Source: an uncultured bacterium (GTDB taxonomy: Bacteria > Patescibacteriota > Minisyncoccia > Phycocordibacterales > DATDWN01). From it: a stretch of DNA of 64,000 bases. This document shows, piece after piece, positions 1 through 64,000 of the stretch. Under the pieces are notes generated by a model, which was not told the DNA's origin, did not search any database, and worked only from the letters and a program-made list of their open reading frames with translations. Numbering within the stretch: position 1 is the first letter of the stretch; each line of letters opens with the position of its first letter. The DNA is taken from NCBI GenBank assembly GCA_963727715.1, contig CAVSGX010000004.1, positions 8,455 through 72,454 of the forward strand, written 5' to 3'. Position numbers and translations under genes: made by a program.

Positions 1-730
1 ATTGTTGGAGAATGTTGATGATGCTGTGGAGAAGAGACCGTTGAATCCGATGACTGTAGATGTGGAGTTGTAACCTGAATTAGAAGTGAATGGAAAGACT
101 TGACCTGACAGTGTTGAAGTGGAAATGGTTTGCACCAGTCCGTTTGATCCGAGGTAGTTAAATCCTTGTGAGAGATTGGAAAGGTAGAGATTGTTGGAGA
201 ATGTTGATGATGCTGTGGAGAAGAGACCGTTGAATCCGATGACTGTTGATGTGGAGTTGTAACCGGTGTTGACGGTGAATGGGAAAGCGAAAGATGATTT
301 GGAGTTGAGTATGGTTTGCAAATCATTTCCGTTCAGTGAGATTGTTCCGGCTAGGAGGTTAGTTGTGCTTGCTGTCAGGAAAGAAGAGTAAACAGTGGAT
401 GATGAGTAGTTAAAGTTCTGCAAGACTGTCCAGGTGTTGGTGTGATTTAGAGCAAGTCCCAAATCCGAAACTGAAGCTGAACCGTTGTATGATGTTCCTG
501 TCAAAGAAGTGTCGTGCGAGAGAGAGTAGAGACTTCCACCAAGTGAGACACCAGAGATGGTGGAGTTGGCTAGAGCGGAGTTAGGTAGATTCAAAGATGA
601 AGTGGCAATAGTCTGAACTAAACCATTTGAACCGAGGTAGCTAAAGCCTTGGGTAAGATTGGAGAGGTAGAGATTGTTGGAGAATGTTGATGATGCTGTG
701 GAGAAGAGACCGTTGAATCCGATGACGGTT
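1..730 (-). repeat. In-frame tandem DNA repeats inside the surface-protein gene (near-identical ~55-nt blocks at 1-55, 189-243, 671-725)
   Basis: The string 'attgttggagaatgttgatgatgctgtggagaagagaccgttgaatccgatgac' recurs three times. Confidence 0.7.
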
Positions 731-2655
731 GAGGTTGAGTTGTAACCGGTGTTGACGGTGAATGGGAATGAAAAATTTTGATAGTCCGTGCCAAGTATGG
801 CCGGAATAACTGAACCGTTGGCATTTGTTTTGAGCAGAGAAGAAGTGATGTTGGTGATGGCTAGGTTTGTGGTGGTGGAATTATTCGCTGACAAATTTGT
901 GATGAAAGCATTTGTTGTTGTGGAATTGTTGACCGACAAATTCACGCTAAACAAATTTGTTGTGGTCGCGGTTGTGCCGGAAGCGGTTTGAAAATTAAGA
1001 TTTTGCACAGTTGTGGAACCTGTCACCAAAAGATCAGCCAGTGTAGTTGACCCAGTCACAGCAAAATTACCGCCGATTGTCTGACCGCTGGTAACAAGAG
1101 AACCAACAGTTAAAGATCCACTAACATTTGCATTGCCAACAACATCAAGCGCGTCTTGCGGTGTGGTTGTGCCAATACCGACATTGCCACCAAATGTTGC
1201 TCCACCACTAAATGTTCCAGAACTGGCGGAAAGGGTTACGACCGACAAGGAATTCGTGTCAATGCTTATCATGTCCTTTATCGAACCCCCGTTTATCGTC
1301 GGCGTATTGATTTGTGTACCAGTCAGCTGATCAATCCGTTGGGTGCCAGCAATTTCATTGTAGATATTGTTTACACTGCCACCACTGCCAGTGGATAATT
1401 GGGCGAACTGAGATGTGATTTTGTTTTCTAGTTCTTGCAGGCGTAAATTTAATTCATCACTTGATATGCCAACCACTGTTGGCTGTGAAATTTTTTCAAT
1501 AATGGTTGTGACTACTTGCTTTGATTGATTCGTTGATTTGGCAAAATTATTTTTCAAAACAATTGGTGTTTGAGATATTTGAGCAATAAACGGAGATTTG
1601 TTTGGTATGACAATGGTTGTAATCTTTGAATTAAATAATTCGGCCAGTGGATTATATATGCCAGAATAGAAAAGATTATTAAAATAATCATAAACATACA
1701 CTCCGGTCCGATCTACCGAGGTAAGAGCTTTGTGTTGTGTGGTTGGAGAAAATACATTGGCGGTCAATTCCTCGGTGCCATTAACCACATTTTTTGTTTC
1801 TGTATTGACAAATGACAATGTGCCGACAGAATTGGAAACAAAAGAAAAAGTTTTAAAATAGGCTAGACTCAACTGACTGCCGGAAAAAGATAAGCTGTTG
1901 TCAACTAAACTTCTTTCAGTTTTAGAAAAACCGATTATGTTATTGACAACATAGAGAGGAGGATTTTTAACAAAAATTTTAGCCCCATCGGTTAACGCTG
2001 AGCTAGAGTTTATAATAAAATCTCCGGCAAAAATAAGATTTTTTGATAATTTGTCAGAGTAAAAATTTGTCAGACCATTTAGACTTCTGTACAAAATAAA
2101 AGGCGAATCTGAAATATCCTTTGAAATTTCCGGATAATTTGCCAATAGATTACTTGATGCTTTTGAAACAACTCTGGCTACAGAGTTAGATATCTTGGAT
2201 GCATCGGAAGCAAGATTTGCAATTTGATTTTTTGTGGAAAAAGCCCCAATTATCAAAACCAAAAACAAAAAAGCGGTGATGATTTTGTTTGAAAGATTTA
2301 GATTGTAGGAGAATATTCTATTGTGAGATCTCTTGACATATTTTGGTAATCCAGATTTCCCGAATGAAGGTAAAACGGGTATGCTGGGTAATTTCTCAAT
2401 TATTTTCTTTTGGTAAGATACCGCTTTCCTGGGTTTTTTGGGAAGAATTTGCAATTCGGACAAGGATTCTGCGCCAAAATTTTTATAATTGATGATAGAT
2501 TCCTTGTTCACATACCATGTGTGACCAATCTTCTTAGCATCAATTTTATCTGACCTGCAAAGTTGCCCAATGTAGTCACTTGTGTACGAAGTGATTAGGG
2601 CTGCATCTTTTGCAGAAATGTATTTTTTATTTTCAAAAAATAATTCAGAACTCAT
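1..2655 (-). CDS. Partial (C-terminus beyond window start) giant fibrous surface protein: N-terminal excisionase/MerR-like HTH (HTH_17-like) motif, one TM helix, then long Ser/Thr/Asn/Gly-rich tandem repeats (tail-fiber-like, 'GNVGIGTTTPQDALDV' motif)
   Basis: The frame is open on the minus strand from the ATG at 2655 to position 1, so the track (complete ORFs only) omits it. N-terminus 'YISAKDAALITSYTSDYIGQLCRSDKIDAKKIGHTWYV'. Hydrophobic segment 'IITAFLFLVLIIGAF'. The 38-aa unit 'FPFTVNTGYNSTSTVIGFNGLFSTASSTFSNNLYLSNL' repeats three times. Confidence 0.55.
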   Translation of the reverse strand, partial: MSSELFFENKKYISAKDAALITSYTSDYIGQLCRSDKIDAKKIGHTWYVNKESIINYKNFGAESLSELQILPKKPRKAVSYQKKIIEKLPSIPVLPSFGKSGLPKYVKRSHNRIFSYNLNLSNKIITAFLFLVLIIGAFSTKNQIANLASDASKISNSVARVVSKASSNLLANYPEISKDISDSPFILYRSLNGLTNFYSDKLSKNLIFAGDFIINSSSALTDGAKIFVKNPPLYVVNNIIGFSKTERSLVDNSLSFSGSQLSLAYFKTFSFVSNSVGTLSFVNTETKNVVNGTEELTANVFSPTTQHKALTSVDRTGVYVYDYFNNLFYSGIYNPLAELFNSKITTIVIPNKSPFIAQISQTPIVLKNNFAKSTNQSKQVVTTIIEKISQPTVVGISSDELNLRLQELENKITSQFAQLSTGSGGSVNNIYNEIAGTQRIDQLTGTQINTPTINGGSIKDMISIDTNSLSVVTLSASSGTFSGGATFGGNVGIGTTTPQDALDVVGNANVSGSLTVGSLVTSGQTIGGNFAVTGSTTLADLLVTGSTTVQNLNFQTASGTTATTTNLFSVNLSVNNSTTTNAFITNLSANNSTTTNLAITNITSSLLKTNANGSVIPAILGTDYQNFSFPFTVNTGYNSTSTVIGFNGLFSTASSTFSNNLYLSNLTQGFSYLGSNGLVQTIATSSLNLPNSALANSTISGVSLGGSLYSLSHDTSLTGTSYNGSASVSDLGLALNHTNTWTVLQNFNYSSSTVYSSFLTASTTNLLAGTISLNGNDLQTILNSKSSFAFPFTVNTGYNSTSTVIGFNGLFSTASSTFSNNLYLSNLSQGFNYLGSNGLVQTISTSTLSGQVFPFTSNSGYNSTSTVIGFNGLFSTASSTFSNN

Positions 2656-3173
2656 CCACTAAATTATACAATTTTTTATCATCCGAGAATACAAAAAACT
2701 GTGGATAAATAAAGATATATCGGATAATCTCGGCAAAACGAGTTTATCAATTTTTTTATCAAATTTTATCTAAAATTTTTCCAAATTTTAACCTATTTTA
2801 CGAACCGACAAAAAGAGCCCTTTGGATCAACCTAAAATGATATTCTCGGATCTTCTCGGCATTCTAAATGACCCAAACCTTGTCAAGTTTTAGTCAAAAT
2901 TCTAATAGATTTATCAAATAAAGACATTTTTGTGGTCAAAAACCCTATAAACACTTGTTGATATTTGCCAATTGATATATAATTAATATGTAAAGGTTAT
3001 TTTGAGATGAAAAATGTCTGAATTATTTTTCAATTAACAAATAAAAAACTTTAAAAATGTTTTTAATCTAATTTTTACAGAGTTGTTAGATAAGAACATT
3101 TGTATTCTTTCTTATTATTTAATATCATGTATAATATAGTTTAGTAAGGTTTATAAATGTTAACAAATAGAAT

Positions 3174-3419
3174 ATGGCTAATTTATATATTACAATTAAA
3201 CAAGCTTCAAAAATTTTAGGTGTGTCAGCTATTACTCTTCGCAATTGGGATAAAAACGGTAAACTCAAGGCCCACCGCCACCCAATGAACAACTATAGGG
3301 TCTATAAGATTGAGGATCTAGAGAAGGTTATACAGGAAATTGAGACTAATGCCGGTTTGCGTAAAAGCACTAAACAACAAATCCATAAACTTATTGTCAA
3401 ACACCTGGAAGAAGAATGA
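3174..3419 (+). CDS. Small excisionase/MerR-like HTH DNA-binding protein (HTH_17 family)
   Basis: 'IKQASKILGVSAITLRNWDKNGKLKAHR...YRVYKIEDLEKV' fits the HTH_17 pattern. It is divergent from the surface-protein gene. Confidence 0.6.
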   Translation: MANLYITIKQASKILGVSAITLRNWDKNGKLKAHRHPMNNYRVYKIEDLEKVIQEIETNAGLRKSTKQQIHKLIVKHLEEE

Positions 3420-3440
3420 TGAATAACTGAGCCAACACAT

Positions 3441-3476
3441 ACAAAAAATACCGCCTAGGCGGTATTTTTTGTTTTG
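3441..3476. terminator. Bidirectional rho-independent terminator between convergent genes
   Basis: Hairpin 'aataccgcctaggcggtatt' has an A-tract on one side and a T-tract on the other. It lies between the HTH gene end (3419) and the gatB end (3486). Confidence 0.6.
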
Positions 3477-3485
3477 TCATTTGTC

Positions 3486-4910
3486 TTACTTATTCAATAT
3501 TTCCAAGATGATCTTTTTCAAAATCTCCGGGTTAGCGCTACCTTTGCTTGCTTTCATCCCCTGCCCCACAAAAAACTGCAGAACCGATTCTTTACCGGAT
3601 TTATAATCGGCAACCACTTTTGGGTTTTCTAAAATTATTTCTTTTATTATTTTATTTAATTCTTCTGAATCATTTTTCTGAATTAAATTTTTCTCTTTGA
3701 CAATTTGTTCTGGCTTCCCACCAGATTCAAACATCATTTTCAAAATATCTTTGACCCCGCGAGAAGAAATATTTCCTTTCTTTTGCATTAAAATAAGTTG
3801 TTTAAAAGTAGTCGGAGTCACTTTACCGAAATCAAAATTACTTTCTCCAAAAGATTTTGAAAGACCCAATAAGTCGGATGTAATGTAGTTTGAAAAAGTT
3901 TGTAAAATATTTTTATCGGATATTCCTGTGGTTGCCTCTTCAAAAAACGTCGCTACTTTCGGGTTGTTGATGTAGACTTCCACATCTTCTTTTTTCAACC
4001 CTAAATCAGTCTCAAATCTTTTTCTTTTTTGCCATGGCAGTTCCGGCAATTCAGCTTTTAATTTTGCAATAGAAAATTCCGGTATTTCTGAAATGATTAA
4101 TTTTGGCAGATCCGGTTCCGGAAAATATCTGTAATCATGAGCAGATTCTTTTGATCGTTGGGAAAAAGTAATGCCTTTATTTTCATCAAAACCGCGAGTT
4201 TCTTGAACGACTTTTTCTCCCCTCTGAAGAAGAGATTTCTGTCTTTCAAATTCATATTCCACAGCCCGGCCTGCAGACCTAAAAGAGTTTATATTTTTAA
4301 CCTCTACTTTTGTGCCGAAAATATCAGAGTTTGAAATGGAAATATTTACTTCCACTCGCATTTCACCTTTTTCCATATTGGCGTCGGAAACTTGTAGGTA
4401 CTGTAGAAGCAATTGTAATTCTTGAGCAAACTTCATCACCTCTTCGGCTGAATGAATAACCGGTTCAGTTACCAGTTCTAGGAGTGGCACGCCGGCTCTG
4501 TTGTAGTCTACCAAACTGATATCCTTTGTATCGTGACTGGACCTGGCTGTATCTTCTTCAAGGTGGACGCGAGTCAACTTCACCCCGCATAGTCCCCCAC
4601 CGGAAACCAAAGGATATTTATACTGGCTGATTTGATAGCCTTTCGGTATATCCGGATAAAAATAATTCTTGCGATCAAACTCGGTAAAATCAGCCAAGTC
4701 GCTGCCGAGAGCTACGCCAACAAGCAAAACTTTTTTGACCGCCGATTTATTTATAACCGGCAAGGTGCCGGGATAACCCATACATATCGGACAAATATTT
4801 ATATTAGGTTCTTTCTCGTCCGGCACATTCAGACAACCACAAAACATCTTGGTTTTTGTCTTCAGTTCGGCGTGAATTTCCAGCCCAATAGTTATTTTGT
4901 AATCCTCCAT
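3486..4910 (-). CDS. gatB: Asp-tRNA(Asn)/Glu-tRNA(Gln) amidotransferase subunit B
   Basis: The N-terminus 'YKITIGLEIHAELKTKTKMFCGC' and the overall length are typical of GatB. Confidence 0.9.
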   Translation of the reverse strand: MEDYKITIGLEIHAELKTKTKMFCGCLNVPDEKEPNINICPICMGYPGTLPVINKSAVKKVLLVGVALGSDLADFTEFDRKNYFYPDIPKGYQISQYKYPLVSGGGLCGVKLTRVHLEEDTARSSHDTKDISLVDYNRAGVPLLELVTEPVIHSAEEVMKFAQELQLLLQYLQVSDANMEKGEMRVEVNISISNSDIFGTKVEVKNINSFRSAGRAVEYEFERQKSLLQRGEKVVQETRGFDENKGITFSQRSKESAHDYRYFPEPDLPKLIISEIPEFSIAKLKAELPELPWQKRKRFETDLGLKKEDVEVYINNPKVATFFEEATTGISDKNILQTFSNYITSDLLGLSKSFGESNFDFGKVTPTTFKQLILMQKKGNISSRGVKDILKMMFESGGKPEQIVKEKNLIQKNDSEELNKIIKEIILENPKVVADYKSGKESVLQFFVGQGMKASKGSANPEILKKIILEILNK

Positions 4911-4921
4911 ATGGAGTTATA

Positions 4922-5890
4922 TTACATTTTTTTCAAAATTTTTACCAGGTTTTCAGAAAGTTCTTTGACTGATTTATCGTCCAAAATAGAGACACCAAGA
5001 ACCGTCTTTTTTTGTTTTTCAAAAAGTTTCTGTCTAGCTTTAAGAGTCTTTTCGTCTATCAGATCTGTTTTGGTCAATAAAATGACCTCTGGTTTGTTCA
5101 AAAGCTCTTTATCATAAGCGTTTAATTCATCCTTTATCGTTTTATAAGCCGTTAAGGAGTCGTCAAATCCGCATGAAATGCAGTGTAGGAGCATCTTAGT
5201 GCGCGAAATATGTCTTAAAAACTTGTGGCCAAGCCCCTTTCCTTCCCCAGCACCTTCAATTAGACCCGGGATATCAGCAATAATATACCCATAAAGATTA
5301 CCGAGGTTTGGTGTGAGTGTGGTAAATTGATAACTGCCAACTTTGGCATTGGCATTTGTAATTGAATTGAGTAAACTGGACTTACCAGCATTTGGAAACC
5401 CTACTAAACCTATATCAACAATCATTTTTAACTCAATAAAGAATTGACCACTTTGACCATCTTTACCAAGGGTTCTTTCTTTAGGATTGATATTTTTTGA
5501 GCCCTTGAAATGAGCATTACCGTAACCACCATTGCCACCTTTCAAAAAGAATATTGGTTTTTCTGTCAACACCTCAATCTCGTCACCCATTTCGGTATTC
5601 TTTAAAACACTACCAAGCGGTAATTCCAGTATTAAATCATTCCCTGCCGCTCCATGCATACAATCACTTTTGCCGTTTTCACCATTTTCGGCCTTAAAAT
5701 CCTTTATGAAGCGATAGGCTGAGAGACGAGCAATATCTTGAACGCCCTTCAAATAAACATCACCGCCACGACCACCATCACCTCCACCCGGCCCGGCGTG
5801 ATCAATACCTTTGGTGTGCATCCAAGACACTACGCCGTCGCCACCGCGACCGGCAGATATATTAAGAGTTATCTCATCAATAAAAGCCAT
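4922..5890 (-). CDS. obg: GTPase Obg/CgtA
   Basis: Glycine-rich Obg fold 'GGRGGDGV...GGPGGGDGGRGGDV' and the G1 motif 'GFPNAGKSSLL'. Confidence 0.9.
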   Translation of the reverse strand: MAFIDEITLNISAGRGGDGVVSWMHTKGIDHAGPGGGDGGRGGDVYLKGVQDIARLSAYRFIKDFKAENGENGKSDCMHGAAGNDLILELPLGSVLKNTEMGDEIEVLTEKPIFFLKGGNGGYGNAHFKGSKNINPKERTLGKDGQSGQFFIELKMIVDIGLVGFPNAGKSSLLNSITNANAKVGSYQFTTLTPNLGNLYGYIIADIPGLIEGAGEGKGLGHKFLRHISRTKMLLHCISCGFDDSLTAYKTIKDELNAYDKELLNKPEVILLTKTDLIDEKTLKARQKLFEKQKKTVLGVSILDDKSVKELSENLVKILKKM

Positions 5891-5966
5891 GGAAACACTC
5901 TAACAGAAAAACAGACAAAAAGAAAACTCTTTTTAAGAGTTCATGGATTTTAAAAACGAAATAGAA

Positions 5967-6518
5967 TTAGTGACTGGTTTTTTTATCGTGTTTGTAATAA
6001 ATAAATTTCAGTGCAATTATATAAGCGAAAACAGTAAACGACATAAACGGTATGGTAATGTATGAATATTCCAAAACAAATACCTTGGCACAGGCGCTAC
6101 CTACCGCGGTGCAAGCGAAAAGCGAACCGCCAAAACCCCACTGGACAATTGATTGGTAGAGAGAAATAATCGCTCCGAGAATGGAGAGTGGTACAAGATA
6201 GTCAATTATCCCTTTATCTTTACGACGCATTGCCACAAAAAGTATGATGGCTTGAGGATACATAAAAATGCGTTGCCACCAGCAAAGATCACATGGCGGG
6301 AAGCCGATAATATTTGAATAAACTAAAGAGCCGACAACAGCAGATAACACAGCCCAAAAAAGAAGTTCCAAAATATATTTGTGAACGAAAGCCGAAAGAC
6401 GCACTCGTGTGCCGGCGTGAACAAGCATAGCGATCAAAACTCCGACAAAAATAATGTTTGAAAGTAAAGTTAAAAATCCGATAATCGGCGTGGCGTTTGT
6501 TTGGATAAATGTAATCAT
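5967..6518 (-). CDS. Disulfide bond formation protein B-like membrane oxidoreductase (DsbB/BdbC family)
   Basis: Multi-TM protein with 'PPCDLCWWQR' and a second Cys pair. Confidence 0.55.
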   Translation of the reverse strand: MITFIQTNATPIIGFLTLLSNIIFVGVLIAMLVHAGTRVRLSAFVHKYILELLFWAVLSAVVGSLVYSNIIGFPPCDLCWWQRIFMYPQAIILFVAMRRKDKGIIDYLVPLSILGAIISLYQSIVQWGFGGSLFACTAVGSACAKVFVLEYSYITIPFMSFTVFAYIIALKFIYYKHDKKTSH

Positions 6519-6522
6519 ATTT

Positions 6523-6900
6523 TTATTGTGGCAATGGACACCCTGTTTTTTGAGTAAGATCGGAAAGTTGTTCTACACCTGGTGTTGTGCTGGTTGAGTT
6601 TGGAAATTGCCAAGTTGGGTATTCAACAATTCCTTTGTCCTTGCAAGCTTGGGTCTGACTCTGACCATCTGGAGTAGAACATTCTACGTAAGGAAGCAGG
6701 TGTACAGATGAACCAAACATAGCTTTCTGTTCCTGACAGTGTGGACACCAGAAAGCACCGTAAAAAACCGCCCCACTGTTTTTAATACAAGTGGCAAAGC
6801 TGTCATATTTCCCAACCGTCACCCTCGGCGGAGCAACAATAATATAGACAACACCAACCAAAACAACCAAACCAATTAAAATATAAAGAATTTTTTTCAT
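6523..6900 (-). CDS. Membrane-anchored thioredoxin-fold protein (DsbA/BdbD-like thiol:disulfide oxidoreductase)
   Basis: N-terminal TM helix and a 'WCPHC' active-site motif. It is adjacent to the DsbB-like gene. Confidence 0.55.
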   Translation of the reverse strand: MKKILYILIGLVVLVGVVYIIVAPPRVTVGKYDSFATCIKNSGAVFYGAFWCPHCQEQKAMFGSSVHLLPYVECSTPDGQSQTQACKDKGIVEYPTWQFPNSTSTTPGVEQLSDLTQKTGCPLPQ

Positions 6901-6960
6901 ATAAATATATTATAATAACGTGCCATTTATAGTAGCACACCTAAAAATTATTTCCATTAT

Positions 6961-7599
6961 TTAAATGAGATTCCATTCTAAAATTAGACTGGTTTTTCTG
7001 CTGGACTCGGCTACCAAGTCTATTGAATCTACGGTGAACTTCTCCACACTAAGCATAAAAGATATTTTATCTATTATTTGGCCCATAGAGTTTTTCTTGT
7101 CCGGCAGAAAACCCAGAGTGATGTGGGGTTTGAAATCGGTTACATACGGATTGCCGTATTTTTTCAAACTTTCCACCTGCTTTTGATTAAGCTGAGAAAT
7201 TCTTTTTTCATAATCTGGATCAAGACGATCCCCTTTAAAAGGCTCTACGGCAGCCAAAATTTTCTTCTGCAACCTGTCCAAATCAGGATTGTTTTTTATT
7301 TCCACATATAAAAGCCCAAAAGAGAAAGATTTCATTTCGGAAATCTGACATTCAATTTTTGGCTGGCTAACTAAAATTTCGTCTAGAGCGATTTTGATTT
7401 TCTCCACATTGCCGGTCGGCACCGAAAGATCATAGAAATTAAGATGGGGTTTCAGATGGTCGGAGTAAGCCATGCCGGCCGACAGTTCACGAACTAGATA
7501 GTTGTTTATTTTCTTCAAATCAAAAAACAAAGCTGAATTTTCTTTAATCACAGCCGACACGCCAAGCCATTTGTAATTCGGGTCTATTTCATTTTTCAT
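6961..7599 (-). CDS. 2H phosphoesterase superfamily protein (LigT-like 2'-5' RNA ligase)
   Basis: 'KPHITLGF' is an H-x-T-x motif; the upstream 'HLKPHLNF' is a degenerate first motif. Confidence 0.4.
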   Translation of the reverse strand: MKNEIDPNYKWLGVSAVIKENSALFFDLKKINNYLVRELSAGMAYSDHLKPHLNFYDLSVPTGNVEKIKIALDEILVSQPKIECQISEMKSFSFGLLYVEIKNNPDLDRLQKKILAAVEPFKGDRLDPDYEKRISQLNQKQVESLKKYGNPYVTDFKPHITLGFLPDKKNSMGQIIDKISFMLSVEKFTVDSIDLVAESSRKTSLILEWNLI

Positions 7600-7605
7600 T
7601 TTGAA

Positions 7606-8277
7606 TCATTTTATGATTTCTATAATTTTATGACCTTTATGATAACCACCATTTTTGTCACCATCCAGTGTGTTGAAAATTTCAAACGGAGTCAAACCAA
7701 CAGACGGTTCTTCTTTTTTATTTTTATCGTCGTCGTGAAATAAAATTTCGTCAGACAATGGATATAATTTGTAGTCATATCTTGTTTTTTTAATTCTTAA
7801 TGTCTTTCCGTTATGAATCACAAAATAAATTGATCCGTTCTCTGTTCTGAAGACGTACAAAAATCTGTCCTTAACACCTATCAGCTTTTCAATGAATTTT
7901 TCGTATAACTTATGAGCATCTTCAAACATCTTGGCAGTTCCACTGAATTTATCCTCAATACGCTGTAAATCACTTTTAAAAACTTCAACCATTGACAACA
8001 ATTCCGATTCTTCCAAAAAATTTACTGCTTCAAATTTATTTCCTTCTTCAACTTCTTCCCAAAAATAATATGGCTCATCGGGCAGTTGGGAAGGCTCGTT
8101 AACATTATACTTTTCAAGAATTTTCCATCTGGAATCCCACCCCGGGCCAGGGCCTTTTTCCGGCGTGTGGTGCGAAAAAAACTGCCGTAAAGTATAGCCA
8201 CTAAAAACTTTGCGGTACTTTACACCATCAACAATTCTCTCCTCATTTCCTTGAATAAATTGTGGTTCTTTTTCCAT
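7606..8277 (-). CDS. Hypothetical protein (start uncertain; longest ORF reaches 8382 and overlaps the secA end)
   Basis: The frame is open. In-frame Met codons sit at 8290 and 8277, next to the secA stop at 8279. Confidence 0.4.
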   Translation of the reverse strand: MEKEPQFIQGNEERIVDGVKYRKVFSGYTLRQFFSHHTPEKGPGPGWDSRWKILEKYNVNEPSQLPDEPYYFWEEVEEGNKFEAVNFLEESELLSMVEVFKSDLQRIEDKFSGTAKMFEDAHKLYEKFIEKLIGVKDRFLYVFRTENGSIYFVIHNGKTLRIKKTRYDYKLYPLSDEILFHDDDKNKKEEPSVGLTPFEIFNTLDGDKNGGYHKGHKIIEIIK

Positions 8278-8278
8278 A

Positions 8279-10771
8279 TTATTCCCCATGGCAATGTTTG
8301 AACTTTTTACCGCTTCCGCACCAACACTTGTCATTCCTGCCAATTTTTTTACCATCCGGCGTGTTGCGACGAGTATCAACAACTTTGACCTCGCCCTGCC
8401 CCGCTAGAGTGCCGACCGGACCGCCGGCGTCTCGCGCTTCGGAAAGCTTGATTGGCTCCTCCAATCTAATCTGCTGTTGCCCGATTTGTGGAATGAGTTT
8501 GATAATTTCCAGCCCAATCGAAAACTCCATATCTTTGAAAAGTTTTAATCCTTCGCGTTTGTATTCCACCAACGGATCACGCTGGCCGTAAGCTCGCAGA
8601 TTAACCGAGGAGCGCATATAGTCCATCATCTCCAAGTGATCAATCCAGAACATATCAATGGTCGAGAGAATCAGTCGGCGGATATTTTGCAAGTATTCCG
8701 ATGATGCGCTTTCCAAAAGTTTTTCAACCGGCGCTCTTTCTTCATCGCTGACTGTCAGCAAAATTTCGGCCAGATAATTTTTGACTTCTTCATCTCCCCC
8801 GCGCAGAATGGCGTTGCGCCGAGCATACATTATTTTGCGCTGGAAATTCAAAACATCATCAAATTCCAAAATGTGTTTGCGGGCATCAAAGTTGAAACCT
8901 TCAATGCGTTCCTGGGCATTTTCCAAAGAGCGGGTAATCATTTTATTTTCAACTGGCTGATCATCACGAAGCCCCAGTTTGCTCAAAAGACCTTTAAAGT
9001 TTTCCCCGCCGAAAATTCGCATCAGATTGTCTTCTAGCGAAACGAAAAATTGCGTCTCGCCCGGATCGCCTTGGCGACCGCTACGGCCTCGCAGTTGGTT
9101 GTCTATGCGACGAGCATCGTGTCGTTCCGTGCCGAGCACAAAAAGCCCGCCAAGAGATTTGACCTTTTGATAATCCTGTTGGTTGCCCGGGTTGCCACCG
9201 AGTTTAACATCCACGCCTCGACCAGCCATGTTAGTGGCAATGGTTACTGCACTTGGTCTGCCAGCTTGAGCGATAATTTCTCCTTCTCGAGTGTGATTTT
9301 TGGCGTTCAAAATCTCATGGGGCACTCCTTCGGTCTTAAGATATTCGGAAAGTGTTTCGTTTTTTTCAATGGAAACCGTGCCGATCAGAACAGGCTGGCC
9401 GAGTTTGTGTCTTTCTTTGACTTCTTTGGCGATAGCCTTGAATTTACCAGCCTCTGTCTGAAAAATCAGATCATTTTTGTCTAATCGAATTGATTTTTGA
9501 TTTGTTGGAATAACTACCACTTCCAAACCGTAAACTTTGTAAAACTCCTCGCTGGATGTGACCGCTGTGCCGGTCATACCCGACAGTTTTTTGTAAAGTC
9601 TGAAATAATTTTGGAACGTTATTGAAGCGAAAGTTCGAGATTCCTTTTGGATTTTGACCCCTTCTTTGGCTTCAATGGCCTGATGCAGACCTTCCGACCA
9701 CCTTCGGCCGGGCTGAAGACGCCCGGTGAATTCATCCACGATAATCACTTCATTATCCTTGACCACGTATTCCTTGTCTTTGTGAAAAAGGGCTTCTGCC
9801 CGGACCGCCGTCTCCAAATGATGAACAAATTTGACTCCTTTTTCGGTGTAAATATTTTCTATCCCCAGAAGTTCCTCGGATCGGCTGATACCACTGTCGG
9901 TTAGAGAAATTGCTTTAAACTTCTCGTCCACTGTGTAATGCTCGTCTTTTTGGAGCTTGCTGGCGATTTGGGCAAAACGAATATAAAGCTCGTCGGAATC
10001 TCCAGCCGGCGCGGAAATAATAAGCGGAGTGCGGGCTTCATCAATCAAAATGGAATCAATTTCATCAACAATGGCATAATTAAACTCTCTTTGGCGCAAA
10101 CGAGCGACATCTTGTTCAATATTGTCTCGCAAATAATCAAAACCGAATTCATTATTGGTGCCGTAAGTGATATCGGCTTCATAGGCCTCGCGCCTAGTAG
10201 CTGGCCGCAAGAATTCGTTCACCACTTTGAAAGAACCAAGTTCATCGCGTTCTTTATCAAGCTCTCTGTGAGTCGGATCGTATAAAAATGATTCCTCATG
10301 GTTGATGACACCAACAGAAACACCAAGAAAATCATAAATTTGCCCCATCCACGTGGCATCTCTTTTAGACAAATAATCATTGACCGTGACAATGTGCACG
10401 CCGGCGCCGGATAAAGAATTAAGATAGGCCGGCAACGTGGCCACCAGCGTTTTTCCTTCACCAGTGCGCATCTCGGCTATGTTACCCTGATGCAAAACTA
10501 TGCCTCCCAAAAGCTGGACATCGAAATGTCTCTGTCCCAAAGTGCGCACAGAGGCCTCACGGACAACAGAAAAAGCTTCCGGCAAAATATCATCAAGAGA
10601 TTGGCCATCCTTAATTTTAGCCTTAAATTCTAGGGTTTTGGCCCGAAGAGCCTCGTCGGGTAGCGATTTAATCCCCGGCTCAAGCTGGTTGATTTTCTCC
10701 ACGACAGGCTTCAAATCTTTCAGCATTTTGCCCGATCTGTCACCCCCTAATTTATTCAAAAATGACAACAC
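8279..10771 (-). CDS. secA: Preprotein translocase ATPase SecA (GTG start)
   Basis: 'LGGIVLHQGNIAEMRTGEGKTLVATLPAYLN' and a C-terminal zinc finger 'CWCGSGKKFKHCHG'. Confidence 0.95.
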   Translation of the reverse strand: MLSFLNKLGGDRSGKMLKDLKPVVEKINQLEPGIKSLPDEALRAKTLEFKAKIKDGQSLDDILPEAFSVVREASVRTLGQRHFDVQLLGGIVLHQGNIAEMRTGEGKTLVATLPAYLNSLSGAGVHIVTVNDYLSKRDATWMGQIYDFLGVSVGVINHEESFLYDPTHRELDKERDELGSFKVVNEFLRPATRREAYEADITYGTNNEFGFDYLRDNIEQDVARLRQREFNYAIVDEIDSILIDEARTPLIISAPAGDSDELYIRFAQIASKLQKDEHYTVDEKFKAISLTDSGISRSEELLGIENIYTEKGVKFVHHLETAVRAEALFHKDKEYVVKDNEVIIVDEFTGRLQPGRRWSEGLHQAIEAKEGVKIQKESRTFASITFQNYFRLYKKLSGMTGTAVTSSEEFYKVYGLEVVVIPTNQKSIRLDKNDLIFQTEAGKFKAIAKEVKERHKLGQPVLIGTVSIEKNETLSEYLKTEGVPHEILNAKNHTREGEIIAQAGRPSAVTIATNMAGRGVDVKLGGNPGNQQDYQKVKSLGGLFVLGTERHDARRIDNQLRGRSGRQGDPGETQFFVSLEDNLMRIFGGENFKGLLSKLGLRDDQPVENKMITRSLENAQERIEGFNFDARKHILEFDDVLNFQRKIMYARRNAILRGGDEEVKNYLAEILLTVSDEERAPVEKLLESASSEYLQNIRRLILSTIDMFWIDHLEMMDYMRSSVNLRAYGQRDPLVEYKREGLKLFKDMEFSIGLEIIKLIPQIGQQQIRLEEPIKLSEARDAGGPVGTLAGQGEVKVVDTRRNTPDGKKIGRNDKCWCGSGKKFKHCHGE

Positions 10772-11351
10772 AACCGGTTAATGGTAACACAAAATTGATA
10801 CTTTCTCAAATTTTTAAATCACTAACAAAAATCCGCACCGGATTATCGGAGCGGGTTCTTGTAAGTAGGAAAGAAAAGAGCGATTATGCTCGTTTCTTCT
10901 TTGCAGCTTTTTTCTTCTTTGCCATAAAAGTGTATTTGAAACCAACCGGCTAGCCAATTGATTCCAGAAAAAAATTAATTTTTTTAAAGTTCGCAACGAA
11001 AATATTTTTTCGTTGTTCCGACCTGTCATAATTATAGTACAGAAAAAAATAAAAAAATATTTTTTTCAGACAAAAGTGTGGATAACTATTTTTCGAAAAA
11101 ATATTTGCAAAACAAATTTTCAAAAAGTATTTTCTAGAGCACGAATATTTTTCTGCTGAAAAATTTCTCTCGCTCGCCACTCAAGAAAACAATCGTCCTC
11201 GATGACGGGACTTCCGGCGAACTCCTCGCTTCGCTCGTCAAACACCGCCTTCACCCTCTCCCATCTCGTCGTTGTTTTCTAAGTGGCTCCGCAGTCTCCA
11301 AAAAACACTTTTTGAAAATTTTTTTTGTGACATATTCTTGTCTCAGCGGGA

Positions 11352-11388
11352 TTGGAAAAACAAAAAAACACCGCGTGGTGTTTTTTGT
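11352..11388 (-). terminator. Rho-independent terminator (minus strand)
   Basis: Hairpin 'AAAAAACACC-ACGC-GGTGTTTTTT' followed by 'TTTTTTTGTTTTT' on the minus strand. Confidence 0.5.
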
Positions 11389-11615
11389 CCCGCCGATGAG
11401 CGGCGGGCGGAGACGAACCTCCAACAAATGTCATTTTGTGAGTGTTATCCGCCTGCCACTCATCAGTAAGACAAATAAAGCATAGCAAATTGGCCAAAAT
11501 CAGGCAACCCACCAATTTACATAAACCACAAAGCCCGCCGTGAGGCGGGCTTTGTGTGACATTCGTTGAGAGGTTGTGCCTTATTGCCGAAGCAATCCTG
11601 CATTCCACTCACCCC
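11354..11615 (-). ncRNA. Candidate structured ncRNA of unknown class (GC-rich island with its own promoter and terminator)
   Basis: A minus-strand -10 'TATACT' (11619-11624) with a weak -35 'TTGCTT'. The transcript would start 'GGGGGUGAGUGG'. It has internal perfect hairpins (11531-11556, 11391-11409) and ends at a hairpin plus T-tract. No protein-like ORF is present. Confidence 0.25.
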
Positions 11616-11699
11616 CACAGTATACTACAATTCGACAAATAAAGCAAATCAGAAAAAGTTGTTTGTTTTAGCCGTTTTTCAGCATAGGATATCCACAGA

Positions 11700-13901
11700 T
11701 TATTGATTCTCTATCTGCTGAATGTATTGTTCCCCTTGTGTTTTGAAATCAGGTTGTTGAGTTATTATTTGGTTTATGAGGTCAATAGCCTTCTGTTTCT
11801 GTCCTATCTGCAAATAAGCTGAGGCCAAAGACAATTTGTATTGCAAGTTGGTTGGATCACTTTGCAAACGAGTGGACAAAATGGAAATGACATCTTGATA
11901 ATCATGGACTGCGGCATAAGTTTCCAAAAATCTGTTGTCGGAAATAATGACTTTCGGATCAATTTTTGATTCCATTTCTTTCAAAACATCCGGCTTTTTA
12001 TCATAAATCGCGCCAACAGCATAAATTATCTTTCCATCGGGAGAATCGGGGGCCAAATCGTAACCAGTCTGGAAAGCTTGAAAACCAGAATCATAATCCC
12101 CGGCCCCGATATAAGCCTGACCAAGAGCAAAGTATATGGAAGGTTTGTTTGGTGATTCAGCAGCAGCTCGTTTCAGATAAATCAGGGCTGTACTATATTG
12201 TCCGAAATTTCCGTAAAACTCGCCGGCAAAAAGCAAATAACGAGCATCATGCGGAGTGTTGGCAATTTTAATTTTAATCTGCTCCGCCCCAAGATTGTAG
12301 AATTGCTGTTTCAAATCGCTCGGCACTTGCTGGGAAGATTCAACTTGAGCAGAAAAAGAGACCATCTGTTCCAGAGCTTCGCTTGTGCCAAAAGAATTGT
12401 AACTGAAAACTTTTTTAAAATTCTGCAAATTGTTTGAGAGATCAGTAAGAGATTTTGGCGGAGTGATAGCCGAGATAAGAGTGACATTAGCCAAAATAGC
12501 TGGAACATTTATAAAATAGATTCCAGCCACGACCAAAATGGTGATAAGCGGAGCAAAAATATAGTTTTCACTGTCTTTGGAAAAAGTTTTGCTGTAAAAC
12601 TGGCCGGATGGTTTTTCATCGGCTGTGCTTCTGGTATGGACATAACCCAAAATAGAAAAGAACAAAATGTAACTTATGAGGTTGTCAAAGACGAAGAGAT
12701 TATGAAATACATAAGCGGCAATCATCCCGGTCAGAAGACTTTTTTCCGTCACAGACATCTTGCTCCCCCTTCTCCATATATAATAGAGTAGAGCGACATA
12801 CATTGAGGCATAAGCCAGAAAACCGACAATGCCTCCGGCTATGAGCCAATCCAAAACTATGTCGTGAGTGCGGTCAAACCACTGCTCCTGATTCCACATC
12901 CGCGTATCGTAATATTTGTTAAAGACAAAATTGAAACTTTCCTGCCCCCAGCCGAAAATCGGTCGTTCAATGACGCCTTTGACGGCCATAGGCCAAACAT
13001 AATAACGGCCCTGACTTTGAAGTTCCCCCAGACCCATTGAGGCAAAACGCGACAGAACCGGACTTTTCTGGACGAAAGAAACATTGCGAAGACTGATAAA
13101 ACTGACAATCAAAATGACAATGCCGATAAGCACGCCGTAAGCGGTTTTGCGCAAAGTTTTATTTTCTTTTTCTTTCCAAGCAACAATGATGGAAGCCAAA
13201 ACGAGACCGCCGATAAGGCCAAGAATCGCTCCCCTGGTGGCTGTGAAATACAGAATCCACGCTTCAAACAAAACCACCAAACCATAAATCCATTTTTGCC
13301 ATTTTTTGGTATCTTCTCGGAAGAAAAAATAAAGTGACAGGAAAATATTGAAAACCAGATAAATGGCCAGATAGGAAGCATTGCCAAGTGTGGCATCAAG
13401 TCTGACACCGCCTTGGTTGATTGTCAGCAAACCCAGAAGTTGCAAAGTCCCGTAAATAGACATCAGGACACTGGCCCCGATAGAGATGTTGAAAAATTGA
13501 TACCACCTTTTGGCGCTTTGAAAAACTCCGGTAGCCACAATGTAATAAAGAACAAGATGAAAAATCAAAACAAAACCTTCCATTCTTTCGTAGTTGCTCC
13601 ACAAACTTTTGTAAACATTGGCGGAAAGCAGATCGGCCACAAGCATTGCTCCGGCAAAAATAAGGATTGATTTGGTGATCCAGGACATTTTCGGTCGATA
13701 TTCGGGCGATATGACGCACAACATGGCATAAAGCCCGAACAAAATTTCAACTAAGATGCGAAAAACAAAACCTTTGCCGGAAATAAATGGGAAAAACATA
13801 TTGACTGGAACAAAAAAAGCGATGAACGGAACAAGAAACAGGCCGATTGTTGTGGCCCACAAAAGTGCGTTTTTGGTTTTCATATGGAAAGAGTATAGCA
13901 A
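11700..13901 (-). CDS. O-antigen ligase (WaaL/Wzy_C)-like polytopic membrane protein with C-terminal TPR repeats
   Basis: More than ten TM helices over the N-terminal ~440 aa, then TPR-like repeats ('ALGQAYIGAGDYDSGFQAF...'). Confidence 0.5.
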   Translation of the reverse strand: MLYSFHMKTKNALLWATTIGLFLVPFIAFFVPVNMFFPFISGKGFVFRILVEILFGLYAMLCVISPEYRPKMSWITKSILIFAGAMLVADLLSANVYKSLWSNYERMEGFVLIFHLVLYYIVATGVFQSAKRWYQFFNISIGASVLMSIYGTLQLLGLLTINQGGVRLDATLGNASYLAIYLVFNIFLSLYFFFREDTKKWQKWIYGLVVLFEAWILYFTATRGAILGLIGGLVLASIIVAWKEKENKTLRKTAYGVLIGIVILIVSFISLRNVSFVQKSPVLSRFASMGLGELQSQGRYYVWPMAVKGVIERPIFGWGQESFNFVFNKYYDTRMWNQEQWFDRTHDIVLDWLIAGGIVGFLAYASMYVALLYYIWRRGSKMSVTEKSLLTGMIAAYVFHNLFVFDNLISYILFFSILGYVHTRSTADEKPSGQFYSKTFSKDSENYIFAPLITILVVAGIYFINVPAILANVTLISAITPPKSLTDLSNNLQNFKKVFSYNSFGTSEALEQMVSFSAQVESSQQVPSDLKQQFYNLGAEQIKIKIANTPHDARYLLFAGEFYGNFGQYSTALIYLKRAAAESPNKPSIYFALGQAYIGAGDYDSGFQAFQTGYDLAPDSPDGKIIYAVGAIYDKKPDVLKEMESKIDPKVIISDNRFLETYAAVHDYQDVISILSTRLQSDPTNLQYKLSLASAYLQIGQKQKAIDLINQIITQQPDFKTQGEQYIQQIENQ

Positions 13902-13945
13902 ATAGATTTTCTAAGCGCTAGCAATAAGGCTTATAATAAAGTAAT

Positions 13946-15223
13946 ATGGAACCTATGAATAAATTGAAAGAGAAAGGAATCAGTTGGCTAAAGTGGTTGG
14001 AGAAATACACCAAAACCGATATGCTTTACCTGGCCAGAGGCGGTTTTTGGGGTCTAATAAGCCAAATAAGCCTCGTAATTATGACTTTTGGCCTAGCTAT
14101 AGCCTTTGCCCATCTAGTGCCAAAAGAGGTCTATGGTCAATATAAATACATTCTTTCCATCATCAGCTTACTTGGCACATTGACTTTGACCGGACTTGGC
14201 ACAGCCACATTGCAATCAATCAGCCGTGGCTATGAAGGGGCTCTTTCCTACGCTTTTTGGAAAAATATAAAATGGAGCGTATTATTTTTTCTCGGCGCCG
14301 GATTGATATCGGTTTACTATTTTATCCACGGCAATTTCACTTTGGCCGTCTCTATGCTCATTGCCGGATGTCTCTGGCCATTTTTTAACAGCACTAATTT
14401 TTATTCTTCCCTCCTGATAGCTAAAAAAGATTTTCGTCGGATAACTATTTATTTTGATATCATCGGCAACTTTGTTCCATATATTTGTTTATTCGTCACA
14501 ATGTTTTTGACCAAAAATCCTGTTTTCTTTGTGGCGGTTTATATTATCTCAAATACACTTATTGGTATCATATTATATAGACGTATCATTTCAATCTACA
14601 AACCGAACAACAAAGTTGACCCTGAGATGCTTACTTACAGCAAACATTTGAGTTTGATTGGAATATTGTCAGGTCTTTCCGATAATTTGGATCAGATACT
14701 GGTTTTCCATTATGTCGGCGCAGCCGAGCTGGCCGTCTACAATTTCGCCACGGCCATTCCGGACCAGATTAAAGGCCCGGTAAAAAATTTGGGTAATATG
14801 ATTTTCCCAAAATTCGCCGAGCGTGAAGACAAAGAGATAAAATCTGGGATGGGATTAAAAATGTTGATATTGCTGGCCGTTTGCCTCATTATGACTGTCG
14901 GGTATATTGCGTTGGCTCCGTATATATTCAAAATATTTTTCCCAAAATATCTTGATTCGGTTTTTTATTCGCAGATTTTCAGTCTTTCCTTGATTTCTTA
15001 CATAGCCATACCGGCGAACACATATCTAGTTGCCAAAAAAAAGATTCGAGAGCAATATATCACAAATGTCACAATGTCCATTTTTCAGATAATTATTCTT
15101 TTTGTGTCAGTGGTGGTTTGGGGGCTTATTGGTCTTGTAGTGGCCAGAGTGTTGGTCCGCACCCTTTCGGCCGTTATCAGCATTGTATTTTATAATGTTT
15201 CCATAAAAAGGGTTGGGACATAA
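13946..15223 (+). CDS. Polysaccharide biosynthesis protein / Wzx-type flippase-like membrane protein
   Basis: A 425-aa protein with ~12 TM segments at the head of a glycosyltransferase cluster. Confidence 0.5.
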   Translation: MEPMNKLKEKGISWLKWLEKYTKTDMLYLARGGFWGLISQISLVIMTFGLAIAFAHLVPKEVYGQYKYILSIISLLGTLTLTGLGTATLQSISRGYEGALSYAFWKNIKWSVLFFLGAGLISVYYFIHGNFTLAVSMLIAGCLWPFFNSTNFYSSLLIAKKDFRRITIYFDIIGNFVPYICLFVTMFLTKNPVFFVAVYIISNTLIGIILYRRIISIYKPNNKVDPEMLTYSKHLSLIGILSGLSDNLDQILVFHYVGAAELAVYNFATAIPDQIKGPVKNLGNMIFPKFAEREDKEIKSGMGLKMLILLAVCLIMTVGYIALAPYIFKIFFPKYLDSVFYSQIFSLSLISYIAIPANTYLVAKKKIREQYITNVTMSIFQIIILFVSVVVWGLIGLVVARVLVRTLSAVISIVFYNVSIKRVGT

Positions 15224-15229
15224 AACATT

Positions 15230-15841
15230 ATGATTAAAGCTGTTTTATTCGATCTTGACGGAGTATTGGTTAATATGCCAGATGGGCACTATGAAGCTCT
15301 TAATAAAGCCCTGTCTCTTTTTGGCGCACGCATAGAAAGGGAGGAACATGACAATCATTTCAACGGATTGCCGACAAGAAAAAAGTTGGAGTTGTTGGAA
15401 AGGGAAAAAAGATTACCACCAGGATTGTCTGAATTTATAAATTCAATCAAACAAAAATATACCAAAGAAATTATACCGAAATATTGCACTCCTGATTATT
15501 CAAAAATCATCATGCTTGAACATTTGAAAAGCAGAGATTTGAAACTTGCTTGTTGTTCAAATTCAATAAAAGAAACACTAAATTTAATGCTCCAGTCCGC
15601 CAATATTTTTGACTTCTTCGATTTGATTATGGGCAACGATGAGGTTGTAAATCCAAAACCCCATCCGGAAATATATTTGAGAGCCTTTGAAGAATTGAGA
15701 GTTAAACCGCTCGAATGCATAATTGTGGAAGACGCTCCTCATGGCATCGCCGCGGCAAAGGCCTCCGGAGCCCGGGTCATAGAAGTCCGCGGAGTTGAAG
15801 ATGTGAACTTCTCTTTATTTGAGGGTATAATTTTTGATTAA
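15230..15841 (+). CDS. HAD-superfamily hydrolase
   Basis: 'VLFDLDGVLV' motif I; 'CCSNS' and 'GNDEV' downstream motifs. Confidence 0.7.
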   Translation: MIKAVLFDLDGVLVNMPDGHYEALNKALSLFGARIEREEHDNHFNGLPTRKKLELLEREKRLPPGLSEFINSIKQKYTKEIIPKYCTPDYSKIIMLEHLKSRDLKLACCSNSIKETLNLMLQSANIFDFFDLIMGNDEVVNPKPHPEIYLRAFEELRVKPLECIIVEDAPHGIAAAKASGARVIEVRGVEDVNFSLFEGIIFD

Positions 15842-16162
15842 ATGAAAATACAACGTTTGGAAAATTTCACTAAAGGATGGGTTGTCGGAGACTTTGACCC
15901 GTCAATCATCAAAACCAAAGATTTTGAGTTCATGGTTCGTTATTACAAAACTGGAGATACCGAGGCAAAACATGTCCATAAAATAGCTGAGGAAATTACT
16001 GTCATCGTTTCCGGAAAATTCAGAATGAATGATAAAATTGTCACGGCTGGAGATGCTGTTCATTTGATGCCTGGCGAAGCCACTGATTTTGAATGCATAG
16101 AAGACGGCTCAAACGCGGTTGTAAAAATCCCCTCGGTTCTAGGAGATAAATATATTGTTTAA
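15842..16162 (+). CDS. Cupin-domain protein (sugar-nucleotide modifying/WxcM-like small barrel)
   Basis: 106 aa with a 'GDTEAKHVHKIAEEITVIVSG...GDAVHLMPGEA' cupin pattern. Confidence 0.4.
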   Translation: MKIQRLENFTKGWVVGDFDPSIIKTKDFEFMVRYYKTGDTEAKHVHKIAEEITVIVSGKFRMNDKIVTAGDAVHLMPGEATDFECIEDGSNAVVKIPSVLGDKYIV

Positions 16163-17002
16163 ATCTTTAACCAAATCGGGCCAATCTGTGCACACAGCAT
16201 CTGGTTTCAGATTGATTATTTCTTTTAATCGTTTGATTAAAATTTCCTTACTGCTGGCGTCTTGATGAGCTTCCCCCCCTAAAAGTCCAGGGGATGTGGC
16301 ATGAAGTTCTGGAGTAACCAGGGCGATTTTTATGTTATTTTTTCTTAACAAATCAAATGTCTGCTTTTCATAAAAAGTTTTTTCTCCTCCACCAAGCAGA
16401 GATTTATCCCATTCATCCAACCAAACCCAGTCGAACAAATTTTTATTTTTTATGGCTTCGTCCAAGGTTATGAGTGTTTTGCCCACCACTTGAGAATAAC
16501 GCTCAATATCGTAAACATGCGATACCGACGGAGCAAGATGAGTTTTTGGATTTTTTCTTTTCATGTAAGAGGCTGTTTTGACTGTAGCATCAAAAATAAT
16601 TAAACAGTCTAAATCAATTTTTTGAAGTTCGTGGGAAAGAAGATCCAAATATTCCGGGTTTTGCCAAAGATATTTCAAATGAAGAGCGGAAATTCGCGAC
16701 TCAAAAGACATTAATAAATTAAAAATTTTTGGTATTGTCATCAAGTGACAACCGGAAAAATCCATATTGAGAATTTCTTCGGCTGTTACTTCACTAATCA
16801 ATCTTTCATCTCTACCTTGAGTTATGCGTTTAAGATTTGAATCGTGAATAACAACCATTTGACGGTCTTTTGTAAATTGCAGATCAAATTCCAAGCCAAA
16901 TCCCCTACTAAGCTGATCGGTAAAGGCCTCTCTTGAACTTTCCGCGAAATAATGGTCGCGACCGCAGTCTATCCCACGATGGGTGATTATTTGCATATGC
17001 AA
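16139..17002 (-). CDS. Glycerophosphodiester phosphodiesterase family protein
   Basis: 'IITHRG...GLEFDLQFTKDRQMVVIHD' (GDPD H-R-G, E-x-D and H-D motifs). Confidence 0.55.
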   Translation of the reverse strand: MHMQIITHRGIDCGRDHYFAESSREAFTDQLSRGFGLEFDLQFTKDRQMVVIHDSNLKRITQGRDERLISEVTAEEILNMDFSGCHLMTIPKIFNLLMSFESRISALHLKYLWQNPEYLDLLSHELQKIDLDCLIIFDATVKTASYMKRKNPKTHLAPSVSHVYDIERYSQVVGKTLITLDEAIKNKNLFDWVWLDEWDKSLLGGGEKTFYEKQTFDLLRKNNIKIALVTPELHATSPGLLGGEAHQDASSKEILIKRLKEIINLKPDAVCTDWPDLVKDLNNIFIS

Positions 17003-17067
17003 ATAATATCACTTTAAAAATCACTTTAAAAATGCTAGGATTGCATATAACAAACTAATAAAAATCT

Positions 17068-17889
17068 ATGAAAAATAAAGGCAAAAAACAAGGAAATTTG
17101 TCAGCCAAAAAAATGACAAAAAGTGTTAAAGAAAAGGAAAAAACACTCAATATCGTCATCCCCATGGCCGGTAAGGGCTCGCGCTTTATAGAGGCCGGGT
17201 ATACTTTTCCTAAACCGCTTATATCCATAAAAAATAAAACTATGATTGAGGTGGTTATAAAAAACCTCAAACCAAAAATCAAACACCGTTTCATTTTCAT
17301 AGCCCAAAAAGAACACTGCGAAAAATACGATATATACAATGTCTTGAAAAAAACAACGGACAACAATTTTGAATTGATTCAAATAAATGGGGTGACCGAG
17401 GGCGCGGCATGCACAGTTTTATTGTCATCACAATACATAAACAACGACGACGATTTGCTTATCGCTAACTCAGATCAATATATAGACACAGACATAAACG
17501 ATTTTATAAAAAAATCCAGAAATCTGAAAATGGATGGAACGATTATGACCTTCGAAGCCAGCCATCCGAAGTGGAGTTACGCCAGAACGGATAATCTTGG
17601 TAGAATAATCGAGGTAGCCGAAAAAAAAGTCATTTCGCCCAATGCCACCGTGGGCATATATTATTTTTCAAAAGGTTCCAATTTCGTAAAAGCGGCATAG
17701 TCCATGATCCAAAAAAATATACGTCACAACAATGAATTCTATGTTTGTCCGGTATATAACGAGATGATTTTAATGGGGAAAAATTCTTATGTTTATAAAA
17801 TAGAACCGGAAGATATGCATGGGCTTGGCACACCGGAAGATCTTAACCTTTTTATGAAAAAACTGGACGAGGGAAAAGTTAAAATTTAA
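17068..17889 (+). pseudogene. Sugar-phosphate nucleotidyltransferase interrupted by a single in-frame TAG at 17698-17700 (two ORFs 17068..17700 and 17704..17889 in the same frame)
   Basis: 'NIVIPMAGKGSRF' NTP-transferase motif. The downstream ORF 'MIQKN...GLGTPEDL' continues in frame 1 and completes the typical C-terminus. Confidence 0.45.
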
Positions 17890-17904
17890 CCATTAATCCT
17901 AAAC

Positions 17905-18729
17905 ATGACCAAACTATATTACAATTTCAAAAAAATGTGCATTTTGGTATTTAAATGGACAGGTTTGAGTGTATTGCTCCGCTATATTTCCGATGTTTAT
18001 GAGGTGAAATGCAACGCCCCCAAAGCAAACTTTGATGAACTAAAGAAAGGGTGGTCAATAATAGTCATAACCGATGGACACAATAAAGATTGTCTTGATA
18101 AATTAATACAGACGGCCGGTTTAGAATTGAAGGATTCTCCTTATGAGATAATAATAGTTGGCCCGCCGAATTTAGATATAAATTCATACAAAAATTATAA
18201 TGTTATACATTTCCCTTACAGAGAATTGTTGCTGTGGGGAGTGCCCGGTTTTATAAGCAGAAAAAAGAATGCCGGGGCAAAATTGGCCAAATATGACAAA
18301 TTGGCGGTAAGTCATGATTATGTATCTTTTTTGCCGGGTTGGAAAAAAGGATTTGATCAGTTTGGAGATTTTACAGTCGGCACAAATATTGTTTTGAATC
18401 AAAATGGAAAAAGGCATAGAGATTGGATAACATTTGACTACCCCGGTATCGGACAAGCGATGATACCATATGATAAATCCTGCAACAAATATCAATATCT
18501 CAACGGAACATATTTTGTGGTCAAAAGAAATTTTTTTCTGGAAAATCCGATTGATGAAAAACATAGATGGGGTGAAGGAGAAGATGTCTGGTGGTCAATG
18601 AAAATCAGAGAGAAGACAAATTTTTCAATGAATACACTTAGTTCCGTGATATATTCAAAACTGAAACCAAACCCTTCTGAACGTTGGCAAAGAAATTCAG
18701 AAAAATTAAAATTGGAATTGGAGAAATAA
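17905..18729 (+). CDS. Hypothetical protein in glycan locus (possible glycosyltransferase-like)
   Basis: The frame is open for 274 aa in the glycan-locus context. No firm motif. Confidence 0.35.
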   Translation: MTKLYYNFKKMCILVFKWTGLSVLLRYISDVYEVKCNAPKANFDELKKGWSIIVITDGHNKDCLDKLIQTAGLELKDSPYEIIIVGPPNLDINSYKNYNVIHFPYRELLLWGVPGFISRKKNAGAKLAKYDKLAVSHDYVSFLPGWKKGFDQFGDFTVGTNIVLNQNGKRHRDWITFDYPGIGQAMIPYDKSCNKYQYLNGTYFVVKRNFFLENPIDEKHRWGEGEDVWWSMKIREKTNFSMNTLSSVIYSKLKPNPSERWQRNSEKLKLELEK

Positions 18730-18746
18730 TTGATAAAAATATTCAA

Positions 18747-19535
18747 ATGATTCATAAATTATTAAAAAGAATTAAAGGTATCAAGAGAACTCAAAAAATT
18801 TTTGGAAGACTTTTCAGATTTTCTTTGGCCGGGATGAATTATGGCAACGGCGATAACTTTACAGAAAGCGGAGAAATAAATACACTCAATTACATAAAAA
18901 ATAAAATCAAAAATGGAGAAAGGGCGGTAATTTTTGATGTGGGCGCAAATATAGGAAATTATTCATATCTCCTATCGGAAATGTTTGGCCCAGAATCAAT
19001 AGTCCATTCATTTGAACCATCAATAAAGACATTTGGGGTGTTCAAAGAAAATACAAAAAAGAAGGCGAATATTTTACCAAACAACTTTGGCATGAGTGAC
19101 TCAAAAAAAGAAGAGTTACTTTATACAAACGCTGAAGGCTCTGGAATAGCTTCCATGTACAAGAGAAACTTGGTTCACTTCGGAATAGTCTTGGATAAAA
19201 ATGAGAAAATAAAACTATCCACTGTGGATGATTATTGCGAAGAAAACAAAATCAAAAAAATAAACTTTCTTAAAATAGATGTGGAAAGGCATGAATTAAG
19301 TGTTCTTAAGGGTGCAGAAAAAATGATAGCTGGCGGAAAAATAGATTTCATACAGTTTGAATTTGGGGGTTGTAATATAGACTCCAGAACTTATTTTCAG
19401 GATTTTTTCTACAAATTAAAAGATAATTTCCGCATATACAGGATACTAAAAGATGGCCTCTTTGAAATACCTAGATACGACGAAACTTTGGAGATTTTCG
19501 TTACGACAAATTATTTAGCTGAAAAAATAAAATAA
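18747..19535 (+). CDS. FkbM-family methyltransferase
   Basis: 'VIFDVGANIGNYS' FkbM motif. The start was moved to an internal Met to avoid overlap. Confidence 0.7.
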   Translation: MIHKLLKRIKGIKRTQKIFGRLFRFSLAGMNYGNGDNFTESGEINTLNYIKNKIKNGERAVIFDVGANIGNYSYLLSEMFGPESIVHSFEPSIKTFGVFKENTKKKANILPNNFGMSDSKKEELLYTNAEGSGIASMYKRNLVHFGIVLDKNEKIKLSTVDDYCEENKIKKINFLKIDVERHELSVLKGAEKMIAGGKIDFIQFEFGGCNIDSRTYFQDFFYKLKDNFRIYRILKDGLFEIPRYDETLEIFVTTNYLAEKIK

Positions 19536-19538
19536 TCT

Positions 19539-20435
19539 ATGTCTCTAAAAAATGTAATAATCACTGAACTATCCGGTGGTTTAGGTAACCAGCTCTTTCA
19601 ATACTCTGCCGGAAAATCTTTGGCTAAAAAACTTGGCGTTCCTCTGATTTTAGATCTGGGAAATTACAAAGACAGTAAAAGGCCTTATGCTCTAGATATA
19701 TTTGATATCAATCCAAGAATCGCCACAATAGAAGAAATAGAACAAGCCAAAAGGGGAGAAATTTTCAGAAAAATAGCTCATAAAATTTCAGCGAGATTGG
19801 AAAATCCAGTTTCTTATATACTCTTATTGATAACCGGTTTTTATGTTTTTAAAGAGCCATATTCCCATTTTTATCCAGATTTTTTCAGATTGCCGAAAAA
19901 TTCTTTACTGCGCGGTAACTGGCAAAGTCAAAAATATTTTGAAAACATTATCGATGATTTACGTAATGAGCTTGTCTTTCGTTCCGATATAAAAGAAAAA
20001 TGTTTAGAAATGTTATCCCAAATATCTTCTATAAATTCCGTATCAATCCATGTAAGGCGAGAAGACTATTTGGACAAGCCCGAGAAATATCCTGTTTGCT
20101 CAATTGAATATTACAAAGAAGCAGTAAAAATTCTAGAGCAAAAAATATCTGAGCCGGTGTATTTTATTTTCTCCGATGACACAAAATGGTTTAAAGGAAA
20201 TATGGGTTTTATAAAAAATGCTATTTTCATATCTGATAAAACATACAGGGATTGCGATGAATTTTTTCTAATGAGCCTTTGCAAACACAATATTATTGCC
20301 AACTCATCATTTTCCTGGTGGGCGGCTAAACTCGGCAAAAACCGGGATAAACTGGTAATCGCACCTAAGATGTGGTTTGGTGGCCATATCAAAGACACTA
20401 TGGATATTGTACCGAGCTCGTGGATTAAAATATAA
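19539..20435 (+). CDS. GT11-family alpha-1,2-fucosyltransferase-like glycosyltransferase
   Basis: 'GGLGNQLFQYSAG' is the GT11 hallmark motif. Confidence 0.7.
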   Translation: MSLKNVIITELSGGLGNQLFQYSAGKSLAKKLGVPLILDLGNYKDSKRPYALDIFDINPRIATIEEIEQAKRGEIFRKIAHKISARLENPVSYILLLITGFYVFKEPYSHFYPDFFRLPKNSLLRGNWQSQKYFENIIDDLRNELVFRSDIKEKCLEMLSQISSINSVSIHVRREDYLDKPEKYPVCSIEYYKEAVKILEQKISEPVYFIFSDDTKWFKGNMGFIKNAIFISDKTYRDCDEFFLMSLCKHNIIANSSFSWWAAKLGKNRDKLVIAPKMWFGGHIKDTMDIVPSSWIKI

Positions 20436-20438
20436 ATC

Positions 20439-21455
20439 ATGAAATCACAGCCGAAAGTTACAGTTTTCATTTCCCTCTTTAACGCCGAGAAATATATCGG
20501 TATGACCATTGACAGTGTTTTGGTTCAAACTTTTTCTGATTTTCAGATTTTGATTGTGGATGACTGTTCAAAAGATAAAAGTGTGGAAGTGGTCAGGTCG
20601 TATAAAGACCCAAGAATCCGTCTAATCGTCAACGATAAAAACATCGGGTTATTGAAAAGCCGAAACATGGGGCTGGAAGAAGCAAAAACTGAATACGTAG
20701 CTATTATTGACTCGGACGACATTATGTACCCGACGCGTCTGGAAAAACAAGTTTCTTTTCTGGATTCACACCAAGATTTCTCCATGGTCGGGACGTGGAC
20801 AGAAATAATTGATTCCAATGGCAAAAAAACCGGTGTGGAGTGGAAAGACCCGATCCCGCCGGAAAAAATTCCCATGGTTCTATTATTTCATAATTGTTTC
20901 GCTCATTCGTCTGTTATGATAAGAATGAACGCGCTTCAAGGAGAAAGATACCAGACCGATGTGGTAGAAGACCGTGATTTGTGGATTCGACTGTCCAAAA
21001 AATCAAAAATCTGGAATATTCCAAAGATACTGACACAATATCGGGTTCACCAAACAAACAGAACGGTTGGTGTTATGGGAAAAGTGTCCTTCACAACCGA
21101 TAAAATTATCAGAAGAGAATTGAATTATTTGAATATAGATCCAACCGACGAGGAACTGGTGATACACAAAATAAGCTACGCATACAATAATGCCAATATA
21201 AAAGAATTTATAAAAAAGCGCCAAGACTGGCTTTTAAAACTGTTGGAAAAAAATACTCAAACCCATTACTTTCAGCAAAAAACATTTGAGGAAGTTTTGA
21301 AGGAAAGGTGGCTCATTAGTTGTAGCGCCAACGCGCAAGTTGGATTTTGGGTCTGGAAAACTTTTTGGAAATCTAGTTTGAGCAACAGGGCTTTATTTGC
21401 TCAACCAAAACAAGTGATAAAATTTTTTATTAAATGCTTGTTAAAGATTAGATGA
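20439..21455 (+). CDS. GT2 glycosyltransferase
   Basis: 'VTVFISLFNAEKYIGMTIDSVLVQT...LIVDDCSKD' and a DxD motif 'IIDSDD'. Confidence 0.75.
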   Translation: MKSQPKVTVFISLFNAEKYIGMTIDSVLVQTFSDFQILIVDDCSKDKSVEVVRSYKDPRIRLIVNDKNIGLLKSRNMGLEEAKTEYVAIIDSDDIMYPTRLEKQVSFLDSHQDFSMVGTWTEIIDSNGKKTGVEWKDPIPPEKIPMVLLFHNCFAHSSVMIRMNALQGERYQTDVVEDRDLWIRLSKKSKIWNIPKILTQYRVHQTNRTVGVMGKVSFTTDKIIRRELNYLNIDPTDEELVIHKISYAYNNANIKEFIKKRQDWLLKLLEKNTQTHYFQQKTFEEVLKERWLISCSANAQVGFWVWKTFWKSSLSNRALFAQPKQVIKFFIKCLLKIR

Positions 21456-23169
21456 TTTTATAAATATAGATTCCTTTTGAAAAATACAGGATTTTATATG
21501 TTTTTGGTATGACCCAGTTTGGATTTTTGTTACTGTCCCAAACCAAATAATCCACTCTATAAGTTTTGATGATTTTGGCAAAATCAATTTTTTGCATTTG
21601 GACAGCGTCCGCCAAAACTTTGATGACTTGTTCTTGAGGAACCAAAGGACTATTATCCTGTGGCAATCCGAGAATTCTGCGAATCTTGTTTTTGCTTTGG
21701 TTGTGACCGTATTCGTCCGTGTAGTAACCGCCAAAAATCATTCTCTGATTTTGGACAATATGGGCCGGTGTAAAATTGTCAAAATAATGGTTGATAATAA
21801 ATCTCTCTTCTACTTCCCTGCCAGACATAAAAAACAATATTCCATAACCAGAATAATAAACATTTTGCGAAGTGTAGATGGGCAAAAAGAATCCGATATC
21901 ATCGTTGGTGTAAACCACCTCGTCCGGTTTGGCATTTTTAGATAGCCAATCAAATACCCCGGCATAATTTTGAGTGTAAATATCGTAAGAAGAATATGTC
22001 ATTTCAACTTTTATCATATTTGCCACACTGTATACAGACATAACACAAATCAAAAACATCATGATGTAAAAAAATATTTTCTTGAATTTCGACGACAATA
22101 TATTTTGCCATGAATAGATTACGTACGCACCGACAAAAACAAAGGTATACAAATTGCCCAAGAGATAATGGCTGGAAAATTCAAGATTCTTCCCTGTCAA
22201 TAAATGTTGATTGATAACTATGACCGCAGACAAAACAGCCGAGAAAAGAAAAATGGATAATTCACTGACAACAATTTTTTCCTTTTTGTAAGAATATAAA
22301 AACAGACAAATGATAATGACAGCCAAACCAACGCTCAAAAAACCGGACGGAAAGTGGGTGGCGATCATCCCAAGACGGCGGAGAGATTCATTGTAAACGG
22401 AAAGATTACTGCTTTGCCAGACAGAAACAAAATACGGTATGCCTATGACAAAAGCCCCCAAACATACGACAAGATATGTTTTATATGACATATCTTTTAC
22501 TTTCAGAACAAAAACCAGAACTAAAAAGACAGCAAACAAAACCACAAAAAATGTCCAGAAATACGGATAGAGATGAAATAAAAGACCAAACGAAAGAGCT
22601 GACAGAACAGCATACATTTTTTCTTTCTTTTTTATATAAAGCAGAAGAAATAGAAAAGTTAAGAGCCAGAAAACAAAATTGAAAGCCGGCGACGGCAGGC
22701 GCAAAAAAGTATTGGCTGAAAGAATAACATTGGCAAAAAACATACCCAAAATAGACCAGCTTTTTGAACCGGTTAAAACATATAAAATGACATACGATAG
22801 AACTGCAAGCAGAGCCGTCAAAATCCCCGTCCAAATAATAAACCCGACCGGCACGGAAAGACCGAGCCAGCCGATTGGTTTAGCCAAAATGTAATCAGGC
22901 AACCAAAATTGCATGGGGGAACCGTCTTTATGTTCGTAGATATACGGATTGGCTAAGTTTGGGTGACCGTCCAAAACATCACGGGCCCGAGCTTCATAAT
23001 ATATTTCGTCGTCAGTCACACCGTGATATATTCCCTGAAAATTCGGAGAATTTTTAGCGCCCATATATTGCGGAACGGAAGAAGCAACGCCTATCAAAAC
23101 GGCTAACAAAAGAATAACCCAATTATTCAACAAAAATTTAAATATTTTTTTCATCTTGTTTTTTGGCAA
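21448..23169 (-). CDS. Large polytopic membrane protein (possible glycan polymerase/transferase)
   Basis: 573 aa, multi-TM, in the glycan locus. Confidence 0.35.
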   Translation of the reverse strand: MPKNKMKKIFKFLLNNWVILLLAVLIGVASSVPQYMGAKNSPNFQGIYHGVTDDEIYYEARARDVLDGHPNLANPYIYEHKDGSPMQFWLPDYILAKPIGWLGLSVPVGFIIWTGILTALLAVLSYVILYVLTGSKSWSILGMFFANVILSANTFLRLPSPAFNFVFWLLTFLFLLLYIKKKEKMYAVLSALSFGLLFHLYPYFWTFFVVLFAVFLVLVFVLKVKDMSYKTYLVVCLGAFVIGIPYFVSVWQSSNLSVYNESLRRLGMIATHFPSGFLSVGLAVIIICLFLYSYKKEKIVVSELSIFLFSAVLSAVIVINQHLLTGKNLEFSSHYLLGNLYTFVFVGAYVIYSWQNILSSKFKKIFFYIMMFLICVMSVYSVANMIKVEMTYSSYDIYTQNYAGVFDWLSKNAKPDEVVYTNDDIGFFLPIYTSQNVYYSGYGILFFMSGREVEERFIINHYFDNFTPAHIVQNQRMIFGGYYTDEYGHNQSKNKIRRILGLPQDNSPLVPQEQVIKVLADAVQMQKIDFAKIIKTYRVDYLVWDSNKNPNWVIPKTYKILYFSKGIYIYKII

Positions 23170-24022
23170 TTAACAAAAAATTATCTTTTAGATTAATGGG
23201 AATGGACAACTTCGGATATTTTTTTGCAAAAAAATTGGCCAGATAATTCCACAGTGAAATTTTTTGCCATTTATGCAATGTTTTGAAAATGTAAGAGAAT
23301 GTGAATTTTTTGGAAACCGAACCGGTGTATAAAATTTCAAAACCGTTTTTGCCGAGGTACTCCGACAAATTTTGCGGACTGAAATAAAACAAGTGCTCCG
23401 GCGGGACGACTAGGTGCCACCGAGTTTTCATTATCTTTGAAAGCAAACTTTGGCCATTTGGCGTATTGATGACTAGCAGGCCACCGGATTTAAGAGTGAG
23501 ACGAGCCTCAAGCATTTCCCTAAATGGATTAGTCATATGTTCCAAAACATCAAACATAGTGACAACGTCAAAAAAATTCTCCGGTTTTTGGTTTGACAAA
23601 ATATCACCGACGGAAATATTCAAACCCTTTTTTCTGCCTATATTAGCGGCAAAAGCCGATATTTCCACACCAGAAACAGCAAAACCGCGCGATTTGGCAA
23701 TGGACATAAAAAAACCGGTGGCAGCGCCGATATCCAAAAGATTACCATTTTTTTTGCCAAATTTTTCGCATAAACCAAGATATTTCTCAAATGTAGGAAT
23801 CATCGGTTCTTTGTCCGAGTCATAATTAACGTAGCCGAAACCATCTTCGGCCCCGGAAAAATAATCCTCATTGTAAAGGGAAAATGAATTTGGAATCGGA
23901 TAGACAAAAATCAACTTGCAATGATCGCATCTGTATAAATCAAAATTATTCTTCCTCCCCCATTTTGAAGAAACAACACTCCCACAGAGAGGACATTTTA
24001 TTTTTTGAATCTTATTTTCCAT
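23138..24022 (-). CDS. Class I SAM-dependent methyltransferase with N-terminal zinc ribbon
   Basis: 'CPLCGS...CDHC' and 'LLDIGAATGFF' motif I. Confidence 0.65.
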   Translation of the reverse strand: MENKIQKIKCPLCGSVVSSKWGRKNNFDLYRCDHCKLIFVYPIPNSFSLYNEDYFSGAEDGFGYVNYDSDKEPMIPTFEKYLGLCEKFGKKNGNLLDIGAATGFFMSIAKSRGFAVSGVEISAFAANIGRKKGLNISVGDILSNQKPENFFDVVTMFDVLEHMTNPFREMLEARLTLKSGGLLVINTPNGQSLLSKIMKTRWHLVVPPEHLFYFSPQNLSEYLGKNGFEILYTGSVSKKFTFSYIFKTLHKWQKISLWNYLANFFAKKYPKLSIPINLKDNFLLIAKKQDEKNI

Positions 24023-24702
24023 GGAGCTATTATACCTTCGCCAATAATATGATTTGATATTTTTGATTCGCCCCCGATTCGACTGCCGAAGATGATTGGT
24101 AATTCTTTGAATTTGGCTCCATTTTTCCGAAGCAGATTTTTAAATTCCATTTGAAAAGCGTATCCTGAAGAATCAATATCTTGCAAGTCAACCTTTTTCA
24201 GCACAGACATATCAATCATATAGAAACCGGCGGTTAAATCTCTGACTGGTATGCCGGTAATAATCCTGGCGTAAAGATTGCCAAAATACGACAGGGCTTT
24301 GCGCCAAGTTTCCCAGCCAATGGTATCACCGCCAGGGACATAGCGCGAACCGATGACAACCGAAAAACCTTTGTCAATCAATTTTTCCATTTCTTTCAAA
24401 TATTTCGGATGATGCGACATATCAGCATCCATCATGGCCACAATCTCCGGATCATATTTTTCAAAAATATGATTGAACGCGCCAATGTAAGCTTTACCAA
24501 GACCCTCTTTGCTTTTTCTAACCAAGAGGTGCACTTTGTTGTTTGTCAGTTTTAGATGTTTGACAATATCAGCTGTGCCGTCAGGTGAATTATCATCAAC
24601 TACCAGAATATGAGAGTGAGGGATACGCAAATTTATTTCATCAATGATTTTGACGATAGTGTCTTTTTCGTTATAAGTTGGAATGATGATAAGAAGCTTC
24701 AT
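23998..24702 (-). CDS. GT2 polyprenyl-phosphate glycosyltransferase (Dpm1/ArnC-like)
   Basis: 'LLIIIPTYNEKDTI...LVVDDNSPDGT'. Confidence 0.7.
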   Translation of the reverse strand: MKLLIIIPTYNEKDTIVKIIDEINLRIPHSHILVVDDNSPDGTADIVKHLKLTNNKVHLLVRKSKEGLGKAYIGAFNHIFEKYDPEIVAMMDADMSHHPKYLKEMEKLIDKGFSVVIGSRYVPGGDTIGWETWRKALSYFGNLYARIITGIPVRDLTAGFYMIDMSVLKKVDLQDIDSSGYAFQMEFKNLLRKNGAKFKELPIIFGSRIGGESKISNHIIGEGIIAPWKIRFKK

Positions 24703-25823
24703 TTTGTTATGAATGAAATAATATTTTCTGCACGTTTCCCCCATGTATATTTTGATATCACATCCTCGTAAGCTTTCTGGCTTATTTTTTTTGCAACATC
24801 AGGATTTTCTTTCAAAAAAACAATCTTTTCGGCAAGAGCTTTCGGATCGTTCGGCGGAATAAGGATGGCATTTACTCCATCTGTAAGCACCTCTCGTATT
24901 GAAGGCAAATTTGTCGTTACAATCGGTTTGCCACTGGCCATATACTCAAAAATCTTCAGTGGTGACATAAAATAAGCATAATGTTCAATATTTGGAAACG
25001 GAGCGACCAAAACATCACAGAGCGACATATAGCTCGGGATTTCAGTGTGAGAAACTTTACCGACAAAAATAGCTCTGCCAGACAAACCCAAATGTTTAGT
25101 CATATTGGTATAATATTCTATATCGTCCTTCTCCCCACCAACAATCAATAGTTTAAAATTATTATTCAAGTATTTCAAAGCCAGTAAGCAATCAGATAAA
25201 CCTTTCTCTTTGCCCATTGTTTTCAGAGTGCCAATATACCCGAAAATAAAATCACTTTGTTCAATATTTTCAATTTTTTTAGCGGTAACATTTTTTCTAA
25301 AATTTTCCATATCAACTCCATCCGGAGCGATAAGTATTTTCTCTTTTTCAATTCCAAACTTTACCAATCTGTCTTTTATAAAAGAAGTCAAAACTATAAT
25401 TTTTGAAGAAAGATTGAAAAATATTTTCTGGGAGAATGACATTTTTTTCGGAAAAGAGTGTCTTTCCAAAACCACATTTGGGAAAAAAATTGCCGAGTAA
25501 GTGTCGCGAGAATACAAAATATCAAAATGATTCATCCAGACAAAAACTCTGGCCGACAGATAAAATGAGATGAACCTAAGCCAATATAAAACTATGCTTT
25601 GATTTCCCGGTATAATATCCAGACACCAAACTTTTTTGACAACAAAAGTTTTAGCCATGCCGTAGTGATCAAAAGGATCCACTCCCTGCAAAATTTTCCT
25701 TTTCGGCACAACCAAAATCACCTCTTCCCCTTTTTGAGCAAAGGCTTTGCACATACTCATAATCTGGATAGAATGCGCCCAATCGTCCGGAATATTAGCG
25801 TTGACTACATAAGCCAATTTCAT
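24699..25823 (-). CDS. GT4 glycosyltransferase
   Basis: C-terminal 'FPNIEHYAYFMSPLKIFEYMASGKPIVTT' is a glycos_transf_1 pattern. Confidence 0.6.
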   Translation of the reverse strand: MKLAYVVNANIPDDWAHSIQIMSMCKAFAQKGEEVILVVPKRKILQGVDPFDHYGMAKTFVVKKVWCLDIIPGNQSIVLYWLRFISFYLSARVFVWMNHFDILYSRDTYSAIFFPNVVLERHSFPKKMSFSQKIFFNLSSKIIVLTSFIKDRLVKFGIEKEKILIAPDGVDMENFRKNVTAKKIENIEQSDFIFGYIGTLKTMGKEKGLSDCLLALKYLNNNFKLLIVGGEKDDIEYYTNMTKHLGLSGRAIFVGKVSHTEIPSYMSLCDVLVAPFPNIEHYAYFMSPLKIFEYMASGKPIVTTNLPSIREVLTDGVNAILIPPNDPKALAEKIVFLKENPDVAKKISQKAYEDVISKYTWGKRAENIISFITK

Positions 25824-26822
25824 TTATATGTGTTTTAGAAATTGCTGGGTATGGGCCATCGGATTTTTGTATTTTTCCAAGTCCGCCTCAACCATCATCT
25901 TAACCAGTTCCTTGAAAGATACTTTTGGTTTCCAGCCAAGTATTGTTTTTATTTTTGTCGGATCACCGAGAAGATAGTTGACATCAACAGGTCTGTAAAA
26001 TTGTTTATCAACTTTGACATAATTTTTGTAATCAAGACCGACGGTAGAAAACGCTTCTTGGCAAAATTCCCTGACGGAATGACTCTCTCCAGTTGCTACC
26101 ACATAATCATCCGGTTTGTTGTGTTGAAGCATCATCCACATGGCCTCGACATAATCCCCGGCAAAACCCCAGTCTCTTTTGGCATCCAAGTTGCCCAGGA
26201 AAATTTCTTTGTTATAACCCATTTTTATTCTGGCCACACCATCGGTAATTTTTTTGGTCACAAATTCTATCCCGCGTATTGGCGATTCGTGATTGAAAAG
26301 TATACCCGAGCAGGTGAACATGTTGTACCCATCCCTGTAATTTTTGTTGACCCAATGCCCATAAAGTTTGGCGACAGCATATGGACTAGCTGGCTCAAAA
26401 GGTGTTTTTTCACTTTGCGGATGCGGAGCATTGCCAAACATTTCCGAGGTTGATGCCTGATAGAATTTTATTTTTGGATTCACTATGCGTATTGAATCCA
26501 AAATTCTGGTAACACCGAGCCCGGATATTTCACCGGTTGTAATGGCTTGTTCAAAAGAGACCCCAACAAAACTTTGGGAGGCCAGATTGTATATTTCATC
26601 TGGTTCAGATTCTTTGATGGCATTTATAATGGATGTTTGATCCAGAAGATCGAACGGCAACAGTTTTATATCCTTTTTTACATCCAAATAATGCAAGCGC
26701 CAAAAATTCCTAGTGCTTGATCTTTTATACCCACCAAAGACTTCATACCCTTTGCTGACTAAAAACTTGGCCAAATACGGGCCATCTTGACCTGTGATGC
26801 CTGTGATAAGTGCTCTTTTCAT
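25824..26822 (-). CDS. gmd: GDP-mannose 4,6-dehydratase
   Basis: 'KRALITGITGQDGPYLAKFLVSKGYEVFG' and the overall length match the GMD family. Confidence 0.9.
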   Translation of the reverse strand: MKRALITGITGQDGPYLAKFLVSKGYEVFGGYKRSSTRNFWRLHYLDVKKDIKLLPFDLLDQTSIINAIKESEPDEIYNLASQSFVGVSFEQAITTGEISGLGVTRILDSIRIVNPKIKFYQASTSEMFGNAPHPQSEKTPFEPASPYAVAKLYGHWVNKNYRDGYNMFTCSGILFNHESPIRGIEFVTKKITDGVARIKMGYNKEIFLGNLDAKRDWGFAGDYVEAMWMMLQHNKPDDYVVATGESHSVREFCQEAFSTVGLDYKNYVKVDKQFYRPVDVNYLLGDPTKIKTILGWKPKVSFKELVKMMVEADLEKYKNPMAHTQQFLKHI

Positions 26823-26835
26823 AAAAAATAAATGA

Positions 26836-27975
26836 TTATTTCCTTTTAAAAATATTCTTTAAATTTTCCGCTATATATTTAATATCTTTGTCCAAAAGTT
26901 TTGAACTACTCGGTAAGGTCAAACCTTTTTTATGCAACATTTCGGCTACCGGAAATTTTTTACCTCTGGCAAATTCAGGATAAGCCTTTTGACTACTGAT
27001 GGTAGGAAAGAGAGGTCTTGTATCAATTCCTTTATCAGATAACAATTTTCTGATCTCATCTACACTACCATCAATTAATATATTGAAAAACCAGAAAGAT
27101 GGTACGGTACCAGAAGGAATAGGTTGAAAAGAAATCTCTGGAATACCTTTTAACAAACTTTTATACAAATGATCGTGCTCTTTTCTTTTTTTTATAAAAG
27201 CACCAATCCTTTCCAGCTGAGCAAGCCCTACTGCAGCCTGGATATTTGTCAGTCGATAATTATAACCTACAACTTCATTCAAATAGACTCCTGGTTGATT
27301 CATACCATGATGTTTTAACACCCTCATTTTTTCATACAATTTTTCGTCATTCATGAGACACATACCACCCTCTCCAGTCGTAATAATTTTATTTCCAAAA
27401 AAAGAAAAACAACTAACATCACCAAAACTTCCGACCATTTTGTTTTTGTATTTAGCACCATGAGCTTCTGCGGCATCCTCAATAAGAAATATTTTGTTTT
27501 TTTTACACCATTTTTCTATGTAGTCGTAATTGCAAGGCACACCATATATGTCGACAGATATAACGGCTTTGGTTTTTGAAGTTTTTAACTTATCAAGCTG
27601 ATTTTCATCAAGAGTCCAGTCATCTATTTTTGAGTCGATAAAAACAGGGGTGGCGCCAACATGCCTAACAACCGCTGCAGTGGAAACAAAAGTAAAAGTC
27701 GGAACTATCACTTCATCGCCTTTACCTACTCCTAAACCCAAGAGGGCCAGATGAAGGGCTGTAGTCCCATTACTGGTCGCCAGAGCATATTTTCTATTAC
27801 AAAAAGACGCAAAATCTTTTTTGAACTTATCTAAATACTTTCCGCTTGAAGAAACCCTCCCCTCGACCAAAACTGCATCTCTAAGATATTTCATTTCATT
27901 ACCACTCAAATCTGGCTCTGCAACTGGTATTTTTTTTATTTTTAAGCTCATGTGATTAGAATAGTATAGACCCAA
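26836..27975 (-). CDS. DegT/DnrJ/EryC1/StrS PLP-dependent sugar aminotransferase (plausibly GDP-perosamine synthase given the adjacent gmd)
   Basis: A 379-aa protein of the PLP-dependent DegT/DnrJ/EryC1/StrS aminotransferase family, adjacent to gmd. Confidence 0.75.
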   Translation of the reverse strand: MGLYYSNHMSLKIKKIPVAEPDLSGNEMKYLRDAVLVEGRVSSSGKYLDKFKKDFASFCNRKYALATSNGTTALHLALLGLGVGKGDEVIVPTFTFVSTAAVVRHVGATPVFIDSKIDDWTLDENQLDKLKTSKTKAVISVDIYGVPCNYDYIEKWCKKNKIFLIEDAAEAHGAKYKNKMVGSFGDVSCFSFFGNKIITTGEGGMCLMNDEKLYEKMRVLKHHGMNQPGVYLNEVVGYNYRLTNIQAAVGLAQLERIGAFIKKRKEHDHLYKSLLKGIPEISFQPIPSGTVPSFWFFNILIDGSVDEIRKLLSDKGIDTRPLFPTISSQKAYPEFARGKKFPVAEMLHKKGLTLPSSSKLLDKDIKYIAENLKNIFKRK

Positions 27976-28017
27976 AAGGGTTTAAAATATACCCTTGACA
28001 TTTTACACAAAAAATTA

Positions 28018-28653
28018 TTATTTTTTAATTTCAAGTACGAGAGAAAGCCCACGAATTCCAAAAAATCTCTGAATCTTTGACACAGTGCTCGGAGTAATGT
28101 CCATAACCCTCATTATTTTCCCCAGACCAGGAAAACATCTAAAATCTTCACAGACTAGAATATTTTTAAACCCAGCATCGTAGGCAACCATACTCAGACT
28201 CTTTTTTGTAAACGGGTGTTTGTGTGTATAATCATCCCAAAATGCACGATTTAACATATAAGGACAGTTTGGTGTCAAAATTATTGCTTTGCCTTCAAAC
28301 TTCAAAATCCTATTAACCTCTTTAAAAAAAAGTAATGGATCGGAAAGATGTTCCACCACATGTTTAATATATATTCCTTCATATGCTTCATCTTTGAGGA
28401 TAGACATTGGCTTCCCCGGTTCAATTTTATCAACATTAAATCCCCTGCTCCTGGCAATAGCAATACTATCATCATCAATATCGACTCCAGATATTTGATT
28501 TGGGGCCAGAGCTATAAAATTACCGGTCGCACAACCAATATCTAGAATTTGACCTTTTGTGTCTTTAAACCAGCGATTAAAATATAGACGATCAAACCAT
28601 AATTCTTCTTGTGAATACTTAGGTCTGTATTCTTTATCTGAAAAGTAGCTCAT
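28018..28653 (-). CDS. Class I SAM-dependent methyltransferase
   Basis: 'ILDIGCATGNF' motif I. Confidence 0.6.
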   Translation of the reverse strand: MSYFSDKEYRPKYSQEELWFDRLYFNRWFKDTKGQILDIGCATGNFIALAPNQISGVDIDDDSIAIARSRGFNVDKIEPGKPMSILKDEAYEGIYIKHVVEHLSDPLLFFKEVNRILKFEGKAIILTPNCPYMLNRAFWDDYTHKHPFTKKSLSMVAYDAGFKNILVCEDFRCFPGLGKIMRVMDITPSTVSKIQRFFGIRGLSLVLEIKK

Positions 28654-28655
28654 TT

Positions 28656-29939
28656 TTATTTTGTGACACTTAGTAATAAAGAAAACAACTCGACAGATGT
28701 TTTTTTTATATCAAACAAATCTTTTGCTTTTTTCGAGTTAAGTTCTCTGTAGTGTTTCTTTTGGTCTTCTGAAATTAAACTCATCTTGTATATAACATCG
28801 GCAAGCGCTTGTTTGTCTCCGGTCTTGACCAAAATACCATTGACATTATTTTCGACTGCCTCCTTTATACCACCGGTATCATAAGCAACCACCGGAAGGC
28901 CTACAGCCATAGCCTCTTTCATCGCCATACCCATACATTCACGTGGAGTTATCGATGGAAAACAAAAACAGTCGACAGCAGAATATAATTCAGCCAAATC
29001 TTGTTCTGAAAGAGCTTGAAAAATTTTTAGGTTTTCATCCGGAAAACCTATTTCTTCTGCCCTAGCTTTAAGTTCCAAAATATCCCCCATCCCACACAAT
29101 ACAACAGCCATAGAGTTTCGTACATTCACATCAAGTTTAAGTAAAGATTCAAATAACTGGTCGTGACCTTTTCTCATCTTAAGTGCTCCCACAGCCATAA
29201 TTAAATATTTATCTATCGGAAGATTAAATTTTATTCTTGCCTCTTTCTGATTTGAAAGCATCCTGCCATAAAAAACATCAAAACTTATTCCACTATATAC
29301 GACATGAATTTTTGAATGATCGTCTAAATATTTTTTAGGACCAATCGCACAGTGTTCGCTTGCCGGAACAACCATGTCAACTTGGTCTAAAATGTATTTC
29401 CATAGCTTTTCATATCTTGGCGCAATATTTATTCCATCGGCTTTTGCTTTAAATTGAATCTCTGCATAATTTTCAAAAACAATCGGTAATTTGTTATTTT
29501 TTGCTACCATGACCGCAACAAGAGTCTGCAAACTACCCGTTTCACTTACAATAATATTTGGTTTAATTTTTTTAATAGCATTATCAATAACAACCCCCCT
29601 TCCGGCACAATACAAAAAATATGTTAGATCAAAATTCGGAAATAATTTTACTTGTTTAGAAAATAGCCTTGCATATAAAACGGGACTGTTTAAAAAATTG
29701 CTCAGAATAAATAGTATTTTATCCATTCCATCCGGCTTTTTCTTGAAATCATATATACGACCAACACCAGAATCCAAATCATTTTCACCACCATGATAAT
29801 GGTGGGCATGCAAATATACTTCAGCATCAGCTTTTTTCCATTCTCGTGCATGTAATAAACACCTCTTCATAATTCCTCCGTACGGTGGAGGAATACATTC
29901 GCCATTGTCACCGGTAATTATAATTCTTAATTTATTCAT
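28656..29939 (-). CDS. GT4 glycosyltransferase
   Basis: 'GLPVVAYDTGGIKEAVENNVNGILV'. Confidence 0.6.
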   Translation of the reverse strand: MNKLRIIITGDNGECIPPPYGGIMKRCLLHAREWKKADAEVYLHAHHYHGGENDLDSGVGRIYDFKKKPDGMDKILFILSNFLNSPVLYARLFSKQVKLFPNFDLTYFLYCAGRGVVIDNAIKKIKPNIIVSETGSLQTLVAVMVAKNNKLPIVFENYAEIQFKAKADGINIAPRYEKLWKYILDQVDMVVPASEHCAIGPKKYLDDHSKIHVVYSGISFDVFYGRMLSNQKEARIKFNLPIDKYLIMAVGALKMRKGHDQLFESLLKLDVNVRNSMAVVLCGMGDILELKARAEEIGFPDENLKIFQALSEQDLAELYSAVDCFCFPSITPRECMGMAMKEAMAVGLPVVAYDTGGIKEAVENNVNGILVKTGDKQALADVIYKMSLISEDQKKHYRELNSKKAKDLFDIKKTSVELFSLLLSVTK

Positions 29940-29962
29940 ATGGATAATTCTACATTAAACAT

Positions 29963-31651
29963 CTATTTGTGCACATCCGGAGCGTGACTGCAGTCATACA
30001 CCTTGGCCGAGATGTAATGGTCGGTTTGGTTGTAGATTATTTTGCAGGAGTCCAGATATTTGCGGTAGACGCTGTTTGGATCAATGCGCGGAATATTTAT
30101 TTCCAAATAAATCTCTTTGTACTGATTAAGGGTAGCGATTTTTTCGTTTATGTCAAAAGCCGGATCGGTGTAAAGTCTTTTTCTGTATTTGCCTATCTGT
30201 TGTATTTCATATCCGCCATTGTCATTGTAAACCGTTACGTATTTTATGTCCGGGTCGTTTTTAATGAATCCCACGGCACCAGAAAGAAGTTTCGGCGCCG
30301 AGCCGTAAAGACCACCGAACAAATATTCCTCGGCGAAAAGTCCGTTGTAGACAAGCCCAAGAGGAATGAGTAAAAGCAAAGCCATGCGACGCAGATGTGG
30401 TTTCCAAATAGCCACGACAACCAAGACCAGAGAAAAAATCCAAGACAAACCCATAAACAAAAAAGAAATATAAAATCCAAGAGGTCCGGAACCACCGGAG
30501 AACGGGTAAAGAAAATTCCATTTGAAACTTAGAATGCGACCAATCCAGGCCGTCTTCGGATAAAGCGACGGCACACTGTGAGGCAATGTTGCCAAGAACA
30601 AAAACACCAAAGCAACAAAAGTTCCAAGAAGAAGATATTCCGTGTCTCTTTTTTCTCTTGATCTAAAACAAGAAACCAAAACAACAGCTGATAAGACACA
30701 TAGCGGAATTATTATAAACTGCATATATCTGTCCAAAGCGCCGAGAGAAAAATCAAAAAGAATCGTGTAAAAAATTATACCGAACAAAATGTAAAACAGA
30801 AACGGTCTGACTTTTTTGACAAGATGTTTGTCGAGAAGAAAAGGAACCAAAACCAAAAACGGAGAAGAATACAGGAGGGCTTTGAAAACTTGGATGCCTG
30901 TCTGCAACCAATTTCTGTGAATGTTGGCAAAATGCATCCAGTATTCAAAGGATGTTTTCAGATTGAAAAAAGAAAAGAAATATTGAGAAACAAATAAAAG
31001 TAGCCAGAGCAAAACAACACCGCCGAAAATAAAACCAGCGTATCGAGCCATATCTTTTTTAGTCAGAAAATTTTTCTTCTGCCAGAGGAAATCGGCCAGA
31101 AGCGCGCAGATAGCCAGAGCAAAACTGACTTTGACGAAAAAACCCATAATGCACGAGAGAGCGAGCACGGCGACCCAAACCATTTTTCTTTTGCCAAAAC
31201 TTTGCCAGATTTTGTCGTATGAAATGAGAGCAATCAGAAAAAAGAACGGCATTATTGCCCCGTCGGTGTCCACCATAAGAGAAGCCAGAATGGAAAAATA
31301 AGACAGAACAAAAATGACCGAGCCGACAGTCGCTGTTTTTTTATCAAACCTTTGCCTCAAAAAATAATACAGGAGGAGCAAATTCATCACACCGAAAAAT
31401 AACGGCACGAAACGAAAATGAACATCGAAGCCGACAATCTCGCCGGCCACGCGATATATAAACTCCGAAAGTGGCGGGTGAGGAATATCTGTCCCGAGAG
31501 CAGTGGCCGGGTTGGCTATTTGTGGCCACTTGTACTCATCCTGATGGAGAGGTGAAGAAACCCCAGGCAGACGCAGGGCCAAGAAAGCCAAAACCAAAAT
31601 CCCGACAACAACCCACTCGTTTTTTCTAAAAAATTGTTCTATTTTTCCCAT
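29963..31651 (-). CDS. Polytopic membrane glycosyltransferase-like protein (ArnT/PMT GT39/GT83-like)
   Basis: 562 aa with more than 10 TM helices and an N-terminal 'LRLPGVSSPLHQDE' loop. Confidence 0.4.
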   Translation of the reverse strand: MGKIEQFFRKNEWVVVGILVLAFLALRLPGVSSPLHQDEYKWPQIANPATALGTDIPHPPLSEFIYRVAGEIVGFDVHFRFVPLFFGVMNLLLLYYFLRQRFDKKTATVGSVIFVLSYFSILASLMVDTDGAIMPFFFLIALISYDKIWQSFGKRKMVWVAVLALSCIMGFFVKVSFALAICALLADFLWQKKNFLTKKDMARYAGFIFGGVVLLWLLLFVSQYFFSFFNLKTSFEYWMHFANIHRNWLQTGIQVFKALLYSSPFLVLVPFLLDKHLVKKVRPFLFYILFGIIFYTILFDFSLGALDRYMQFIIIPLCVLSAVVLVSCFRSREKRDTEYLLLGTFVALVFLFLATLPHSVPSLYPKTAWIGRILSFKWNFLYPFSGGSGPLGFYISFLFMGLSWIFSLVLVVVAIWKPHLRRMALLLLIPLGLVYNGLFAEEYLFGGLYGSAPKLLSGAVGFIKNDPDIKYVTVYNDNGGYEIQQIGKYRKRLYTDPAFDINEKIATLNQYKEIYLEINIPRIDPNSVYRKYLDSCKIIYNQTDHYISAKVYDCSHAPDVHK

Positions 31652-31655
31652 ATTT

Positions 31656-32300
31656 CTATTTTTGTGCTACGAAAAGCATTTGGCCGGCGAAAGGTTTTAG
31701 TGGAGAGTGGATGTAAGCGCGGACAATGAAGGGCAGAAGAAAATCCGGGATGAGTGGAGAATTGGATCGCATAGAAAAAGGTAGAAAGCGTGGCATGGCG
31801 AGTAAGATATCGAAACTGTTTGAAATCAAAAAACTTTTAAGCGAAGCATCGCTCCAGATTTTCTTGTGAGTTGGATCGTCAAAATATTTTTTGGCCGACA
31901 GGCGGTAATTCGGTTGCATCAAAATAAGAATTCCTCTGGGTTTCAGTACACGCATTATCTCGGTGGTCGTCTTCTGGATCTCTTCGTCAGTGAAATGTTC
32001 CAAAAGATTGCTGGCAAAAACAACATCGGTCGACCGGCTTTTGATTAGAGATAGATTCCAAGCTGGAAATTTTATTTTTTTGACATCTTCTCCGGCAAAT
32101 TTGTCGATCTCCGTAGAAATATCAACCGCATATTTTTCTTCGGCCGAAGTATTGTTTATAAAATCGCAGTAGCCGGCGCCTAAGTCAACGACCACTTTTT
32201 TGTCACACAGAAAAGGTCGCAAAAATCGGACAATTTCTTTCCAGACGATCGTCCGTCTTTTGTCAAAAGTATATCGCGATGTGTAATATGGGTCTGTCAT
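31656..32300 (-). CDS. Class I SAM-dependent methyltransferase
   Basis: 'VVDLGAGYCDF' motif I. Confidence 0.55.
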   Translation of the reverse strand: MTDPYYTSRYTFDKRRTIVWKEIVRFLRPFLCDKKVVVDLGAGYCDFINNTSAEEKYAVDISTEIDKFAGEDVKKIKFPAWNLSLIKSRSTDVVFASNLLEHFTDEEIQKTTTEIMRVLKPRGILILMQPNYRLSAKKYFDDPTHKKIWSDASLKSFLISNSFDILLAMPRFLPFSMRSNSPLIPDFLLPFIVRAYIHSPLKPFAGQMLFVAQK

Positions 32301-33010
32301 AGCGTTTTGAATCGATATTTAACAATCATCGGTAACATTTTAAAACCAAGTTTTGTGGCGCGCCAAATACTGCCGGTGTAGCCGGAGAGACCGACACGCG
32401 GTTTGTACATTATCGGAATTTCAATAACCATTTTTTCTTTCCTGACGAGCCAGATCATAAGTTCCGGAGAAAATTTCCCGTCGCCGTCGGAATATTTGAA
32501 ATATTTTTTTATGTCTTCCAGTGAAGCGCGGTTTAGAAGTTTGTATGTGCAACCGACATCGGTCAGAGTCGGACCGTTGTGCAAAACTTCCAAAACTTTT
32601 GCCACAGCCCAGTTGCCCAGACGCACCGGAAAAGGCATAAAAGCGCCGGACCAAATAGCTGCCCGAGAAGTGCGTGTGCCGAAAACCACCGGGAAATTAT
32701 CGCTGTACAAAAGAAACTTGGCAATATCAGCCGGCTCAAATGTCCCATCCGCCTCAACCATAACAGTCAAATCCCCTGTCGATTCCATAAGCCCGCGCAT
32801 CAAGGCATAACCATAGCCCTGCTTTTTTTCTACCACCAATCTAGCCTTTGTTTTGGCCACTTCTTCTTTAGTTTTACCCAAAGCATTATTATCCACCACG
32901 ATAATTTCATCAACAAAACCAGTGGCAAAAAAACCGTTTATAACAAATTTGATTGTTTTGTCCTCGTTGTACGTTGGTATGATAACCGTTACTTTTTTTG
33001 ATTTATACAT
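32297..33010 (-). CDS. GT2 glycosyltransferase (Dpm1-like)
   Basis: 'VTVIIPTYNEDKTI...IIVVDNN'. Confidence 0.7.
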   Translation of the reverse strand: MYKSKKVTVIIPTYNEDKTIKFVINGFFATGFVDEIIVVDNNALGKTKEEVAKTKARLVVEKKQGYGYALMRGLMESTGDLTVMVEADGTFEPADIAKFLLYSDNFPVVFGTRTSRAAIWSGAFMPFPVRLGNWAVAKVLEVLHNGPTLTDVGCTYKLLNRASLEDIKKYFKYSDGDGKFSPELMIWLVRKEKMVIEIPIMYKPRVGLSGYTGSIWRATKLGFKMLPMIVKYRFKTL

Positions 33011-34023
33011 AAAAACAAATTGTCCATTAAAGTCTTTAGACTTTGGGACAAGACTGCTTTCTCAGCCAGATTACCATACTCCAAATATTGATCTTGGTCA
33101 AAGGAGAGCAAATTTAGAGCTCCTTTCAAAATATCTTCCTTGTTGTTTGAAACACATGACGACGGTGGCAATATTTTTTTGAATGATTGATTAGTAATTA
33201 AAACCAAAAGGCCACAAGCCAAAGCTTCAATGACGGTCTTGTCAAAACTGCCGGTGTCAGTGAAATTTAAAAAAATTTGATATCCTTGATAAACTCGCGG
33301 AGTATTTTCAAAAGAAACTCCTGGGGAGAGAAATACTTGTGACCGAAGTTTTTTCTCCGAGACAAGACTTTTCAAATTCTCAAAATATCTCTTATCTTTT
33401 GGAAGGACATCACCAACTATGGAAAGTCTTGGTTGAAGACCTTTATCAACCAAGTTGGAAATGAGATTTATGCCGGTTTCAATGTTTTTTATTTTGGCTA
33501 TGCGACCAAGCATCAAAAAAGAACATGGTTTGGTTGTGACACCAGTTTTCTTGAACATATCGGTATCAATACCGGCTGGCATTATTTTAGTCTTCTTAAA
33601 ACGAGCGGTGTAAGAACTCTCGGATGTGGCAAAGACGGTGTCTGAAAACCAGACGGCGAGGCCAGTCAGAAAATTGCCGTAGCGGTGATTGCGCCAGAAG
33701 AAAATTTTCTTGCCGAGCGATTTCCAAATCAATCCGCCTAAAAGAATGTACTCCTGATTCATATGGACAAAGACCAAGTCATATTCCTTGTGGTATTTCC
33801 AAATATATGAAAAAAATCTGGCCAAATATTTCATTTTGGAAACGCCATCTTCTTTGCCCAGAGAATAAACGGAAATATTTTTCGGCAAATCATATTCTCC
33901 TTTGGACAAACAAATAACAACAATCTTGTCGCATCTTTTGGCCATCTCCAAAAGCCAACCGTGAAAAAAACCAAGAGTTTTGTCTTTTTTATCAACCGTC
34001 TGTGTGATGACAAGCAATTTCAT
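32989..34023 (-). CDS. GT4 glycosyltransferase
   Basis: Size and the 'TDTGSFDKTVIEALACGLLVL' C-terminal GT-B pattern. Confidence 0.55.
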   Translation of the reverse strand: MKLLVITQTVDKKDKTLGFFHGWLLEMAKRCDKIVVICLSKGEYDLPKNISVYSLGKEDGVSKMKYLARFFSYIWKYHKEYDLVFVHMNQEYILLGGLIWKSLGKKIFFWRNHRYGNFLTGLAVWFSDTVFATSESSYTARFKKTKIMPAGIDTDMFKKTGVTTKPCSFLMLGRIAKIKNIETGINLISNLVDKGLQPRLSIVGDVLPKDKRYFENLKSLVSEKKLRSQVFLSPGVSFENTPRVYQGYQIFLNFTDTGSFDKTVIEALACGLLVLITNQSFKKILPPSSCVSNNKEDILKGALNLLSFDQDQYLEYGNLAEKAVLSQSLKTLMDNLFLCINQKK

Positions 34024-34457
34024 AATTTGAATTCTGTTTCAATTTTAATGTTATTGTCTTCTTCGCGTATTTTGAAGACAAAATGTTTTGATAAGAAAAA
34101 AGTGCAACAAGCCGTGACTATACCGGCGGTTATTTGGCCGGCCAGAGCGTAGAATTTGAAATATTCAACGGAGACATACAAAACAAAAGTATTGATCAAA
34201 AGACCTAATAAAGAGGTTAGTAAATATTTTCCGATCTGATGATGAAATCTGTCCATCGAATGATCACGAAATGTCCAGAATTTTTGCAAAATCAGACTGA
34301 TCAAAAAAGCTACTGTGAAAGCTACAACCGAGGAGGTAATATAGTAAACGTGGTAGATATGATGCAACAAAAAAAATAAAGACAGGTTGACCGCCGCGCT
34401 GGTGCCACCGGAGATAATATATCTGATCAACAAATGTTTAGTTAAATATTTAATCAT
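34020..34457 (-). CDS. GtrA-family membrane protein
   Basis: 145 aa with four TM helices and 'IISGGTSAAVNLSLFFLL'. Confidence 0.65.
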   Translation of the reverse strand: MIKYLTKHLLIRYIISGGTSAAVNLSLFFLLHHIYHVYYITSSVVAFTVAFLISLILQKFWTFRDHSMDRFHHQIGKYLLTSLLGLLINTFVLYVSVEYFKFYALAGQITAGIVTACCTFFLSKHFVFKIREEDNNIKIETEFKL

Positions 34458-35626
34458 TTTGAATTAATTCCCGGGTTGTCGTGAGTCGCTTCTTTCAAGA
34501 GAGCTGTGTACGATTCGACATATTCCTCTCTTGTGCCGATTCTGGATTCAATATCTTCCAAAAGGACCTGGGCCATCATATAACGCAAGGAGTTGTTACC
34601 AATCAATGTTTTTATACCTTCGGATATGCAAGCTATGTCGCCAACCGGACAGATGTAGGAATTTTTGAGATGAACTAAAATCTCGCCGGAAACACCAACA
34701 TCGGTAGACAAAACCGGCAAGTGAGCCAAGCCGGCTTCAATCAACGACATTCCGTATCCTTCGTATTCGGAAACGGACAAGAACATATTGGCTGATTTCA
34801 TTAGAGAAAAAATATCTTCCCGGAAACCCAGAAGAACGACTTTGTCAGAGAGTCCGAGTTTTTCAATTTTTTTCAAAAGTTTTTGGCGAAAAGGACCGTC
34901 GCCGGCGATAACAAGTCCGGCGTGAGGATAACTTTTGACCACATCAAAAAAAGCCGAGAGCGCGTCACTAAAACATTTTTCTTCGGTCAAACGACCGGCC
35001 GAGAGGATTATAAACTTGAATTGCGGAAACATTTTTTTCAGATCAGAATTTTCGTTTTTAGGATTTTGTGAAATGATAGATTCAACATCAATGCGTATGG
35101 GCAATATGCGGGCCGGATGTTTTAATTTTATCCCAGCTTCTTTTAAAGATTCGGCAATGCGCAAGGAAACAACCCTGACAAAATCAGCTCGAGGAATTAA
35201 AAATCTCGCTGTAAAAACCCTGAGACTTTGAAGAAAAGAATTTTTAAAATATGGGCTTAGAAAATCAGTATGTATTTGCAAATGGAGCGATAGGCGGAAA
35301 TATCTGGCCAGACGCCAACCGACAAACCCGCACTCAAAAGGATCTTGGCAGGTGATGACGGAATCCCCGCGGACAAATTTGTTTTCTTTTATTATTTTTT
35401 TGCCAAGTGAAATGGCATCAAAAATAAAAAACCAGCGCGAAGAAGAGTTGGTGGAATAAACAATTACATTTTCACTTATTGCGGTTTTCATCAGATTCTG
35501 TTTTTTTGTGGAAAAAACTATGATATGGAGAGAGTCCATCAATTTTCCATAATCCAAAGTACGCATAGCCACGGCGCTATTTTTTTCAAATAATTTTCTG
35601 TCTGTGCCTATGGATAAAACTTTCAT
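34454..35626 (-). CDS. GT4 glycosyltransferase
   Basis: 'SEYEGYGMSLIEAGLAHLPVLSTDVG'. Confidence 0.6.
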   Translation of the reverse strand: MKVLSIGTDRKLFEKNSAVAMRTLDYGKLMDSLHIIVFSTKKQNLMKTAISENVIVYSTNSSSRWFFIFDAISLGKKIIKENKFVRGDSVITCQDPFECGFVGWRLARYFRLSLHLQIHTDFLSPYFKNSFLQSLRVFTARFLIPRADFVRVVSLRIAESLKEAGIKLKHPARILPIRIDVESIISQNPKNENSDLKKMFPQFKFIILSAGRLTEEKCFSDALSAFFDVVKSYPHAGLVIAGDGPFRQKLLKKIEKLGLSDKVVLLGFREDIFSLMKSANMFLSVSEYEGYGMSLIEAGLAHLPVLSTDVGVSGEILVHLKNSYICPVGDIACISEGIKTLIGNNSLRYMMAQVLLEDIESRIGTREEYVESYTALLKEATHDNPGINSK

Positions 35627-36645
35627 ATTTGCGAGTAAATATCTACGAATTGTTGGGCGATTTCATCCCAAGAATGACCGTGGGAACTCAAGAGAATATT
35701 TCTTTTATAATTTTGATATATTTCCGGCTCAAGTAAAATCTCCACATTACGGACCAAATCATCAACCGAAAAAGGATTGGTAAATACTACCATACCTTTC
35801 AGTTTTTCAAACATACCATTATCGGAAGTCAAAATGACTGGCAAATCAAAACGAATGGCATCACAAACCAAATTCGGGCTAACTTCCGAAAAAGAATTGA
35901 TAATAATGGCGTAAGATTTGGAAATTTTTTCCAAAAGAACTTCGTGGGAAACTTGATTTGTGTCCAAGATCAGATCTGGATGTTTCTGTTTGATTCTGCG
36001 GAAAGCTTCCGCCAATCTTTTTTTATTTTTTATAACAATGTCGCGAGACGGAGATAGAAATATTTTCTGCTCGATATTCTGGGCGACGGGCATTTCCGGC
36101 ATAGGAAAAAAATTCTCTATAATTTTTGTTTTGTTTAAATTCAAGTTGTACGACTCTTTCATAATATTTCTTTGCCATTCGGTACTGAAAATAACCATGT
36201 CAGCCGAGTGTAAAACAAACTTGGTGGTATTGAAAATAATCTTCTCTTTCAAAGAAAACTCGCGAGGAGTTTGATAGAAATGTGAAAGTAAAATTTCTTT
36301 TTTGGTTCTCTCAACAAAAGATTCCCATAAAAAATCTCCACCCACTCTTAAAACCATTTTTTTGCCAAGCAATTTGCTAAAAATGAGTGTCGGTAAACCA
36401 ACACTAAAAGAGTCCAGAGCAATGATATAGTCGGCAAAAAGAGCATCAAAAAATAGTTTGACAAAATAAAAAAAATGGCGAACTCCTGTGGGAAATTTTT
36501 TCAATTCACCATAAGTGACAACCGAGACATTATATTTTTGGATTAAAAATGAATTAAAAAGCTCCTTGGCATATCCCGCCGGACCGCCTATTTCCGGAGG
36601 GTAAATACCTGTTGCTATGACAATATTTTCCGGTATTTTGTTCAT
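35623..36645 (-). CDS. Glycosyltransferase (GT-B, GT4-like)
   Basis: Size, glycan-locus context and 'GIYPPEIGGPAGY' N-terminal GT-B motif. Confidence 0.5.
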   Translation of the reverse strand: MNKIPENIVIATGIYPPEIGGPAGYAKELFNSFLIQKYNVSVVTYGELKKFPTGVRHFFYFVKLFFDALFADYIIALDSFSVGLPTLIFSKLLGKKMVLRVGGDFLWESFVERTKKEILLSHFYQTPREFSLKEKIIFNTTKFVLHSADMVIFSTEWQRNIMKESYNLNLNKTKIIENFFPMPEMPVAQNIEQKIFLSPSRDIVIKNKKRLAEAFRRIKQKHPDLILDTNQVSHEVLLEKISKSYAIIINSFSEVSPNLVCDAIRFDLPVILTSDNGMFEKLKGMVVFTNPFSVDDLVRNVEILLEPEIYQNYKRNILLSSHGHSWDEIAQQFVDIYSQI

Positions 36646-36654
36646 ATCCCATAA

Positions 36655-38508
36655 TCAATGCTGTTCAGGTTTATTTTTATCAATTGTGTCGTCCACATTA
36701 AGCACTTTACGCAAAACCTCTTCCGGCACTTCTTTCCCCGACGCTGGCGCGGCTGGGGTTTGGACGATTTCTTTTTTAATTCCGGGTTTTATTTCCGTTT
36801 TTATTTCCGGTTTATTCATAACTTGAGACAGAGCATTTTTCAAACTGGAAATATTTTCCACTGTCGGATTTTTTTTATTTTCACTTGAATTCAGAGTAGA
36901 TAATGAAGCTGTTTGCGCAGTTGGAGGATTCTTATTTGAATCTACTGGTTTTCTCTGCGAAAAAGATTTGTTGCGCAAATCTTCGGTGGCTTTTATAAAA
37001 GCCAACTTATTAGGATCAGGGGTTGCAATTGTTGGAGTATTGTTCTGGTTGTTATATTTCTCTTTCTCACTGAAAGGCTTGTTAAAAATCGGACGATTGT
37101 CGACGCTTCGCTGAGGAGATGCCGGCGCAGATAAGGGCATAGGCGAAAAGCTGGAACGTCCTGTTCCTATATTTCCGTCGCCTTGCCCACCACCAGCCAT
37201 TTTGTCTCTTTGGGCCGATGTCCCCTCTTCATGCCATTTTTTTATTTCTGCCTCGACTTCGCCCCGTGGTCGGGTAAACTGTTTCCACGAGCTTTCCATA
37301 ACTTCTTTTTTGAATGAGACATCCGGCCTAGTAATCGGTGGCATAGTGACAGCTGAAAACGGCGCTGAAGAAACTTCATCGATCATCAATTTCAAATAAA
37401 TTTGGTATTTGCCAAGATTGACCAAATCTTCGGCGGTGAAAGTTGGAGCGAATTCTTTTTCCAAAACTTCAGCATCAAAAGCGCCGACTCGAAATGTGAC
37501 CATGGTGCCAACGTTGCCGAAAACGGCGTCGCGCACTTCCTCTTCCATTTGCTCAATGTACTGATGTGTGATGTTTAAACCTAATTTGTACTTGCGGGCT
37601 TCGGACAAAATGTCGGCAAAAGATTTGTTGGCGAAAGATTGAAACTCGTCCACATACAAATAAAAATTCGGCAGTTTGGCTAATTGCTCTTTGTTTTTGT
37701 CCGCTCGAGACATGGCCGCCAAGTATATTTTTGTGATAAGCATTGAACCAATGAGGTTGGCATTGCCCTCACCAACAAGCCCTTTGGACAAGTTGATGAG
37801 CAATATCTTTTTCTCATCCATAAAATCGCGAATGTCAAAAGATGATTTCGGCTGGCCGATTAAATTTCGGACAAGCGGGTTTGATGTGAATTGTCCGACT
37901 TTGTTTTGAATAGCCGGTGTGGCTTCGGCTGCGTATTTGTCGGTGTATTTGGCAAATTCCTCCGTCCAAAAAGTTTTGACCGATGGATCTTTGATGTTCT
38001 CCACCACTTTTTTGCGATACTCTTTGTCAGCTAACATTCGATTAACACCAAGAAGTGTGGCACCCGGATATTCCAAGAGCGCCAAAAGAGTGTTGTTTAA
38101 AATGTAAGCCATGCGAGCTGACCAAGCATCCACCCAGATTTTCTCAAACGTGGACATGAGGCCGTTGACCACCAGATGTCTTTTGTCCACACCAATATCT
38201 TCCAAGACATTGAAAGAAACTGGATGTTCCAAATCAAATGGCGCGAAATAAAGCACATCTTTGATGCGATTTTCCGGGATGTAATCCAGCAGTTTTTCGG
38301 CCATTGAACCGTGCGGATCTATGACGGCGATACCGTTGCCATTTTGAATATCCTGGATGGCCATATTTTCCAAAAGATTGGACTTGCCAACGCCGGTTTT
38401 GCCGATAACATAAACATGACGCAAGCGATCGCTTTCTTTGATACCAAAACGGATTTTTTTGTTGCGAGCGTCCGTTTCGGCAAAATATGTGATGGGGTTT
38501 GGGTCCAT
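36655..38508 (-). CDS. Type IV secretion/conjugation coupling-protein-like ATPase (VirD4/TraG/TraD-like, TrwB-type ATPase domain) with low-complexity C-terminal tail
   Basis: Walker A 'VIGKTGVGKSNLL', 'VIDPHG', and 'YLYVDEFQSF'. Confidence 0.6.
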   Translation of the reverse strand: MDPNPITYFAETDARNKKIRFGIKESDRLRHVYVIGKTGVGKSNLLENMAIQDIQNGNGIAVIDPHGSMAEKLLDYIPENRIKDVLYFAPFDLEHPVSFNVLEDIGVDKRHLVVNGLMSTFEKIWVDAWSARMAYILNNTLLALLEYPGATLLGVNRMLADKEYRKKVVENIKDPSVKTFWTEEFAKYTDKYAAEATPAIQNKVGQFTSNPLVRNLIGQPKSSFDIRDFMDEKKILLINLSKGLVGEGNANLIGSMLITKIYLAAMSRADKNKEQLAKLPNFYLYVDEFQSFANKSFADILSEARKYKLGLNITHQYIEQMEEEVRDAVFGNVGTMVTFRVGAFDAEVLEKEFAPTFTAEDLVNLGKYQIYLKLMIDEVSSAPFSAVTMPPITRPDVSFKKEVMESSWKQFTRPRGEVEAEIKKWHEEGTSAQRDKMAGGGQGDGNIGTGRSSFSPMPLSAPASPQRSVDNRPIFNKPFSEKEKYNNQNNTPTIATPDPNKLAFIKATEDLRNKSFSQRKPVDSNKNPPTAQTASLSTLNSSENKKNPTVENISSLKNALSQVMNKPEIKTEIKPGIKKEIVQTPAAPASGKEVPEEVLRKVLNVDDTIDKNKPEQH

Positions 38509-38660
38509 AATCGTTTATTATTATATCACAGATGATTAAAATCCAAACCACTAAAAGCTCGCCTGATTTTGCTCCGCAAAATCAGAAAGTAAAGAAAAAT
38601 TCAAAATTCAAAAACAAAAGAAAAAACAAATCGACAAGAGACAAGCTACCTTTTTGGAAA

Positions 38661-39650
38661 TCACAAGAACGAGCGGGAGAGGCGACCACCCAGAGGCGGA
38701 TGGGAACTGGACGGAGCATCGGCACGGACACCGAGCCGGGAACCGGCGGGGTTCCAATAGGCGCAGACGACACGAAAGGAAGATGGGGCGGTTTTGTCAG
38801 GGTTTGGCACTTTAGACCCGGGCAAAGCGGTCCAGTAGTATAGACCATCTTTCTCGTTTTTGGTGTCTATGTGCTTGCCTGTTTGTTCAAAGATTTTTCT
38901 TTGCAGGATGAGATAATCGGACAGAGTTAGAGATTGGTTCGGAGGCAAGGAGAGAAAGGTTTCAATCTTTTTGTTCAGAGTTTGTTTAAGCTCTGATTGT
39001 TGCCAGAGTTCTTGACTGTGGACTAGAACGATTCTTCTTTTTTTGTCTTCTATTACTCCTTCAAACCCGCCACCCGAGTTGAAATTGCTTCCGGTGTATG
39101 TTTCGTTGTATCCTTCCGACATTTTAGCGTTTAGGTCTGTCAGGTTTGGCAGAGTTTCCGGAATGAGCAGGATTGTGTCAAAACCGTGTTTTTCTATTTC
39201 TTCTCTGATTTGGTCAATGTTTCTTTCCCAGATGTTTTTCATCGTCTCGGAGAAGTCTTTCGGTCTGTCTATGGAGTGGGTTGTGTAAAAGGAAGTAAAG
39301 TATTCTATTTCTTTTTCAATATCTATGGTTATGGTTTCTTTCTTTTCTTCAGTGGTTGTTTTGCCGGTTTTTTCGTCTTTTGTCTCTTCGATATGTTTGT
39401 ATTCCACTTCTAGAGTTGTTGAGGATTTGCCTTCTATCTTTCTTTTGAGAGAACGGCATTGGGAGAGTGTTTCTTTGATTTTCAGGCTTAGTTCTTTCTG
39501 TTTCTCTGTATCTCCGCTCTCAATGGCTTTTAGGAGTTTATCTTTCATTTCTTCGGCCTGAGAGAGCAGGCCTTCCATTACGGTCAAGTCGGCCAGAGCT
39601 TGTTCTTTGGTTGGTGGAGAGTTTGGGATTTTGGGAGATTCGTGGGACAT
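38661..39650 (-). CDS. DGR target protein 1 (C-type-lectin-fold-like C-terminus carrying VR1)
   Basis: C-terminus 'GFRVVCAYWNPAGSRLGVRADAPSSSHPPLGGRLSRSFL'. About 97% nucleotide identity to the gene at 40671..41660, except in the variable repeat. Confidence 0.8.
   Translation of the reverse strand: MSHESPKIPNSPPTKEQALADLTVMEGLLSQAEEMKDKLLKAIESGDTEKQKELSLKIKETLSQCRSLKRKIEGKSSTTLEVEYKHIEETKDEKTGKTTTEEKKETITIDIEKEIEYFTSFYTTHSIDRPKDFSETMKNIWERNIDQIREEIEKHGFDTILLIPETLPNLTDLNAKMSEGYNETYTGSNFNSGGGFEGVIEDKKRRIVLVHSQELWQQSELKQTLNKKIETFLSLPPNQSLTLSDYLILQRKIFEQTGKHIDTKNEKDGLYYWTALPGSKVPNPDKTAPSSFRVVCAYWNPAGSRLGVRADAPSSSHPPLGGRLSRSFL
38673..38771 (-). repeat. DGR variable repeat VR1
   Basis: It aligns to the template repeat at 43071-43177. 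All but one difference fall at template-repeat adenines (coding sense). Confidence 0.8.
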
Positions 39651-39666
39651 AATGGATGGATGATAA

Positions 39667-40347
39667 TCAGTCTAATTTTATTAATTTCTTTGTCAGAACA
39701 GGAATTTCTTTTTGAAAAAAAGTTTTGACCGAATTCCAATCAGCGTCAAAAAAGATGACCGGCTCTGGATCGCTTTCGGCATCGTCAAAATAAACCATAC
39801 TTTTCAAGATATGGTGATAGTCGTGAGCCACAGACGGATACTGTCCCGGCAATCGTCTGATAATATTTTCCAGCGGTTCCACATTTTTGGCGCACCAGTA
39901 CAAATCAAAGAAATCTCTTTTTCTGCCTCTTTGCGAGCTGGCGATTATTTTCATCACGGCCACATCCGTTTTATTCAAAATTTTGACAAAACCGTATTCC
40001 AAAAATTTTTGTTTTGGAATAAAAAACGGATAAGCGATAAAACTGATTTTGGTGTCATACAATACGCCATATAAAGTGTTTGGTTCATCAATATCCGTGC
40101 TCCAATTTTCATTGCTTGCAAAACGAGATAACAGTTTCTTTGTTATAAAACTTTTTTCTGTGGTAAAAAAATCCAAATCAACAGATTTGCGATTGCCGGC
40201 CTGCAAAGCTAAGGCGGTGCCACCGGCCAGATACCAGCCTGATTCACTCAGCCATTCTTGGGTTGATAAAAAATCCAGAGCTGTTTTGGTTGATTTGGGT
40301 AAACATGAAAAGTTGATGATATTTAATTTTGAAGTGTCAGTGTCCAT
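39667..40347 (-). CDS. Nucleotidyltransferase AbiEii/AbiGii toxin-family protein
   Basis: 'WYLAGGTALALQAGNRKSVDLDFF'. Confidence 0.7.
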   Translation of the reverse strand: MDTDTSKLNIINFSCLPKSTKTALDFLSTQEWLSESGWYLAGGTALALQAGNRKSVDLDFFTTEKSFITKKLLSRFASNENWSTDIDEPNTLYGVLYDTKISFIAYPFFIPKQKFLEYGFVKILNKTDVAVMKIIASSQRGRKRDFFDLYWCAKNVEPLENIIRRLPGQYPSVAHDYHHILKSMVYFDDAESDPEPVIFFDADWNSVKTFFQKEIPVLTKKLIKLD

Positions 40348-40547
40348 AATGCTTTTGTTCTTGGTCTCAAAGACCGTGATGCAGAAACAACTTTTCTCAA
40401 CAATGCCTTGTCATAAAAATTCCAAAGCCAGCGAACCTCATTATCCCTGCCAAAATCTAAAATTCTCTCAATTATATATTGAGCGTTTTTTTCAGTGTCA
40501 ATTCTGCTGACATCGGTGTCCCAAAACAAAGATTGTCTAAATGGCAT
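40323..40547 (-). CDS. Small conserved partner protein of the AbiEii-like nucleotidyltransferase (putative antitoxin-like)
   Basis: Overlaps the AbiEii start by 25 nt. 'LFWDTDVSRIDTEKNAQYIIERILDFG...WLWNFY...SRSLRPRT' pattern. Confidence 0.45.
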   Translation of the reverse strand: MPFRQSLFWDTDVSRIDTEKNAQYIIERILDFGRDNEVRWLWNFYDKALLRKVVSASRSLRPRTKALWTLTLQN

Positions 40548-40670
40548 ACCTTCATTATATCAAATTTTGAGACAATATTCAACAAAAATCAAAATGCAAA
40601 AATAAAAAATTCAAAATTCAAAAACAAAAGAAAAAACAAATCGACAAGAGACAAGCTACCTTTTTGGAAA

Positions 40671-41660
40671 TCACAAGAACGAGCGGGAGAGGCGACCACC
40701 CAGAGGCGGATTGGAAATGGACGGATCATTGGCAACGACATTGAGCTGGGAACCGTCGGGGTACCAATGGGCGCAGACGACACGAAAGGAAGATGGGGCG
40801 GTTTTGTCAGGGTTTGGCACTTTAGACCCGGGCAAAGCGGTCCAGTAGTATAGACCATCTTTCTCGTTTTTGGTGTCTATGTGCTTGCCTGTTTGTTCAA
40901 AGATTTTTCTTTGCAGGATGAGATAATCGGACAGAGTTAGAGATTGGTTCGGAGGCAAGGAGAGAAAGGTTTCAATCTTTTTGTTCAGAGTTTGTTTAAG
41001 CTCTGATTGTTGCCAGAGTTCTTGACTGTGGACTAGAACGATTCTTCTTTTTTTGTCTTCTATTACTCCTTCAAACCCGCCACCCGAGTTGAAATTGCTT
41101 CCGGTGTATGTTTCGTTGTATCCTTCCGACATTTTAGCGTTTAGGTCTGTCAGGTTTGGCAGAGTTTCCGGAATGAGCAGGATTGTGTCAAAACCGTGTT
41201 TTTCTATTTCTTCTCTGATTTGGTCAATGTTTCTTTCCCAGATGTTTTTCATCGTCTCGGAGAAGTCTTTCGGTCTGTCTATGGAGTGGGTTGTGTAAAA
41301 GGAAGTAAAGTATTCTATTTCTTTTTCAATATCTATGGTTATGGTTTCTTTCTTTTCTTCAGTGGTTGTTTTGCCGGTTTTTTCGTCTTTTGTCTCTTCG
41401 ATATGTTTGTATTCCACTTCTAGAGTTGTTGAGGATTTGCCTTCTATCTTTCTTTTGAGAGAACGGCATTGGGAGAGTGTTTCTTTGATTTTCAGGCTTA
41501 GTTCTTTCTGTTTCTCTGTATCTCCGCTCTCAATGGCTTTTAGGAGTTTATCTTTCATTTCTTCGGCCTGAGAGAGCAGGCCTTCCATTACGGTCAAGTC
41601 GGCCAGAGCTTGTTCTTTGGTTGGTGGAGAGTTTGGGATTTTGGGAGATTCGTGGGACAT
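40671..41660 (-). CDS. DGR target protein 2 (tandem paralog of target 1, carrying VR2)
   Basis: The 329-aa protein is identical to target 1 until the C-terminal ~30 aa ('VVCAHWYPDGSQLNVVANDPSISNPPLGGRLSRSFL'). Confidence 0.8.
   Translation of the reverse strand: MSHESPKIPNSPPTKEQALADLTVMEGLLSQAEEMKDKLLKAIESGDTEKQKELSLKIKETLSQCRSLKRKIEGKSSTTLEVEYKHIEETKDEKTGKTTTEEKKETITIDIEKEIEYFTSFYTTHSIDRPKDFSETMKNIWERNIDQIREEIEKHGFDTILLIPETLPNLTDLNAKMSEGYNETYTGSNFNSGGGFEGVIEDKKRRIVLVHSQELWQQSELKQTLNKKIETFLSLPPNQSLTLSDYLILQRKIFEQTGKHIDTKNEKDGLYYWTALPGSKVPNPDKTAPSSFRVVCAHWYPDGSQLNVVANDPSISNPPLGGRLSRSFL
40683..40781 (-). repeat. DGR variable repeat VR2
   Basis: All but one difference from the template repeat fall at template-repeat adenines. 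Confidence 0.8.
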
Positions 41661-41672
41661 GGAAGTATTCTA

Positions 41673-42700
41673 TCATGTTATAACAATATCATTCAATATT
41701 GAAGTCAGTTTGTTTTTTAATCCAAATGAATCGCAGTGTTTCAGTAAAGCAAAATAAGACTGAAAATTATTCTTGTTCATTCTTTCAAAAATTTTTTGCT
41801 TGGTTTTATCTCTCAATAAAAGACAATCTGGCAAAGTCAGAGATCCTAGAAAATCTACTCCCCATTTTAATTTTCTGATTGAGATTTTATCATCCGGGAT
41901 TTGCAGAAACAGTTTTGCCATAAATTTTTTAATTTCAACCAAACAAAACCCCAATCTTTTTTTATTTTTATTTACCAAAATAAAATCGTCGTTGTATCTT
42001 ATATAAAATCTGGCGTTTAATTTTTTCTTCACAAAATGGTCAAAATCGTTCAAATAAATGTTGGCGAAAATCTGGCTGGTGATGTTGCCGAGCGGGATGC
42101 TTTTGTCAGAGCCATGAAGCGAGCAAAAACTTTCTACTATTTTCCCCACTTCCAAAAAAATATTTTCATTTTTCACTTTTCTTTTGATAAATTTCAGCAG
42201 TAGGCGGTGGTTGACACTTTCAAAGTATTTTTTGACATCGCATTTTAAAATAAAAACATCCCCATTTTTTCTTTTCGCCAATCCATTGAAATATTGGAGA
42301 GTTTTGACGGCTTTATGCGTTCCTTTTCCGTCTCTGGATGAATAACGGCTTTATGCGTTCCTTTTCCGTCTCTGGATGAATATGAGTCGGCAATAAATGC
42401 CGGCTCAAATAGATTTTTCAAATAATCGGATATTATTTGATGAATAATTCTATCTTTAACTTCAGCTTTGTGAATATTTCTTTTCTTGTTGTCAGTAACA
42501 ATAAAATGCGAATACCCGCCATGGCGGTAAGTTTTGTTTTTCAGATCTCTGTGCAAATCAAAAATATTGTCTTCCAAATGTCTTTCAAAAATCATTACAT
42601 CCATCTTGGAGGACTTTCCCCGCCGAAATTTCCGCCAAGCTGAAAATATATTATCAAGACTGAATAATTCGTTATAATTTTTATGGAACAAGACGCTCAT
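41673..42700 (-). pseudogene. DGR reverse transcriptase, frameshifted by a 38-bp tandem duplication (split into ORFs 42245..43024 and 41673..42281)
   Basis: 'RNIHKAEVKDRIIHQ', 'FIADSYSSRDGKGTHKAV', 'ILKCDVKKYFESVNH', the DGR-specific 'IPLGNITSQIFANIYL', and 'YIRYNDDFILV'. Deleting one 38-nt copy restores a single frame ('...HKAVKTLQYFNGLAKRKNGDVFILKCDV...'). Confidence 0.8.
42307..42382. repeat. Perfect 2 x 38-bp tandem duplication inside the RT gene
   Basis: 'acggctttatgcgttccttttccgtctctggatgaata' appears twice in tandem. Confidence 0.85.
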
Positions 42701-43057
42701 AAAATTGAAAAATTGGAAATGCCTATTATGGCCAAACTCTTTATCATTTACGAACTGACGCACAAGCTTATTTTCAAATTGCCGAAATTTGAAAGATACA
42801 CTTTGGGTGAAAAAATTGAAAATATCATCTTGGAAACGATTGAAATAATTGTCATCGCCAATGGGACGAACAAATACGAAAAAGAAAAATATTTGCTCAA
42901 AGCCAATGCCAAAGTGGAAATGCTTAAGTTGCTTTTTCGCATCGTTTTGAACTGCCAAATCATTGATTTCAAAAAATATTTGGAGGCGGAAGGGTTGCTT
43001 CAAGAAATCGGCAAAATGGCGCAAGGTTGGATAAAATACACCAGAAACGCAAAATAG
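42683..43057 (+). CDS. avd: Avd-like accessory variability determinant (four-helix-bundle / 23S-rRNA-IVS protein family)
   Basis: 'KLPKFERYTLGEKIENI...KANAKVEMLKLLFRIVLN...LQEIGKMAQGWIKY'. It sits on the opposite strand to the RT and the targets. Confidence 0.7.
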   Translation: MEQDAHKIEKLEMPIMAKLFIIYELTHKLIFKLPKFERYTLGEKIENIILETIEIIVIANGTNKYEKEKYLLKANAKVEMLKLLFRIVLNCQIIDFKKYLEAEGLLQEIGKMAQGWIKYTRNAK

Positions 43058-43070
43058 CTTTTGTATAAAG

Positions 43071-43177
43071 CAAGAACGGCGGGAGAGGCGACAACCCAGA
43101 TTCGGATTGGAATTGGACGGATCATTGGCATTGACATTGAGCTGGGAATTGTCGGGGTTCCAATTGGCGCAGACGAC
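43071..43177 (-). repeat. DGR template repeat (TR), non-coding, coding-sense on the minus strand
   Basis: It carries AAT/AAC at every position that varies in VR1-3, and lies directly next to avd and the RT. Homology to each variable repeat begins across the region matching the target stop codon. Confidence 0.8.
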
Positions 43178-43484
43178 TGCGGTCGCCCCTCGATTAGCTT
43201 TGCGTCGTCATTTCCGTTTGGAAACAAGACTCTATTTATTAGGGGCTACTTCCCCCTGACGCAAAACTGCTGTTCTTGTGTTTTATTTCCACAAATCAAC
43301 GACTATTTGGTTTCTAAAATTCAGAAACCATCTTTCGCCGTCAATTAGCGCTTCGGCAAACCAACTCATCACTGATGGCTTACGAGCCGAAGCGGGCGAT
43401 TTTTGCTTCGCAAAAATAAAAAATTCAAAATTCAAAAACAAAAGAAAAAACAAATCGACAAGAGACAAGCTACCTTTTTGGAAA

Positions 43485-45512
43485 TCACAAGAACGAGCGG
43501 GAGAGGCGACAACCCAGATTCGGATAGGAATAGGACGGATCATCGGCACCGACAACGAGCTGGGAATAGCCGGGGTCCCAATGGGCGCAGACGACGCGGA
43601 AACCGCCGGATGGATTTTTGACTGTTGAGCCGGGTAGCCATGTCCAACCGTCTTCATCCAAATGTTTGCCTGTTTGTTCAAAATATTGCTTTTGATACAA
43701 CAAATAATCTGTCAGAGACATTTTTTCACCTTGCGATATAAACTCCTCGGCTTTTTTATTCAGAGTTTTCTTCAGTTCCGAATGGTCTTTCAGATTTTGA
43801 GCGCTGTTTTTATGAATCAAAACGATTCTTCTTTTTTTGTCTTCTATTACTCCTTCAAACCCGCCACCCGAGTCGAAATTGCTTCCGGTGTATGTTTCGT
43901 TGTATCCTTCTGACATTTTTTTATGTATATCGGTTATGGTCAATCCTCCGGGCACAAGCAAAATCTCATCAAAACCATATTTTTCTACTTCTTGTTTTAT
44001 CTCGTCATAATTGTTCACCCATATATCCGCCATTTCTTCCGCAAATGATTCCGTCAATTCAATTTCGTGAGCTTTATAAAAAAGAAGAGAATCCTCAAGT
44101 TTTTTGTCAAAATTTATTTCTATTTTCTCTTTCTTTTCTTTGCCTTTCTCGTCCACGATTTTGTGTTCGGCAGAAACCACCGGTTCAAACGAACTGCCGG
44201 TCAATTCTCTTCTTTTACTTCTGAAAAATTTCTCCAAATCGGCTATTTCATTTTCAATCTTCTCTATCCCGTCCGCCGGACTTTCGGTTTTACCACCTTC
44301 AGGAATTGCCTCAGCAGACGCTTCTTTTTCTTCTTCGTTATTTTTCTTTTTTCTTTTCGTTCCTTTGCGTTTGGAATCTTTGGTTTCTATTTTGACTTCA
44401 ACCAATCGGATGATTTCTTCCAATTTTGTTCTGTCTTCGGCGCTTTCCAGTCTGTTGACATAATAATATTTCAGGGCTTTTTGAAAAGTTTCGCTGATGT
44501 CGCCATTGTAAAAACGCAAAACAAAATTTCTGACCCGCCTCGGCTCTTCGCGGTCGTCATAGGTGAAAACTTGTGGTTGATCTTCGGCGATTTGCCTGTT
44601 TTTCAAAAGTTCTTTGGCGGTTTTGTGAAATTCCTTGTATTTTTCCAAAATTTCGGCAATGCCTGGAATTTCCGAAAGTTGTTCCTGCGTCAAACCACCG
44701 GCGCCGGATAAAAACATATCATCAGGCAATTCGGCGGTTTTCTTTTCCAAACCGTTCTCTAAACCAAACAATGCACCAGTCGCTTGCTTAAAGGTCTCTT
44801 CCGGTAATTCATTTGGCATTTTTTTATAAACCCATCTGCGAAGCTGAGCTGGATCAAGTGGCTTTCTATCCAAATAACCGGCTCCCGGAGGATTCATAAA
44901 AGCGATGATTTTGGTTTTTTGTTTAGAAACTTTAACTGTTTCCGAAGCGTCTTCTGACAAAATGACATCGCTATCACGCTCCAGAGAATCCAAAACTTCA
45001 TGCAAACGAATCAAAATGTTCGGCGCCGATGAGTTGAATTCGTCCAAAACAATAATTTTGACTTTACCGTCTTCCTGTCGTAAACCGCTAGTTACTTTTC
45101 CGTCGGCGAAAATGTATTCCGGGTCTTCCGCATTATTTTTACGAGGATTTGGTATATATCGGCCCATCAAATCCTCCACATCCGTGGCACCGTTTAAGTT
45201 TATGTAATGAACTTCGTAGCCGAGCTCACTGGCCATTTTTCGCACCGTGGTGGTCTTACCAAAAGATGTTCCGCTTTCCACGGCAATAGGGTCGCCCATG
45301 GAAAACGACACGGCGATGTCACGTTGCAGTGGCAGAGCCACTTCGGTATCATTGGTGTAGTCCTTGTAATTTTCTCTTCTTGGCACAAATTGGCCATTTC
45401 TGTTTTTAGCTTTTTCCAGAGTAACACCCATATAAGAAACACTCCCGTCAGTTTCCATTATCGGCTCCAGTTTTGCTTCCGGATTGTTAAATTGTCCTTC
45501 TGGTGTTTTCAT
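43485..45512 (-). CDS. DGR target protein 3: MoxR-like AAA+ ATPase N-terminal domain fused to the shared C-terminal lectin-like domain with VR3
   Basis: 'ESGTSFGKTTTVRKMASELGYEVHYINL' (Walker A) and 'IIVLDEFNSS' (Walker B). The C-terminal 150 aa are homologous to targets 1 and 2 ('GFRVVCAHWDPGYSQLVVGADDPSYSYPNLGCRLSRSFL'). Confidence 0.8.
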   Translation of the reverse strand: MKTPEGQFNNPEAKLEPIMETDGSVSYMGVTLEKAKNRNGQFVPRRENYKDYTNDTEVALPLQRDIAVSFSMGDPIAVESGTSFGKTTTVRKMASELGYEVHYINLNGATDVEDLMGRYIPNPRKNNAEDPEYIFADGKVTSGLRQEDGKVKIIVLDEFNSSAPNILIRLHEVLDSLERDSDVILSEDASETVKVSKQKTKIIAFMNPPGAGYLDRKPLDPAQLRRWVYKKMPNELPEETFKQATGALFGLENGLEKKTAELPDDMFLSGAGGLTQEQLSEIPGIAEILEKYKEFHKTAKELLKNRQIAEDQPQVFTYDDREEPRRVRNFVLRFYNGDISETFQKALKYYYVNRLESAEDRTKLEEIIRLVEVKIETKDSKRKGTKRKKKNNEEEKEASAEAIPEGGKTESPADGIEKIENEIADLEKFFRSKRRELTGSSFEPVVSAEHKIVDEKGKEKKEKIEINFDKKLEDSLLFYKAHEIELTESFAEEMADIWVNNYDEIKQEVEKYGFDEILLVPGGLTITDIHKKMSEGYNETYTGSNFDSGGGFEGVIEDKKRRIVLIHKNSAQNLKDHSELKKTLNKKAEEFISQGEKMSLTDYLLYQKQYFEQTGKHLDEDGWTWLPGSTVKNPSGGFRVVCAHWDPGYSQLVVGADDPSYSYPNLGCRLSRSFL
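43497..43595 (-). repeat. DGR variable repeat VR3
   Basis: Every difference from the template repeat falls at a template-repeat adenine. Confidence 0.8.
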
Positions 45513-45515
45513 ATT

Positions 45516-45917
45516 TTATGAACGATAAACCGGCCCAACTTTGTCTATAATTTCAAAACTTCTTTCTTTCAATTTCGCCAAAACGCTTTCCGTAGCGACC
45601 AAAACCAAAACCTGACTTTGATAATCAGGTGAAAAAACTTTTGATTCATTTTTTTCTTTATCAAAAATCTCAACTTGACCTGTCGGATACTGCGCGACAA
45701 AATCATATAAGTCCTTCGGTAGATTTTCGTCCAAAACCAGATACATTTTTTGAAAACCAAAAAAATCAAAAACATTTTTTGATGTTTGAAATCCACTATC
45801 TTCAAAAAACTTGATAAAACCACCCATCTCGCTTTCATCCCGCGCCAAAACAAGTCCGACATCTTTTTGTCCTTTCAAGATATCCAGAAACTCATGCAGA
45901 CCTTCGTTTTTGTTCAT
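45516..45917 (-). CDS. Hypothetical protein
   Basis: 133-aa ORF between the vWA gene and the AAA-fused target gene. Confidence 0.4.
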   Translation of the reverse strand: MNKNEGLHEFLDILKGQKDVGLVLARDESEMGGFIKFFEDSGFQTSKNVFDFFGFQKMYLVLDENLPKDLYDFVAQYPTGQVEIFDKEKNESKVFSPDYQSQVLVLVATESVLAKLKERSFEIIDKVGPVYRS

Positions 45918-45956
45918 AGTTGTATTCTAACACTAACCGGAAAATTATCAAATTTT

Positions 45957-48242
45957 TCAACCAACAACTTCTTTCTCAAGTATTTCTGATATATCTTTTA
46001 TTATTTTGTCCACTTTTATATTATCGGATTTTAGCGGGTAATAAATAAGCTTTACACCGCCGGCTTTTTCGATTTTGCCTTTAATTTTTTGAAAATCATA
46101 TTTTGAGCCGGGATGTTTAGTGGATTCAGCTGGTCTGTCATCCGAAAAAACAATCATTATTTTGTTGTCTGTTTTTTGTTTTGCAAGTCTTGCCGAAGCG
46201 GTTTCCATAGCCCAACCAATGTCGGTTTCATTATGCTCATTTCCGCAATTTTTGCAACAACTATCTTCAACCTCTTTAAACATTCCTCCCATGTGTTCCC
46301 TGATTTTTTTTGACATTGGCTCTCCAAATTTTTGATACTCGTATATATCATCATTAAAACCGTTAATTTCAACGTTCAATCCTAGTTTGTTTAATGCTTC
46401 AGCCAGCACAACTTTTGCTTTGAAATCTTCTTCAATTTTTTTACGCATAGAACCAGATAAATCGTTTAGAATGGAAATTGAATATTCTTTTTCATCTGGT
46501 TTTTCTCTTTTTTGCCAAGCGTTGCTTTCTATTGGCGAAATGCGTCTGGCTTTTTCCTGAATCCTTGTTTTTATATCAATTCTTTTGCCTATTCTAAAGC
46601 CCTTTTTCCATCTTGTGGTTTGGGTGTCAACAAATATCTGTCTTAGTTTATTTTCCAATTCATCAATCAGCGACGAAACTTCTCGTCGGTGCTTTTCATA
46701 AATATTTTCGTCTTTATTGACTTCTCTTTTTAATCTTTCTTTGTATATTCTCAATCCTTCCAAATCAAGAGGTTCTTTTCTTAAAGTTCCGGTTCTGACC
46801 GGAGCGCCGCCTTGATTTTGATTGTTTATTTCAACCCCTGGCAAATTTTCCGGCGGTTCTGGATTTTTTCTTTCTGCTTTTTCCTCCGGATTTTCAGTCA
46901 ATTTGCCTTCCATTTCTTCGTTTAGTTTGTCTTCAAATTCCTTCAGCGCTTTTTCGGCTCTGTCGGCCAGCTCTTTTTTCACATCTTCCGGAAGCGAGTC
47001 GACATAATCCCTTATTTTTTGTTTTATTTCGTCGGAAAGGTCGTTCAGGTTTATTGTCCTCGCACCGATATCGTCTAGCGTCTGTGGTTGTTCATTGCCG
47101 GTGTTGTCTTCGTGTGGAGTCGGCTTGTTTGTGATTTTATCTTCTCCCTGCCCACCTGTTGACATTGGTTTGATTTTTTCTTTCTCTTTTTTTGCTTCAT
47201 CAATAGCTTTGTCAATAGCATTTTCCAACGTTTTCTTTTCTTCTTCGGTTAATTTGTCTTCCAAATCTTTTGGCAGTTTTGATTTTTTTTCATTTTTTTT
47301 ATCTTCACTTTCTCCTTCCTGATTTCCGTTATCTTTTTGTCCATCACCACCTTCCTTCCCATTTTCTCTTTCTTGCTCTTTTTTCATTTCTTCCATCATC
47401 TTTTTCATCACATCTTTCAACACTTCTTCCATTTTCTCATCCTCTTTATCTGCTTCAACCAGTTTTTTAAATTCTGGCCAAATTTCTTCCAGATTTATTT
47501 CATACGACACTTTGGCGTATTCTTTTATTTTTTCTTCACTTTCATCCGCTTCCTCTCGCGACGGATATCGCCACCAAGAATCCTGAGCTGATTTCAGTGT
47601 GGCTAAAACAACAGCTTTGACTTCTTCGGGCAAATCTTCCGAAATTTCAAAATTCTGTCCCTGTTTTTCACGAAACCATTGTCTAATATATTCATACCCC
47701 GCTTGCACAAAACGCGGTTGGAAACCCAGTTTTTCGGTAGCTTCTTTCTTTTCTTTTTCTCTTTTGGCAAAAAAATCATCCCAAGCAAATTTTATATTTT
47801 CATCGTATTTCGGATAACTCTCGGAAACAAAGTTGTCGTTTCTGGGATCTTCAATGAAATTCATCATAGCTGAAAAGCCCGGTTGTCGCCATGTTTCAAT
47901 CGGAATAAAATCTGTTCTGGAAACTCGTCTATGTCCTCCTTCGTGACAAATTAAATATCTCAATAATTCAATTGGCTCCGTCAGCAGAGTTTTCGGGTCA
48001 ACTCTGATGACATTTTTTTGAAAATCCCAATGCCAGCCAGCGCCTGGTTGGTTTAGTTCTATCGGCATCTCAAAATCTTTGCCAATAAAATAAGCCAGAG
48101 ATGACAAAATATTTTTCTTGCGCAGAATTTCTTTTTGTTCTTCTTCGTTAAATCGCTTCAAGATTTCCTCTTCTGGATTTTGCCGGAGAGAATCGTAGGT
48201 TTGTTCGTTTTGATTGAATTTTGGTCCTTCCATAATTTGCAA
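45957..48242 (-). CDS. vWA-domain protein with N-terminal HExxH metallopeptidase-like motif and long acidic coiled-coil linker (MoxR partner)
   Basis: MIDAS motif 'ILNDLSGSM' in a C-terminal vWA fold. 'LICHEGGHRR' and an E/K-rich low-complexity middle. Confidence 0.6.
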   Translation of the reverse strand: MQIMEGPKFNQNEQTYDSLRQNPEEEILKRFNEEEQKEILRKKNILSSLAYFIGKDFEMPIELNQPGAGWHWDFQKNVIRVDPKTLLTEPIELLRYLICHEGGHRRVSRTDFIPIETWRQPGFSAMMNFIEDPRNDNFVSESYPKYDENIKFAWDDFFAKREKEKKEATEKLGFQPRFVQAGYEYIRQWFREKQGQNFEISEDLPEEVKAVVLATLKSAQDSWWRYPSREEADESEEKIKEYAKVSYEINLEEIWPEFKKLVEADKEDEKMEEVLKDVMKKMMEEMKKEQERENGKEGGDGQKDNGNQEGESEDKKNEKKSKLPKDLEDKLTEEEKKTLENAIDKAIDEAKKEKEKIKPMSTGGQGEDKITNKPTPHEDNTGNEQPQTLDDIGARTINLNDLSDEIKQKIRDYVDSLPEDVKKELADRAEKALKEFEDKLNEEMEGKLTENPEEKAERKNPEPPENLPGVEINNQNQGGAPVRTGTLRKEPLDLEGLRIYKERLKREVNKDENIYEKHRREVSSLIDELENKLRQIFVDTQTTRWKKGFRIGKRIDIKTRIQEKARRISPIESNAWQKREKPDEKEYSISILNDLSGSMRKKIEEDFKAKVVLAEALNKLGLNVEINGFNDDIYEYQKFGEPMSKKIREHMGGMFKEVEDSCCKNCGNEHNETDIGWAMETASARLAKQKTDNKIMIVFSDDRPAESTKHPGSKYDFQKIKGKIEKAGGVKLIYYPLKSDNIKVDKIIKDISEILEKEVVG

Positions 48243-48263
48243 GATTATAGCAAATTTTTGGAA

Positions 48264-49526
48264 TTATTTCGCTTCAAGGGCCCCGGCGGTGTATTTATTG
48301 GACGCTGACCAAAGAAGCCACGAGGAAAGGCCCGAGTCGTTCACTGCTTTGATCTCAGCCGAAACTTCGGTCGGACCGTAATCCATAGTTAAACCGAAAT
48401 CTTGTAACCAAGGGCGCAACTTCTCGGCTGTGCTGGCAAAATCACTGGTGGAACTGGCTAGATTTTTTTCACGAGCAACGGCTGATTGCATAGCGTAAGA
48501 AACGATTTGATACGGATACTGTTCCGGATTTTTGAAACCGTCAAAGTTTTTAGAGTAATGGGATGGATAAACCATAGGCGAGACATAATCAAAATACGGC
48601 AAGGCATTGATTAAAACCTGCCCGATACCCATATCGTCATTGGCTGTCGTGGTTTCCCCGAAAAGATCGGCTGAAATTTTCAGAGCCGACGCTTTGGTCG
48701 GCTCCCCGACCTTCGATTTTGCAATCAAAGCGTCGGGGACGCCATCTTTTTGTGGCGTGCCGTCATTTTCGGCCAGACGGTCGCGCAAATAGCTGAAAAA
48801 ATTTTTCAAAATTTCAGTTTTCGGGGTGCTCGTGCTGAACGGATAGGAAATGTCTTGCATATTTCCATCGGATGGAAAACGAATATAATCAAAATTAACC
48901 TCATCAAAACCAATGGCTCGCGCTTGTCTGGCCAGCGAAACAATGTAATCCCAATACTCTGGCGCGCCCGGATCAATCCAAGAAATACCTTTGTTATCTT
49001 TCCAAACAGCCGTACCAGCTAAATTTTTGACAGCTAGGTCAGGACGAACTTTAACGAAGTAAGCGTCTTGAAAAACAGCAATGCGGGCAATGGCGTAGAT
49101 GCCGTTTTGGTGGAGCTCCGCCACAAAATTTTGCATATCCGGCACGCGATCATCCTCGGAACCGTAAGCTTTCAATTTTGGATCGCTGATCGGAAAAAAT
49201 ATTTTGCCGGAATAATCCTTGATATCAATAACCAAAGTATTGAGTTCAGTATCGTCAATCAACTTAACCAACGGCTCTCGCAAACTTTTGTCCGAAGCTG
49301 TCCAGCTAGTCATATAAATTCCCTTGACCGGATCCGGTGTCGGCACATATGACGGCAGAAAAATTTTAGCTGGCGCTTGGACAACTGAAGTGGAGGAAGT
49401 GGTGACGCCAATAGAATTAAAAACAAAATGTCGGCTAAAAATCTGCGGAAGATAAAAACAAAAAACAACCAAAAAAAGGACGACACAAAATATGATTACC
49501 TGCCTGTGTCGCGATAAAAAGTTCAT
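48264..49526 (-). CDS. Putative TIM-barrel glycoside-hydrolase-like protein (DUF4015/GHL family) with N-terminal TM anchor
   Basis: 'GIYMTSWTASDKS...LNTLVIDIKDYSGKIFF...WIDPGAPEYWDY'. It contains an intragenic copy of the twin-hairpin repeat. Confidence 0.45.
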   Translation of the reverse strand: MNFLSRHRQVIIFCVVLFLVVFCFYLPQIFSRHFVFNSIGVTTSSTSVVQAPAKIFLPSYVPTPDPVKGIYMTSWTASDKSLREPLVKLIDDTELNTLVIDIKDYSGKIFFPISDPKLKAYGSEDDRVPDMQNFVAELHQNGIYAIARIAVFQDAYFVKVRPDLAVKNLAGTAVWKDNKGISWIDPGAPEYWDYIVSLARQARAIGFDEVNFDYIRFPSDGNMQDISYPFSTSTPKTEILKNFFSYLRDRLAENDGTPQKDGVPDALIAKSKVGEPTKASALKISADLFGETTTANDDMGIGQVLINALPYFDYVSPMVYPSHYSKNFDGFKNPEQYPYQIVSYAMQSAVAREKNLASSTSDFASTAEKLRPWLQDFGLTMDYGPTEVSAEIKAVNDSGLSSWLLWSASNKYTAGALEAK

Positions 49527-49543
49527 ATTATTTTCAAAAAATT

Positions 49544-49849
49544 TTAGAGTTGTTTGTCCTGGTTAGAAATTTCAGTGATCGTTTCAACTGTATCAGGTTT
49601 CGGTTCGGGTTTAGGTAAAATCTCCTCTCTCATCTCCGGTGCGCTTTCGCTCCAAATTGGAGTGATTTTTTCTCGGCGACGGCGAGGAATATTGTGACGG
49701 GGCAGAGAAAATTTAACCGAGAGTAAAATCAAACAGAGGCCGGAGATAACAGCCAAAAAAGTTCGGCCGGATGACGGCAAACCGAAAAAAGGAATGAGAA
49801 AAATAAATATCCCCAGAAAAAATGTTTTGTTGTTTTTTATCATATACAA
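49544..49849 (-). CDS. Small membrane protein, hypothetical
   Basis: Two hydrophobic helices and an Arg-rich loop. Confidence 0.35.
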   Translation of the reverse strand: MYMIKNNKTFFLGIFIFLIPFFGLPSSGRTFLAVISGLCLILLSVKFSLPRHNIPRRRREKITPIWSESAPEMREEILPKPEPKPDTVETITEISNQDKQL

Positions 49850-49971
49850 ATCTTAATATAAAAATGTGAAAATGAAAAGCTGATAGATATAAAAAGAAAG
49901 GCCCGGCGCTTGCGCACCAGGCCAGGATTCTTCGGGTCCCAACCGCCTCTCGTGAGAGAGGAAAGAACGAA

Positions 49972-50763
49972 CTAGACCGCGGCCGGCTCCTCAACTTCGG
50001 CGTCGTCGCCCGTCCAGCCGGCTCTCTCCAGGGCCGTTGCCATGATGGCAGTGCCATTGGGACCCGCTGGGTAACTCGCGTCTTCCTGGGCGACCGCCCC
50101 CGGCGAAGTGAATTTGCTGTCCGGGAATGGCTTCTTGTGACCGCCGCCACGTTGGTTGCTGGACGAATTCGGCAGGTGGTATTTGCCCTTGTTGTGAACG
50201 CTGTCCACCAGGCCCCACAGACTGTCGTCCGATTCCATCCGGTCGGCGTAAGCCAACTTGAGGAAACCGGCGATGTTCTTGAATTCATCTTCGCCGGCGC
50301 CGAGACCGAGAAGAGCGGCCAGAAGTCCCTGAACGGCGTAGAAGAAGTCTTCCGTGTCGCCGTGCGCCTTGGTCCATTCCGGCGCCTGCCAGGTCGGTTT
50401 CGCGAAGTCGTCCGAGAGTAGTCGATGGAGATAGATATCTCCGATTTCCTGGCGGTCGGTCAGCCTGATGAACTCCGGAATCGCCCCGACCCACAAACGG
50501 TTCGGGAACTTCGTGACGAATCTCACGGCAGCATCGACGCCCGCCGGGCACTCGATGGCCGCGAAGATCGTCTCAGTGCTCGTCATCACATCGGCCAACC
50601 TGACTGTGCCGGCGACGAGCCGGTCAAGGATAGAAACAGCCTCGACCGAGCGCCTCTCCCGATGTCGGAGGCTAGTAGCCTCCAAGGTCTCCTTGACAGC
50701 TTCATTTGGAGGCGGCATGACAGTGGCAGCCGCCTTAATCCTGCGGAGCAAATTCAATCCCAT
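49972..50763 (-). CDS. Hypothetical protein in a conspicuously high-GC island (likely horizontally acquired)
   Basis: The 263-aa ORF has roughly twice the local GC and an Ala/Arg/Gly/Pro-rich composition unlike its neighbours. Confidence 0.5.
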   Translation of the reverse strand: MGLNLLRRIKAAATVMPPPNEAVKETLEATSLRHRERRSVEAVSILDRLVAGTVRLADVMTSTETIFAAIECPAGVDAAVRFVTKFPNRLWVGAIPEFIRLTDRQEIGDIYLHRLLSDDFAKPTWQAPEWTKAHGDTEDFFYAVQGLLAALLGLGAGEDEFKNIAGFLKLAYADRMESDDSLWGLVDSVHNKGKYHLPNSSSNQRGGGHKKPFPDSKFTSPGAVAQEDASYPAGPNGTAIMATALERAGWTGDDAEVEEPAAV

Positions 50764-50937
50764 AAAAACCTCTTCTCCTCCATTTAGCCTAGGAGGTCGG
50801 CATTTTTCGAGGATCGTGCCTTTGGTTTAAACCTCCAGCATTCCGCAGATAAGTATACACCTTTTAATAATTTTGTCAAGCACATTTTTGGCCATATTTT
50901 AAGCCACTTTTTTAAGCATAAAAAATTACCTATTTAT

Positions 50938-50978
50938 TTTTCCAAAAAAAATCCTGTGGCGTGTGGCCAGCAGGATTA
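50938..50978 (-). terminator. Rho-independent terminator (minus strand) after ORF 50986..51513
   Basis: Hairpin 'AATCCTG...CAGGATT' followed by T8 on the minus strand. Confidence 0.5.
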
Positions 50979-50985
50979 TCAAGAA

Positions 50986-51513
50986 CTATTGCTTTTTATA
51001 CAACTTTTCCTTCACATGACTGTAGACTTCATCGCTCAATCGAAACTCTCCCATAAGATACGAGGCGATTTCCTTGGCGAATCTGACCATGGCCGGCCGC
51101 TCGAGATCCCAATCTGTGAAGGTGTGACAATTTGGATTTCTCTTACCGTCAGCGTCAAGAGTAACATCAACGAATGCTACATTTCTACAGAGAGAAAAAA
51201 TGAAATCGGTGCCGTAGAAATAATCCATCGGCGTACCGAAGGCAGTCAAAAGCCTGAGATGACGACGCAGTCTTTTTGGCAAATGCTGTTTGACTTCGAC
51301 AAACACTTGCCAGAAGAAAGCGTTGTTTTCTTTCAAAGCATTCTGATCGGCATTGCGAGCTAGGACTAAATTAATTGTCTCCACCATAGCGGTGGGGAAA
51401 TCAAAACGTTGGCTGTCTGGCCCATATGCCACCCAGCCGGTATCTACGGAAGAAAAACCCCCACAAAACCTTTCAAAATCATATCCGGTTCGAAATGACT
51501 GTCTCGTTTGCAC
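50986..51513 (-). CDS. Hypothetical protein
   Basis: 175-aa ORF followed by a terminator. Intermediate GC. Confidence 0.45.
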   Translation of the reverse strand: MQTRQSFRTGYDFERFCGGFSSVDTGWVAYGPDSQRFDFPTAMVETINLVLARNADQNALKENNAFFWQVFVEVKQHLPKRLRRHLRLLTAFGTPMDYFYGTDFIFSLCRNVAFVDVTLDADGKRNPNCHTFTDWDLERPAMVRFAKEIASYLMGEFRLSDEVYSHVKEKLYKKQ

Positions 51514-51558
51514 ATTTGGACTCCTCTGCTACTATATAAGCATAAAGCAAAAATAAAG

Positions 51559-52596
51559 TCAACTGATTTGCAAGTTTGGCAAAAGTTCCCTGTCTCGCTC
51601 CGTTTCTTCAATAATTTTTGCCATATCTGCCACTACTTCCAAGGGGTACTTGCCAACGGCCGTTTCTTCGGAGAGCATGACTGCTTCAGCGCCATCCAAA
51701 ACGGCATTGGCCACATCAGAAACTTCGGCCCGAGTCGGTCTTTCGTTTTCCACCATTGATTCCATCATTTGAGTGGCGATGATTGTCGGTTTACTGACCT
51801 CGTTGCATTTTCCGGTGATCATTTTTTGAACGAACGGCACTTTTTCAAAAGGAATCTCCACGGCCAAGTCTCCGCGAGCCACCATTATGGAGTCCGAAGC
51901 GGAAATAATTTCGTCTATGTTCTCCACAGCTTGTGGTGTTTCTATTTTGGCGATGATTTTAGCTTGGCACCCGCGCTCTTCTAGAATTTTCCGTAATCCT
52001 AAAATATCCGAAGCTCTGCGAACAAAAGATACGGCCACAAAATCAACTTTGTTTTTTATACCGAACTCCAAACTGGCCAAATCTTTTTCGGTCAGAGCAT
52101 TAACCGAAAGTTCCGAGCCAGGCAGGTTGAGCCCCTTTCTGCTTTTGACTTCCCCGCCGATTAAAACTTTGCAGACGACATCATTGTCTTTGATTCCCGA
52201 GACTTCCAATTTTATTCTGCCATCGTCAATATAAATAAAATCGCCCGGAGAAACTTCTTTCGGCAAGAATGGGTAATTGACCGAAACACGGTTTTGGTCG
52301 CCTTGGCACTGGTCCGTGGTCAGAGTAAACATTTTTCCTTCTTTCAAACAAACAGTGTCGGATCCGAAATTGCCGATGCGGATTTTTGGCCCGGGCAAAT
52401 CCTGAATGACCCCGGCGACAATGCCGGTGTTTTTTACAGCTGTTTGAATATTGTCAAAGCGTTTTTGTTGCTCATCTATATCGGCTTGAGAAAAGTTGAG
52501 ACGAAAAATATTAGCTCCAGCTTTGAGCAATTCTTCAAGCATCTCCACATCTCTGGTTGATGGACCAATGGTGACAATAATTTTAGTTTTTCTCAT
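51559..52596 (-). CDS. pyk: Pyruvate kinase (compact form; start at internal Met of the longer ORF)
   Basis: '[36 protein letters not shown]'. Confidence 0.85.
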
Positions 52597-52672
52597 TACA
52601 AATATAATACAGGAAAACGGGAAGAAAGAGAAATGGAAATAATCTGTTTTACACAAAACAAAAGCCAGTTGT

Positions 52673-53281
52673 TTAGAGCAACTGGCAAATTTTTGGGGTT
52701 CTTTGTTTTTGCGTCATTCGGTACGCATCGACAATAAAACCCAAAGAAATTATTTGTTGAACGAAAAGCCATGGGTAGTTTTCTATATACATCAGCCACC
52801 CACAAGCAACGTGCATAAGAACATACCAGAGATATCCGCCAGACCGCTCTTTGGCAAGCATGTATGTGCCTATAAGAAAACCTGACACAAGCCCAACCTC
52901 CAGCCATTGATTAACAGTTTTGAGCCCACCGAAATCATATAGACTGTAAGTGAACCCAAGTGCAATGCAAATGACAGCAAGGTGATCAAGCCAACGTGGT
53001 GGTTTTTTAGTTATGCCACGAATAGCAATCACTAAACCCAGCACCATTGCTGGAGCTCCACTTGTTTCTACTGAAGCGGCGATCCAGTTTCGCTCCTTCA
53101 CAAAAATAATCACCCATGGAGGTAAACCAATAAGATACACTGCCCATGAGGCGATTTTCCAATTCCGCTTTTTCCCTATATCACCCCGATTGTGGGCATG
53201 TTCCGAAAATGAGAAAAAAATCTTATTGAGAAGATAAAATATCCCCCCAAGGTACTGTAACAGCAAAACACCCCTAGCCAC
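52673..53281 (-). CDS. Multi-TM membrane protein, PnuC-like nicotinamide riboside transporter family (tentative)
   Basis: Seven or eight TM segments with Trp-rich loops. Confidence 0.35.
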
Positions 53282-54296
53282 CTTTGAAGTAGGACAGTTA
53301 GAATTAATGCATTAGTCGAAAATTAATTTTAATTGTCATATGAAAAACAAATATCATCATTTGTCTTTTGAAGAGAGGTTTTGTATTGAAAAGATGTATT
53401 GCGCCGGTTCGGCCATTCGCAAAATTGCCGAATTTCTCGGTCGGAGTGTCAACACTGTGAGCAGAGAAATACAAAAACACAGTGTTAATGGGGTGTATGA
53501 AGCGGAAAAAGCCAAGCAGAAAGTTTCAATGAAAAGATGGCGAGCCAAACAGCAGTGTCTGAAAGTGGCGCTTGACCCGTTTCTCTGTCGATTCGTGGTG
53601 GAACGATTAACCAAGCCGTATCATTGGTCGCCGAAGCAGATTAGCGGGTATCTTGAATGTGAAATGGGTATCATCTGCTCGGCCAAAGCCATATACAAAT
53701 TTGCCGAGTCGAGAGGTCTAAACCACCTGCTTTTTTGGGGTTGGAACAATCACAAGGGTGGGAGAAAACGAAATCATTGGAAGCACATTCAGGATGGCAG
53801 GAAGTATATTGATGTCAGACCGGAGAGAAAAGGTCTAGGACACATTGAGCTCGATTTCATCGTTTCCAAAGACAGTTCGTGGGTACTTTTGGTTGCTGTG
53901 GATTGGCAAGCCAAAAGAACATGGGTCAGGAAACTGCCCAACAGAAAACGCGACACTATTCGTGCCGCGCTTTCCCGTCTGTTCCATGGTGTTGAATTGA
54001 AGAGCATCACCACAGACAACGATATTGCATTCACCTGTTGGAAAGAGTTGGAAACTCTCCTGCAAGTGCCAATCTATTTTACACATCCATACCATTCTTG
54101 GGAAAAAGGTCTGGTGGAAAACACCAACAGATGGATCAGATGTTTTGTGCCTAAACGAAGAGATATTGAGTCAGTCACTGAGGAAGAATTGCAAGAAATA
54201 CATTCCTTCCTAAACAACCGACCGAGAGAAGTGATTGGCTTCCGCGCGCCAATGAGTTATTATTCAAACATTAGTTCTGTCCTACTTGAGGGGTAA
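53281..54296 (+). mobile_element. IS30-family insertion sequence
   Basis: Terminal inverted repeats of ~17 bp ('AAGTAGGACAG', at 53287-53297 and inverted at 54277-54287) flank a single transposase ORF. Confidence 0.7.
53340..54296 (+). CDS. IS30-family DDE transposase
   Basis: N-terminal HTH 'IRKIAEFLGRSVNTVSREI' and 'HSWEKGLVENTNRWIRCFVPKRRDI'. Confidence 0.85.
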   Translation: MKNKYHHLSFEERFCIEKMYCAGSAIRKIAEFLGRSVNTVSREIQKHSVNGVYEAEKAKQKVSMKRWRAKQQCLKVALDPFLCRFVVERLTKPYHWSPKQISGYLECEMGIICSAKAIYKFAESRGLNHLLFWGWNNHKGGRKRNHWKHIQDGRKYIDVRPERKGLGHIELDFIVSKDSSWVLLVAVDWQAKRTWVRKLPNRKRDTIRAALSRLFHGVELKSITTDNDIAFTCWKELETLLQVPIYFTHPYHSWEKGLVENTNRWIRCFVPKRRDIESVTEEELQEIHSFLNNRPREVIGFRAPMSYYSNISSVLLEG

Positions 54297-54353
54297 TTGG
54301 AGGACACACCTCCATTAAATAAAATATCACAATAAAATAATAAAGTCAAATTG

Positions 54354-54427
54354 TGCGCGTGCCAGGACTCGAACCTGGGACCTCGTCATTATCAGTGACG
54401 TGCTCTAGCCACCTGAGCTACACGCGC
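54354..54427 (-). tRNA. tRNA-Ile (anticodon GAT), no encoded CCA
   Basis: Minus-strand 'GCGCGTGTAGCTCAGGTGGCTAGAGCACGTCACTGATAATGACGAGGTCCCAGGTTCGAGTCCTGGCACGCGCA' forms a cloverleaf with anticodon loop CUGAUAA. Confidence 0.9.
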
Positions 54428-54496
54428 GTATTTCAGAAAAATATAACAAAAAAAACGTTTTTAAGCAAACAAAAAAGGTCAGAGGGGACAAGCCCT

Positions 54497-54721
54497 CTAA
54501 CCCCGAGAATAAGGATGATTTTCCTTTTTCAAAATCTTGTATTCTAAAAAACCATAACCAAAAAGCAAAATGAGACAAACAATGAAAAAGATAAGCGACC
54601 GAAGTGGCTCCTTGGGATCGATGGGTTCCAATTTGTTTGGGAATCCTATACAAACCACAACACAAATCGCCACCGCTAGTAAAATCGGTATTCTGATTTT
54701 TTTTAGTGTACTAAGACTCAT
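54497..54721 (-). CDS. Small 2-TM membrane protein encoded in the 16S-tRNA-Ile spacer (74 aa from ATG at 54721)
   Basis: 'GGAGGT' lies 7 nt upstream of the ATG. Upstream are -35 'TTGACT' and an extended -10 'TGATATAGT'. It is on the same strand as the rRNA. Confidence 0.4.
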   Translation of the reverse strand: MSLSTLKKIRIPILLAVAICVVVCIGFPNKLEPIDPKEPLRSLIFFIVCLILLFGYGFLEYKILKKENHPYSRG

Positions 54722-55170
54722 AGGTGAACCTCCACATAGAACTATATCATACTTTGTCCACAAAAGTCAAGTATAAATTTTTATACGAAAAAACCACTTT
54801 GTTTAGCGGTTTTTTCGAGCTATAAGCCGACGCTTCGGTCGGCTCCCCGACCGCAACGTCGGGGTTGTCCTTTATTTTGTTCCGTTCACCCGAGTCTTTC
54901 CTCGGTGTCAAACTGTTTTAGGACGCACAGTCATCGTCCATTGTCTGCTCAATTGAGGCAGGCAATATCGACTCAATCGTTCGACACATTCTAGGAACGC
55001 GCCGGACTTCTCGATCAGAGACCGAGAGTTTTTCAAATTGAATTATTCCACGACCAGCTTCCGCTAGCCGTGCCTTGTTACGACTTAGTCTTTGTCATTG
55101 AGCTTACCTTGGTGCCGCAAAAACGACGCTTCGGGTATTCCCAACTCCCCTGACTTGACGGGCGGATTTC

Positions 55171-55864
55171 GATAACTTTCGTTTCAGGTTCCCTGAAGTT
55201 TTTAACTTCACCATATCGCTTCCCGTTATTCACGACTTTGGACGTAGCGAGCGGATTTCCCGCACTACGCGAGTTCGATAGTTTCTAGAACTAACGATTT
55301 TGTCCTTCATTTTGTTTTTCAACAAAACTACTACGACGCAGCTGACTTCCAGCACTAATTTTTGGAGTCAAGATTTTCACTTGACAAACACATTTTTTTC
55401 TTATTATTTCATAGGAGGTACTTCGTATGCACATATTTGAGGTTTTTGTATGTGTTGTTTTGGCAATCATGTTTCTTCCTTTGCCAATTTTCTTTTTGCG
55501 TTTTATTGCTTGTATAATAACTGATGCTGATTAAATCTAATCAGTTATTAGTCGACTTGAGTGATTTTGTCAAATCACTCTTTTCTTTTTCCAAAAATTA
55601 GTGCTGGATCTCCCAGGGTCATTTATATTTCTGTTCCAAACATCCGAATCGAGATTTTCGATAAGATTTATCGTGTGCTTCCTTCTGACTCACCGCAGAA
55701 GTCGCACATCTCTTTTTTTTGATTCGGCTGCTCTTTGCTACTAGGATCCTTCAGTCCAGTCATTGCTGATTGTGGACCTACCCGTTCGCTATTTTCACAC
55801 TCCTGTGAAAAGTTGGATTTGAACCAACTAGATATATAAACTGCCTGGCGCATTTTATTCTGAG
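55171..55864 (-). other. ~0.7-kb insertion (putative intron) in 16S after 'CTTGTAC' (E. coli ~1395), no homing endonuclease ORF
   Basis: The exon breaks after CTTGTAC and resumes at '...ATCCGCCCGTCAAGTCAGGGGAG'. Confidence 0.6.
55351..55605 (+). mobile_element. IR-flanked mini-element copy A (terminal IR 'AGCACTAATTTTTGGA') carrying an SD-led 35-aa hydrophobic ORF (55427..55534) and a terminator, antisense to the 16S
   Basis: Terminal inverted repeats at 55351-55372 and 55585-55605. 'ATAGGAGGTACTTCGT-ATG'. ORF 'MHIFEVFVCVVLAIMFLPLPIFFLRFIACIITDAD'. Hairpin plus 'TTTTCTTTTT'. Confidence 0.55.
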
Positions 55865-56099
55865 TACAAGACTTGAGAACGTATTCACCGCGGTATGTCT
55901 GACCCGCGATTACTAGCAATTCCAACTTCATGGGGTCGAGTTTCAGCCCCCAATCTGAACTGGGGCGACTTTTCTAAGGATTGGCTCAGGGTTACCCCGT
56001 CGCAACCTGTTGTAGTCGCCATTGTATTATGTGTGTAGCCCAAGGTATCAAAGGGACATGCTGATCTGGCGTCATCCTCGCCTTCCTCCCAGCTCCAGT

Positions 56100-56215
56100 T
56101 GCGCAAGATGAACGAACTCGGTTAAGACCGAATACGGACATCGATGTTTGCACAGAGAGACATCTACTTATGATGTTCTTGTGCAACTGGAGCTGGGCAG
56201 TCTCGCCTGATACTT
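56100..56215 (-). other. rRNA expansion segment: ~100-nt extra hairpin between 16S positions ~1114 and ~1173
   Basis: Perfect 21-nt inverted repeat 'ccagctccagttgcgcaaga...tcttgtgcaactggagctggg' inserted between conserved blocks. Confidence 0.6.
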
Positions 56216-56425
56216 ATAACAGACAACGAGGGTTGCGTTCGTTACCCCACTTAAGGGAACAATTCAAATCACGAACTGACGACGACCATGCATCACCTGC
56301 CTAACTGTCCTTGTGGGACCGCAAACGTTTCTGCTTGCATTCAGTTAGGTTTCAAACCTTGGTAAGATTCTTCGTTTATCATCGAATTAAACCACATAAT
56401 CCACTGCTTGTGCAAGTCCCCGTCT

Positions 56426-56457
<32 letters not shown>

Positions 56458-56641
56458 ACCCAGGCGCTTGACTTAACGCGTTAGCTACGCCACGCAGAGG
56501 GTCGATACTCCGCATAGCTAGTCAAGATCGTTTAGGGCGTGGACTACTGGGGTCTTAATGTTACTTCAAAATTTTGGGAAATTTTGAGGCACAACATTTC
56601 TGTTGTACTCTGCATGTTGCCATGCAGTTCGGACTATATCT

Positions 56642-57403
56642 TTATCTGTATGTATTCCACTTAGCTTTTTTCTTTTCATATTCTGCTATTATGACAGATT
56701 CTGAAAAATTACTAAGAGAAACCATTTCAGATATCCAGCGTTCTTGAAATTGAGAGTTTTTATATAGAAGAATTGCTTTGGATAACATGCTCGATACTGG
56801 TATGTATGGCAGTATGATACGCAAGAATTTTTTTAATTCTTCTTGTGACCTAATCCATAACCGCCAGTATTGTTCTTGCTTCCCATCTTGCTTACGCCCG
56901 ACGGGGGCAACAATGGCACGAACATCCCAAACAACTTTAAGATAGCGAGCTAGCATTTCGACTGATTGTTTTGAAAAACCATCAGTACAAAACACACCTT
57001 TTCTGGCGCCGTAACCAATAAGCGAACCGTCATCACACCACCAAACGGCGAGTGATAACGCTGTCATTTGATTAAGCCACCTACGCTCTATAAGCAATTT
57101 ATTTTGTTTGTGAGTTAAATGATGAAGTTCTGTAAGAGATGAAGTTCGCCTACTGGCAAATCTCCATTTTTTGTTCTTACTGTATCCATCAGGTTCCTGC
57201 ACAAACACACTGCTATCTCCTGCTATCTCTTTGAGAGCTTGCGCTTTCCATAAGAGATAATCTTTCTGCATTTCCGAATGACGAATTTGTAAATTCGCAT
57301 TGAAATAATTTTTTTGGATTTTTAGCGAGCCGTCTCCAAGGATTGAACCGAAGATAATAGCTTTCGCTTCATCCGACAAAGGCACATATTTCGTATCATG
57401 CAT
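56642..57403 (-). CDS. LAGLIDADG homing endonuclease (intron-encoded)
   Basis: 'GSILGDGSL' is a LAGLIDADG motif. It is on the same strand as the rRNA and inside the insertion. Confidence 0.8.
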   Translation of the reverse strand: MHDTKYVPLSDEAKAIIFGSILGDGSLKIQKNYFNANLQIRHSEMQKDYLLWKAQALKEIAGDSSVFVQEPDGYSKNKKWRFASRRTSSLTELHHLTHKQNKLLIERRWLNQMTALSLAVWWCDDGSLIGYGARKGVFCTDGFSKQSVEMLARYLKVVWDVRAIVAPVGRKQDGKQEQYWRLWIRSQEELKKFLRIILPYIPVSSMLSKAILLYKNSQFQERWISEMVSLSNFSESVIIAEYEKKKAKWNTYR

Positions 57404-57480
57404 ATAATTTTAAGTTAATTGCACGACGACAGAATAGCACCAACTATCTTACTCAATTTCATAGTCTCTACGGGGTTTCT

Positions 57481-57712
57481 AGCACTAATTTTTGGAGTCA
57501 AGCTTTGACTTGACAAGATTCATTTTATGATTTAACATCAATTCCAGGAGATTAACTCGATGGAATTTATTATGATATTGATCTGTTTAGGAGTTTTTTG
57601 TTTGATCACAGATATGATGATAACTGTTGCTATTGATATCTGTGAATGGATCGATCATTACCTGCACCGGCTTTTATAGCGGTGCAGTTTTCTTTTTCCA
57701 AAAATTAGTGCT
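57481..57712 (+). mobile_element. IR-flanked mini-element copy B carrying an SD-led 39-aa hydrophobic ORF (57560..57679) and a terminator, antisense to the 16S
   Basis: Same termini as copy A (57481-57502 and 57692-57712). 'CCAGGAGATTAACTCG-ATG'. ORF 'MEFIMILICLGVFCLITDMMITVAIDICEWIDHYLHRLL'. The stop codon sits in a terminator hairpin followed by 'TTTTCTTTTT'. Confidence 0.55.
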
Positions 57713-58971
57713 AGAAACTTCCCTCGGGGTTGTCCATACGAAATCAGTAAATTTCATATTGTATGGAGTTTCCCCGATATAGCTAGATTACAATTCTATG
57801 TCACCATAGAAAAGAGACACCTTCGTCCTATATTTTATTAGCGGGACTGGATTATCTAATCCCATTCGCTACCCACGCTTTCGTGTTTCAGTGTCAGGAG
57901 TGGCCCAATGTGCTGCCTTCGCTTTCGGTGTTCCCCATGATATCAACGGATTTCACCCCTACTCCATGAGTTCCACACATCCCTGCCATCCTCTAGTCGT
58001 GCCGTTTCGCTCGCACTTCCGGGGTTAAGCCCCGGGTTTTAACAAGCGACTAACACAACCACCTACACACCCTTTACGCCCAATAATTCCGGATAACGCT
58101 CGGGGCACTCGTATTACCGCTGCTGCTGGCACGAGTTTAGCAACCCCTTATTCTTGAGGTACTATCAATAAACTTTCTCCCTCACAAAAGATGTTTACGA
58201 CCCAGAGGGTCTTCATCCATCACGCGGCGTCGCTCGATCAGGCTTTCGCCCATTGTCGAATATTCTCGGCTGCTGCCACCCGTAGGTGTATGGACCGTCT
58301 CTCAGTTCCATCGGTGGGGGCCAAGCTCTCACTCCCCCTACGCGTCATAGCCTTGGTAGGCCGTTACCCTACCAACTAGCTGATACGACGCAGACTTTTC
58401 CTTTAGCGATAAATCTTTCCTCCGAAGAGAATATCAAGTATTACCTAATCTTTCGACTAGCTATTCCTGACTAAAGGGTAAATCTCTGCGCATTATTACC
58501 TCGTTCGCCACTGTCCTTGCGGACCGTTTGACTTGCATGCCTTATCCACGCCGCCAGCGTTCATCCTGAGCTAGGATCAAACTCTTAATAAAGATTTATT
58601 AAGATCTATCTTTTAAGAACGGAACAAAATAAAGGAAAATACTTTTGGTATCGCGATTATTTTATTTTTCTTTGATGAACACTGATTGTGTTTTTGGTTG
58701 ATTGTTATTGATGTTGTGAATTTTGCTGAATTCACTTTCCGGAATTATTTTAAAAGAATATTTTGCATCCGACTGTTTTTGACAAAACAGCCGAACTGTA
58801 AAACTTGCACGTTTTACATTCTCTAAATAAAGCCGACGTTTTCAGTCGGCTCCCCGACCTAATGCGTCGGGGTTCATTTTGATTGTCAACGAACTATCCA
58901 GTAAAGAAAATGCCTTTTGAGGCACCTAGATAGTATAGCCACGCCAAAGAAAAAGTCAAGTCAATCAGCGG

Positions 58972-59307
58972 TCAATTTTGCAAAAAAGAAACCTGGGAGG
59001 ATGACCCAGGTTTTGTTTGCCTTTTCCCTTGTTCTTTCAGCAAAGGCTTAATCTTTTTAGGAACTTCTTTTATTTTATTTTTTGCTTTTCTTACATCTTT
59101 TATATCTCCTTTATTCTGCAAACAACCAGAATAAAAATAAAAGAGATTGTCTTCAATGAGCAACGTCTGAGAAATTATTCCATCAAAATTTCCTTTGGCC
59201 ATGGCCTTTTCAAGATCAGCGATCGACTGTTTCAAATTGTGATTGCTTTGACAAAAACAAAAAATAGAAAAGGCAAAAAACAGAACAATGAGTTTTGTTA
59301 GCTTCAT
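58972..59307 (-). CDS. Small secreted/lipoprotein-like hypothetical protein
   Basis: N-terminal signal-like 'MKLTKLIVLFFAFSIFCFC' and a Lys-rich C-terminus. Confidence 0.4.
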   Translation of the reverse strand: MKLTKLIVLFFAFSIFCFCQSNHNLKQSIADLEKAMAKGNFDGIISQTLLIEDNLFYFYSGCLQNKGDIKDVRKAKNKIKEVPKKIKPLLKEQGKRQTKPGSSSQVSFLQN

Positions 59308-59364
59308 CGTTCGATCTCCACCAATAATATTACACCAAAACAGATTTTTGTAAAGTTGAGAAAA

Positions 59365-60267
59365 TTACTTCTTTTGCAATTTTTCCAATGTCACTAGAAG
59401 TGGCGAGGCAATGAAAATTGACGAGTATGTGCCGGCGATGATGCCGATGATGAGGGTCAGAGCGAAATCGCGAGTGGTTTGTCCGCCGATGAGGTACAAC
59501 GCCAGAAGAGCCAGAAAAATTGTCAGAGATGTGTTGATGGAACGACCAAATGTTTCGGAAACGGATTTGCCGACAGTTTCGGTGAATGTCTCTTTGGTTT
59601 TTGTTGTTTGATTGACGCGCAGATGTTCGCGGACACGATCAAAAACGACGATGGTGTCGTGAACCGAATAACCGAGAATGGCCAGAAGTGCCGTGACAAA
59701 AAGCAAGTCAATTTCTCCACCGTGAAAATGGGTGTAAGCCACATAAAATCCAGCCGGCAAGAGCACGTCGTGAGCCAAGGCGACGATAGTGGCAAAACCG
59801 TATTTCCACGATGAGACCGGGTAGGAAACCTTGCGGAAAGCAAAAGTGATGAACAGAACGATACAGATGATGACCATCAAAATGGCGTACATGGCTTTGC
59901 TTTTCATTTCATTGCCGACAGACGGGCCTATTGTGTTGGAGAGTTGTTCTACAGCAGGATTGTTTTGATCAACAGTGAAAGCCGAAAGAACCGCGGTGTT
60001 TTCAGGTTGCGACAGCTCGCGCGATTTTAAAATAAAACTATCCGCGCCGGATGGTGTTAAAACATATTCACCGAGATTTAATTTATCCAAATTAGCTTTG
60101 ACGGGAGCCAGTTCTGGTCGTGCCGACTGATAGTTAACTTCAGTGATTGATCCTCCTTTGAAATCAATGCCAAGATTAAAACCGAAAGCGAAAAAAGAAC
60201 AAATCGCGGCCAGAACCAGAATAGCTGACAAAGTGAAAAATATTTTTCTGTGGTTTACGATAAACAT
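59365..60267 (-). CDS. secF: Protein translocase subunit SecF
   Basis: 'LGIDFKGGSITEV' and six TM helices; adjacent to secD. Confidence 0.85.
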   Translation of the reverse strand: MFIVNHRKIFFTLSAILVLAAICSFFAFGFNLGIDFKGGSITEVNYQSARPELAPVKANLDKLNLGEYVLTPSGADSFILKSRELSQPENTAVLSAFTVDQNNPAVEQLSNTIGPSVGNEMKSKAMYAILMVIICIVLFITFAFRKVSYPVSSWKYGFATIVALAHDVLLPAGFYVAYTHFHGGEIDLLFVTALLAILGYSVHDTIVVFDRVREHLRVNQTTKTKETFTETVGKSVSETFGRSINTSLTIFLALLALYLIGGQTTRDFALTLIIGIIAGTYSSIFIASPLLVTLEKLQKK

Positions 60268-60275
60268 AAAGGTTT

Positions 60276-61619
60276 TTAAAAATGAAGACCGTTGCTAAAA
60301 AGAAATTTCTTAAATCGACTTTGGGTTTTCGGCGCGATGGCGAAAAGGAATGTGCGCGAAACAGAAATAGCGGTGAACATTGAGACGAGCACACCAAGAC
60401 CGAGTGTCAGAGCGAAACCTTTGATGGCGCTTGTGCCGAGCCAGAAAAGAACGACAGCCGTGATGATTGAGGAAATGTTCGAGTCGCGGATGGAAAGCCA
60501 GGCTCGAGTGAATCCTTCGTGCAAAGCTTCGTAAATGGTTTTACCTCTTTTCAATTCTTCTTTCATTCTTTCAAAAATCAAAATGTTGGCGTCCACAGCC
60601 ATACCGATGGACAGAATAAACCCGGCGATGCCGGCCGCGGAAAGCGTCACCGGAATCAATTTGAAAACAGAGAGAGACAAAACAATGTACATTGAAAGTG
60701 AAATGGAAGCCAAAAGTCCCGGCAAGCGATACCAAAGGATTAGGAAAATAACGATGAGCAGAAAGCCGATAGCCCCGGCTTTAACACCTTGCGTCTTGGC
60801 ATCCTGGCCGAGCGACGCGCCGATGGTTTGGTTTGAAACCAGAGTGATCGGTACAGGCAGAGCGCCGTAATTTAGATTTTGCACCAGCGATTTGGCATCT
60901 GCGGCAGTAAATTTACCGGAAATGACCGCCTGTCCATTTGTAATGGCATCTTGAATGACCGGGGCGGAAATAATTTGACCATCCAGTACAATGGCTAAAA
61001 TTTCACCTTTGTGCTGCGTGGTGATTTTAGAAAATAGAGTGGTGCCTTGATCATTGAAATTTAGAGCGACAAGCGGTTGGCCGGCAATCTGCCCACTACC
61101 GGTAGTGGTAAACTGCAAAGAAGCGTTGCTCAAATATTGCCCAGTCAACCCGGTTGATTCATAGACTTGATCAAGTGTCGCTGTCTTGAGTTGATCGGCT
61201 GTAAAGTTTTTGGCCTCTGGCCGTTGTAACATAAATTCAAGTTGCGGAGTTTGGCCGATCATGGCGATGGCCTGATCGATTCTTGTCACGCCCGGCAAGT
61301 CCACGATCAAACGATAATCTTTTTGTCCGGAAACCAATCCAGCTTCTTCTGTTTGCACCACCGGCTCCGAGACGCCAAAAATGTTTACTCGTCTTTCAAT
61401 GACAGAGCGTAGAGAATCCATAGCTGCCGAAATATCTCCGCCAATAACTTTGGAAACATCGGCACGGTATGTCAGCTCGGTTCCACCGTTTAGGTCCAGA
61501 CCAAGCTTGAATGCATATTGCTGAAAATGTCCGCCGACTTTTTGCGATTGGTAAACAAAGTAGCCGAGAAAGACAAGGACAACTAGTAAAAGCAGTGACA
61601 GAAATCTATGTTTGGTCAT
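60276..61619 (-). CDS. secD: Protein translocase subunit SecD
   Basis: 'KLGLDLNGGTELTY', a periplasmic domain and C-terminal TM helices. Confidence 0.85.
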   Translation of the reverse strand: MTKHRFLSLLLLVVLVFLGYFVYQSQKVGGHFQQYAFKLGLDLNGGTELTYRADVSKVIGGDISAAMDSLRSVIERRVNIFGVSEPVVQTEEAGLVSGQKDYRLIVDLPGVTRIDQAIAMIGQTPQLEFMLQRPEAKNFTADQLKTATLDQVYESTGLTGQYLSNASLQFTTTGSGQIAGQPLVALNFNDQGTTLFSKITTQHKGEILAIVLDGQIISAPVIQDAITNGQAVISGKFTAADAKSLVQNLNYGALPVPITLVSNQTIGASLGQDAKTQGVKAGAIGFLLIVIFLILWYRLPGLLASISLSMYIVLSLSVFKLIPVTLSAAGIAGFILSIGMAVDANILIFERMKEELKRGKTIYEALHEGFTRAWLSIRDSNISSIITAVVLFWLGTSAIKGFALTLGLGVLVSMFTAISVSRTFLFAIAPKTQSRFKKFLFSNGLHF

Positions 61620-61672
61620 ATGGCGTATAGTATAGCGATTTCGGAAGAAAAGACAAGTGAAGATTTCGAGGG

Positions 61673-61843
61673 CACAAATCCGACTGGCATAATAAATTTT
61701 TGGAGATGTAAACTTTTCCAGCGAAAAGTTTACTCGGTCCTCGGCTCGGATTTGTCAAGAGCCTTCGCTTTGCTCAGGTCATTGACAAAACCAGCTCCTC
61801 GCCTGCGTATGCTCCAAAAATTTATTATGCCAGTCGGATTTGT
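61673..61843. repeat. Perfect ~32-bp inverted repeat pair (61674-61705 / 61812-61843) enclosing ~105 nt with an internal hairpin, in the secD upstream region
   Basis: 'acaaatccgactggcataataaatttttggag' and its exact reverse complement. Internal hairpin 'gtaaacttttccagcgaaaagtttac'. Confidence 0.6.
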
Positions 61844-61928
61844 TCAGTGATGATTTCCCACTTTGCTTTTCTTCCAAAATCTAGTGGGAATGGAAAAAAG
61901 AAAAGCGCCGGTTGCCCGGACACTTTAT

Positions 61929-62231
61929 TTACTGTTGATGATGCCTATTGTGAGACCATTCCCAAACCGCCATGGTGGCGGGCAAGACAGAGAGTGGACC
62001 CAAAAGAAATGAGAGCAGGAGTGATGTTATTTTATAATCCATCATCCAATACTCTCTACCTGTTGGGTAGTTTCCCGCTTTCCTGTCAGCAAAAAACATA
62101 ATACCCCAACTCAACAGAGCCAAAGAAAACAAAACAGAGAGCTTTGTAAAAACATACTTATGATTAATACCAAACACAAACATGTAATTCAAAAACCCTA
62201 AATAGAACCAAAGGATTGCCTTTGTGAGCAT
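61929..62231 (-). CDS. Small multi-TM membrane protein, hypothetical
   Basis: 100 aa with three hydrophobic helices. Confidence 0.35.
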   Translation of the reverse strand: MLTKAILWFYLGFLNYMFVFGINHKYVFTKLSVLFSLALLSWGIMFFADRKAGNYPTGREYWMMDYKITSLLLSFLLGPLSVLPATMAVWEWSHNRHHQQ

Positions 62232-62272
62232 AGAGTCTCCGTTTTATAGGTTATCATTAAAACAAAATTTTG

Positions 62273-63622
62273 TCAAACTCCCCTTCTTGAAACAAGTTCA
62301 CGAATGGTTTTCAAAGCGATTTTGATATCCAACCAGAATGAGCGATTTTTGATGTAGAAAAGATCGTAGGAAAGTTTGGTTTTGGTTTGAATATAATCGG
62401 TGGCAAATTTCGGCGGAGTTTTTTGATAGAGTTGAGCCCAACCGGAAAGCCCCGGCTTGATCAAATGACGAACATTGTAGAAACTGATTTCTTTTTCGTA
62501 GAGTTCCACTAGCTTCGGCAATTCCGGACGCGGGCCGATAAGTGAAATGTCCCCGCGCAAAACGTTCCAGAGTTGGGGCAGTTCATCAATACGCGAGGCG
62601 CGCAGAAATTTCCCAACATGAGTGATTTTTTGCTCCCTGCCGACGCGTCCGTCTCCGGAGTCATCCACGGACATTGTGCGAAATTTTAAAATGCTCACGG
62701 TGTGGTTGTTCTGGCCGACTCGCTCTTGGCGAATGAAAATTTTCCCACCATCATCAAGTTTTATGAGGAACCAAACAAACAGATACAAAACAAGAGAGAT
62801 GACGCCAAGGAAAAAAGAAATAACAACATCCATAATTCTTTTCAAAAAATCGTAAGTAAACTTCGGCGAGACGGAAATATTTTCCAGAAACCAACTGTAT
62901 GTGACGAGTGAAAGTGGGATGCGGTCAAAAATATCTTCGTAGATGCGATGCGAATCAATAAAGCTCACTTTAGAAAAAATCAGATTATAAAGATGGGGCA
63001 AAAGCGGACCGACCCCGCGGTGAGAAAAATCCACCGCCACTATTTTTATGTTGTTCTCGTAAATCGGAGTGATGACTTCGTTTTGGATATCAATGCCGGA
63101 AATATCCGAAACATCCAAAGAAGAAATAAAATTTATGCCATAGCGACTGTTGCCGTTAACTTCTTCCAGAAGTTCTTTCATTTCCTCGCCAGAACCGATG
63201 AGAAGAGCCGGCTCGCGTGTTCTGACGCCCAGAAGTCCGACGCCGTACGTCCTCCACAAGACGCTCAAAACAAAAGAAATAATGAGGTAGATGAAAAGAA
63301 TTGTCTTCGGGGTGATGCCGAAAAACGGAATGATGTAGAAAAAGACAATGGCAAAAATACTGTTGACCACTTGAGCACTCCAAATGATACTCGGCAACTT
63401 GCCTTTCAGAATTAAAGTGTGTTTTTCATAAAGACCGGCGATAAAATAAATCAAAAACCAGATGACAAAAAGAAAAGAGAAAGGCACGAGGTGCGTTTGA
63501 AACCTTTGCCAAGACGGCACTTCGCCAAAACGAATATAAAGGGAAAGCCAAAGAGAAAAGGCAAAGAAAAAGATGTCGCCTAAAAATAGAATTATGGCTT
63601 CTTTTTTACCGAGGCTTTTCAT
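62273..63622 (-). CDS. Polyprenyl-phosphate glycosylphosphotransferase (WbaP/EpsL-type bacterial sugar transferase)
   Basis: C-terminal 'RIDELPQLWNVLRGDISLIGPRPELP' and N-terminal TM helices. Confidence 0.8.
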   Translation of the reverse strand: MKSLGKKEAIILFLGDIFFFAFSLWLSLYIRFGEVPSWQRFQTHLVPFSFLFVIWFLIYFIAGLYEKHTLILKGKLPSIIWSAQVVNSIFAIVFFYIIPFFGITPKTILFIYLIISFVLSVLWRTYGVGLLGVRTREPALLIGSGEEMKELLEEVNGNSRYGINFISSLDVSDISGIDIQNEVITPIYENNIKIVAVDFSHRGVGPLLPHLYNLIFSKVSFIDSHRIYEDIFDRIPLSLVTYSWFLENISVSPKFTYDFLKRIMDVVISFFLGVISLVLYLFVWFLIKLDDGGKIFIRQERVGQNNHTVSILKFRTMSVDDSGDGRVGREQKITHVGKFLRASRIDELPQLWNVLRGDISLIGPRPELPKLVELYEKEISFYNVRHLIKPGLSGWAQLYQKTPPKFATDYIQTKTKLSYDLFYIKNRSFWLDIKIALKTIRELVSRRGV

Positions 63623-63658
63623 AGATTATTGACGTATTTTATGCTAAAATCCTGAAAT

Positions 63659-64000
63659 ATGCAAGGGAACGAACAAAAAATCAAGCCAAGAATAAAAGTG
63701 ATGTTCTGTATCACAAAAGGCAAACCGTTTGGCGGCGCTCAAAAATATGTATTCGATTTGGCGGTGAATCTGCCGAAAAATAATTTTGATGTTTCGGTCG
63801 TTCACGGTTTTGGCGATATTTTGGCTACAAAACTTTCGGAATATTCCGTGCCGACTTTTTATATCAAAGATATGGGCCGGGACATAAATTTTTTGAAAGA
63901 TATAAAATCTTTTTTTGATCTACTTTTGATTTTCAGAAAAAATAAACCGGATATCGTTCATCTGAACAGTTCAAAAATCGGTGGCATCGGAGCTTTGGCC
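63659..64000 (+). CDS. GT4 glycosyltransferase, 5' partial (runs off window end)
   Basis: N-terminal GT-B pattern 'VMFCITKGKPFGGAQKYVFDLAVNL...DIVHLNSSKIGG'. Confidence 0.55.
   Translation, partial: MQGNEQKIKPRIKVMFCITKGKPFGGAQKYVFDLAVNLPKNNFDVSVVHGFGDILATKLSEYSVPTFYIKDMGRDINFLKDIKSFFDLLLIFRKNKPDIVHLNSSKIGGIGALA

Follow-up and report, generated by a model that had tools for sequence, protein, structure and literature searches.

Structure of the locus

The 64-kb window, by which we mean the whole stretch of DNA analysed, very probably carries a chromosomal diversity-generating retroelement (DGR) of the CPR/Patescibacteria type that was active until very recently and in which diversification is now probably off. 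The initial annotation had also called the locus a DGR, and the call is borne out by adenine-specific differences between its repeats, by profile matches of its Avd protein, by a reverse transcriptase (RT) resembling that of Bordetella phage (bRT) and by the lectin fold of its targets. A non-coding template repeat (TR) and three variable repeats (VR1-3) are arranged in the gene order target-TR-(avd)-RT-target-X-target, with the following features.

38661-39650, minus strand: target T1 (329 aa), ORF carrying VR1; duplicates T2 over 38595-39650
38673-38771, minus strand: VR1, in T1; 16 differences from TR, 15 at A
39667-40347, minus strand: AbiEii-like nucleotidyltransferase (Pfam AbiEii, 3e-14; PADLOC AbiEii)
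40323-40547, minus strand: DUF6922 gene (Pfam DUF6922, 1e-17)
40671-41660, minus strand: target T2 (329 aa), ORF carrying VR2
40683-40781, minus strand: VR2, in T2; 10 differences from TR, 9 at A
41673-42700, minus strand: DGR RT gene, frameshifted; N-terminal piece from 42700 to 42245, C-terminal piece in another frame, ending at 41673
42307-42382, no strand assigned: perfect tandem duplication of 38 nt (2 x ACGGCTTTATGCGTTCCTTTTCCGTCTCTGGATGAATA), breaking the RT reading frame after motif 2
42683-43057, plus strand: avd, inverted relative to TR, RT and targets; likely start Met13 at 42719
43071-43177, minus strand: TR, non-coding; core 43079-43177 and IMH*-like continuation 43071-43078, the latter without the T of the VRs
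43178-43393, minus strand: conserved structured RNA of about 215 nt, helices H1-H7, directly 5' of TR (alignments A3, A6 and A7)
43419-43496, minus strand: 3' flank of VR3, with the last codons, the stop, an IMH-like part with the extra T, and the GTAGCTTGT motif
43497-43595, minus strand: VR3, in T3; 11 differences from TR, 11/11 at A
43485-45512, minus strand: target T3 (675 aa), with an N-terminal MoxR/CobS-like AAA_5 ATPase, a linker, a conserved domain and a C-terminal lectin-fold tip carrying VR3
45516-45917, minus strand: 133-aa protein, upstream partner of T3 and conserved beside it
45957-48242, minus strand: CobT-like VWA protein, upstream partner of T3 (Pfam CobT_C/VWA)

Differences between the repeats fall on template adenines

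The 99-nt repeat occurs in exactly four copies in the window, where shuffled sequences are expected to contain none, and all four are in the minus-strand sense. As had been noted from the sequence, three copies match the 3' ends of minus-strand genes: VR1-3 form the last 33 codons preceding 'SFL*' of the genes at 38661-39650, 40671-41660 and 43485-45512. The flank of VR3 (43419-43496) recurs at 38595-38672 and 40605-40682 and is common to all three VRs. When the substitutions were tabulated by template base they proved not to be spread evenly over the four bases; 35 of the 37 differing positions are TR adenines, a result that the DGR reading survives. The TR contains 21 A in 99 nt (hypergeometric p of 4e-12 for VR1, 1.5e-6 for VR2 and 3e-9 for VR3). 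The claim that every VR3 difference lies on a template adenine held for all eleven. At least one VR is altered at 17 of the 21 TR adenines, and all 21 occupy codon position 1 or 2, in nine AAT/AAC codons together with GAC, CAG and GAT (TR translation, VVCANWNPDNSQLNVNANDPSNSNPNLGCRLSR).

The only non-A change, T-to-G at position 85 (Cys to Gly), is found identically in both VR1 and VR2; it is the single shared exception that the initial annotation had described. Because VR1 and VR2 are duplicates of each other it is counted as one event; it sits within the copied part of the repeat and is unexplained by simple retrohoming. The repeat flanks GTCGTCTGCGCC and GTCGCCTCTCCCGC are invariant, in agreement with the earlier description, except that the first G of the flank given there as 'GGTCGCC...' is itself this T/G site. 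Homology between TR and VRs extends a further 8 nt, to 43071, past a 1-nt indel (CCCGC|CGTTCTT in the TR, CCCGC T CGTTCTT in the VRs). As in an IMH/IMH* pair, the sequence after the invariant GTCGCCTCTCCCGC differs between the two kinds of repeat, reading CGTTCTT in the TR but T+CGTTCTT in the VRs; a related locus (L002) has the same indel. The 14-nt GC-rich GTCGCCTCTCCCGC and the indel just after it probably serve as IMH and IMH*, ensuring that the TR stays the donor and the VRs the recipients. The GTAGCTTGT motif also follows the VRs of L002 and L004. We found no significant hairpin in the VR 3' flanks, the DNA of which folds no better than shuffled sequence; a GC-rich hairpin or cruciform downstream of the VR is present in 34% of DGRs and is not universal (PMC5758913).

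The four repeats could in principle be ordinary paralogous sequence, namely the C-terminus of a gene family plus a pseudogene fragment, shaped by normal mutation and selection with no retroelement involved. The three targets are indeed paralogues, and at the related locus L014 a homologous segment forms the end of a VWA protein and departs from the TR at all four bases. Against this stand the 35 of 37 differences that hit A, a base making up 21% of the non-coding copy, the location of that copy between avd and a target and beside a DGR-type RT, and the pair T1/T2, which differs at 12 sites within 99 nt and nowhere in the remaining 957 nt. The base-specific pattern contradicts ordinary paralogy, which we regard as exceedingly improbable, and we retain the DGR reading below.

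Target proteins and their variable domain

T1 and T2 belong to a 1056-bp duplicate whose 12 differences all lie within the VR at adenine sites. Since the copies are identical elsewhere, diversification appears to be recent, and on this comparison the element was evidently active very recently. T3 matches Pfam AAA_5 (5e-12) in its N-terminal part; the ~220 aa at its C-terminus share 56% identity with T1 and can be aligned to the target family. This family is rare, with 16 relatives among 5.8 billion proteins and no Pfam match; its VR consensus is RVVxAxWxP..L.V.A.DP..S...LGCRLSRSF. The target C-termini had been proposed to resemble a C-type-lectin/FGE-like scaffold, and a confident structure model indeed has a C-type-lectin/FGE-like fold, with TvpA, Mtd and TaqVP among the matches; in the model the variable residues are displayed on this fold. 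Pfam and NCBIfam gave no match for T1, T2 or the C-terminal part of T3, whether to FGE-sulfatase, DUF1566 and Mtd families or to any other. Inspection by eye revealed neither a signal peptide nor a hydrophobic N-terminal segment in the targets, which are therefore probably cytoplasmic.

avd, gene order and related loci

Avd scores 64.5 bits against Pfam bAvd (gathering cut-off 40; 1.4e-17) and matches the PHROG 'Avd protein of DGR' (2.5e-21); against NCBIfam DivGenRetAVD it reaches 68.5 bits, under the cut-off of 80. The Avd-like gene announced by the initial annotation is thus confirmed by two of these profiles and the DGR reading stands, but the annotation had missed that the gene is on the plus strand, opposite to the rest. 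The order is TR (43177 to 43071, minus), avd (42683-43057, plus) and RT (42700 to 41673, minus), with the 5' end of avd meeting the RT start head-to-head. An opposite-strand avd between TR and RT is architecture B3, 'TR-(avd)-RT', as defined by Wu et al. 2018 (PMC5758913).

The identical cassette order with an intact RT of 322-330 aa is found at five related loci (L002, L003, L007, L008 and L014), and a further contig (P0006) has the same order with a shorter RT call (294 aa). avd is likewise inverted at these five loci, at L013 and on the P0006 contig. The relatives show the A bias between TR and VR as well. One relative, seen in two samples, shows 13 differences between them in 3958 nt, every one in a VR and 12/13 at TR adenines. 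The DUF6922/AbiEii-like pair (39667-40547) is nested between the duplicate targets T1 and T2, as it is in L002 and L003, and the trio of VWA protein, ~130-aa protein and AAA_5 target also adjoins the DGR on the P0006 contig.

A 38-nt duplication interrupts the reverse transcriptase

As sequenced, the RT consists of ORFs of 152 aa and 202 aa, the latter (41673-42281/42344) carrying LGNITSQ and YNDD; deleting one 38-nt unit restores a single ORF of 329 aa. An adjacent RT with the DGR-specific LGNxxSQ motif had been predicted, and the motif is present, but in a frameshifted gene and not in an intact ORF. The repaired protein matches RVT_1 (2e-22) and phrog_1423 (1e-84). Among solved structures the Bordetella phage DGR RT comes closest to it (8ub7, 6e-28), with group II intron RTs ranking behind; the IPLGNITSQ of the repaired protein aligns to IPIGSLTSQ of bRT and its YNDD to YMDD. 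The check proposed for the RT, a comparison with DGR profiles, thus leaves the DGR reading in place, yet the intact RT of a functional DGR is lacking here. The broken ORF would count against present-day activity, and the element is probably switched off in the sequenced genotype: because the 38-bp duplication shifts the frame, diversification should be off unless the duplication collapses or another RT acts in trans.

Alternatively, the duplication could be an assembly or sequencing artefact, with the RT really intact and the DGR currently active. Repeats at the locus trouble assemblers, the start of the L002 contig looks collapsed, and the duplication is absent from every other locus. However, when run ERR11594402 was assembled separately by Logan (k=31), the contig (L001) began exactly at the k-1 suffix of the 38-nt unit, a break that can arise only if the reads contain the junction k-mer (unit end then unit start), and the public protein record for the contig is also the split 202-aa fragment alone (P0019). 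Both assemblies possibly derive from the same reads, which would leave room for a library artefact; we consider an artefact very unlikely.

It is also conceivable, although unlikely, that the duplication is a reversible switch and not decay, limiting the cost of continuous hypermutation. Perfect tandem duplications frequently collapse via slippage or recombination, which would let a population alternate between a two-unit state, with the mutator off, and a one-unit state, with it on. Such a switch agrees with a duplication that is perfect and without secondary mutation, with RT halves that are otherwise undamaged, with VRs that differ between the otherwise identical T1 and T2, implying that the RT worked very recently, and with the de Bruijn branch at the unit, which fits a mixture of one-unit and two-unit alleles. 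Yet the duplication was seen in one genotype only, all five relatives with DNA examined (L002, L003, L007, L008 and L014) having a single unit and an intact RT; there is no microhomology or repeat-prone sequence at the site; and a fresh inactivating mutation would look identical.

A conserved structured RNA that pairs with the template 3' end

The RNA directly upstream of the TR, which the initial annotation had not described, has compensatory changes in 23 of 52 pairs, compared with 8.1 +/- 2.3 in shuffles; its G-U pairs favour the minus strand and single-sequence folds give z = -5.6 and -3.2. Its invariant block CAAGAACAGCAG pairs with the TR 3' end and the segment GAGGGGCGAC with the GC-rich end of the TR, GUCGCCUCUC, and both TR-pairing segments stack on a covarying long-range helix. 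In particular, the invariant CAAGAAC-A-GC pairs with GC-C-GUUCUUG, exactly the site at which TR and VRs differ. The RNA has no match in Rfam, and a literature search of limited reach yielded no published description of a covarying RNA upstream of the TR; this RNA is the one lead of the locus that may be new. We tentatively raise the possibility, itself rather doubtful, that in the 'TR-(avd)-RT' lineage the DGR RNA is permuted relative to that of Bordetella phage, the structured RNA that grips the TR 3' end, and would in that way position or prime cDNA synthesis, lying 5' of the TR and not in the spacer 3' of it, because antisense avd occupies that space.

Proposed mechanism

If the locus works like the Bordetella phage system, an RT-Avd complex would bind the TR-containing RNA and the RT would copy the TR RNA into cDNA, misincorporating opposite template adenines. 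The cDNA would then replace the homologous last 33 codons of the three genes, and as a result 12 codons (nine AAY, GAC, CAG and GAT) at the tip of the lectin fold would be randomised with no stops created, allowing ~2.5e12 protein variants per target.

Comparison with known systems

DGRs are a well-known kind of element, and CPR DGRs of this layout and target type are already catalogued (PMC5758913, PMC10907252). With the B3 DGRs of CPR/Patescibacteria (Wu et al. 2018, PMC5758913; Paul et al. 2017 via PMC10907252) the locus shares an avd reversed between TR and RT, a small RT (~327 aa), several targets interspersed with unrelated genes, one target in which a P-loop/AAA ATPase bears a variable lectin-fold domain at its C-terminus, and a small-genome Parcubacteria-like host, here with pyruvate kinase neighbours named Minisyncoccota/Paceibacterota. 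It differs in its frameshifted RT and rare target family. AAA-ATPase-CLec is the commonest CPR target type reported, and the CPR RT clade is distinct from clades 5A-5E (PMC10907252).

The MoxR ATPase/vWA 'ternary conflict systems' (Dore et al. 2024, PMC10907252) likewise have a DGR target adjoining MoxR-like AAA+ and VWA proteins, and the variable lectin domain is presumed to sense the ligand. Here, in contrast, the variable domain is on the ATPase itself and the VWA partner is CobT-like, and Pfam and PADLOC detected no VMAP, peptidase or TIR effector of those systems. Variable proteins of the Treponema denticola TvpA/FGE-sulfatase type are lipoproteins, whereas the present targets appear cytoplasmic, have a helical-hairpin or AAA+ N-terminus and a different VR consensus, and give no FGE-sulfatase sequence-profile match.

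With the mechanistic prototype, the DGR of Bordetella phage BPP-1 (mtd-avd-TR-brt; bRT-Avd-RNA structures 8ub7-8ube), the locus shares adenine-specific TR-to-VR transfer, an Avd and an RT with the (I/L)GxxxSQ motif, bRT being the best PDB match, and a GC-rich element at the repeat 3' end with the TR/VR difference just after it. Unlike the BPP-1 element it is chromosomal, outside a phage, has three targets and not one, and carries no hairpin after the VR. In BPP-1 the Sp spacer 3' of the TR primes cDNA synthesis; here that place is taken by antisense avd, since avd is inverted, and the conserved RNA pairing with the TR 3' end instead lies 5' of the TR.

Four copies of a repeat differ mainly at template adenines

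A repeat search of positions 36000-48000 revealed a family of four 99-nt members, comprised of the template repeat (TR) and three variable repeats (VR1-VR3) of the diversity-generating retroelement (DGR). Their positions, together with those of the avd gene and a structured RNA, are as follows.

Features of the DGR.
38673-38771, minus strand: VR1, the last 33 codons of the short target T1 (ORF 38661-39650), followed by S-F-L-stop
40683-40781, minus strand: VR2, the last 33 codons of the short target T2 (ORF 40671-41660), followed by S-F-L-stop
42683-43057, plus strand: avd ORF
43079-43177, minus sense: TR, intergenic, translating in the VR register to VVCANWNPDNSQLNVNANDPSNSNPNLGCRLSR
43178-43393, minus strand: structured RNA directly upstream of TR, pairing into 43071-43092
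43497-43595, minus strand: VR3, the last 33 codons of the ATPase-fused target T3 (ORF 43485-45512), followed by S-F-L-stop

When each A of TR was replaced by N and up to one mismatch was allowed, the resulting pattern matched the whole window at these four sites alone and had no match in 100 shuffles of it. The GC-rich repeat end, GTCGCCTCTCCCGC, was likewise confined to the same four copies across the whole window. VR1 differs from TR at 16 positions, 15 of which are template adenines (hypergeometric p = 4e-12), VR2 at 10, including nine adenines (p = 1.5e-6), and VR3 at 11, all adenines (p = 3e-9), while A accounts for 21 of the 99 nt of TR. The adenine-specific variation proposed in the initial annotation is therefore confirmed, as 35 of 37 differences tabulated by template base fall at A rather than being spread evenly over the four bases; VR3, as had been described, departs from TR solely at adenines. 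Also borne out was a single T-to-G exception common to VR1 and VR2, which is the identical change (Cys to Gly, position 85) in both and the sole non-A change. The longer TR first delineated, 43071-43177, is correct given that 8 nt more of TR/VR homology follow the 99-nt core after a 1-nt indel (CCCGC-CGTTCTT in TR, CCCGC-T-CGTTCTT in the VRs). All 21 TR adenines occupy codon positions 1 or 2; the codons concerned are nine AAY together with GAC, CAG and GAT. Of the 21 adenines, 17 have been exchanged in one VR or more. The arrangement permits about 15^9 x 4^3 = 2.5e12 protein variants and no stop codons.

The shared T-to-G change (38687 and 40697) is located directly 5' of the GC-rich element, within the part that retrohoming should overwrite, and adenine sites 76-77 read CC in both VR1 and VR2. 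Hence, the 3' ends of these two repeats may escape replacement or be under selection. In folds of the VR flanks, no hairpin or cruciform 3' of the VRs exceeded shuffles. A motif, GTAGCTTGT(N3)CTTG, lies a few bases 3' of each target stop codon (38640-38660, 40650-40670 and 43464-43484) and also follows each VR in L002, a relative's DGR locus, and in L004, making three species in all; it shows no significant hairpin.

The reverse transcriptase gene is split by a tandem duplication

The ORF predicted to be Avd-like passes the Pfam bAvd cut-off (64.5 bits, cut-off 40) and matches PHROG 3206, 'Avd protein of DGR' (2.5e-21), but is below the NCBIfam DivGenRetAVD model cut-off of 80, at 68.5 bits. 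The adjacent gene had been described as a DGR-type reverse transcriptase (RT); this assignment and its signature motif (LGNITSQ) stood, but the gene is not a single ORF. It is broken by a perfect 38-nt tandem duplication (42307-42344 and 42345-42382) that lacks flanking microhomology. The frame shift falls directly after ...SYSSRDGKGTHKAV; translation of the N-terminal piece ends at 42245, whereas LGNITSQ and YNDD, in the catalytic portion, are read in a different frame that extends down to 41673. Deletion of one 38-nt unit restores a single 329-aa RT. The best solved relative of this repaired protein is the Bordetella phage DGR RT (8ub7; 6e-28), with group II intron RTs ranking behind; IPLGNITSQIFANIY aligns with IPIGSLTSQLFANVY of 8ub7 and YNDD with YMDD, and the match to PHROG 1423 is 1e-84. 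All five relatives' loci with DNA (L002, L003, L007, L008 and L014) have an unbroken RT ORF of 322-330 aa, and the RT call on the contig of another relative, P0006, is 294 aa.

The T1 and T2 copies (38595-39650 and 40605-41660), which extend from the ATG to 66 nt beyond the stop, differ at 12 positions, all 12 within the VR; the remaining 957 nt are identical, and the last duplication or gene conversion left no point mutation behind. Thus, retrohoming has occurred at least once since that duplication or conversion, and the RT duplication must in turn be younger than the divergence of the T1 and T2 VRs, or polymorphic. The target-X-target layout, where X is a DUF6922/AbiEii gene pair, is common to the window and to the distant L002/L003 species, with targets of only about 55% identity, and the paralogous targets are identical within each of the two genomes, with the L002 repeats possibly collapsed by the assembler. 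Taken together, these sequence patterns suggest concerted evolution, or gene conversion, between target paralogues.

One explanation of the 38-nt duplication is that it is an artefact. A Logan contig of the same run (L001; ERR11594402) is 100% identical to 42353-43439, and its first bases are exactly the last 30 nt (k-1) of the 38-nt unit. Because a k=31 graph branches at this point only with a k-mer joining unit end to unit start, the duplication junction is present in the reads and the duplication is not simply one assembler's artefact. The public protein of the contig is also a 202-aa RT fragment (P0019). We accordingly regard an artefact as very unlikely. A second explanation, which we consider unlikely, is that the duplication is a reversible switch, with loss of one unit giving back the full-length RT. 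An exact 28-mer scan of genome and metagenome contigs gave no match to a single-unit version of this RT, and a protein search for an intact version recovered only the 202-aa fragment. The reading we favor, and hold with good confidence, is that the DGR is genuine and was active until recently, and that its RT is disabled in the present genotype. The possibility of another RT working in trans was considered, and none lies within the window. The locus would then be a natural 'before and after' case, in which diversification postdates target duplication or conversion and the mutator was subsequently knocked out by the 38-bp duplication. It could help to learn by what route and at what rate hosts silence DGRs, or whether they toggle them.

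A conserved structured RNA lies upstream of the template repeat

The stretch of about 300 nt from the T3 stop codon to TR is conserved above the level of the proteins among the window, L003/L007, L008 and L014, and its invariant blocks 5' of TR include GGCTCGTAAGCC, GGTTTGCC, AAGAACAGCAG and GAG(G/A)-GGCG. RNAalifold on the four species gave a consensus structure of 52 pairs with 93% of cells paired, in which 23 pairs show compensatory double changes, counted on a structure derived from the same four sequences. Shuffles gave 8.1 +/- 2.3 covarying pairs, with none of 500 reaching 23, and sliding the partners by 1-3 columns gave at most nine. The best-supported helix is long-range, pairing 43268-43258 with 43206-43196; in L014, seven of its 11 pairs are changed on both sides (AGUUUUGCGUC/GACGCAAAGCU to AGUCGAAAGUU/AACUUUCGGCC). 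G-U pairs point to the TR-sense strand, on which 186 of 200 cells are paired versus 162 on the opposite strand. When TR and downstream sequence were included in the fold, two extra helices linked the TR 3' end to the upstream sequence: CAAGAAC-A-GC with GC-C-GUUCUUG, which contains two compensatory changes, and GAGGGGCGAC with GUCGCCUCUC, in which two pairs have compensatory changes. Single-sequence folds recovered the same helices (z = -5.6 for the window and -3.2 for L014). A weaker covarying helix lies within antisense avd, and it is therefore possible that downstream sequence also contributes to the DGR RNA.

An Rfam scan of 38000-46000 (E <= 1) gave no match. A pattern scan of viral contigs for the RNA blocks gave none either, and a two-block pattern in metagenome contigs added nothing beyond L008 itself and a further copy of the L003 species. 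RT-profile matches on viral contigs were 50 phage DGR RTs of at most 36% identity, and were set aside as a different lineage.

In the Bordetella phage system a spacer 3' of TR forms a template:primer duplex with the TR 3' end, whereas in the window the segment complementary to the TR 3' end is located 5' of TR. This difference suggests, as a lead from four sequences rather than a result, that the DGR RNA may be permuted in the lineage with inverted avd. Should the upstream RNA in fact stand in for the phage spacer, it would mean that the scaffold RNA for reverse transcription in DGRs is open to rearrangement, which would be relevant to DGR engineering and to computational TR finding.

By analogy with the Bordetella phage system (Handa et al., PMC6182149; bioRxiv 10.1101/2023.10.23.563531), RT-Avd would bind a minus-strand transcript containing TR, cDNA synthesis would initiate close to the TR 3' end with miscopying at adenines, and the cDNA would replace the VR, with the GC-rich GTCGCCTCTCCCGC setting the 3' boundary. 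The T absent specifically from TR right after this element, as is also seen in L002, sits where no copying would be expected, in keeping with the distinction between the VR and TR forms of the repeat end (IMH and IMH*). As avd and RT are head-to-head and 0-36 nt apart, RT is probably transcribed together with TR, through antisense avd. A sigma-70-like match (10/12; 42651-42678, plus strand) provides weak evidence for an avd promoter, which would be inside the RT 5' coding region.

Targets, neighboring genes and host

The C-type-lectin/FGE-like scaffold proposed for the targets holds at the level of fold, where the lectin-fold model is confident, but not at the level of sequence family. The target family is rare and unannotated. 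By inspection the targets contain no signal peptides, and T3 is an AAA+ ATPase fusion adjoining a CobT-like VWA protein. Intracellular ligands are the probable, inferred binding partners of the variable lectin tips. The VWA protein (45957-48242) has an HExxH-like motif, CHEGGH, near its N-terminus. Together with a protein of about 130 aa (133 aa, 45516-45917, in the window), it recurs beside an AAA_5 target or RT on the P0006 contig, L013 and L014, which suggests that the DGR serves a conserved AAA+/VWA module.

Nested between T1 and T2 are overlapping ORFs for a DUF6922 protein and an AbiEii-like nucleotidyltransferase (39667-40547), in a toxin-antitoxin-like layout; the pair occupies the same place in L002 (3756-4636), whose targets are about 55% identical. 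PADLOC matched AbiEii, generic RT hits and, weakly, 'mads_8' on T3, and from these no known defence system was assigned. The rare lectin-fold targets, the AAA+/VWA module and the nested AbiEii-like pair hint at a role in intracellular sensing or conflict in a minimal-genome organism. T1 is directly followed, on its own strand, by a 617-aa protein (36655-38508) resembling type IV secretion coupling proteins (TraD/VirD4/TrwB-like), with a HerA-type ATPase domain.

The window is chromosomal, with glycosyltransferases, pyruvate kinase, DUF4015, an IS30-like transposase and one tRNA. The pyruvate kinase identifies the host as a CPR/Patescibacteria bacterium, its nearest named counterparts being those of Minisyncoccota, Paceibacterota, Zambryskibacteria and similar groups. 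The pyruvate kinase ORF (51559-52656) encodes the barrel domain only, and PK_C is missing from it and from its closest relatives (327-383 aa) alike; the majority of CPR homologues, at about 470 aa, contain PK_C. The transposase (HTH_38 and rve; 53340-54427) adjoins the only tRNA gene of the window (tRNA-Ile GAU, 54353-54427).

Comparison with related loci and known DGRs

Gene order at relatives' DGR loci; (-) marks the reverse strand.
L002/L006 (GCA_037134875.1): target, TR, avd(-), RT, target, DUF6922, AbiEii, target
L003 (second sample, same species as L002): gene order as L002
L007 (GCA_964547445.1): same cassette order, with a 917-aa AAA_5 target upstream
L008: same cassette order; avd and RT starts overlap by 18 nt, like the window
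L014: target, TR, avd(-), RT, VWA, target
P0006 contig: CobT-like VWA, 130 aa, AAA_5 677 aa, ..., avd(-), RT, target

The first three genes of the P0006 contig mirror 45957-48242, 45516-45917 and T3 of the window. L013 lacks the TR region, and a single-protein search for related loci with the target recovered only the L002 genome. TR/VR differences fall at A in 12 of 12 cases in L002, 16 of 17 in L008, and 18 of 23 and 19 of 24 in L014. Over 3958 nt, L003 and L002 share 99.67% identity; a single VR accounts for all 13 differences, of which 12 fall at TR adenines. L002 1-807, at the start of JBAXLH010000010.1, is an exact repeat of the short target where L003 has a different AAA-type target; this contig end is likely chimeric or was collapsed in assembly. 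In L014, about 100 nt at the 3' end (4680-4840) of the VWA gene (2799-4826) align with the TR of that locus with 43 differences distributed over all four bases; the segment resembles a lectin-type C-terminus that does not undergo diversification, or has ceased to.

We rejected the inverted avd as a novelty, since it is already architecture B3, 'TR-(avd)-RT' with parentheses denoting the reverse strand (Wu et al. 2018, PMC5758913). The locus is a CPR DGR of this architecture with lectin-fold targets, including an AAA+ fusion, and thus of a well-described kind; tens of thousands of DGRs are already known, and one more leaves the picture unchanged. Notable in this member are the clean 38-bp duplication that splits its RT, the signs of very recent diversification, its rare, unannotated targets and the conserved structured RNA 5' of TR.

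Follow-up and report, generated by a model that had tools for sequence, protein, structure and literature searches.

To our knowledge, no dedicated protein-hypermutation systems other than DGRs are known in prokaryotes; DGRs are particularly frequent in CPR bacteria. DGRs with several targets and the TR-(avd)-RT layout (architecture B3) have already been described, as have CPR targets with midasin/AAA domains (UVR4 class) and ORFs nested between DGR components, the latter being judged not conserved among the DGRs surveyed (Wu et al. 2018, NAR, PMC5758913). DGR-diversified putative sensors occur in MoxR-vWA conflict systems (Dore et al. 2024, PNAS, PMC10907252). Restriction-modification addiction modules insert with long target duplication (Nobusato 2000; Furuta et al. 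2010, PMC2853133), and toxin-antitoxin (TA) cassettes stabilise superintegron arrays (reviewed in Mruk & Kobayashi 2014, PMC3874152). In our literature search DUF6922 was not mentioned in any paper, and DGRs were linked with AbiEii only incidentally.

The locus described here lies within the 64,000 nucleotides that were analysed (the window) and is a chromosomal DGR with three targets, carried by a Patescibacteria (CPR) genome. Its minus-strand order is vWA gene, 133-aa gene, AAA_5-fused target 3 with VR3, template repeat (TR), avd (on the opposite strand), reverse transcriptase (RT), target 2, DUF6922/AbiEii cassette and target 1 (Table 1). With the B3 DGRs of Wu et al. (PMC5758913) it shares the RT, a reverse-strand Avd between TR and RT, adenine-specific mismatches and C-terminal variable repeats (VRs). 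Unlike in those DGRs, several lineages carry this one two-gene cassette between their targets or next to a target, and the flanking targets of the window are identical except at mutagenised positions. The new part is the recurrent cassette between target copies.

Table 1. Coordinates of the features of the locus, numbered from the first nucleotide of the window
Feature	Position	Strand	Remarks
Repeat copy A: target gene 1 (ORF 38661..39650, 329 aa) and ~65-nt 3' element	38595..39650	-	Equals copy B except for 12 VR bases
3' element behind VR1	38595..38660	-	Pyrimidine-rich; tandem heptamers TAGCTTG-TCTCTTG
VR1, variable repeat of target 1	38673..38771	-	16 differences from TR
AbiEii-family nucleotidyltransferase, 226 aa, putative toxin	39667..40347	-	Pfam PF08843, E=3e-14, 54 bits (cut-off 22.5)
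DUF6922 protein, 74 aa, putative antitoxin/partner	40323..40547	-	PF21956, E=1e-17
Promoter-like site of the cassette	40554..40582	-	TTGAAT-17-TATAAT, extended -10, TGATATAAT
Repeat copy B: target gene 2 (ORF 40671..41660, 329 aa) and 3' element	40605..41660	-	Equals copy A except for 12 VR bases
VR2, variable repeat of target 2	40683..40781	-	10 differences from TR
DGR RT, two ORFs through frameshift	41673..42700	-	RVT_1 domain
Perfect 38-bp tandem duplication frameshifting the RT	42307..42382		
Avd accessory gene between TR and RT	42683..43057	+	Opposite to RT; Pfam bAvd, E=1.4e-17
TR, 99 nt, 21 adenines	43079..43177	-	Many AAT codons
3' element behind VR3	~43419-43484	-	
VR3, variable repeat of target 3	43497-43595	-	
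Target 3, 675 aa: N-terminal AAA_5 (MoxR/midasin-like) ATPase, C-terminal domain homologous to the small targets	43485..45512	-	AAA_5, E=5e-12
vWA (CobT_C-type) protein upstream of target 3	45957..48242	-	PF11775, E=1.4e-6

Twin targets written from one template

Base-by-base comparison matched copies A and B over ~1,056 nt at an offset of 2010, and both a MAFFT alignment and a repeat search of the window agreed with this extent. The copies differ at exactly 12 sites (38702, 38707, 38716, 38720, 38725, 38726, 38731, 38732, 38737, 38746, 38753 and 38759 in copy A); the other ~1,044 nt are without difference. All 12 mismatches lie inside the 99-nt VRs, and all 12 coincide with adenines of the TR. 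The initial annotation had placed twin segments at 38596-39650 and 40606-41660 with their divergence in the VRs, and both points were borne out. Chance or a low-complexity repeat is ruled out by the length shared and by the position of every difference at a TR adenine. Identity begins at the ATG of both target ORFs and stops ~65 nt past the stop codons, at the distal edge of the 3' element. Copy B begins 12 nt downstream of the RT stop codon.

As is typical of DGRs, TR and VRs differ almost only at TR adenines (15/16, 9/10 and 11/11 differences for VR1, VR2 and VR3, respectively). The sole non-adenine change in VR1 and VR2 is a T>G at TR position 85 that is common to both; it is situated near the VR 3' end and has been reset in neither. 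TR and VR 3' ends have a GC-rich GTCGCCTCTCCCGC stretch in common and diverge after a 1-nt indel. Given that all inter-copy differences fall at TR adenines, the independent diversification of the DGR targets that had been proposed stands, and separate mutagenic retrohoming from a single TR into both small targets is well supported.

The 3' elements behind all three VRs are 100% identical, and their heptamer motif is kept in three relatives (L003, L004 and L168). No stable fold was detected in the 3' element (folding z +1.5 to +2.2), and a hairpin/cruciform like that of the Bordetella phage DGR was rejected since the DNA folds more weakly than shuffled sequences. The targets did not show the C-type lectin (CLec) fold on which DGR variable proteins of that type display the VR. 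Target 3 is 57% identical to the small targets over 223 aa and contains one 99-nt patch with 98% identity. Such a patch and invariant 3' elements, despite gene bodies as different as these, point to recombination among targets. The vWA gene is a conserved neighbour of this DGR family: the P0006 contig has the same order of vWA gene, 130-aa gene and AAA_5 target.

Removal of one copy of the 38-bp duplication restored a 329-aa RT with LGNITSQ and YNDD motifs, which is colinear with and 63% identical to the intact 327-aa RT of L004. The adjacent Avd reached 64.5 bits against Pfam bAvd (cut-off 40) and matched NF033474 with E=5e-19, under that model's own cut-off. Neither a second intact RT nor extra DGR parts were found within the window. 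Judging by the frameshift, the DGR as sequenced is probably inactive. Since the RT is frameshifted in the assembly, the VR differences record past activity. The frameshift was absent from the initial annotation.

Metagenome assemblers may mis-thread identical repeats, and the twin genes could conceivably stem from one target gene whose VR variants in the population were assembled as two copies. Signs of such trouble exist among the relatives, where the first L004 copy, located at a contig end, is probably chimeric and the assembly graphs of L080 and L168 contain cycles. We consulted an independent assembly of run ERR11594402 (Logan, k=31). Its contigs break exactly 30 nt (k-1) inside each repeat edge: contig L001 equals 39621-40625 of the window, L167 begins at 38624, and the start of L002 falls 30 nt within the 38-bp RT repeat. 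In this assembly one end of the cassette runs into the 3' end of a target and the other into a target start, and the RT-to-target and target-to-T4CP junctions are also present. With breaks at the repeat edges, all four junction types thus appear to be present in the reads of the run. In addition, the same order was found in other genomes from other assemblers. Misassembly, named at the outset as the test that a second copy would have to pass, is hence very improbable, and two copies are upheld.

The DUF6922/AbiEii cassette

The 955-bp spacer between the repeat copies holds the genes for a DUF6922 protein and an AbiEii-family nucleotidyltransferase, which overlap by 25 nt; the Pfam matches agree with the first reading of this spacer as an AbiEii-family nucleotidyltransferase with a small overlapping partner. 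The nucleotidyltransferase domain of AbiE toxins is present, the protein is also matched by PADLOC AbiEii models, and its GG...DLD motif is kept relative to L004. The partner, by contrast with AbiE systems, matches DUF6922 only: no AbiEi-family antitoxin or regulator was recognised, and PADLOC gave no match. None of the NCBIfam models matched either protein.

The two-gene cassette is common in Patescibacteria, and ~90% of the ~160 cassette loci have unrelated neighbours and no DGR nearby. DUF6922 lies upstream of AbiEii in 78/80 metagenome loci (in the 2 exceptions the locus is truncated at the AbiEii 5' end) and in 74/80 genome loci, and most cassette loci carry the TGATATAAT motif 7-10 nt 5' of the DUF6922 ATG. 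Apart from this promoter, no conserved terminal motifs or att-like sites were found at the cassette ends. A conjugative-element context was rejected, with homologues of T4SS coupling proteins near only 2 of the ~160 loci. By its sequence, the cassette is a self-contained two-gene module with its own promoter-like site.

Local direct repeats bracket the cassette in 18 of 134 loci (7/63 metagenome and 11/71 genome loci), compared to 9 of 6,666 control segments (0.14%). The repeated sequence is different in every locus and often represents the 3' end of a neighbour gene. That is, the cassette shows the mark of long target duplication, local direct repeats of >30 bp with no mobility gene inside. 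At other cassette loci these duplications typically measure 50-120 nt, versus 1,056 bp in the window.

Recurrence and origin of the two-copy layout

The order RT-target-DUF6922-AbiEii-target was also found in a diverged relative (L004/L005, GCA_037134875.1), whose orthologous proteins are 53% (target), 63% (RT), 73% (AbiEii), 80% (DUF6922) and 82% (Avd) identical to those of the window. In L168, a third lineage of the target family (target 56%), the cassette is followed by a target in a closed assembly-graph (k-mer) cycle. The junction from the 3' element to the cassette leader is alignable among the window, L004 and L168. The layout common to these lineages therefore predates the window genome. 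Beyond the window and L004/L005, three or more additional lineages have a target-cassette(-target) layout. L063 carries the 3' end of a target, followed by the cassette and by a target from the same family, with a closed [cassette + target] graph cycle; in L080 a target-cassette-target arrangement adjoins the TR-(avd)-RT of a distant DGR; and in L008, L029 and L103 the cassette adjoins a DGR target. An ORF upstream in L170 was suspected to be AbiEii and found not to be. With a single protein as query, GTDB species genomes yielded no target homologues.

In the window, L004 and L080, the targets flanking the cassette are ~100% identical, whereas tandem targets without cassette in L003 have diverged (66-88%). 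The flanking VRs of L004 are identical to each other, and so are those of L080; this may reflect assembler consensus, so that metagenome contigs are weak evidence on VR state.

Recurrence in a diverged relative and in further lineages favours a maintained layout, in which the copies are homogenised by recombination and the VRs re-diversified by the DGR. We consider this the best explanation and a probable one, well short of certainty. The recent duplication suggested by the initial annotation is not borne out in that form, given the order in L004/L005, the cassette-target arrangement of L168 and their alignable junctions. Homogenisation, whether by gene conversion or unequal exchange, or else repeated re-duplication accounts better for the 100% identity outside the VRs. 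Ongoing recombination of the 1-kb repeats with each other would keep the copies identical outside the VR, either through gene conversion or through unequal exchange with re-duplication of the [cassette + target] unit, and the re-diversification of the VRs by DGR mutagenesis would outpace their homogenisation. In the window, the duplicate bracketing the cassette comprises an entire target gene. If the pair is an addiction module, a crossover between the identical repeats would delete the cassette and kill the cell, which would lock in the two-copy state. Furthermore, the cassette promoter would drive target 1. A stabilising (addiction) role of the cassette is plausible, the recurrence of the layout lending it comparative support.

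The repeat boundaries bear on a second explanation. Identity ending exactly at the start codons, as first noted, holds for the window and fails as a general rule: in L004 the boundary lies 9 nt upstream. This difference also fits independent duplications and thus counts against a maintained layout. A 9-nt leader (AATAMYYCC) precedes the ATG in both L004 copies, in L168 and in copy B of the window, and is missing from copy A of the window only. A terminator or promoter as cause of the exact ATG boundary was rejected, because consensus scans stayed at background and L004 and L168 show the boundary to be lineage-specific. Identity from the ATG to the T-rich 3' end had also prompted the idea of a "retro-duplication" of the target from leaderless mRNA by the DGR RT; this reading was dropped because the relatives carry the common leader inside the repeat.

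Insertion of the cassette with long target duplication 3' of a single small target could instead have made the second copy recently, independently in the lineages of the window and of L004; the youth of the event would then explain why the copies of each genome do not differ outside the VR. The excess of flanking repeats over controls agrees with such insertions, which are documented for restriction-modification addiction modules and often run across gene starts or stops, and so do the differing boundaries. Moreover, the AbiEii and RT phylogenies disagree: the window shares 73% AbiEii and 63% RT identity with L004, and 79% and 42%, respectively, with L008. It follows that the cassette was exchanged or acquired anew, and a strictly joint inheritance of the layout is not proven. 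However, this explanation requires separate insertions at one and the same site in no fewer than three lineages of the target family (window, L004 and L168), while their alignable junctions argue for one origin. The usual duplications fall far short of 1 kb, and a relative with an empty site was not found among those recovered. We regard this scenario as unlikely, yet as one to be reckoned with.

The gene order itself suggests a further possibility. AbiEii is followed by a DGR target on the same strand at a distance of 2-45 nt in the window, L004, L168, L063, L008, L080 and probably L009, and this adjacency spans three target length classes. DUF6922, AbiEii and target might thus form an operon whose DGR-diversified protein acts as variable sensor or regulator of a nucleotidyltransferase effector; the whole would be a conflict system of the abortive-infection type in which the sensor is hypermutable. 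The vWA and MoxR-like AAA context matches that proposed for DGR-diversified sensors of conflict systems. Against this reading, about nine in ten cassette homologues have unrelated neighbours, the cassette acts like a mobile gene pair complete in itself, promoter included, and the second target copy comes after the RT rather than after a toxin gene. Functional coupling of this kind seems quite improbable. The same low standing applies to an extended version, in which DUF6922-AbiEii-target would be a functional, possibly excisable or amplifiable module, with a hypermutated sensor or regulator of an AbiEii-type toxin and a toxin pair that enforces retention of tandem sensors. It fits the close same-strand spacing of AbiEii and target, seen in six or more lineages, as well as the vWA/MoxR surroundings and the L168 and L063 cycles, none of which proves it.

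Significance and comparison with known systems

The locus is a clean natural case of one TR writing independently into two otherwise identical genes. If the cassette prevents the loss of tandem hypervariable genes, or is under their control, TA biology would be tied to targeted hypermutation, either to its maintenance or to its output. The long flanking duplications of the cassette show, in a TA-like module of Patescibacteria, a mobility signature described until now for restriction-modification systems. Should none of these readings be true, what is left is a multi-target DGR of the ordinary kind whose RT has been inactivated.

Like the loci of Dore et al. (PMC10907252), the window combines a short target with a long target that has an N-terminal extension, MoxR-like AAA and vWA neighbours, and targets duplicated and recombined within the locus. 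Those loci belong to multicellular Proteobacteria and Cyanobacteria, their duplication is driven by transposons and MITEs, and their effectors are peptidases or TIR proteins. In contrast, the window has a CPR host, no transposon, and an AbiEii-type nucleotidyltransferase pair between the duplicates.

With restriction-modification insertions (PMC2853133) the cassette shares a small recombinase-free unit and local direct repeats of >30 bp, often across the start or stop of a neighbour gene. In those cases the repeats measure about 50-100 bp and a sister genome provides the empty site, whereas the window has a TA-like pair, repeats a whole 1-kb gene, and lacks an empty site among the relatives recovered. 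As with the TA cassettes of superintegrons, an addiction module set among direct repeats would select against cells that lose the flanked DNA by recombination (PMC3874152). Integron repeats are attC sites and their stabilising effect has been shown experimentally (PMC3874152), while in the window we infer such an effect. Finally, the cassette resembles the AbiE (AbiEi/AbiEii) type IV toxin-antitoxin system in its AbiEii domain with a GG...DxD motif and in the overlap of this gene with a small upstream partner, and differs from it in that the partner is a 74-aa DUF6922 protein instead of an AbiEi-type antitoxin.

Two copies of one target gene

Two segments of the window, copies A and B, are identical except for 12 mismatches, with repeat search, MAFFT alignment and base-by-base comparison at an offset of 2010 giving concordant results. 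Each contains the ORF of a small target of a diversity-generating retroelement (DGR), targets 1 and 2, and the copies are unrelated upstream of the ATGs and past the distal end of the 3' stretch. All 12 mismatches are confined to a 99-nt block, and all 12 positions separating the variable repeats of the two targets (VR1 and VR2) are adenines in the template repeat (TR). The initial annotation, which had described near-identical copies diverging in their variable repeats, was thus borne out: outside the mutagenised positions, the two small targets are the same gene.

Features of the window, matching Logan contigs and examples of cassette-flanking repeats
Feature	Coordinates	Strand	Details
Copy A	38595-39650
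Copy B	40605-41660
Target 1 ORF	38661..39650	minus	329 aa; repeat adds ~65 nt past stop codon
Target 2 ORF	40671..41660	minus	329 aa; repeat adds ~65 nt past stop codon
Target 3 ORF	43485..45512	minus	675 aa
VR1	38673-38771
VR2	40683-40781
VR3	43497-43595		3' end of target 3 ORF
TR	43079-43177	minus	non-coding
3' element, target 1	38595-38660
3' element, target 2	40596-40670
3' element, target 3	43410-43484
Shared patch, targets 1/2	39027-39125 / 41037-41135
Shared patch, target 3	43821-43919
Stretch with GGCTCGTAAGCCA	~43340-43410		L004: ~1040-1090
AbiEii-family nucleotidyltransferase	39667..40347		226 aa; PF08843 E=3e-14; PADLOC AbiEii models
DUF6922 gene	40323..40547		74 aa
Reverse transcriptase (RT)	41673..42700	minus	RVT_1; between TR and target 2
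38-bp tandem duplication in RT	42307-42344 + 42345-42382
Avd gene	42683..43057	plus	Pfam bAvd, NF033474; between TR and target 2
vWA protein	45957..48242
16S rRNA gene	55812-58592	minus	Rfam matches 55812-56668 and 57762-58592
LAGLIDADG homing endonuclease	56642..57403		within 16S insertion
Logan contig L001	39621-40625		spacer + 30 nt of repeat on either side
Logan contig L167	start 38624		30 nt into 3' end of copy A
Logan contig L002			start 30 nt inside 38-bp RT repeat; end in 3' element of target 3
Flanking repeats, L032	2078-2145/3140-3207
Flanking repeats, L057	1525-1642/2603-2723
Flanking repeats, L116	3346-3443/4473-4568

An assembly artefact behind the two-copy structure is very unlikely. 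In an independent assembly (Logan, k=31, run ERR11594402), contigs stop exactly k-1 = 30 nt inside every repeat edge. Such break points are expected of a de Bruijn graph if all four junctions concerned (RT-target, target-cassette, cassette-target, and target to the adjoining coupling-protein gene) are present in the reads. The tandem-copy observation is real and non-random.

The target was modelled by AlphaFold2 on a 17-sequence family alignment, and the model was confident (pLDDT 90.1, pTM 0.83). DGR targets are usually assigned to the C-type lectins. A Foldseek search of the PDB with the model gave no match (best E=0.78), so this assignment is not confirmed for the target.

Information transfer from the template repeat

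Three VRs have each received their own adenine-mutagenised information from a single TR. The 99-nt block has two more copies in the window, one at the 3' end of target 3 (VR3) and one non-coding, and the latter is the TR, whose minus strand has 21 adenines and several AAT codons in a row. Differences from the TR fall on its adenines at 15 of 16 positions in VR1, 9 of 10 in VR2 and all 11 in VR3. The sole exception, common to VR1 and VR2, is a T>G change near the 3' end (TR position 85, Cys to Gly), so information transfer into the small targets has its 3' limit upstream of position 85.

Right after the VR stop codons lies an element of ~65-75 nt that is 100% identical across the three targets and absent after the TR. 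It is unstructured, folding more weakly than shuffled controls, and contains the tandem heptamers TAGCTTG-TCTCTTG, kept as TAGCTTGTAGCTTG or TAACTTGTAGCTTG in three related loci (L003, L004 and L168). Judged from sequence, it is a likely candidate for a cis target-recognition element that would replace the usual hairpin. Between the 3' flank of target 3 and the TR, the window and L004 share a conserved stretch with GGCTCGTAAGCCA and flanking complementary segments, which may belong to the DGR RNA upstream of the TR.

Target 3 carries an AAA_5 domain; ahead of it come the gene of a CobT_C-type vWA protein and a 133-aa gene, and the same order of vWA, small gene and AAA_5 target is found on the contig of homologue P0006. 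The domain common to target 3 and the small targets includes a 99-nt patch that is 98% identical but is otherwise only 57% identical in amino acids, and the patch resembles a tract of gene conversion between DGR targets. Similar N-termini (MK[ST]PE... or MSHES...) occur in DGR targets of differing length and family, in the window (45512, 41660, 39650) and in four other loci (L008 1061, L080 2459, L083 3441, L063 1037).

The order TR-(avd)-RT, with avd encoding the accessory variability determinant, corresponds to architecture B3 (Wu et al. 2018, PMC5758913). The RT is split into two ORFs by a perfect 38-bp tandem duplication. In-silico removal of one copy gave a 329-aa RT with LGNITSQ and YNDD motifs, which aligned end to end with the intact 327-aa RT of the related locus L004, straight across the repaired junction (63% identity). 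Since the RT is frameshifted and the 64-kb window contains no second one, the VR differences are a record of earlier activity, unless the population also includes an intact allele. The duplication could mean that the element is dead, or that it can be switched on and off reversibly; RT inactivation is common among DGR candidates (Wu et al. 2018, PMC5758913). The start of Logan contig L002 independently implies the duplication. As annotated, the starts of RT (42700, minus) and avd (42683, plus) overlap divergently by 18 nt (42683-42700); the L004 avd starts at the equivalent of residue 19 of the window Avd, and the true window start may be internal (M13 or M16).

The spacer cassette and related loci

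The spacer between targets 1 and 2 holds a cassette of a DUF6922 gene and an AbiEii-family gene, which overlap by 25 nt. Just upstream of the DUF6922 gene is a strong promoter-like site with an extended -10 (TGATATAAT) that is kept in most homologous cassettes. The DUF6922 partner is not of the AbiEi antitoxin type, no NCBIfam model matched either protein, and none of the papers in the library searched names DUF6922.

AbiEii relatives partnered by DUF6922 are abundant in Patescibacteria: over 368 metagenome stretches and at least 119 GTDB genomes matched. Among the 160 cassette loci examined from the larger set of matches, about 90% have no DGR component nearby. Abutting direct repeats of local sequence bracket the cassette at 18 of 134 loci (7 of the 63 eligible ones from metagenomes and 11 of the 71 from genomes), versus 9 of 6,666 (0.14%) random 900-bp segments of the same loci. 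Beyond the window, these repeats are 50–120 nt long, 81–95% identical and different in sequence at each locus, and as a rule a neighbouring gene has its true 3' end or terminator in one copy, the other copy being a relic. Neither a conserved end motif nor a recombinase was present at the cassette loci examined. The window has the same geometry: repeat, ~58-nt leader, DUF6922, AbiEii, 16 nt, repeat. A homologue of the window vWA protein (66% identity over 259 aa) was observed directly upstream of a cassette in the metagenome contig L022 (1701-2477), which adds a link from the cassette to DGR-associated vWA/MoxR neighbourhoods.

The target family is small (16 clusters), and the target-cassette layout recurs in other genomes. 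The nearest relative outside the window genome, P0002, is represented by GCA_037134875.1 (L004) and an independent MEGAHIT contig (L005). Both have the order of the window: target-3-like gene, TR, (avd), intact RT, target, DUF6922, AbiEii, target. Identity between window and L004 is 53% for the target, 80% for DUF6922 and 82% for Avd, and the two target copies within L004 match at 100% over a stretch reaching from 9 nt ahead of the ATG to ~55 nt past the stop. A third lineage, L168 (Logan run SRR31558128; target 56% identical to the window's), carries DUF6922-AbiEii-target on a 1,897-bp contig (1-1897) whose first and last 30 nt (k-1) coincide, forming a closed graph cycle. L063 (1-2120) also closes on itself, with a 136-nt terminal overlap in which 4 of the 5 mismatches fall in the VR. 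Such self-closing contigs may reflect tandem arrays, circular molecules of cassette plus target, or a mere graph cycle from target-cassette-target.

An alignment of window, L168 and L004 can be carried from the stop codon of the target across the 3' element and on into the cassette leader. Both L004 copies, L168 and copy B have the 9-nt leader AATAMYYCC in front of the ATG; copy A lacks it. The initial annotation's claim that identity stops exactly at the start codons therefore holds in the window but not as a general feature: the boundary is a local accident.

Further loci combine the same parts. In L063 the cassette is placed between the 3' end of a target and a 333-aa target belonging to the window's family; L080 has target-cassette-target beside a TR-(avd)-RT array from a distant DGR (RT 37% identical; 7 adenine mismatches between TR and VR); and in L008 a gap of 4 nt separates the cassette from a downstream 756-aa target, after which comes TR-(avd)-RT. 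Family members also adjoin the cassette in L029 and L103, and probably in L009. DGR-linked cassette loci fall in at least three places of a rough neighbour-joining AbiEii tree.

The window's 16S rRNA gene is interrupted by an insertion of ~1.1 kb encoding a LAGLIDADG homing endonuclease, as is typical of CPR bacteria. Since, in addition, all relatives found are Patescibacteria MAGs, the host is a CPR bacterium and the locus chromosomal.

History of the layout and comparison with known systems

We lean towards an old, maintained layout whose copies would evolve in concert. The junctions can be aligned across three lineages of a single target family; the shared patch and 3' elements within diverged gene bodies are direct evidence of exchange among targets; and targets flanking a cassette are ~100% identical, versus 66–88% for tandem targets without one (L003). 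A recent cassette-linked duplication, independent in each lineage, would agree with the long-target-duplication behaviour of the cassette family, with repeat boundaries that are unlike between lineages and with incongruent AbiEii/RT identities (73%/63% for window versus L004, 79%/42% for window versus L008), but we consider it unlikely. The two histories could partly coincide: repeated rounds of unequal exchange involving the cassette-plus-target unit would both homogenise and "re-duplicate" the copies. A sensor-effector operon of AbiEii and DGR target would account for their tight same-strand adjacency in at least six lineages and for the vWA/MoxR context discussed by Dore et al. 2024 (PMC10907252); most cassettes, however, lack a DGR, and we regard this reading as improbable.

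In a maintained layout, recombination between the 1-kb repeats would homogenise the copies. Target 2 would be transcribed with the RT (12-nt gap) and target 1 from the cassette promoter (16-nt gap), so that the two copies may be regulated differently. More speculatively, if the gene pair were an addiction module, a crossover collapsing the repeats would delete it and be lethal. Two diversifiable copies would then be preserved, by analogy with TA cassettes in superintegrons (PMC3874152).

The DGR itself, its multi-target state and its architecture are of known kinds: about 15% of DGRs are multi-target, tandem targets exist, unrelated ORFs are sometimes nested between DGR components, and in CPR one class of VR is found on midasin-type AAA proteins (Wu et al. 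2018, PMC5758913). What is new is that a DUF6922/AbiEii cassette recurs beside DGR targets, or between them, the copies of these targets staying the same outside their VRs. The cassette flanks match the "insertion with long target duplication" of restriction-modification addiction modules (Furuta et al. 2010, PMC2853133; Mruk & Kobayashi 2014, PMC3874152), a signature that is likewise new for this TA-like family in Patescibacteria. Unlike at typical cassette loci, the bracketing repeat in the window is a whole gene.

Follow-up and report, generated by a model that had tools for sequence, protein, structure and literature searches.

A conserved, hairpin-free element downstream of variable repeats as a probable acceptor-site signal in a DGR lineage of CPR/Patescibacteria

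In the DGR of the Bordetella phage BPP-1, as well as in similar phage and Legionella DGRs, the IMH of the variable repeat (VR) is accompanied by a downstream hairpin or cruciform (Guo et al. 2011, PMC3240598). Hairpins of the BPP-1 type consist of a GC-rich stem of 7–10 bp and a 4-nt GRNA loop and are located 4–34 bp after the VR, and in the BPP-1 DGR the GC-rich hairpin that follows the IMH boosts homing (PMC3240598). This type is further defined by a structure that is kept while its sequence varies, by a need for it in efficient retrohoming, and by its sufficiency for retargeting a heterologous gene. The GC-rich hairpin is the only accessory target signal characterised and is detectable in approximately one-third of DGRs (PMC5758913). 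In the survey of Wu et al. 2018, 66% of 372 DGRs lacked a detectable GC-rich inverted repeat, and it was inferred that recognition extends downstream where the IMH is identical to the IMH* of the template repeat (TR) (PMC5758913). Target hairpins with GRA triloops have been described for the nanoarchaeal DUSEL4 DGR (Paul et al. 2015, PMC4372165). How the DGR cDNA locates and enters the target is still unresolved, according to a 2026 reconstitution study (PMC12875486).

The locus described here is encoded in the window, i.e. the whole 64,000-nt stretch of DNA that was analysed (contig CAVSGX010000004.1 of assembly GCA_963727715.1, from an uncultured bacterium of the Patescibacteriota). Its system is a canonical DGR, in which the adenine pattern of TR and VRs, the bAvd gene, the RVT_1 reverse transcriptase (RT), and the IMH/IMH* pair were all identified. 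The RT gene (41673–42700; RVT_1, E = 9.8e-15) and the TR (43071–43177, or 43079–43177 in the four-locus alignment), which contains the IMH* GTCGCCTCTCCCGC-CGTTCTTG, are encoded on the minus strand. The bAvd accessory gene (42683–43057; Pfam PF22296 bAvd, E = 1.4e-17) is placed between them on the opposite, plus strand, as is also the case in locus L003. A metagenome scan with RT alignment identified 80 further RT loci, 57 of which have adjoining TR/VR pairs, and the RT of the window is 44–58% identical to these 80 RTs. In the window, a perfect tandem duplication of 38 nt (42307–42382) splits the RT ORF by shifting its frame, and the system may thus no longer be active; the RTs of loci L003 and L005 are intact. 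Upstream of the TR, a conserved RNA-like domain with covarying pairs (43178–43398, minus strand) probably forms the 5' portion of the DGR RNA; a search of window positions 38000–46000 with Rfam covariance models returned no matches at E ≤ 1.

Three VRs are present, all on the minus strand and each at the 3' end of an ORF: VR1 (38673–38771) in ORF 38661–39650 (329 aa), VR2 (40683–40781) in ORF 40671–41660 (329 aa), and VR3 (43497–43595) in ORF 43485–45512 (675 aa). Among the 21 TR adenines, 15, 9, and 11 are changed in VR1, VR2, and VR3, respectively, whereas the 78 other positions contain 1, 1, and 0 mismatches, i.e. 35 mismatches at TR adenines in total versus 2 elsewhere, the latter being a T-to-G change shared by VR1 and VR2. 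No non-A position of VR3 differs from the TR. The 675-aa target carries an AAA_5 N-terminal domain in addition to the C-terminal domain common to all three targets, for which no Pfam match was obtained.

A block of 92 nt is identical in all three VR flanks (38595–38686 in the coordinates of copy 1, minus strand) and comprises, in this order, the GC block GTCGCCTCTCCCGC, TCGTTCTTG, the stop codon TGA, and 66 non-coding nucleotides. The first two parts form the IMH, located at 38664–38686 in VR1 and with the same sequence at 40674–40696 in VR2 and 43488–43510 in VR3. The 66 non-coding nucleotides, hereafter the element, read TTTCCAAAAAGG, then TAGCTTGTCTCTTG, and then a tract of >60% T. In copy 1 (38595–38660), the A-rich linker TTTCCAAAAAGG occupies 38649–38660, the tandem heptamer TAGCTTG-TCTCTTG occupies 38635–38648, and the T-rich tract with TTG boxes occupies 38595–38634. 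Copy 2 is located at 40605–40670, and copy 3, which follows VR3 and is the TR-proximal one, at 43419–43484, with the TR-upstream RNA domain directly next to it; all three copies are on the minus strand. The earlier note on this DNA, made without database searches, had described the same element after each VR, and both strings that it quoted occur exactly three times in the window with up to three mismatches allowed (none expected by chance). Its copy positions are right to within 1 nt (the repeat search gave starts at 38595, 40605, and 43419). The range that it gave for the first copy, 38596–38672, covers the non-coding part together with 12 nt of the ORF (nine coding nucleotides and the stop codon), and the GC block that it quoted, at 38664–38687, falls mostly outside that range.

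At the TR, the same GC block is present, with a single T deleted relative to VR3 (CCCGC-CGTTCTTG against CCCGCTCGTTCTTG) and with the deleted T plus one further T/G difference relative to VR1 and VR2. Beyond the IMH*, the TR sequence diverges into the region antisense to avd, and the element is absent. The four-locus alignment therefore agrees with the earlier description of a GC block that differs by 1 nt at the TR and is followed by divergence.

The identity of the three copies, on which the earlier note had relied, was reproduced, but it is weaker evidence than it seems, as two of the copies derive from a recent duplication. Over the 990-nt ORF and the element together (1056 nt), copies 1 and 2 differ at only 12 positions, all corresponding to TR adenines, and are otherwise 100% identical. 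These two copies represent a recent whole-gene duplication, so their shared flank says nothing about selection and VR3 is the sole independent comparison inside the window. Since VR1 and VR2 differ only at the 12 TR adenines and the other approximately 957 nt are identical, at least one element-bearing copy was a live acceptor recently; the gene was duplicated a short time ago, and one or more retrohoming events came after the duplication. At the nucleotide level, the VR3 gene and copy 1 match in only three places: 184 nt comprising the VR and the element, an island of 99 nt that lies 250 nt upstream, and a stretch of 28 nt. In the region immediately preceding the VR, their identity is only approximately 56%. 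The 99-nt island is 98–100% identical in the paralogues amid diverged coding DNA, which indicates that patchy gene conversion does occur among them.

Outside the window, the target domain has few relatives, which fall into only six protein clusters. In the contigs of these six clusters and in 19 CPR/Patescibacteria loci, (G)GTAGCTTGTAGCTTGA or a near variant is followed by T-rich DNA, and in all 19 target-gene relatives in CPR genomes the motif or a close variant begins 1–12 nt past the stop codon. In the related DGRs, nearly every VR has a tandem heptamer, TARYTTG-TARYTTG-A, followed by approximately 30 nt of roughly 70% T, at a median of 18 nt past its GC block. In 251 kb of related loci, 33 of 34 motif matches directly follow the GC block of a VR. 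In 664 kb, 76 occurrences of the strict motif were counted against 0.8 expected, and 73 of the 76 are directly after a VR; the element recurs in dozens of related uncultured bacteria (CPR/Patescibacteria). The behaviour of a dispersed, REP/MITE-like repeat, which the earlier note had considered in the form of a generic repeat found widely away from VRs, was not seen either in the window, where all copies follow VRs, or in the 664 kb. A search for the exact 17-mer in viral contigs gave zero matches.

A sequence-only model (R1) was trained on 45 elements, none of them from the window. In the window, it matched exactly the three copies (38606–38655, 40616–40665, and 43429–43479 with 18.7, 19, and 18.8 bits, respectively; E ~1e-4), and the next best match scored 8 bits. 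In 413 kb of RT loci, all 47 matches of this model are on the target-gene strand, and all matches checked against VR positions are at VR ends; many of the matched sequences were training members, so this result is to be taken as showing the absence of off-site matches.

The same comparison separates VRs from TRs. In the related RT loci, the element is present at VRs and at none of 48 distinct TR ends. In the seven loci first examined, the TRs all end in CCCGCCGTTC without the motif, and the VRs have CCCGC[A/T]GTT or CCCGCTCGTT. The assignment of IMH and IMH* in the earlier note is well supported by this contrast between TR and VR ends and by the canonical nature of the DGR. In approximately 9 of 32 TR/VR pairs, IMH and IMH* are indistinguishable, and in those pairs only the downstream sequence can separate the VR from the TR. 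The proposal that the downstream 66 nt may mark the acceptor thus receives strong comparative support, the putative mark being linked to VRs, absent from TRs, conserved, and sharply ended.

In the anchored alignment, T1 A2, T5 T6 G7 T8 A9, and T12 T13 G14 of the heptamer doublet are invariant, and positions 3, 4, 10, and 11 vary, mostly by transitions. Natural variants include CAGCTTG in L001 and L008, a doublet shortened by 1 nt in L014, and an insertion of approximately 50 nt in L048. Extra TTGTA boxes are frequent near +18 and +45. The T content peaks at 68–71% from +25 to +44 and returns to background by approximately +65. Among 18 within-genome pairs of paralogues, mean identity is 98% from the IMH to the motif, 88% over element positions 0–60, 77% in the upstream coding DNA (56–72% in the diverged pairs), and 52% at +70 to +130. 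This profile identifies the element as a discrete block with a sharp end that is better conserved than the adjacent coding DNA. TTG boxes after VRs average 3.7 per 72 nt, versus 1.6 in the background and 2.5 in T-rich background; the TTG-box array as the defining feature of the element therefore finds modest support, and the heptamer pair is the strong signal.

These conservation data bear on whether the element has any function at all. The element is more uniform within a genome than between genomes, and the duplication of copies 1 and 2 and the patchy conversion seen in the 99-nt island would both be expected if its identity merely reflected the concerted evolution of paralogous 3' ends through recent duplication and gene conversion. 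The T tract varies between genomes, so its exact identity within a genome does not come from selection on every base, and gene conversion or recent duplication must contribute to it. However, conversion cannot yield the invariance of TA..TTGTA..TTG in 45 non-redundant elements from many metagenomes and MAGs, and it leaves unexplained both the sharp 3' boundary and the near-constant distance to the GC block (from CCCGC to the first position of the doublet, median 18 nt, range 9–28 nt). A functionless element is accordingly considered very improbable.

Nearly all carriers of the strict motif have the ...LG.R.SRSF C-terminal module, i.e. they belong to one target-protein family. The strict motif is thus confounded with that family and could be a 3'-UTR feature of it: an atypical terminator, an mRNA-stability element, a regulator site, or another transcription signal, inherited with the VR-bearing C-terminal module and unrelated to homing. 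In line with this reading, the element begins just past the stop codon and, as mRNA, is rich in U, and in locus L001 a non-VR gene that shares the N-terminus of the targets has a T-rich tract with TTTTGA boxes, albeit no heptamer pair. A T-rich run downstream of the stop codon is also typical of intrinsic (Rho-independent) terminators. Unlike such terminators, however, the element contains no stem ahead of the T run, and consensus scans called neither terminator-like nor promoter-like sites at any copy. The genome has ordinary hairpin-plus-T-run terminators after other genes, and T-rich 3' flanks are not a habit of the genome, as the non-coding flanks of 13 non-target genes average 32% T (SD 8) versus 59% in the element. 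The loci whose IMH equals IMH* need a downstream discriminator between VR and TR. In RT loci at 44–47% identity, the targets come from other protein families. The R1 model has zero matches in the RT loci from L068 onwards, and yet the TTG density of 4 of 7 VR flanks in distant RT loci with other target families is among the highest ~1% within the respective locus. TTG-box arrays after the VRs of distant DGRs with unrelated target families favour a tie to the homing machinery, though this support is weaker than that from the motif because TTG density is only modestly distinctive. Taken together, a 3'-UTR origin, whether as a transcription signal or as a passenger of the C-terminal module, is judged unlikely.

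The earlier note had suggested folding the downstream element in search of a hairpin or cruciform, and in this respect its expectation was not borne out. Segments that span the element fold no better than shuffled sequence, either as RNA (141 nt, z = -0.14) or as DNA (101 nt, MFE -1.4 kcal/mol, z = +1.26). The only 4-bp pairing possible in the doublet, a mini-hairpin AGCT-TGT-AGCT, is disrupted by mismatches in 27 of the 57 non-redundant elements. Conservation of the element rests on sequence, not on base pairing.

Hairpins do occur beyond the element. One, CTGATTTTGC-GGA-GCAAAATCAG, is located just past copy 1 (38563–38585, minus strand), and a similar one, ATTTTTGC-GAA-GCAAAAAT, past copy 3 (43399–43417, minus strand). 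Two of the three window copies hence precede hairpins with GGA or GAA triloops, as in DUSEL4, where GRA is the constrained loop type of the nanoarchaeal hairpins (PMC4372165), and locus L030 carries ACTCGC-GAA-GCGAGT at a similar offset. A BPP-1-like hairpin with a GRA triloop could on these grounds be the real signal, with the conserved block acting as a mere spacer. Yet copy 2 retains just the 5' arm, and across the clade stems of at least 6 bp were found in 18 of 67 VR flanks (27%) versus 21% of random segments, counted over 170 nt after the motif. The window stems are moreover AT-rich and lie approximately 75–85 nt past the end of the GC block, compared with the 4–34 bp after the VR described for BPP-1-type hairpins (PMC3240598). 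Unlike the DUSEL4 hairpins, which are inside the gene, they are located outside it; they are also beyond the element, missing at one copy, and without conservation across the clade. The distal hairpin is therefore given very little probability as the signal.

The position of the TR-proximal copy raises a further possibility, namely that the element serves the DGR RNA as its promoter or 5' leader and that the remote copies are relics of duplication. In all seven loci first examined, a VR with its element is placed approximately 250 nt upstream of the TR (342–382 nt to the TR GC block), with the conserved RNA domain next to it. The remote copies nevertheless keep the element although the DNA downstream of them is unrelated (52% identity beyond +70), the consensus promoter scan finds no promoter in the element, and a leader function would not require retention at VRs that are kilobases away. 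A role of this kind is highly unlikely.

Nucleic-acid partners of the element within the cassette were also sought. Strict complements of the heptamers in the DGR RNA (spacer, TR, and avd-antisense region) are sporadic, and when G-U pairs were allowed, the mean best match was 15.3/19 versus 14.9 for shuffled motifs; the recurrent best pairing site, in the avd-antisense region at approximately +300, falls within coding sequence that is itself conserved. Genome-specific partners of the T tract were equally not apparent, with scores of 10.8 and 10.5 in the same sense and 10.5 and 10.6 for the complement in the own and in another genome, respectively. That the cassette holds no complementary or co-varying partner favours a protein or an RNP as the reader.

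On these comparative grounds, the 66 non-coding nucleotides are probably a clade-specific, sequence-defined, cis-acting acceptor-site signal of this DGR lineage of CPR/Patescibacteria. Since the tag recurs in dozens of related bacteria, it probably labels the sites into which mutated copies are inserted. The proposed signal would start approximately 12 nt past the stop codon with the heptamer pair, followed by some 30–40 nt of T-rich DNA with TTG(T/A) boxes. Together with the GC-rich IMH, the element would direct the homing machinery to the repeat that is to take up the adenine-mutagenised cDNA, and the template would escape overwriting because no such element follows the TR. Recognition would depend on the sequence and not on a DNA structure, with a protein or the RT-Avd-RNA particle as the probable reader, and the signal may act by exposing the sense strand on the 3' side of the IMH or by stalling a replication fork there. 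The need of the element for homing, its reader, and its mechanics are inferred. A more specific version, in which target choice follows a sequence code whose heptamers and T tract are bound by the RT, Avd, and the large covarying RNA domain, is put forward tentatively and is possible rather than likely.

By analogy, the role of this putative acceptor-site signal is most likely similar to that of the BPP-1 hairpin/cruciform next to the IMH, although the element is of a different kind. In both systems, the element directly follows the VR and its GC-rich IMH at the target stop codon and is absent after a TR with a near-identical IMH*, and several VRs that bear it are served by one TR. Unlike the BPP-1 hairpin, the window element has neither an inverted repeat nor a GC-rich 7–10 bp stem with a GRNA loop, measures approximately 55–65 nt versus 24 bp, is AT-rich with strong T/A strand asymmetry, and conserves sequence instead of pairing. 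The window element belongs to the majority class of DGRs, those lacking the inverted repeat (PMC5758913), and some members of its lineage have an IMH equal to IMH*. A concrete conserved downstream sequence can, however, be named here for one lineage, whereas that survey described none. The literature searched, which excluded the survey of CPR DGRs by Paul et al. 2017 (Nat Microbiol), contained neither the motif string nor an earlier description of it.

These results assign to a large uncultured lineage a specific element that is conserved and is not a hairpin, and the natural variants together with the clear contrast between VR and TR make the question directly testable by mutation, deletion, and transplantation. 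If the element is sufficient, it could be a compact targeting tag for engineered diversification. If the sequence code is true, any gene end with the tag would be an acceptor, the tag would be small and transplantable for retargeting such DGRs, and the code would account for the service of one TR to several dispersed VRs, also in loci whose IMH is identical to IMH*.

Between the element that follows VR3 and the template repeat (TR; 43071-43177, minus strand) lies a conserved RNA-like domain of ~220 nt (43178-43398, minus strand), which is also present at the equivalent position in the related loci L003, L005, and L012-L066 from CPR/Patescibacteria or metagenomes. It comprises a CTTCGG...CCGAAG hairpin, a long-range helix (GCAGTTTTGT/ACAAAGCT), and a GGGG/CCCT hairpin, and compensatory changes were found in 17 of its 25 predicted pairs when 36 loci were compared. 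An Rfam search of 38000-46000, which includes this domain, returned no match at E <= 1. The bAvd gene (42683..43057) is encoded on the plus strand, whereas TR and the RT gene (41673-42700), which flank it, are both on the minus strand. The bAvd and RT genes are head-to-head and share 18 nt at the start of the RT gene. As a result of this layout, the 3' flank of TR is antisense avd. The same bAvd/TR/RT arrangement was observed in L003 and the other related loci. In BPP-1, the structured RNA that recruits the RT is located downstream of TR, whereas in the DGR of the window the avd antisense is downstream and the RNA-like domain is upstream. The upstream domain may represent an undescribed DGR RNA domain.

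The RT gene contains a perfect 38-nt tandem duplication (42307-42382; 2.0 copies, 100% match), which shifts the reading frame directly past the ...GKGTHKAV motif. In related loci, the RT is intact and ~320-335 aa long. Possible explanations for the duplication are a recent inactivation event, variation within the population, and an error in the assembly. Despite the frameshifted RT in the window, VR1 and VR2 were diversified after their own duplication.

The three target paralogues share a 99-nt island (39027-39125, 41037-41135, and 43821-43919), which encodes KMSEGYNETYTGSNF.SGGGFEGVIEDKKRRIV and is 98-100% identical among them, compared with an identity of only ~56-65% in the surrounding coding DNA between the 329-aa and 675-aa genes. 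Synonymous sites of the island are conserved as well, as would be expected from gene conversion or from a constraint acting on the nucleotide sequence itself. In a collection of 5.8 billion sequences, the C-terminal domain of the target protein (ORF 38661-39650) matches just six clusters, the best relative being only 64% identical, and the source genome is apparently not included in the collection. Targets are bigger in many related loci (815-1059 aa). A VWA-domain protein consistently accompanies the DGR (window, 43485-48242; L003, 2799-4826; and L012, L013, L015, and L020, where it is located downstream of the RT). In the window, an AAA_5 (MoxR-like) domain that is fused to a target protein is also associated with the DGR. 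Target copies 2 and 1 are separated by a small DUF6922-like ORF and a gene for an AbiEii nucleotidyltransferase toxin (39667-40547, minus strand), and the DUF6922-AbiEii-target order is the same in L004.

Beyond the post-stop elements, copies 1 and 3 are followed by hairpins (38563-38585 and 43399-43417, both on the minus strand) whose TTTTGC/GCAAAA stems are closed by GGA and GAA triloops. Copy 2 (40605-40615) has only the 5' arm, TTATTTTTGC, in common with copy 3 and then diverges, which places the boundary of a duplication or recombination within the hairpin. Directly past the copy-2 element is a consensus promoter (TTGAAT-17-TATAAT, 40582-40554).

Several natural variants were identified among the related loci. 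The three VRs of L037 (ends at 1331, 3164, and 8024) are mutually identical, without diversification. In L048 (3147-3250), an insertion of ~50 nt separates the heptamer pair from the T-rich tract, and the second heptamer of L014 (about 6499-6520) carries a 1-nt deletion. These three loci provide useful natural material for testing.

Follow-up and report, generated by a model that had tools for sequence, protein, structure and literature searches.

Does the DGR in this stretch of DNA still have a reverse transcriptase (RT), or has the RT gene been broken by a short tandem duplication, and if so, is the duplication real and how old is it? The window, which here means the whole stretch of 64,000 nucleotides that was analysed, carries an RT gene that is read in two frames. 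We consider it probable that a fresh 38-bp tandem duplication knocks out the RT of an otherwise intact, typical CPR/Patescibacteria-type DGR, and that the YNDD box of this RT is normal for its clade.

Cassette anatomy and the 38-nt duplication

The cassette was found to run, in minus-strand order, from an AAA-ATPase target (with VR3) through the template repeat (TR), a divergent avd, the RT, target 2 (VR2) and a DUF6922/AbiEii pair to target 1 (VR1). The TR (43079..43177, minus strand) is 99 nt long and contains 21 adenines, each of which is the first or second base of its codon. The avd gene (42683..43057, plus strand) encodes 124 aa and matched Pfam bAvd with 64.5 bits (cut-off 40); it is divergent from the RT, and the 5' ends of the two genes overlap by 18 nt. 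All three target genes are on the minus strand. Target gene 3 (43485..45512) encodes 675 aa with an AAA_5 ATPase N-terminal part, and target gene 2 (40671..41660, no Pfam match) and its paralogue target gene 1 (38661..39650) encode 329 aa each. The three VRs, also on the minus strand, all end 12 nt ahead of the target stop codon, which means that they are C-terminal. VR3 (43497-43595) has 11 differences from the TR, all at TR adenines, while VR2 (40683-40781) has nine adenine-site differences plus T85G at 40697, and VR1 (38673-38771) has 15 plus T85G at 38687, so that with three VRs and one TR, 35/37 differences fell at TR adenines. The TR and the VRs have the GC-rich 3' end CTGGGT[T/G]GTCGCCTCTCCCGC in common and diverge immediately after it. 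Another hallmark of DGRs is IMH/IMH* with a GC-rich hairpin 3' of the VR; downstream of the VRs here, neither a GC-rich hairpin nor an inverted repeat of 8 nt or longer was found. There was no second RT, avd or TR within the 64-kb window.

The original prediction was that a 38-nt unit occurs twice in tandem within the RT gene, and we confirmed a perfect tandem pair of the unit ACGGCTTTATGCGTTCCTTTTCCGTCTCTGGATGAATA at 42307-42382, with zero mismatches. Copy 1 in plus-strand order (42307..42344) is the second copy in the RT reading direction, and copy 2 (42345..42382), which is 100% identical to it, is the first, the gene being on the minus strand. At the unit-to-unit junction, GGATGAATA is followed by ACGGCTTTA. 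The probability of a 38-nt match by chance is negligible. Identity at period 38 stops exactly at both borders of 42307-42382, so the duplication has no flanking microhomology, and no DNA hairpin significant enough to be its origin was found (z = -1.27). A tandem scan of the whole 64 kb for perfect units of 10-599 nt with a match run of at least 14 nt returned just one other perfect tandem duplication, a 12-nt case at 17008.

With 38 nt added, the frame moves by +2. Residues 1-119 of the RT are read in one frame (42700 to 42344) and residues 107-329 in another (42344 to 41676), both on the minus strand, and the RT motif 2 peptide YSSRDGKGTHKAV (aa 107-119, 13 residues) is encoded twice. The claim that the duplication shifts the frame of the DGR RT was therefore correct, and the tblastn segments showed that the two frames share these 13 duplicated residues. 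In the downstream frame, copy 1 encodes SSRDGKGTHKAV, which lies within RT motif 2. The N-terminal frame (42245..42700) starts with an ATG at 42700 and contains 119 native and 32 out-of-frame residues before a TAA; this 151-aa ORF reaches through RT motif 2, and the catalytic aspartates are absent from it. The C-terminal frame (41673..42344) contains residues 107-329 and the stop codon (41673-41675). A TAA lying just ahead of the second copy closes this frame, and the earliest start codon in it, a TTG at 42281, gives a 202-aa product (ORF 41673-42281, protein P0003). The ORFs 42245-42700 and 41673-42281 overlap out of frame. RT motif A (LKCDVKKYF, 42222-42248), the DGR signature LGNITSQ (42072-42092) and the YNDD catalytic box (41985-41996, which reads RYNDDF) are all on the minus strand in the C-terminal frame.

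When one copy was removed, the ORFs fused as expected, and the deletion yielded ...GKGTHKAVKTLQYFNGLAKRKNGDVFILKCDVKKYF... just as the original prediction had stated. The repaired RT has 329 aa and matched Pfam RVT_1 (E = 2e-22), and its best solved relative was the Bordetella bRT (8ub7, E = 6e-28). The duplicated YSSRDGKGTHKAV aligns with YACRPDKGTHAGV of bRT, the peptide that makes up RT motif 2 of the fingers domain. RTs of the DGR clade are recognised by [I/L/V]GxxxSQ and a YxDD box, and the repaired RT has LGNITSQ and YNDD. A currently functional DGR also needs an intact translatable RT, and here the catalytic motifs are cut off from the native start. Judged by descent and anatomy the locus is a DGR, but the allele that was assembled is predicted not to function.

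The YNDD box

The box was read correctly as RYNDDF in the original prediction, but RYADD, from which it was said to depart, turned out not to be the usual form. YNDD was present in 120/120 closest proteins (P0001-P0120, one of which, P0003, is the window's own C-terminal fragment). We also compared 84 related loci, 4 found via P0001/P0002 and 80 from GTDB genomes, and the box was YVDD in 47, YMDD in 23, YNDD in 10, YCDD in 2, YADD in 1 and FVDD in 1. The related loci with at least 50% RT identity had YNDD in 10/10 cases. In 150 representatives of distant clusters, with 32-52% identity to a close homologue, the x of YxDD was M in 51, V in 23, A in 20, C in 16, N in 13, G in 7, T in 5 and S in 5, with 2 FNDD and others, and the box of bRT is YMDD. 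The x residue thus differs a great deal among DGR RTs (V, M, A, C, N and others), and YADD is not the DGR norm. To judge from these alignments, YNDD is a normal, conserved trait of the clade to which the window RT belongs and no lesion, and it should not be annotated as a defect.

The populous Patescibacteria DGR RT clade with this box (P0001-P0120; loci L002-L010 and L031) has an invariant Asn at x of YxDD and also has Leu for Ile in [I/L]GNxTSQ. In other RTs, fidelity is tuned by the residue at x. No paper on YNDD in an RT was found in the searchable literature, and this invariant-Asn clade, together with the target paralogues that are apparently evolving in concert, is possibly a more useful by-product of the analysis than the knockout itself. 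A MAG labelled Muribaculaceae carries a distant DGR RT (L080, CAYNYX010000027.1; RT match 3001-4005) for which tblastn gave an in-frame stop at the Q of the signature, IGNYTS*.

Age, origin and reality of the duplication

For the ancestral state of the gene, the repaired RT was aligned with its 120 best database matches; one of these is the window's own fragment P0003, and the other 119 are full-length homologues. The segment around the duplication was 42 residues long in 98/121 aligned sequences and off by 1-3 residues in the others, and the repaired RT was colinear over this segment with the 119 full-length homologues. Neither the 119 nor the 84 related loci had a duplication or a frame split, here or elsewhere in the RT. 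The original prediction had named homologous RTs as the place to look for the same duplication; none of those compared has one, and the single copy is the ancestral state. In the columns with at least 95% conservation, the repaired RT deviates at 1/91, which equals the median of the homologues. Given two identical copies and a repaired RT that departs from only one of these columns, we take the lesion to be very young and to be the sole defect in the gene, and this agrees with the recent event that had been proposed.

The target paralogues indicate that the DGR itself was active until very recently. The direct repeats 38595-39650 and 40605-41660 have 12 differences over 1056 nt, every one of them at a TR adenine within the VR, and such a pattern between otherwise identical paralogues argues that the DGR was active very recently. 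The T85G change is a G in VR1 and VR2 and a T in the TR and VR3, and its place is in the GC-rich 3' end, 8 nt past the final adenine of the TR. It may lie beyond the point of cDNA information transfer. Since the paralogues with VR1 and VR2 are identical except at the 12 TR-adenine sites, T85G is common to them by descent or gene conversion. That VR1 and VR2 share one non-adenine change had been noticed before, and this stands; its reading as a sign of inactivation does not, because the change is inherited between paralogues. Single non-adenine changes are common in CPR DGRs (PMC5758913).

The course of events that we favour is as follows. The DGR probably diversified its targets until very recently, and then a genuine 38-bp tandem duplication would have hit the part of the fingers domain that forms RT motif 2. 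A ribosome starting at the native ATG would add 119 native and 32 aberrant residues and then stop. The truncated fingers fragment ends upstream of LKCDVKKYF and YNDD, so cells with the duplicated allele would lack RT activity, and mutagenic retrohoming to their three VRs would cease, unless an RT encoded elsewhere in the genome acts in trans. The remainder of the element is intact. The locus would thus be a snapshot of a DGR just after RT knockout, with little import beyond this genome. For annotation, the RT of this genome should be labelled a frameshifted pseudogene, and catalogues of DGRs built from MAGs would include elements that are anatomically complete yet switched off.

Tandem duplications of this perfect kind are genetically unstable, and their reversion is precise. 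One copy of the pair can be removed exactly by replication slippage, and the knockout is therefore reversible in principle, which raises a second reading: the duplication may be one state of a recurring, reversible ON/OFF toggle of DGR mutagenesis whose alleles interconvert by slippage. If this were true, lineages could lock a favourable set of three variable proteins and later regain the RT by losing one copy. The intact rest of the DGR and its very recent diversification are in line with such a toggle, and the k-mer graph described below also fits an allele mixture. Nevertheless, we consider the toggle unlikely, because neither the 119 full-length homologues nor the 84 related loci had a duplication or frame split in the RT, the unit is outside any repeat tract and lacks flanking microhomology, one sample is the sole data point, and a fresh neutral or mildly deleterious mutation fits the data equally well. 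In contingency loci, the copy number of a tandem repeat likewise sets the reading frame, but the window has only two copies of a long 38-nt unit, and no tract is conserved in the 119 homologues or the 84 loci. The conserved repeat tract by which phase-variable loci are recognised was thus missing at this site, the homologues being colinear and the loci unsplit. As a mutation, the lesion is of the ordinary frameshift type, and nothing points to an evolved or programmed switch.

A third reading is that the duplication is a sequencing or assembly artefact and that the true genome has one copy and an intact RT, for example because contigs overlapping by 38 nt were joined end-to-end. A length of 38 nt equals k-1 at k=39, and this k-mer size is in use by some assemblers. 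The element was also found in no other dataset that would allow a cross-check. Exact-protein look-ups gave no record of the 202-aa ORF, the 151-aa N-terminal ORF or a 220-aa edge-truncated product, the last being the prediction for a Logan contig left of the duplication (predicted second break 42336). Look-ups with avd and AbiEii matched only in run ERR11594402 and in the window's own contig, the target-protein cluster contained only the two variants of the window, and the closest RT among 5.8 billion proteins was 68% identical. Neither the 38-mer nor a 27-mer (TR 3' end) had a match when JGI metagenomes were scanned.

The Logan assembly of ERR11594402 was more informative. Logan uses k=31, keeps each 31-mer once per accession and drops singleton k-mers (PMC12424806). 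Its contig L001 is 100% identical to window 42353-43439, and its first 30 nt are exactly the final 30 nt of the 38-nt unit. This 30-mer occurs twice in the window, where the next base is A (next unit) or T (flank), and it branches only if the unit-to-unit junction exists in the reads, so the junction must be present there. The other end of L001 is on a 30-mer that is common to 40596 and 43410. As a control, contig L086, which is 100% identical to window 39621-40625, has its start on the final 30 nt of the 1056-nt repeat and its end on the 30-mer common to 40596/43410. This analysis showed that 4/4 ends of the two contigs were where the repeat structure of the window predicts them, and the control indicated that contig ends in this run are set by 30-mer repeats. 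From the break of L001 at the predicted node, it follows that the junction k-mers occur at least twice in the ERR11594402 reads and that no contig-joining artefact is involved. This independent k=31 assembly, the exact identity of the Logan contigs and the lack of a second such duplication within 64 kb make an artefact highly unlikely, and the assembly-artefact alternative in the original prediction is largely excluded by the Logan contig ends. If ERR11594402 is the library behind the window contig, this support is independent of the assembler and not of the library. A general assembly problem was ruled out as well: the window contains 0 Ns and no comparable duplication, and the Logan contigs match it exactly. 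Every 31-mer of the single-copy allele also occurs in the duplicated one. The k=31 graph is therefore identical for a pure duplicated allele and for a mixture of one-copy and two-copy alleles, and the duplicated allele may be a minority or transient one.

It is hardly credible that a programmed -1 ribosomal frameshift yields a full-length RT with a 13-residue insertion, for although there are two candidate slip sites (GAA AAG in the second copy, where a -1 slip would return to the correct frame directly at GTHKAVKTLQYF, and the A-run GAAAAAAT further downstream), the canonical X XXY YYZ heptamer is absent, no stable RNA structure lies downstream (MFE z-score +0.19, with 105/200 shuffles folding at least as well), the insertion would double or scramble a conserved fingers motif, and the homologues (119 full-length, 84 loci) make no use of frameshifting; for want of a canonical slippery site and RNA structure, this candidate was rejected.

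Related systems and neighbouring genes

The closest parallels to the window were found in related loci. In L002 (MAG GCA_037134875.1, JBAXLH010000010) and also in L004, the genes are in the same order: AAA_5 target, divergent avd, RT, target, DUF6922, AbiEii and an identical second target. The RT of L002 and L004 is 63% identical to that of the window and intact, with 327 aa, YNDD and LGNxTSQ, whereas the window RT is broken. L003 has an AAA_5 target, a divergent avd and the same RT, and its contig stops just after the RT. L005 has an intact RT of 330 aa, 68% identical, and a divergent overlapping avd as in the window.

The three VRs of L002 (837-966, 3537-3666 and 5483-5612) are mutually 100% identical over 130 nt, with 12 differences from their TR, whereas the three VRs of the window differ; the identity in L002 could be VR homogenisation or repeat collapse in short-read assembly. 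The target paralogues of L002 (2701-3712 and 4647-5658) have 0 mismatches, and the target of the window is only 53% identical to that of L002. Judged by these comparisons, this suggests that duplicated DGR targets may undergo concerted evolution by gene conversion.

Most CPR DGRs have one architecture (B3), with frequent non-adenine substitutions and targets of the AAA/midasin type (Wu et al. 2018, PMC5758913), and Patescibacteria DGRs form a separate clade in Roux et al. 2021 (PMC8144416). The CPR DGRs of these studies (the "CPR set", B3, in PMC5758913; clade 2 in PMC8144416) are, like the window element, chromosomal with avd, TR and RT, and the window is a candidate member of B3. Both have multiple targets that include an AAA/midasin-like ATPase (UVR4 class) as well as occasional non-adenine substitutions; unlike CPR DGRs, the window has an RT that is frameshifted by a 38-nt duplication. 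The related RTs in GTDB genomes carried labels such as Taylorbacteria, Patescibacteria group and Saccharibacteria.

The fold and motifs of the BPP-1 bRT (8ub7) align with those of the window RT over residues 6-290 (E = 6e-28). BPP-1 and the window have [I/L]GxxxSQ, an Avd partner, adenine-specific TR-to-VR mutagenesis and a C-terminal VR in common. They differ in the box, which is YMDD in bRT and YNDD in the window RT, and in gene arrangement, since avd, TR and brt are co-oriented in BPP-1 but the window has a divergent avd placed between TR and RT. BPP-1 is phage-borne with one target, whereas the window element is cellular with three, and no GC-rich hairpin was found downstream of its VRs.

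Several neighbouring genes were also noted. Between the target paralogues (39667..40547, minus strand) are DUF6922 (40323-40547) and an AbiEii-like nucleotidyltransferase (39667-40347), a pair which resembles a toxin-antitoxin system and keeps its position in L002 (3756-4636) and L004 (3428-4308). The AAA_5 (MoxR/midasin-like) target at 43485-45512 is directly downstream of a 761-aa VWA/CobT_C (C-terminal) protein at 45957-48242. AAA-VWA is a classic gene pairing, and the ATPase of the pair here bears a hypervariable C-terminus. A TraG/TrwB-like T4SS coupling protein (T4SS-DNA_transf, TrwB_AAD_bind; 36655-38508, minus strand) directly adjoins the DGR cassette, which hints that the region may belong to a mobile or conjugative island.

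Elsewhere in the window, ORFs of 191 aa and 263 aa at 49713-50763 (minus strand) overlap by 317 nt in different frames, neither with a Pfam match, and the pair may be another frameshifted gene or include a spurious ORF. A tRNA-Ile(GAT) gene is at 54353-54427. The 16S rRNA gene (55812-58592, minus strand) gave two Rfam matches, 57762-58592 and 55812-56668, and the insertion that splits it encodes a LAGLIDADG_2 homing endonuclease (56642-57403). LAGLIDADG-type insertions in 16S rRNA genes are common in CPR bacteria.
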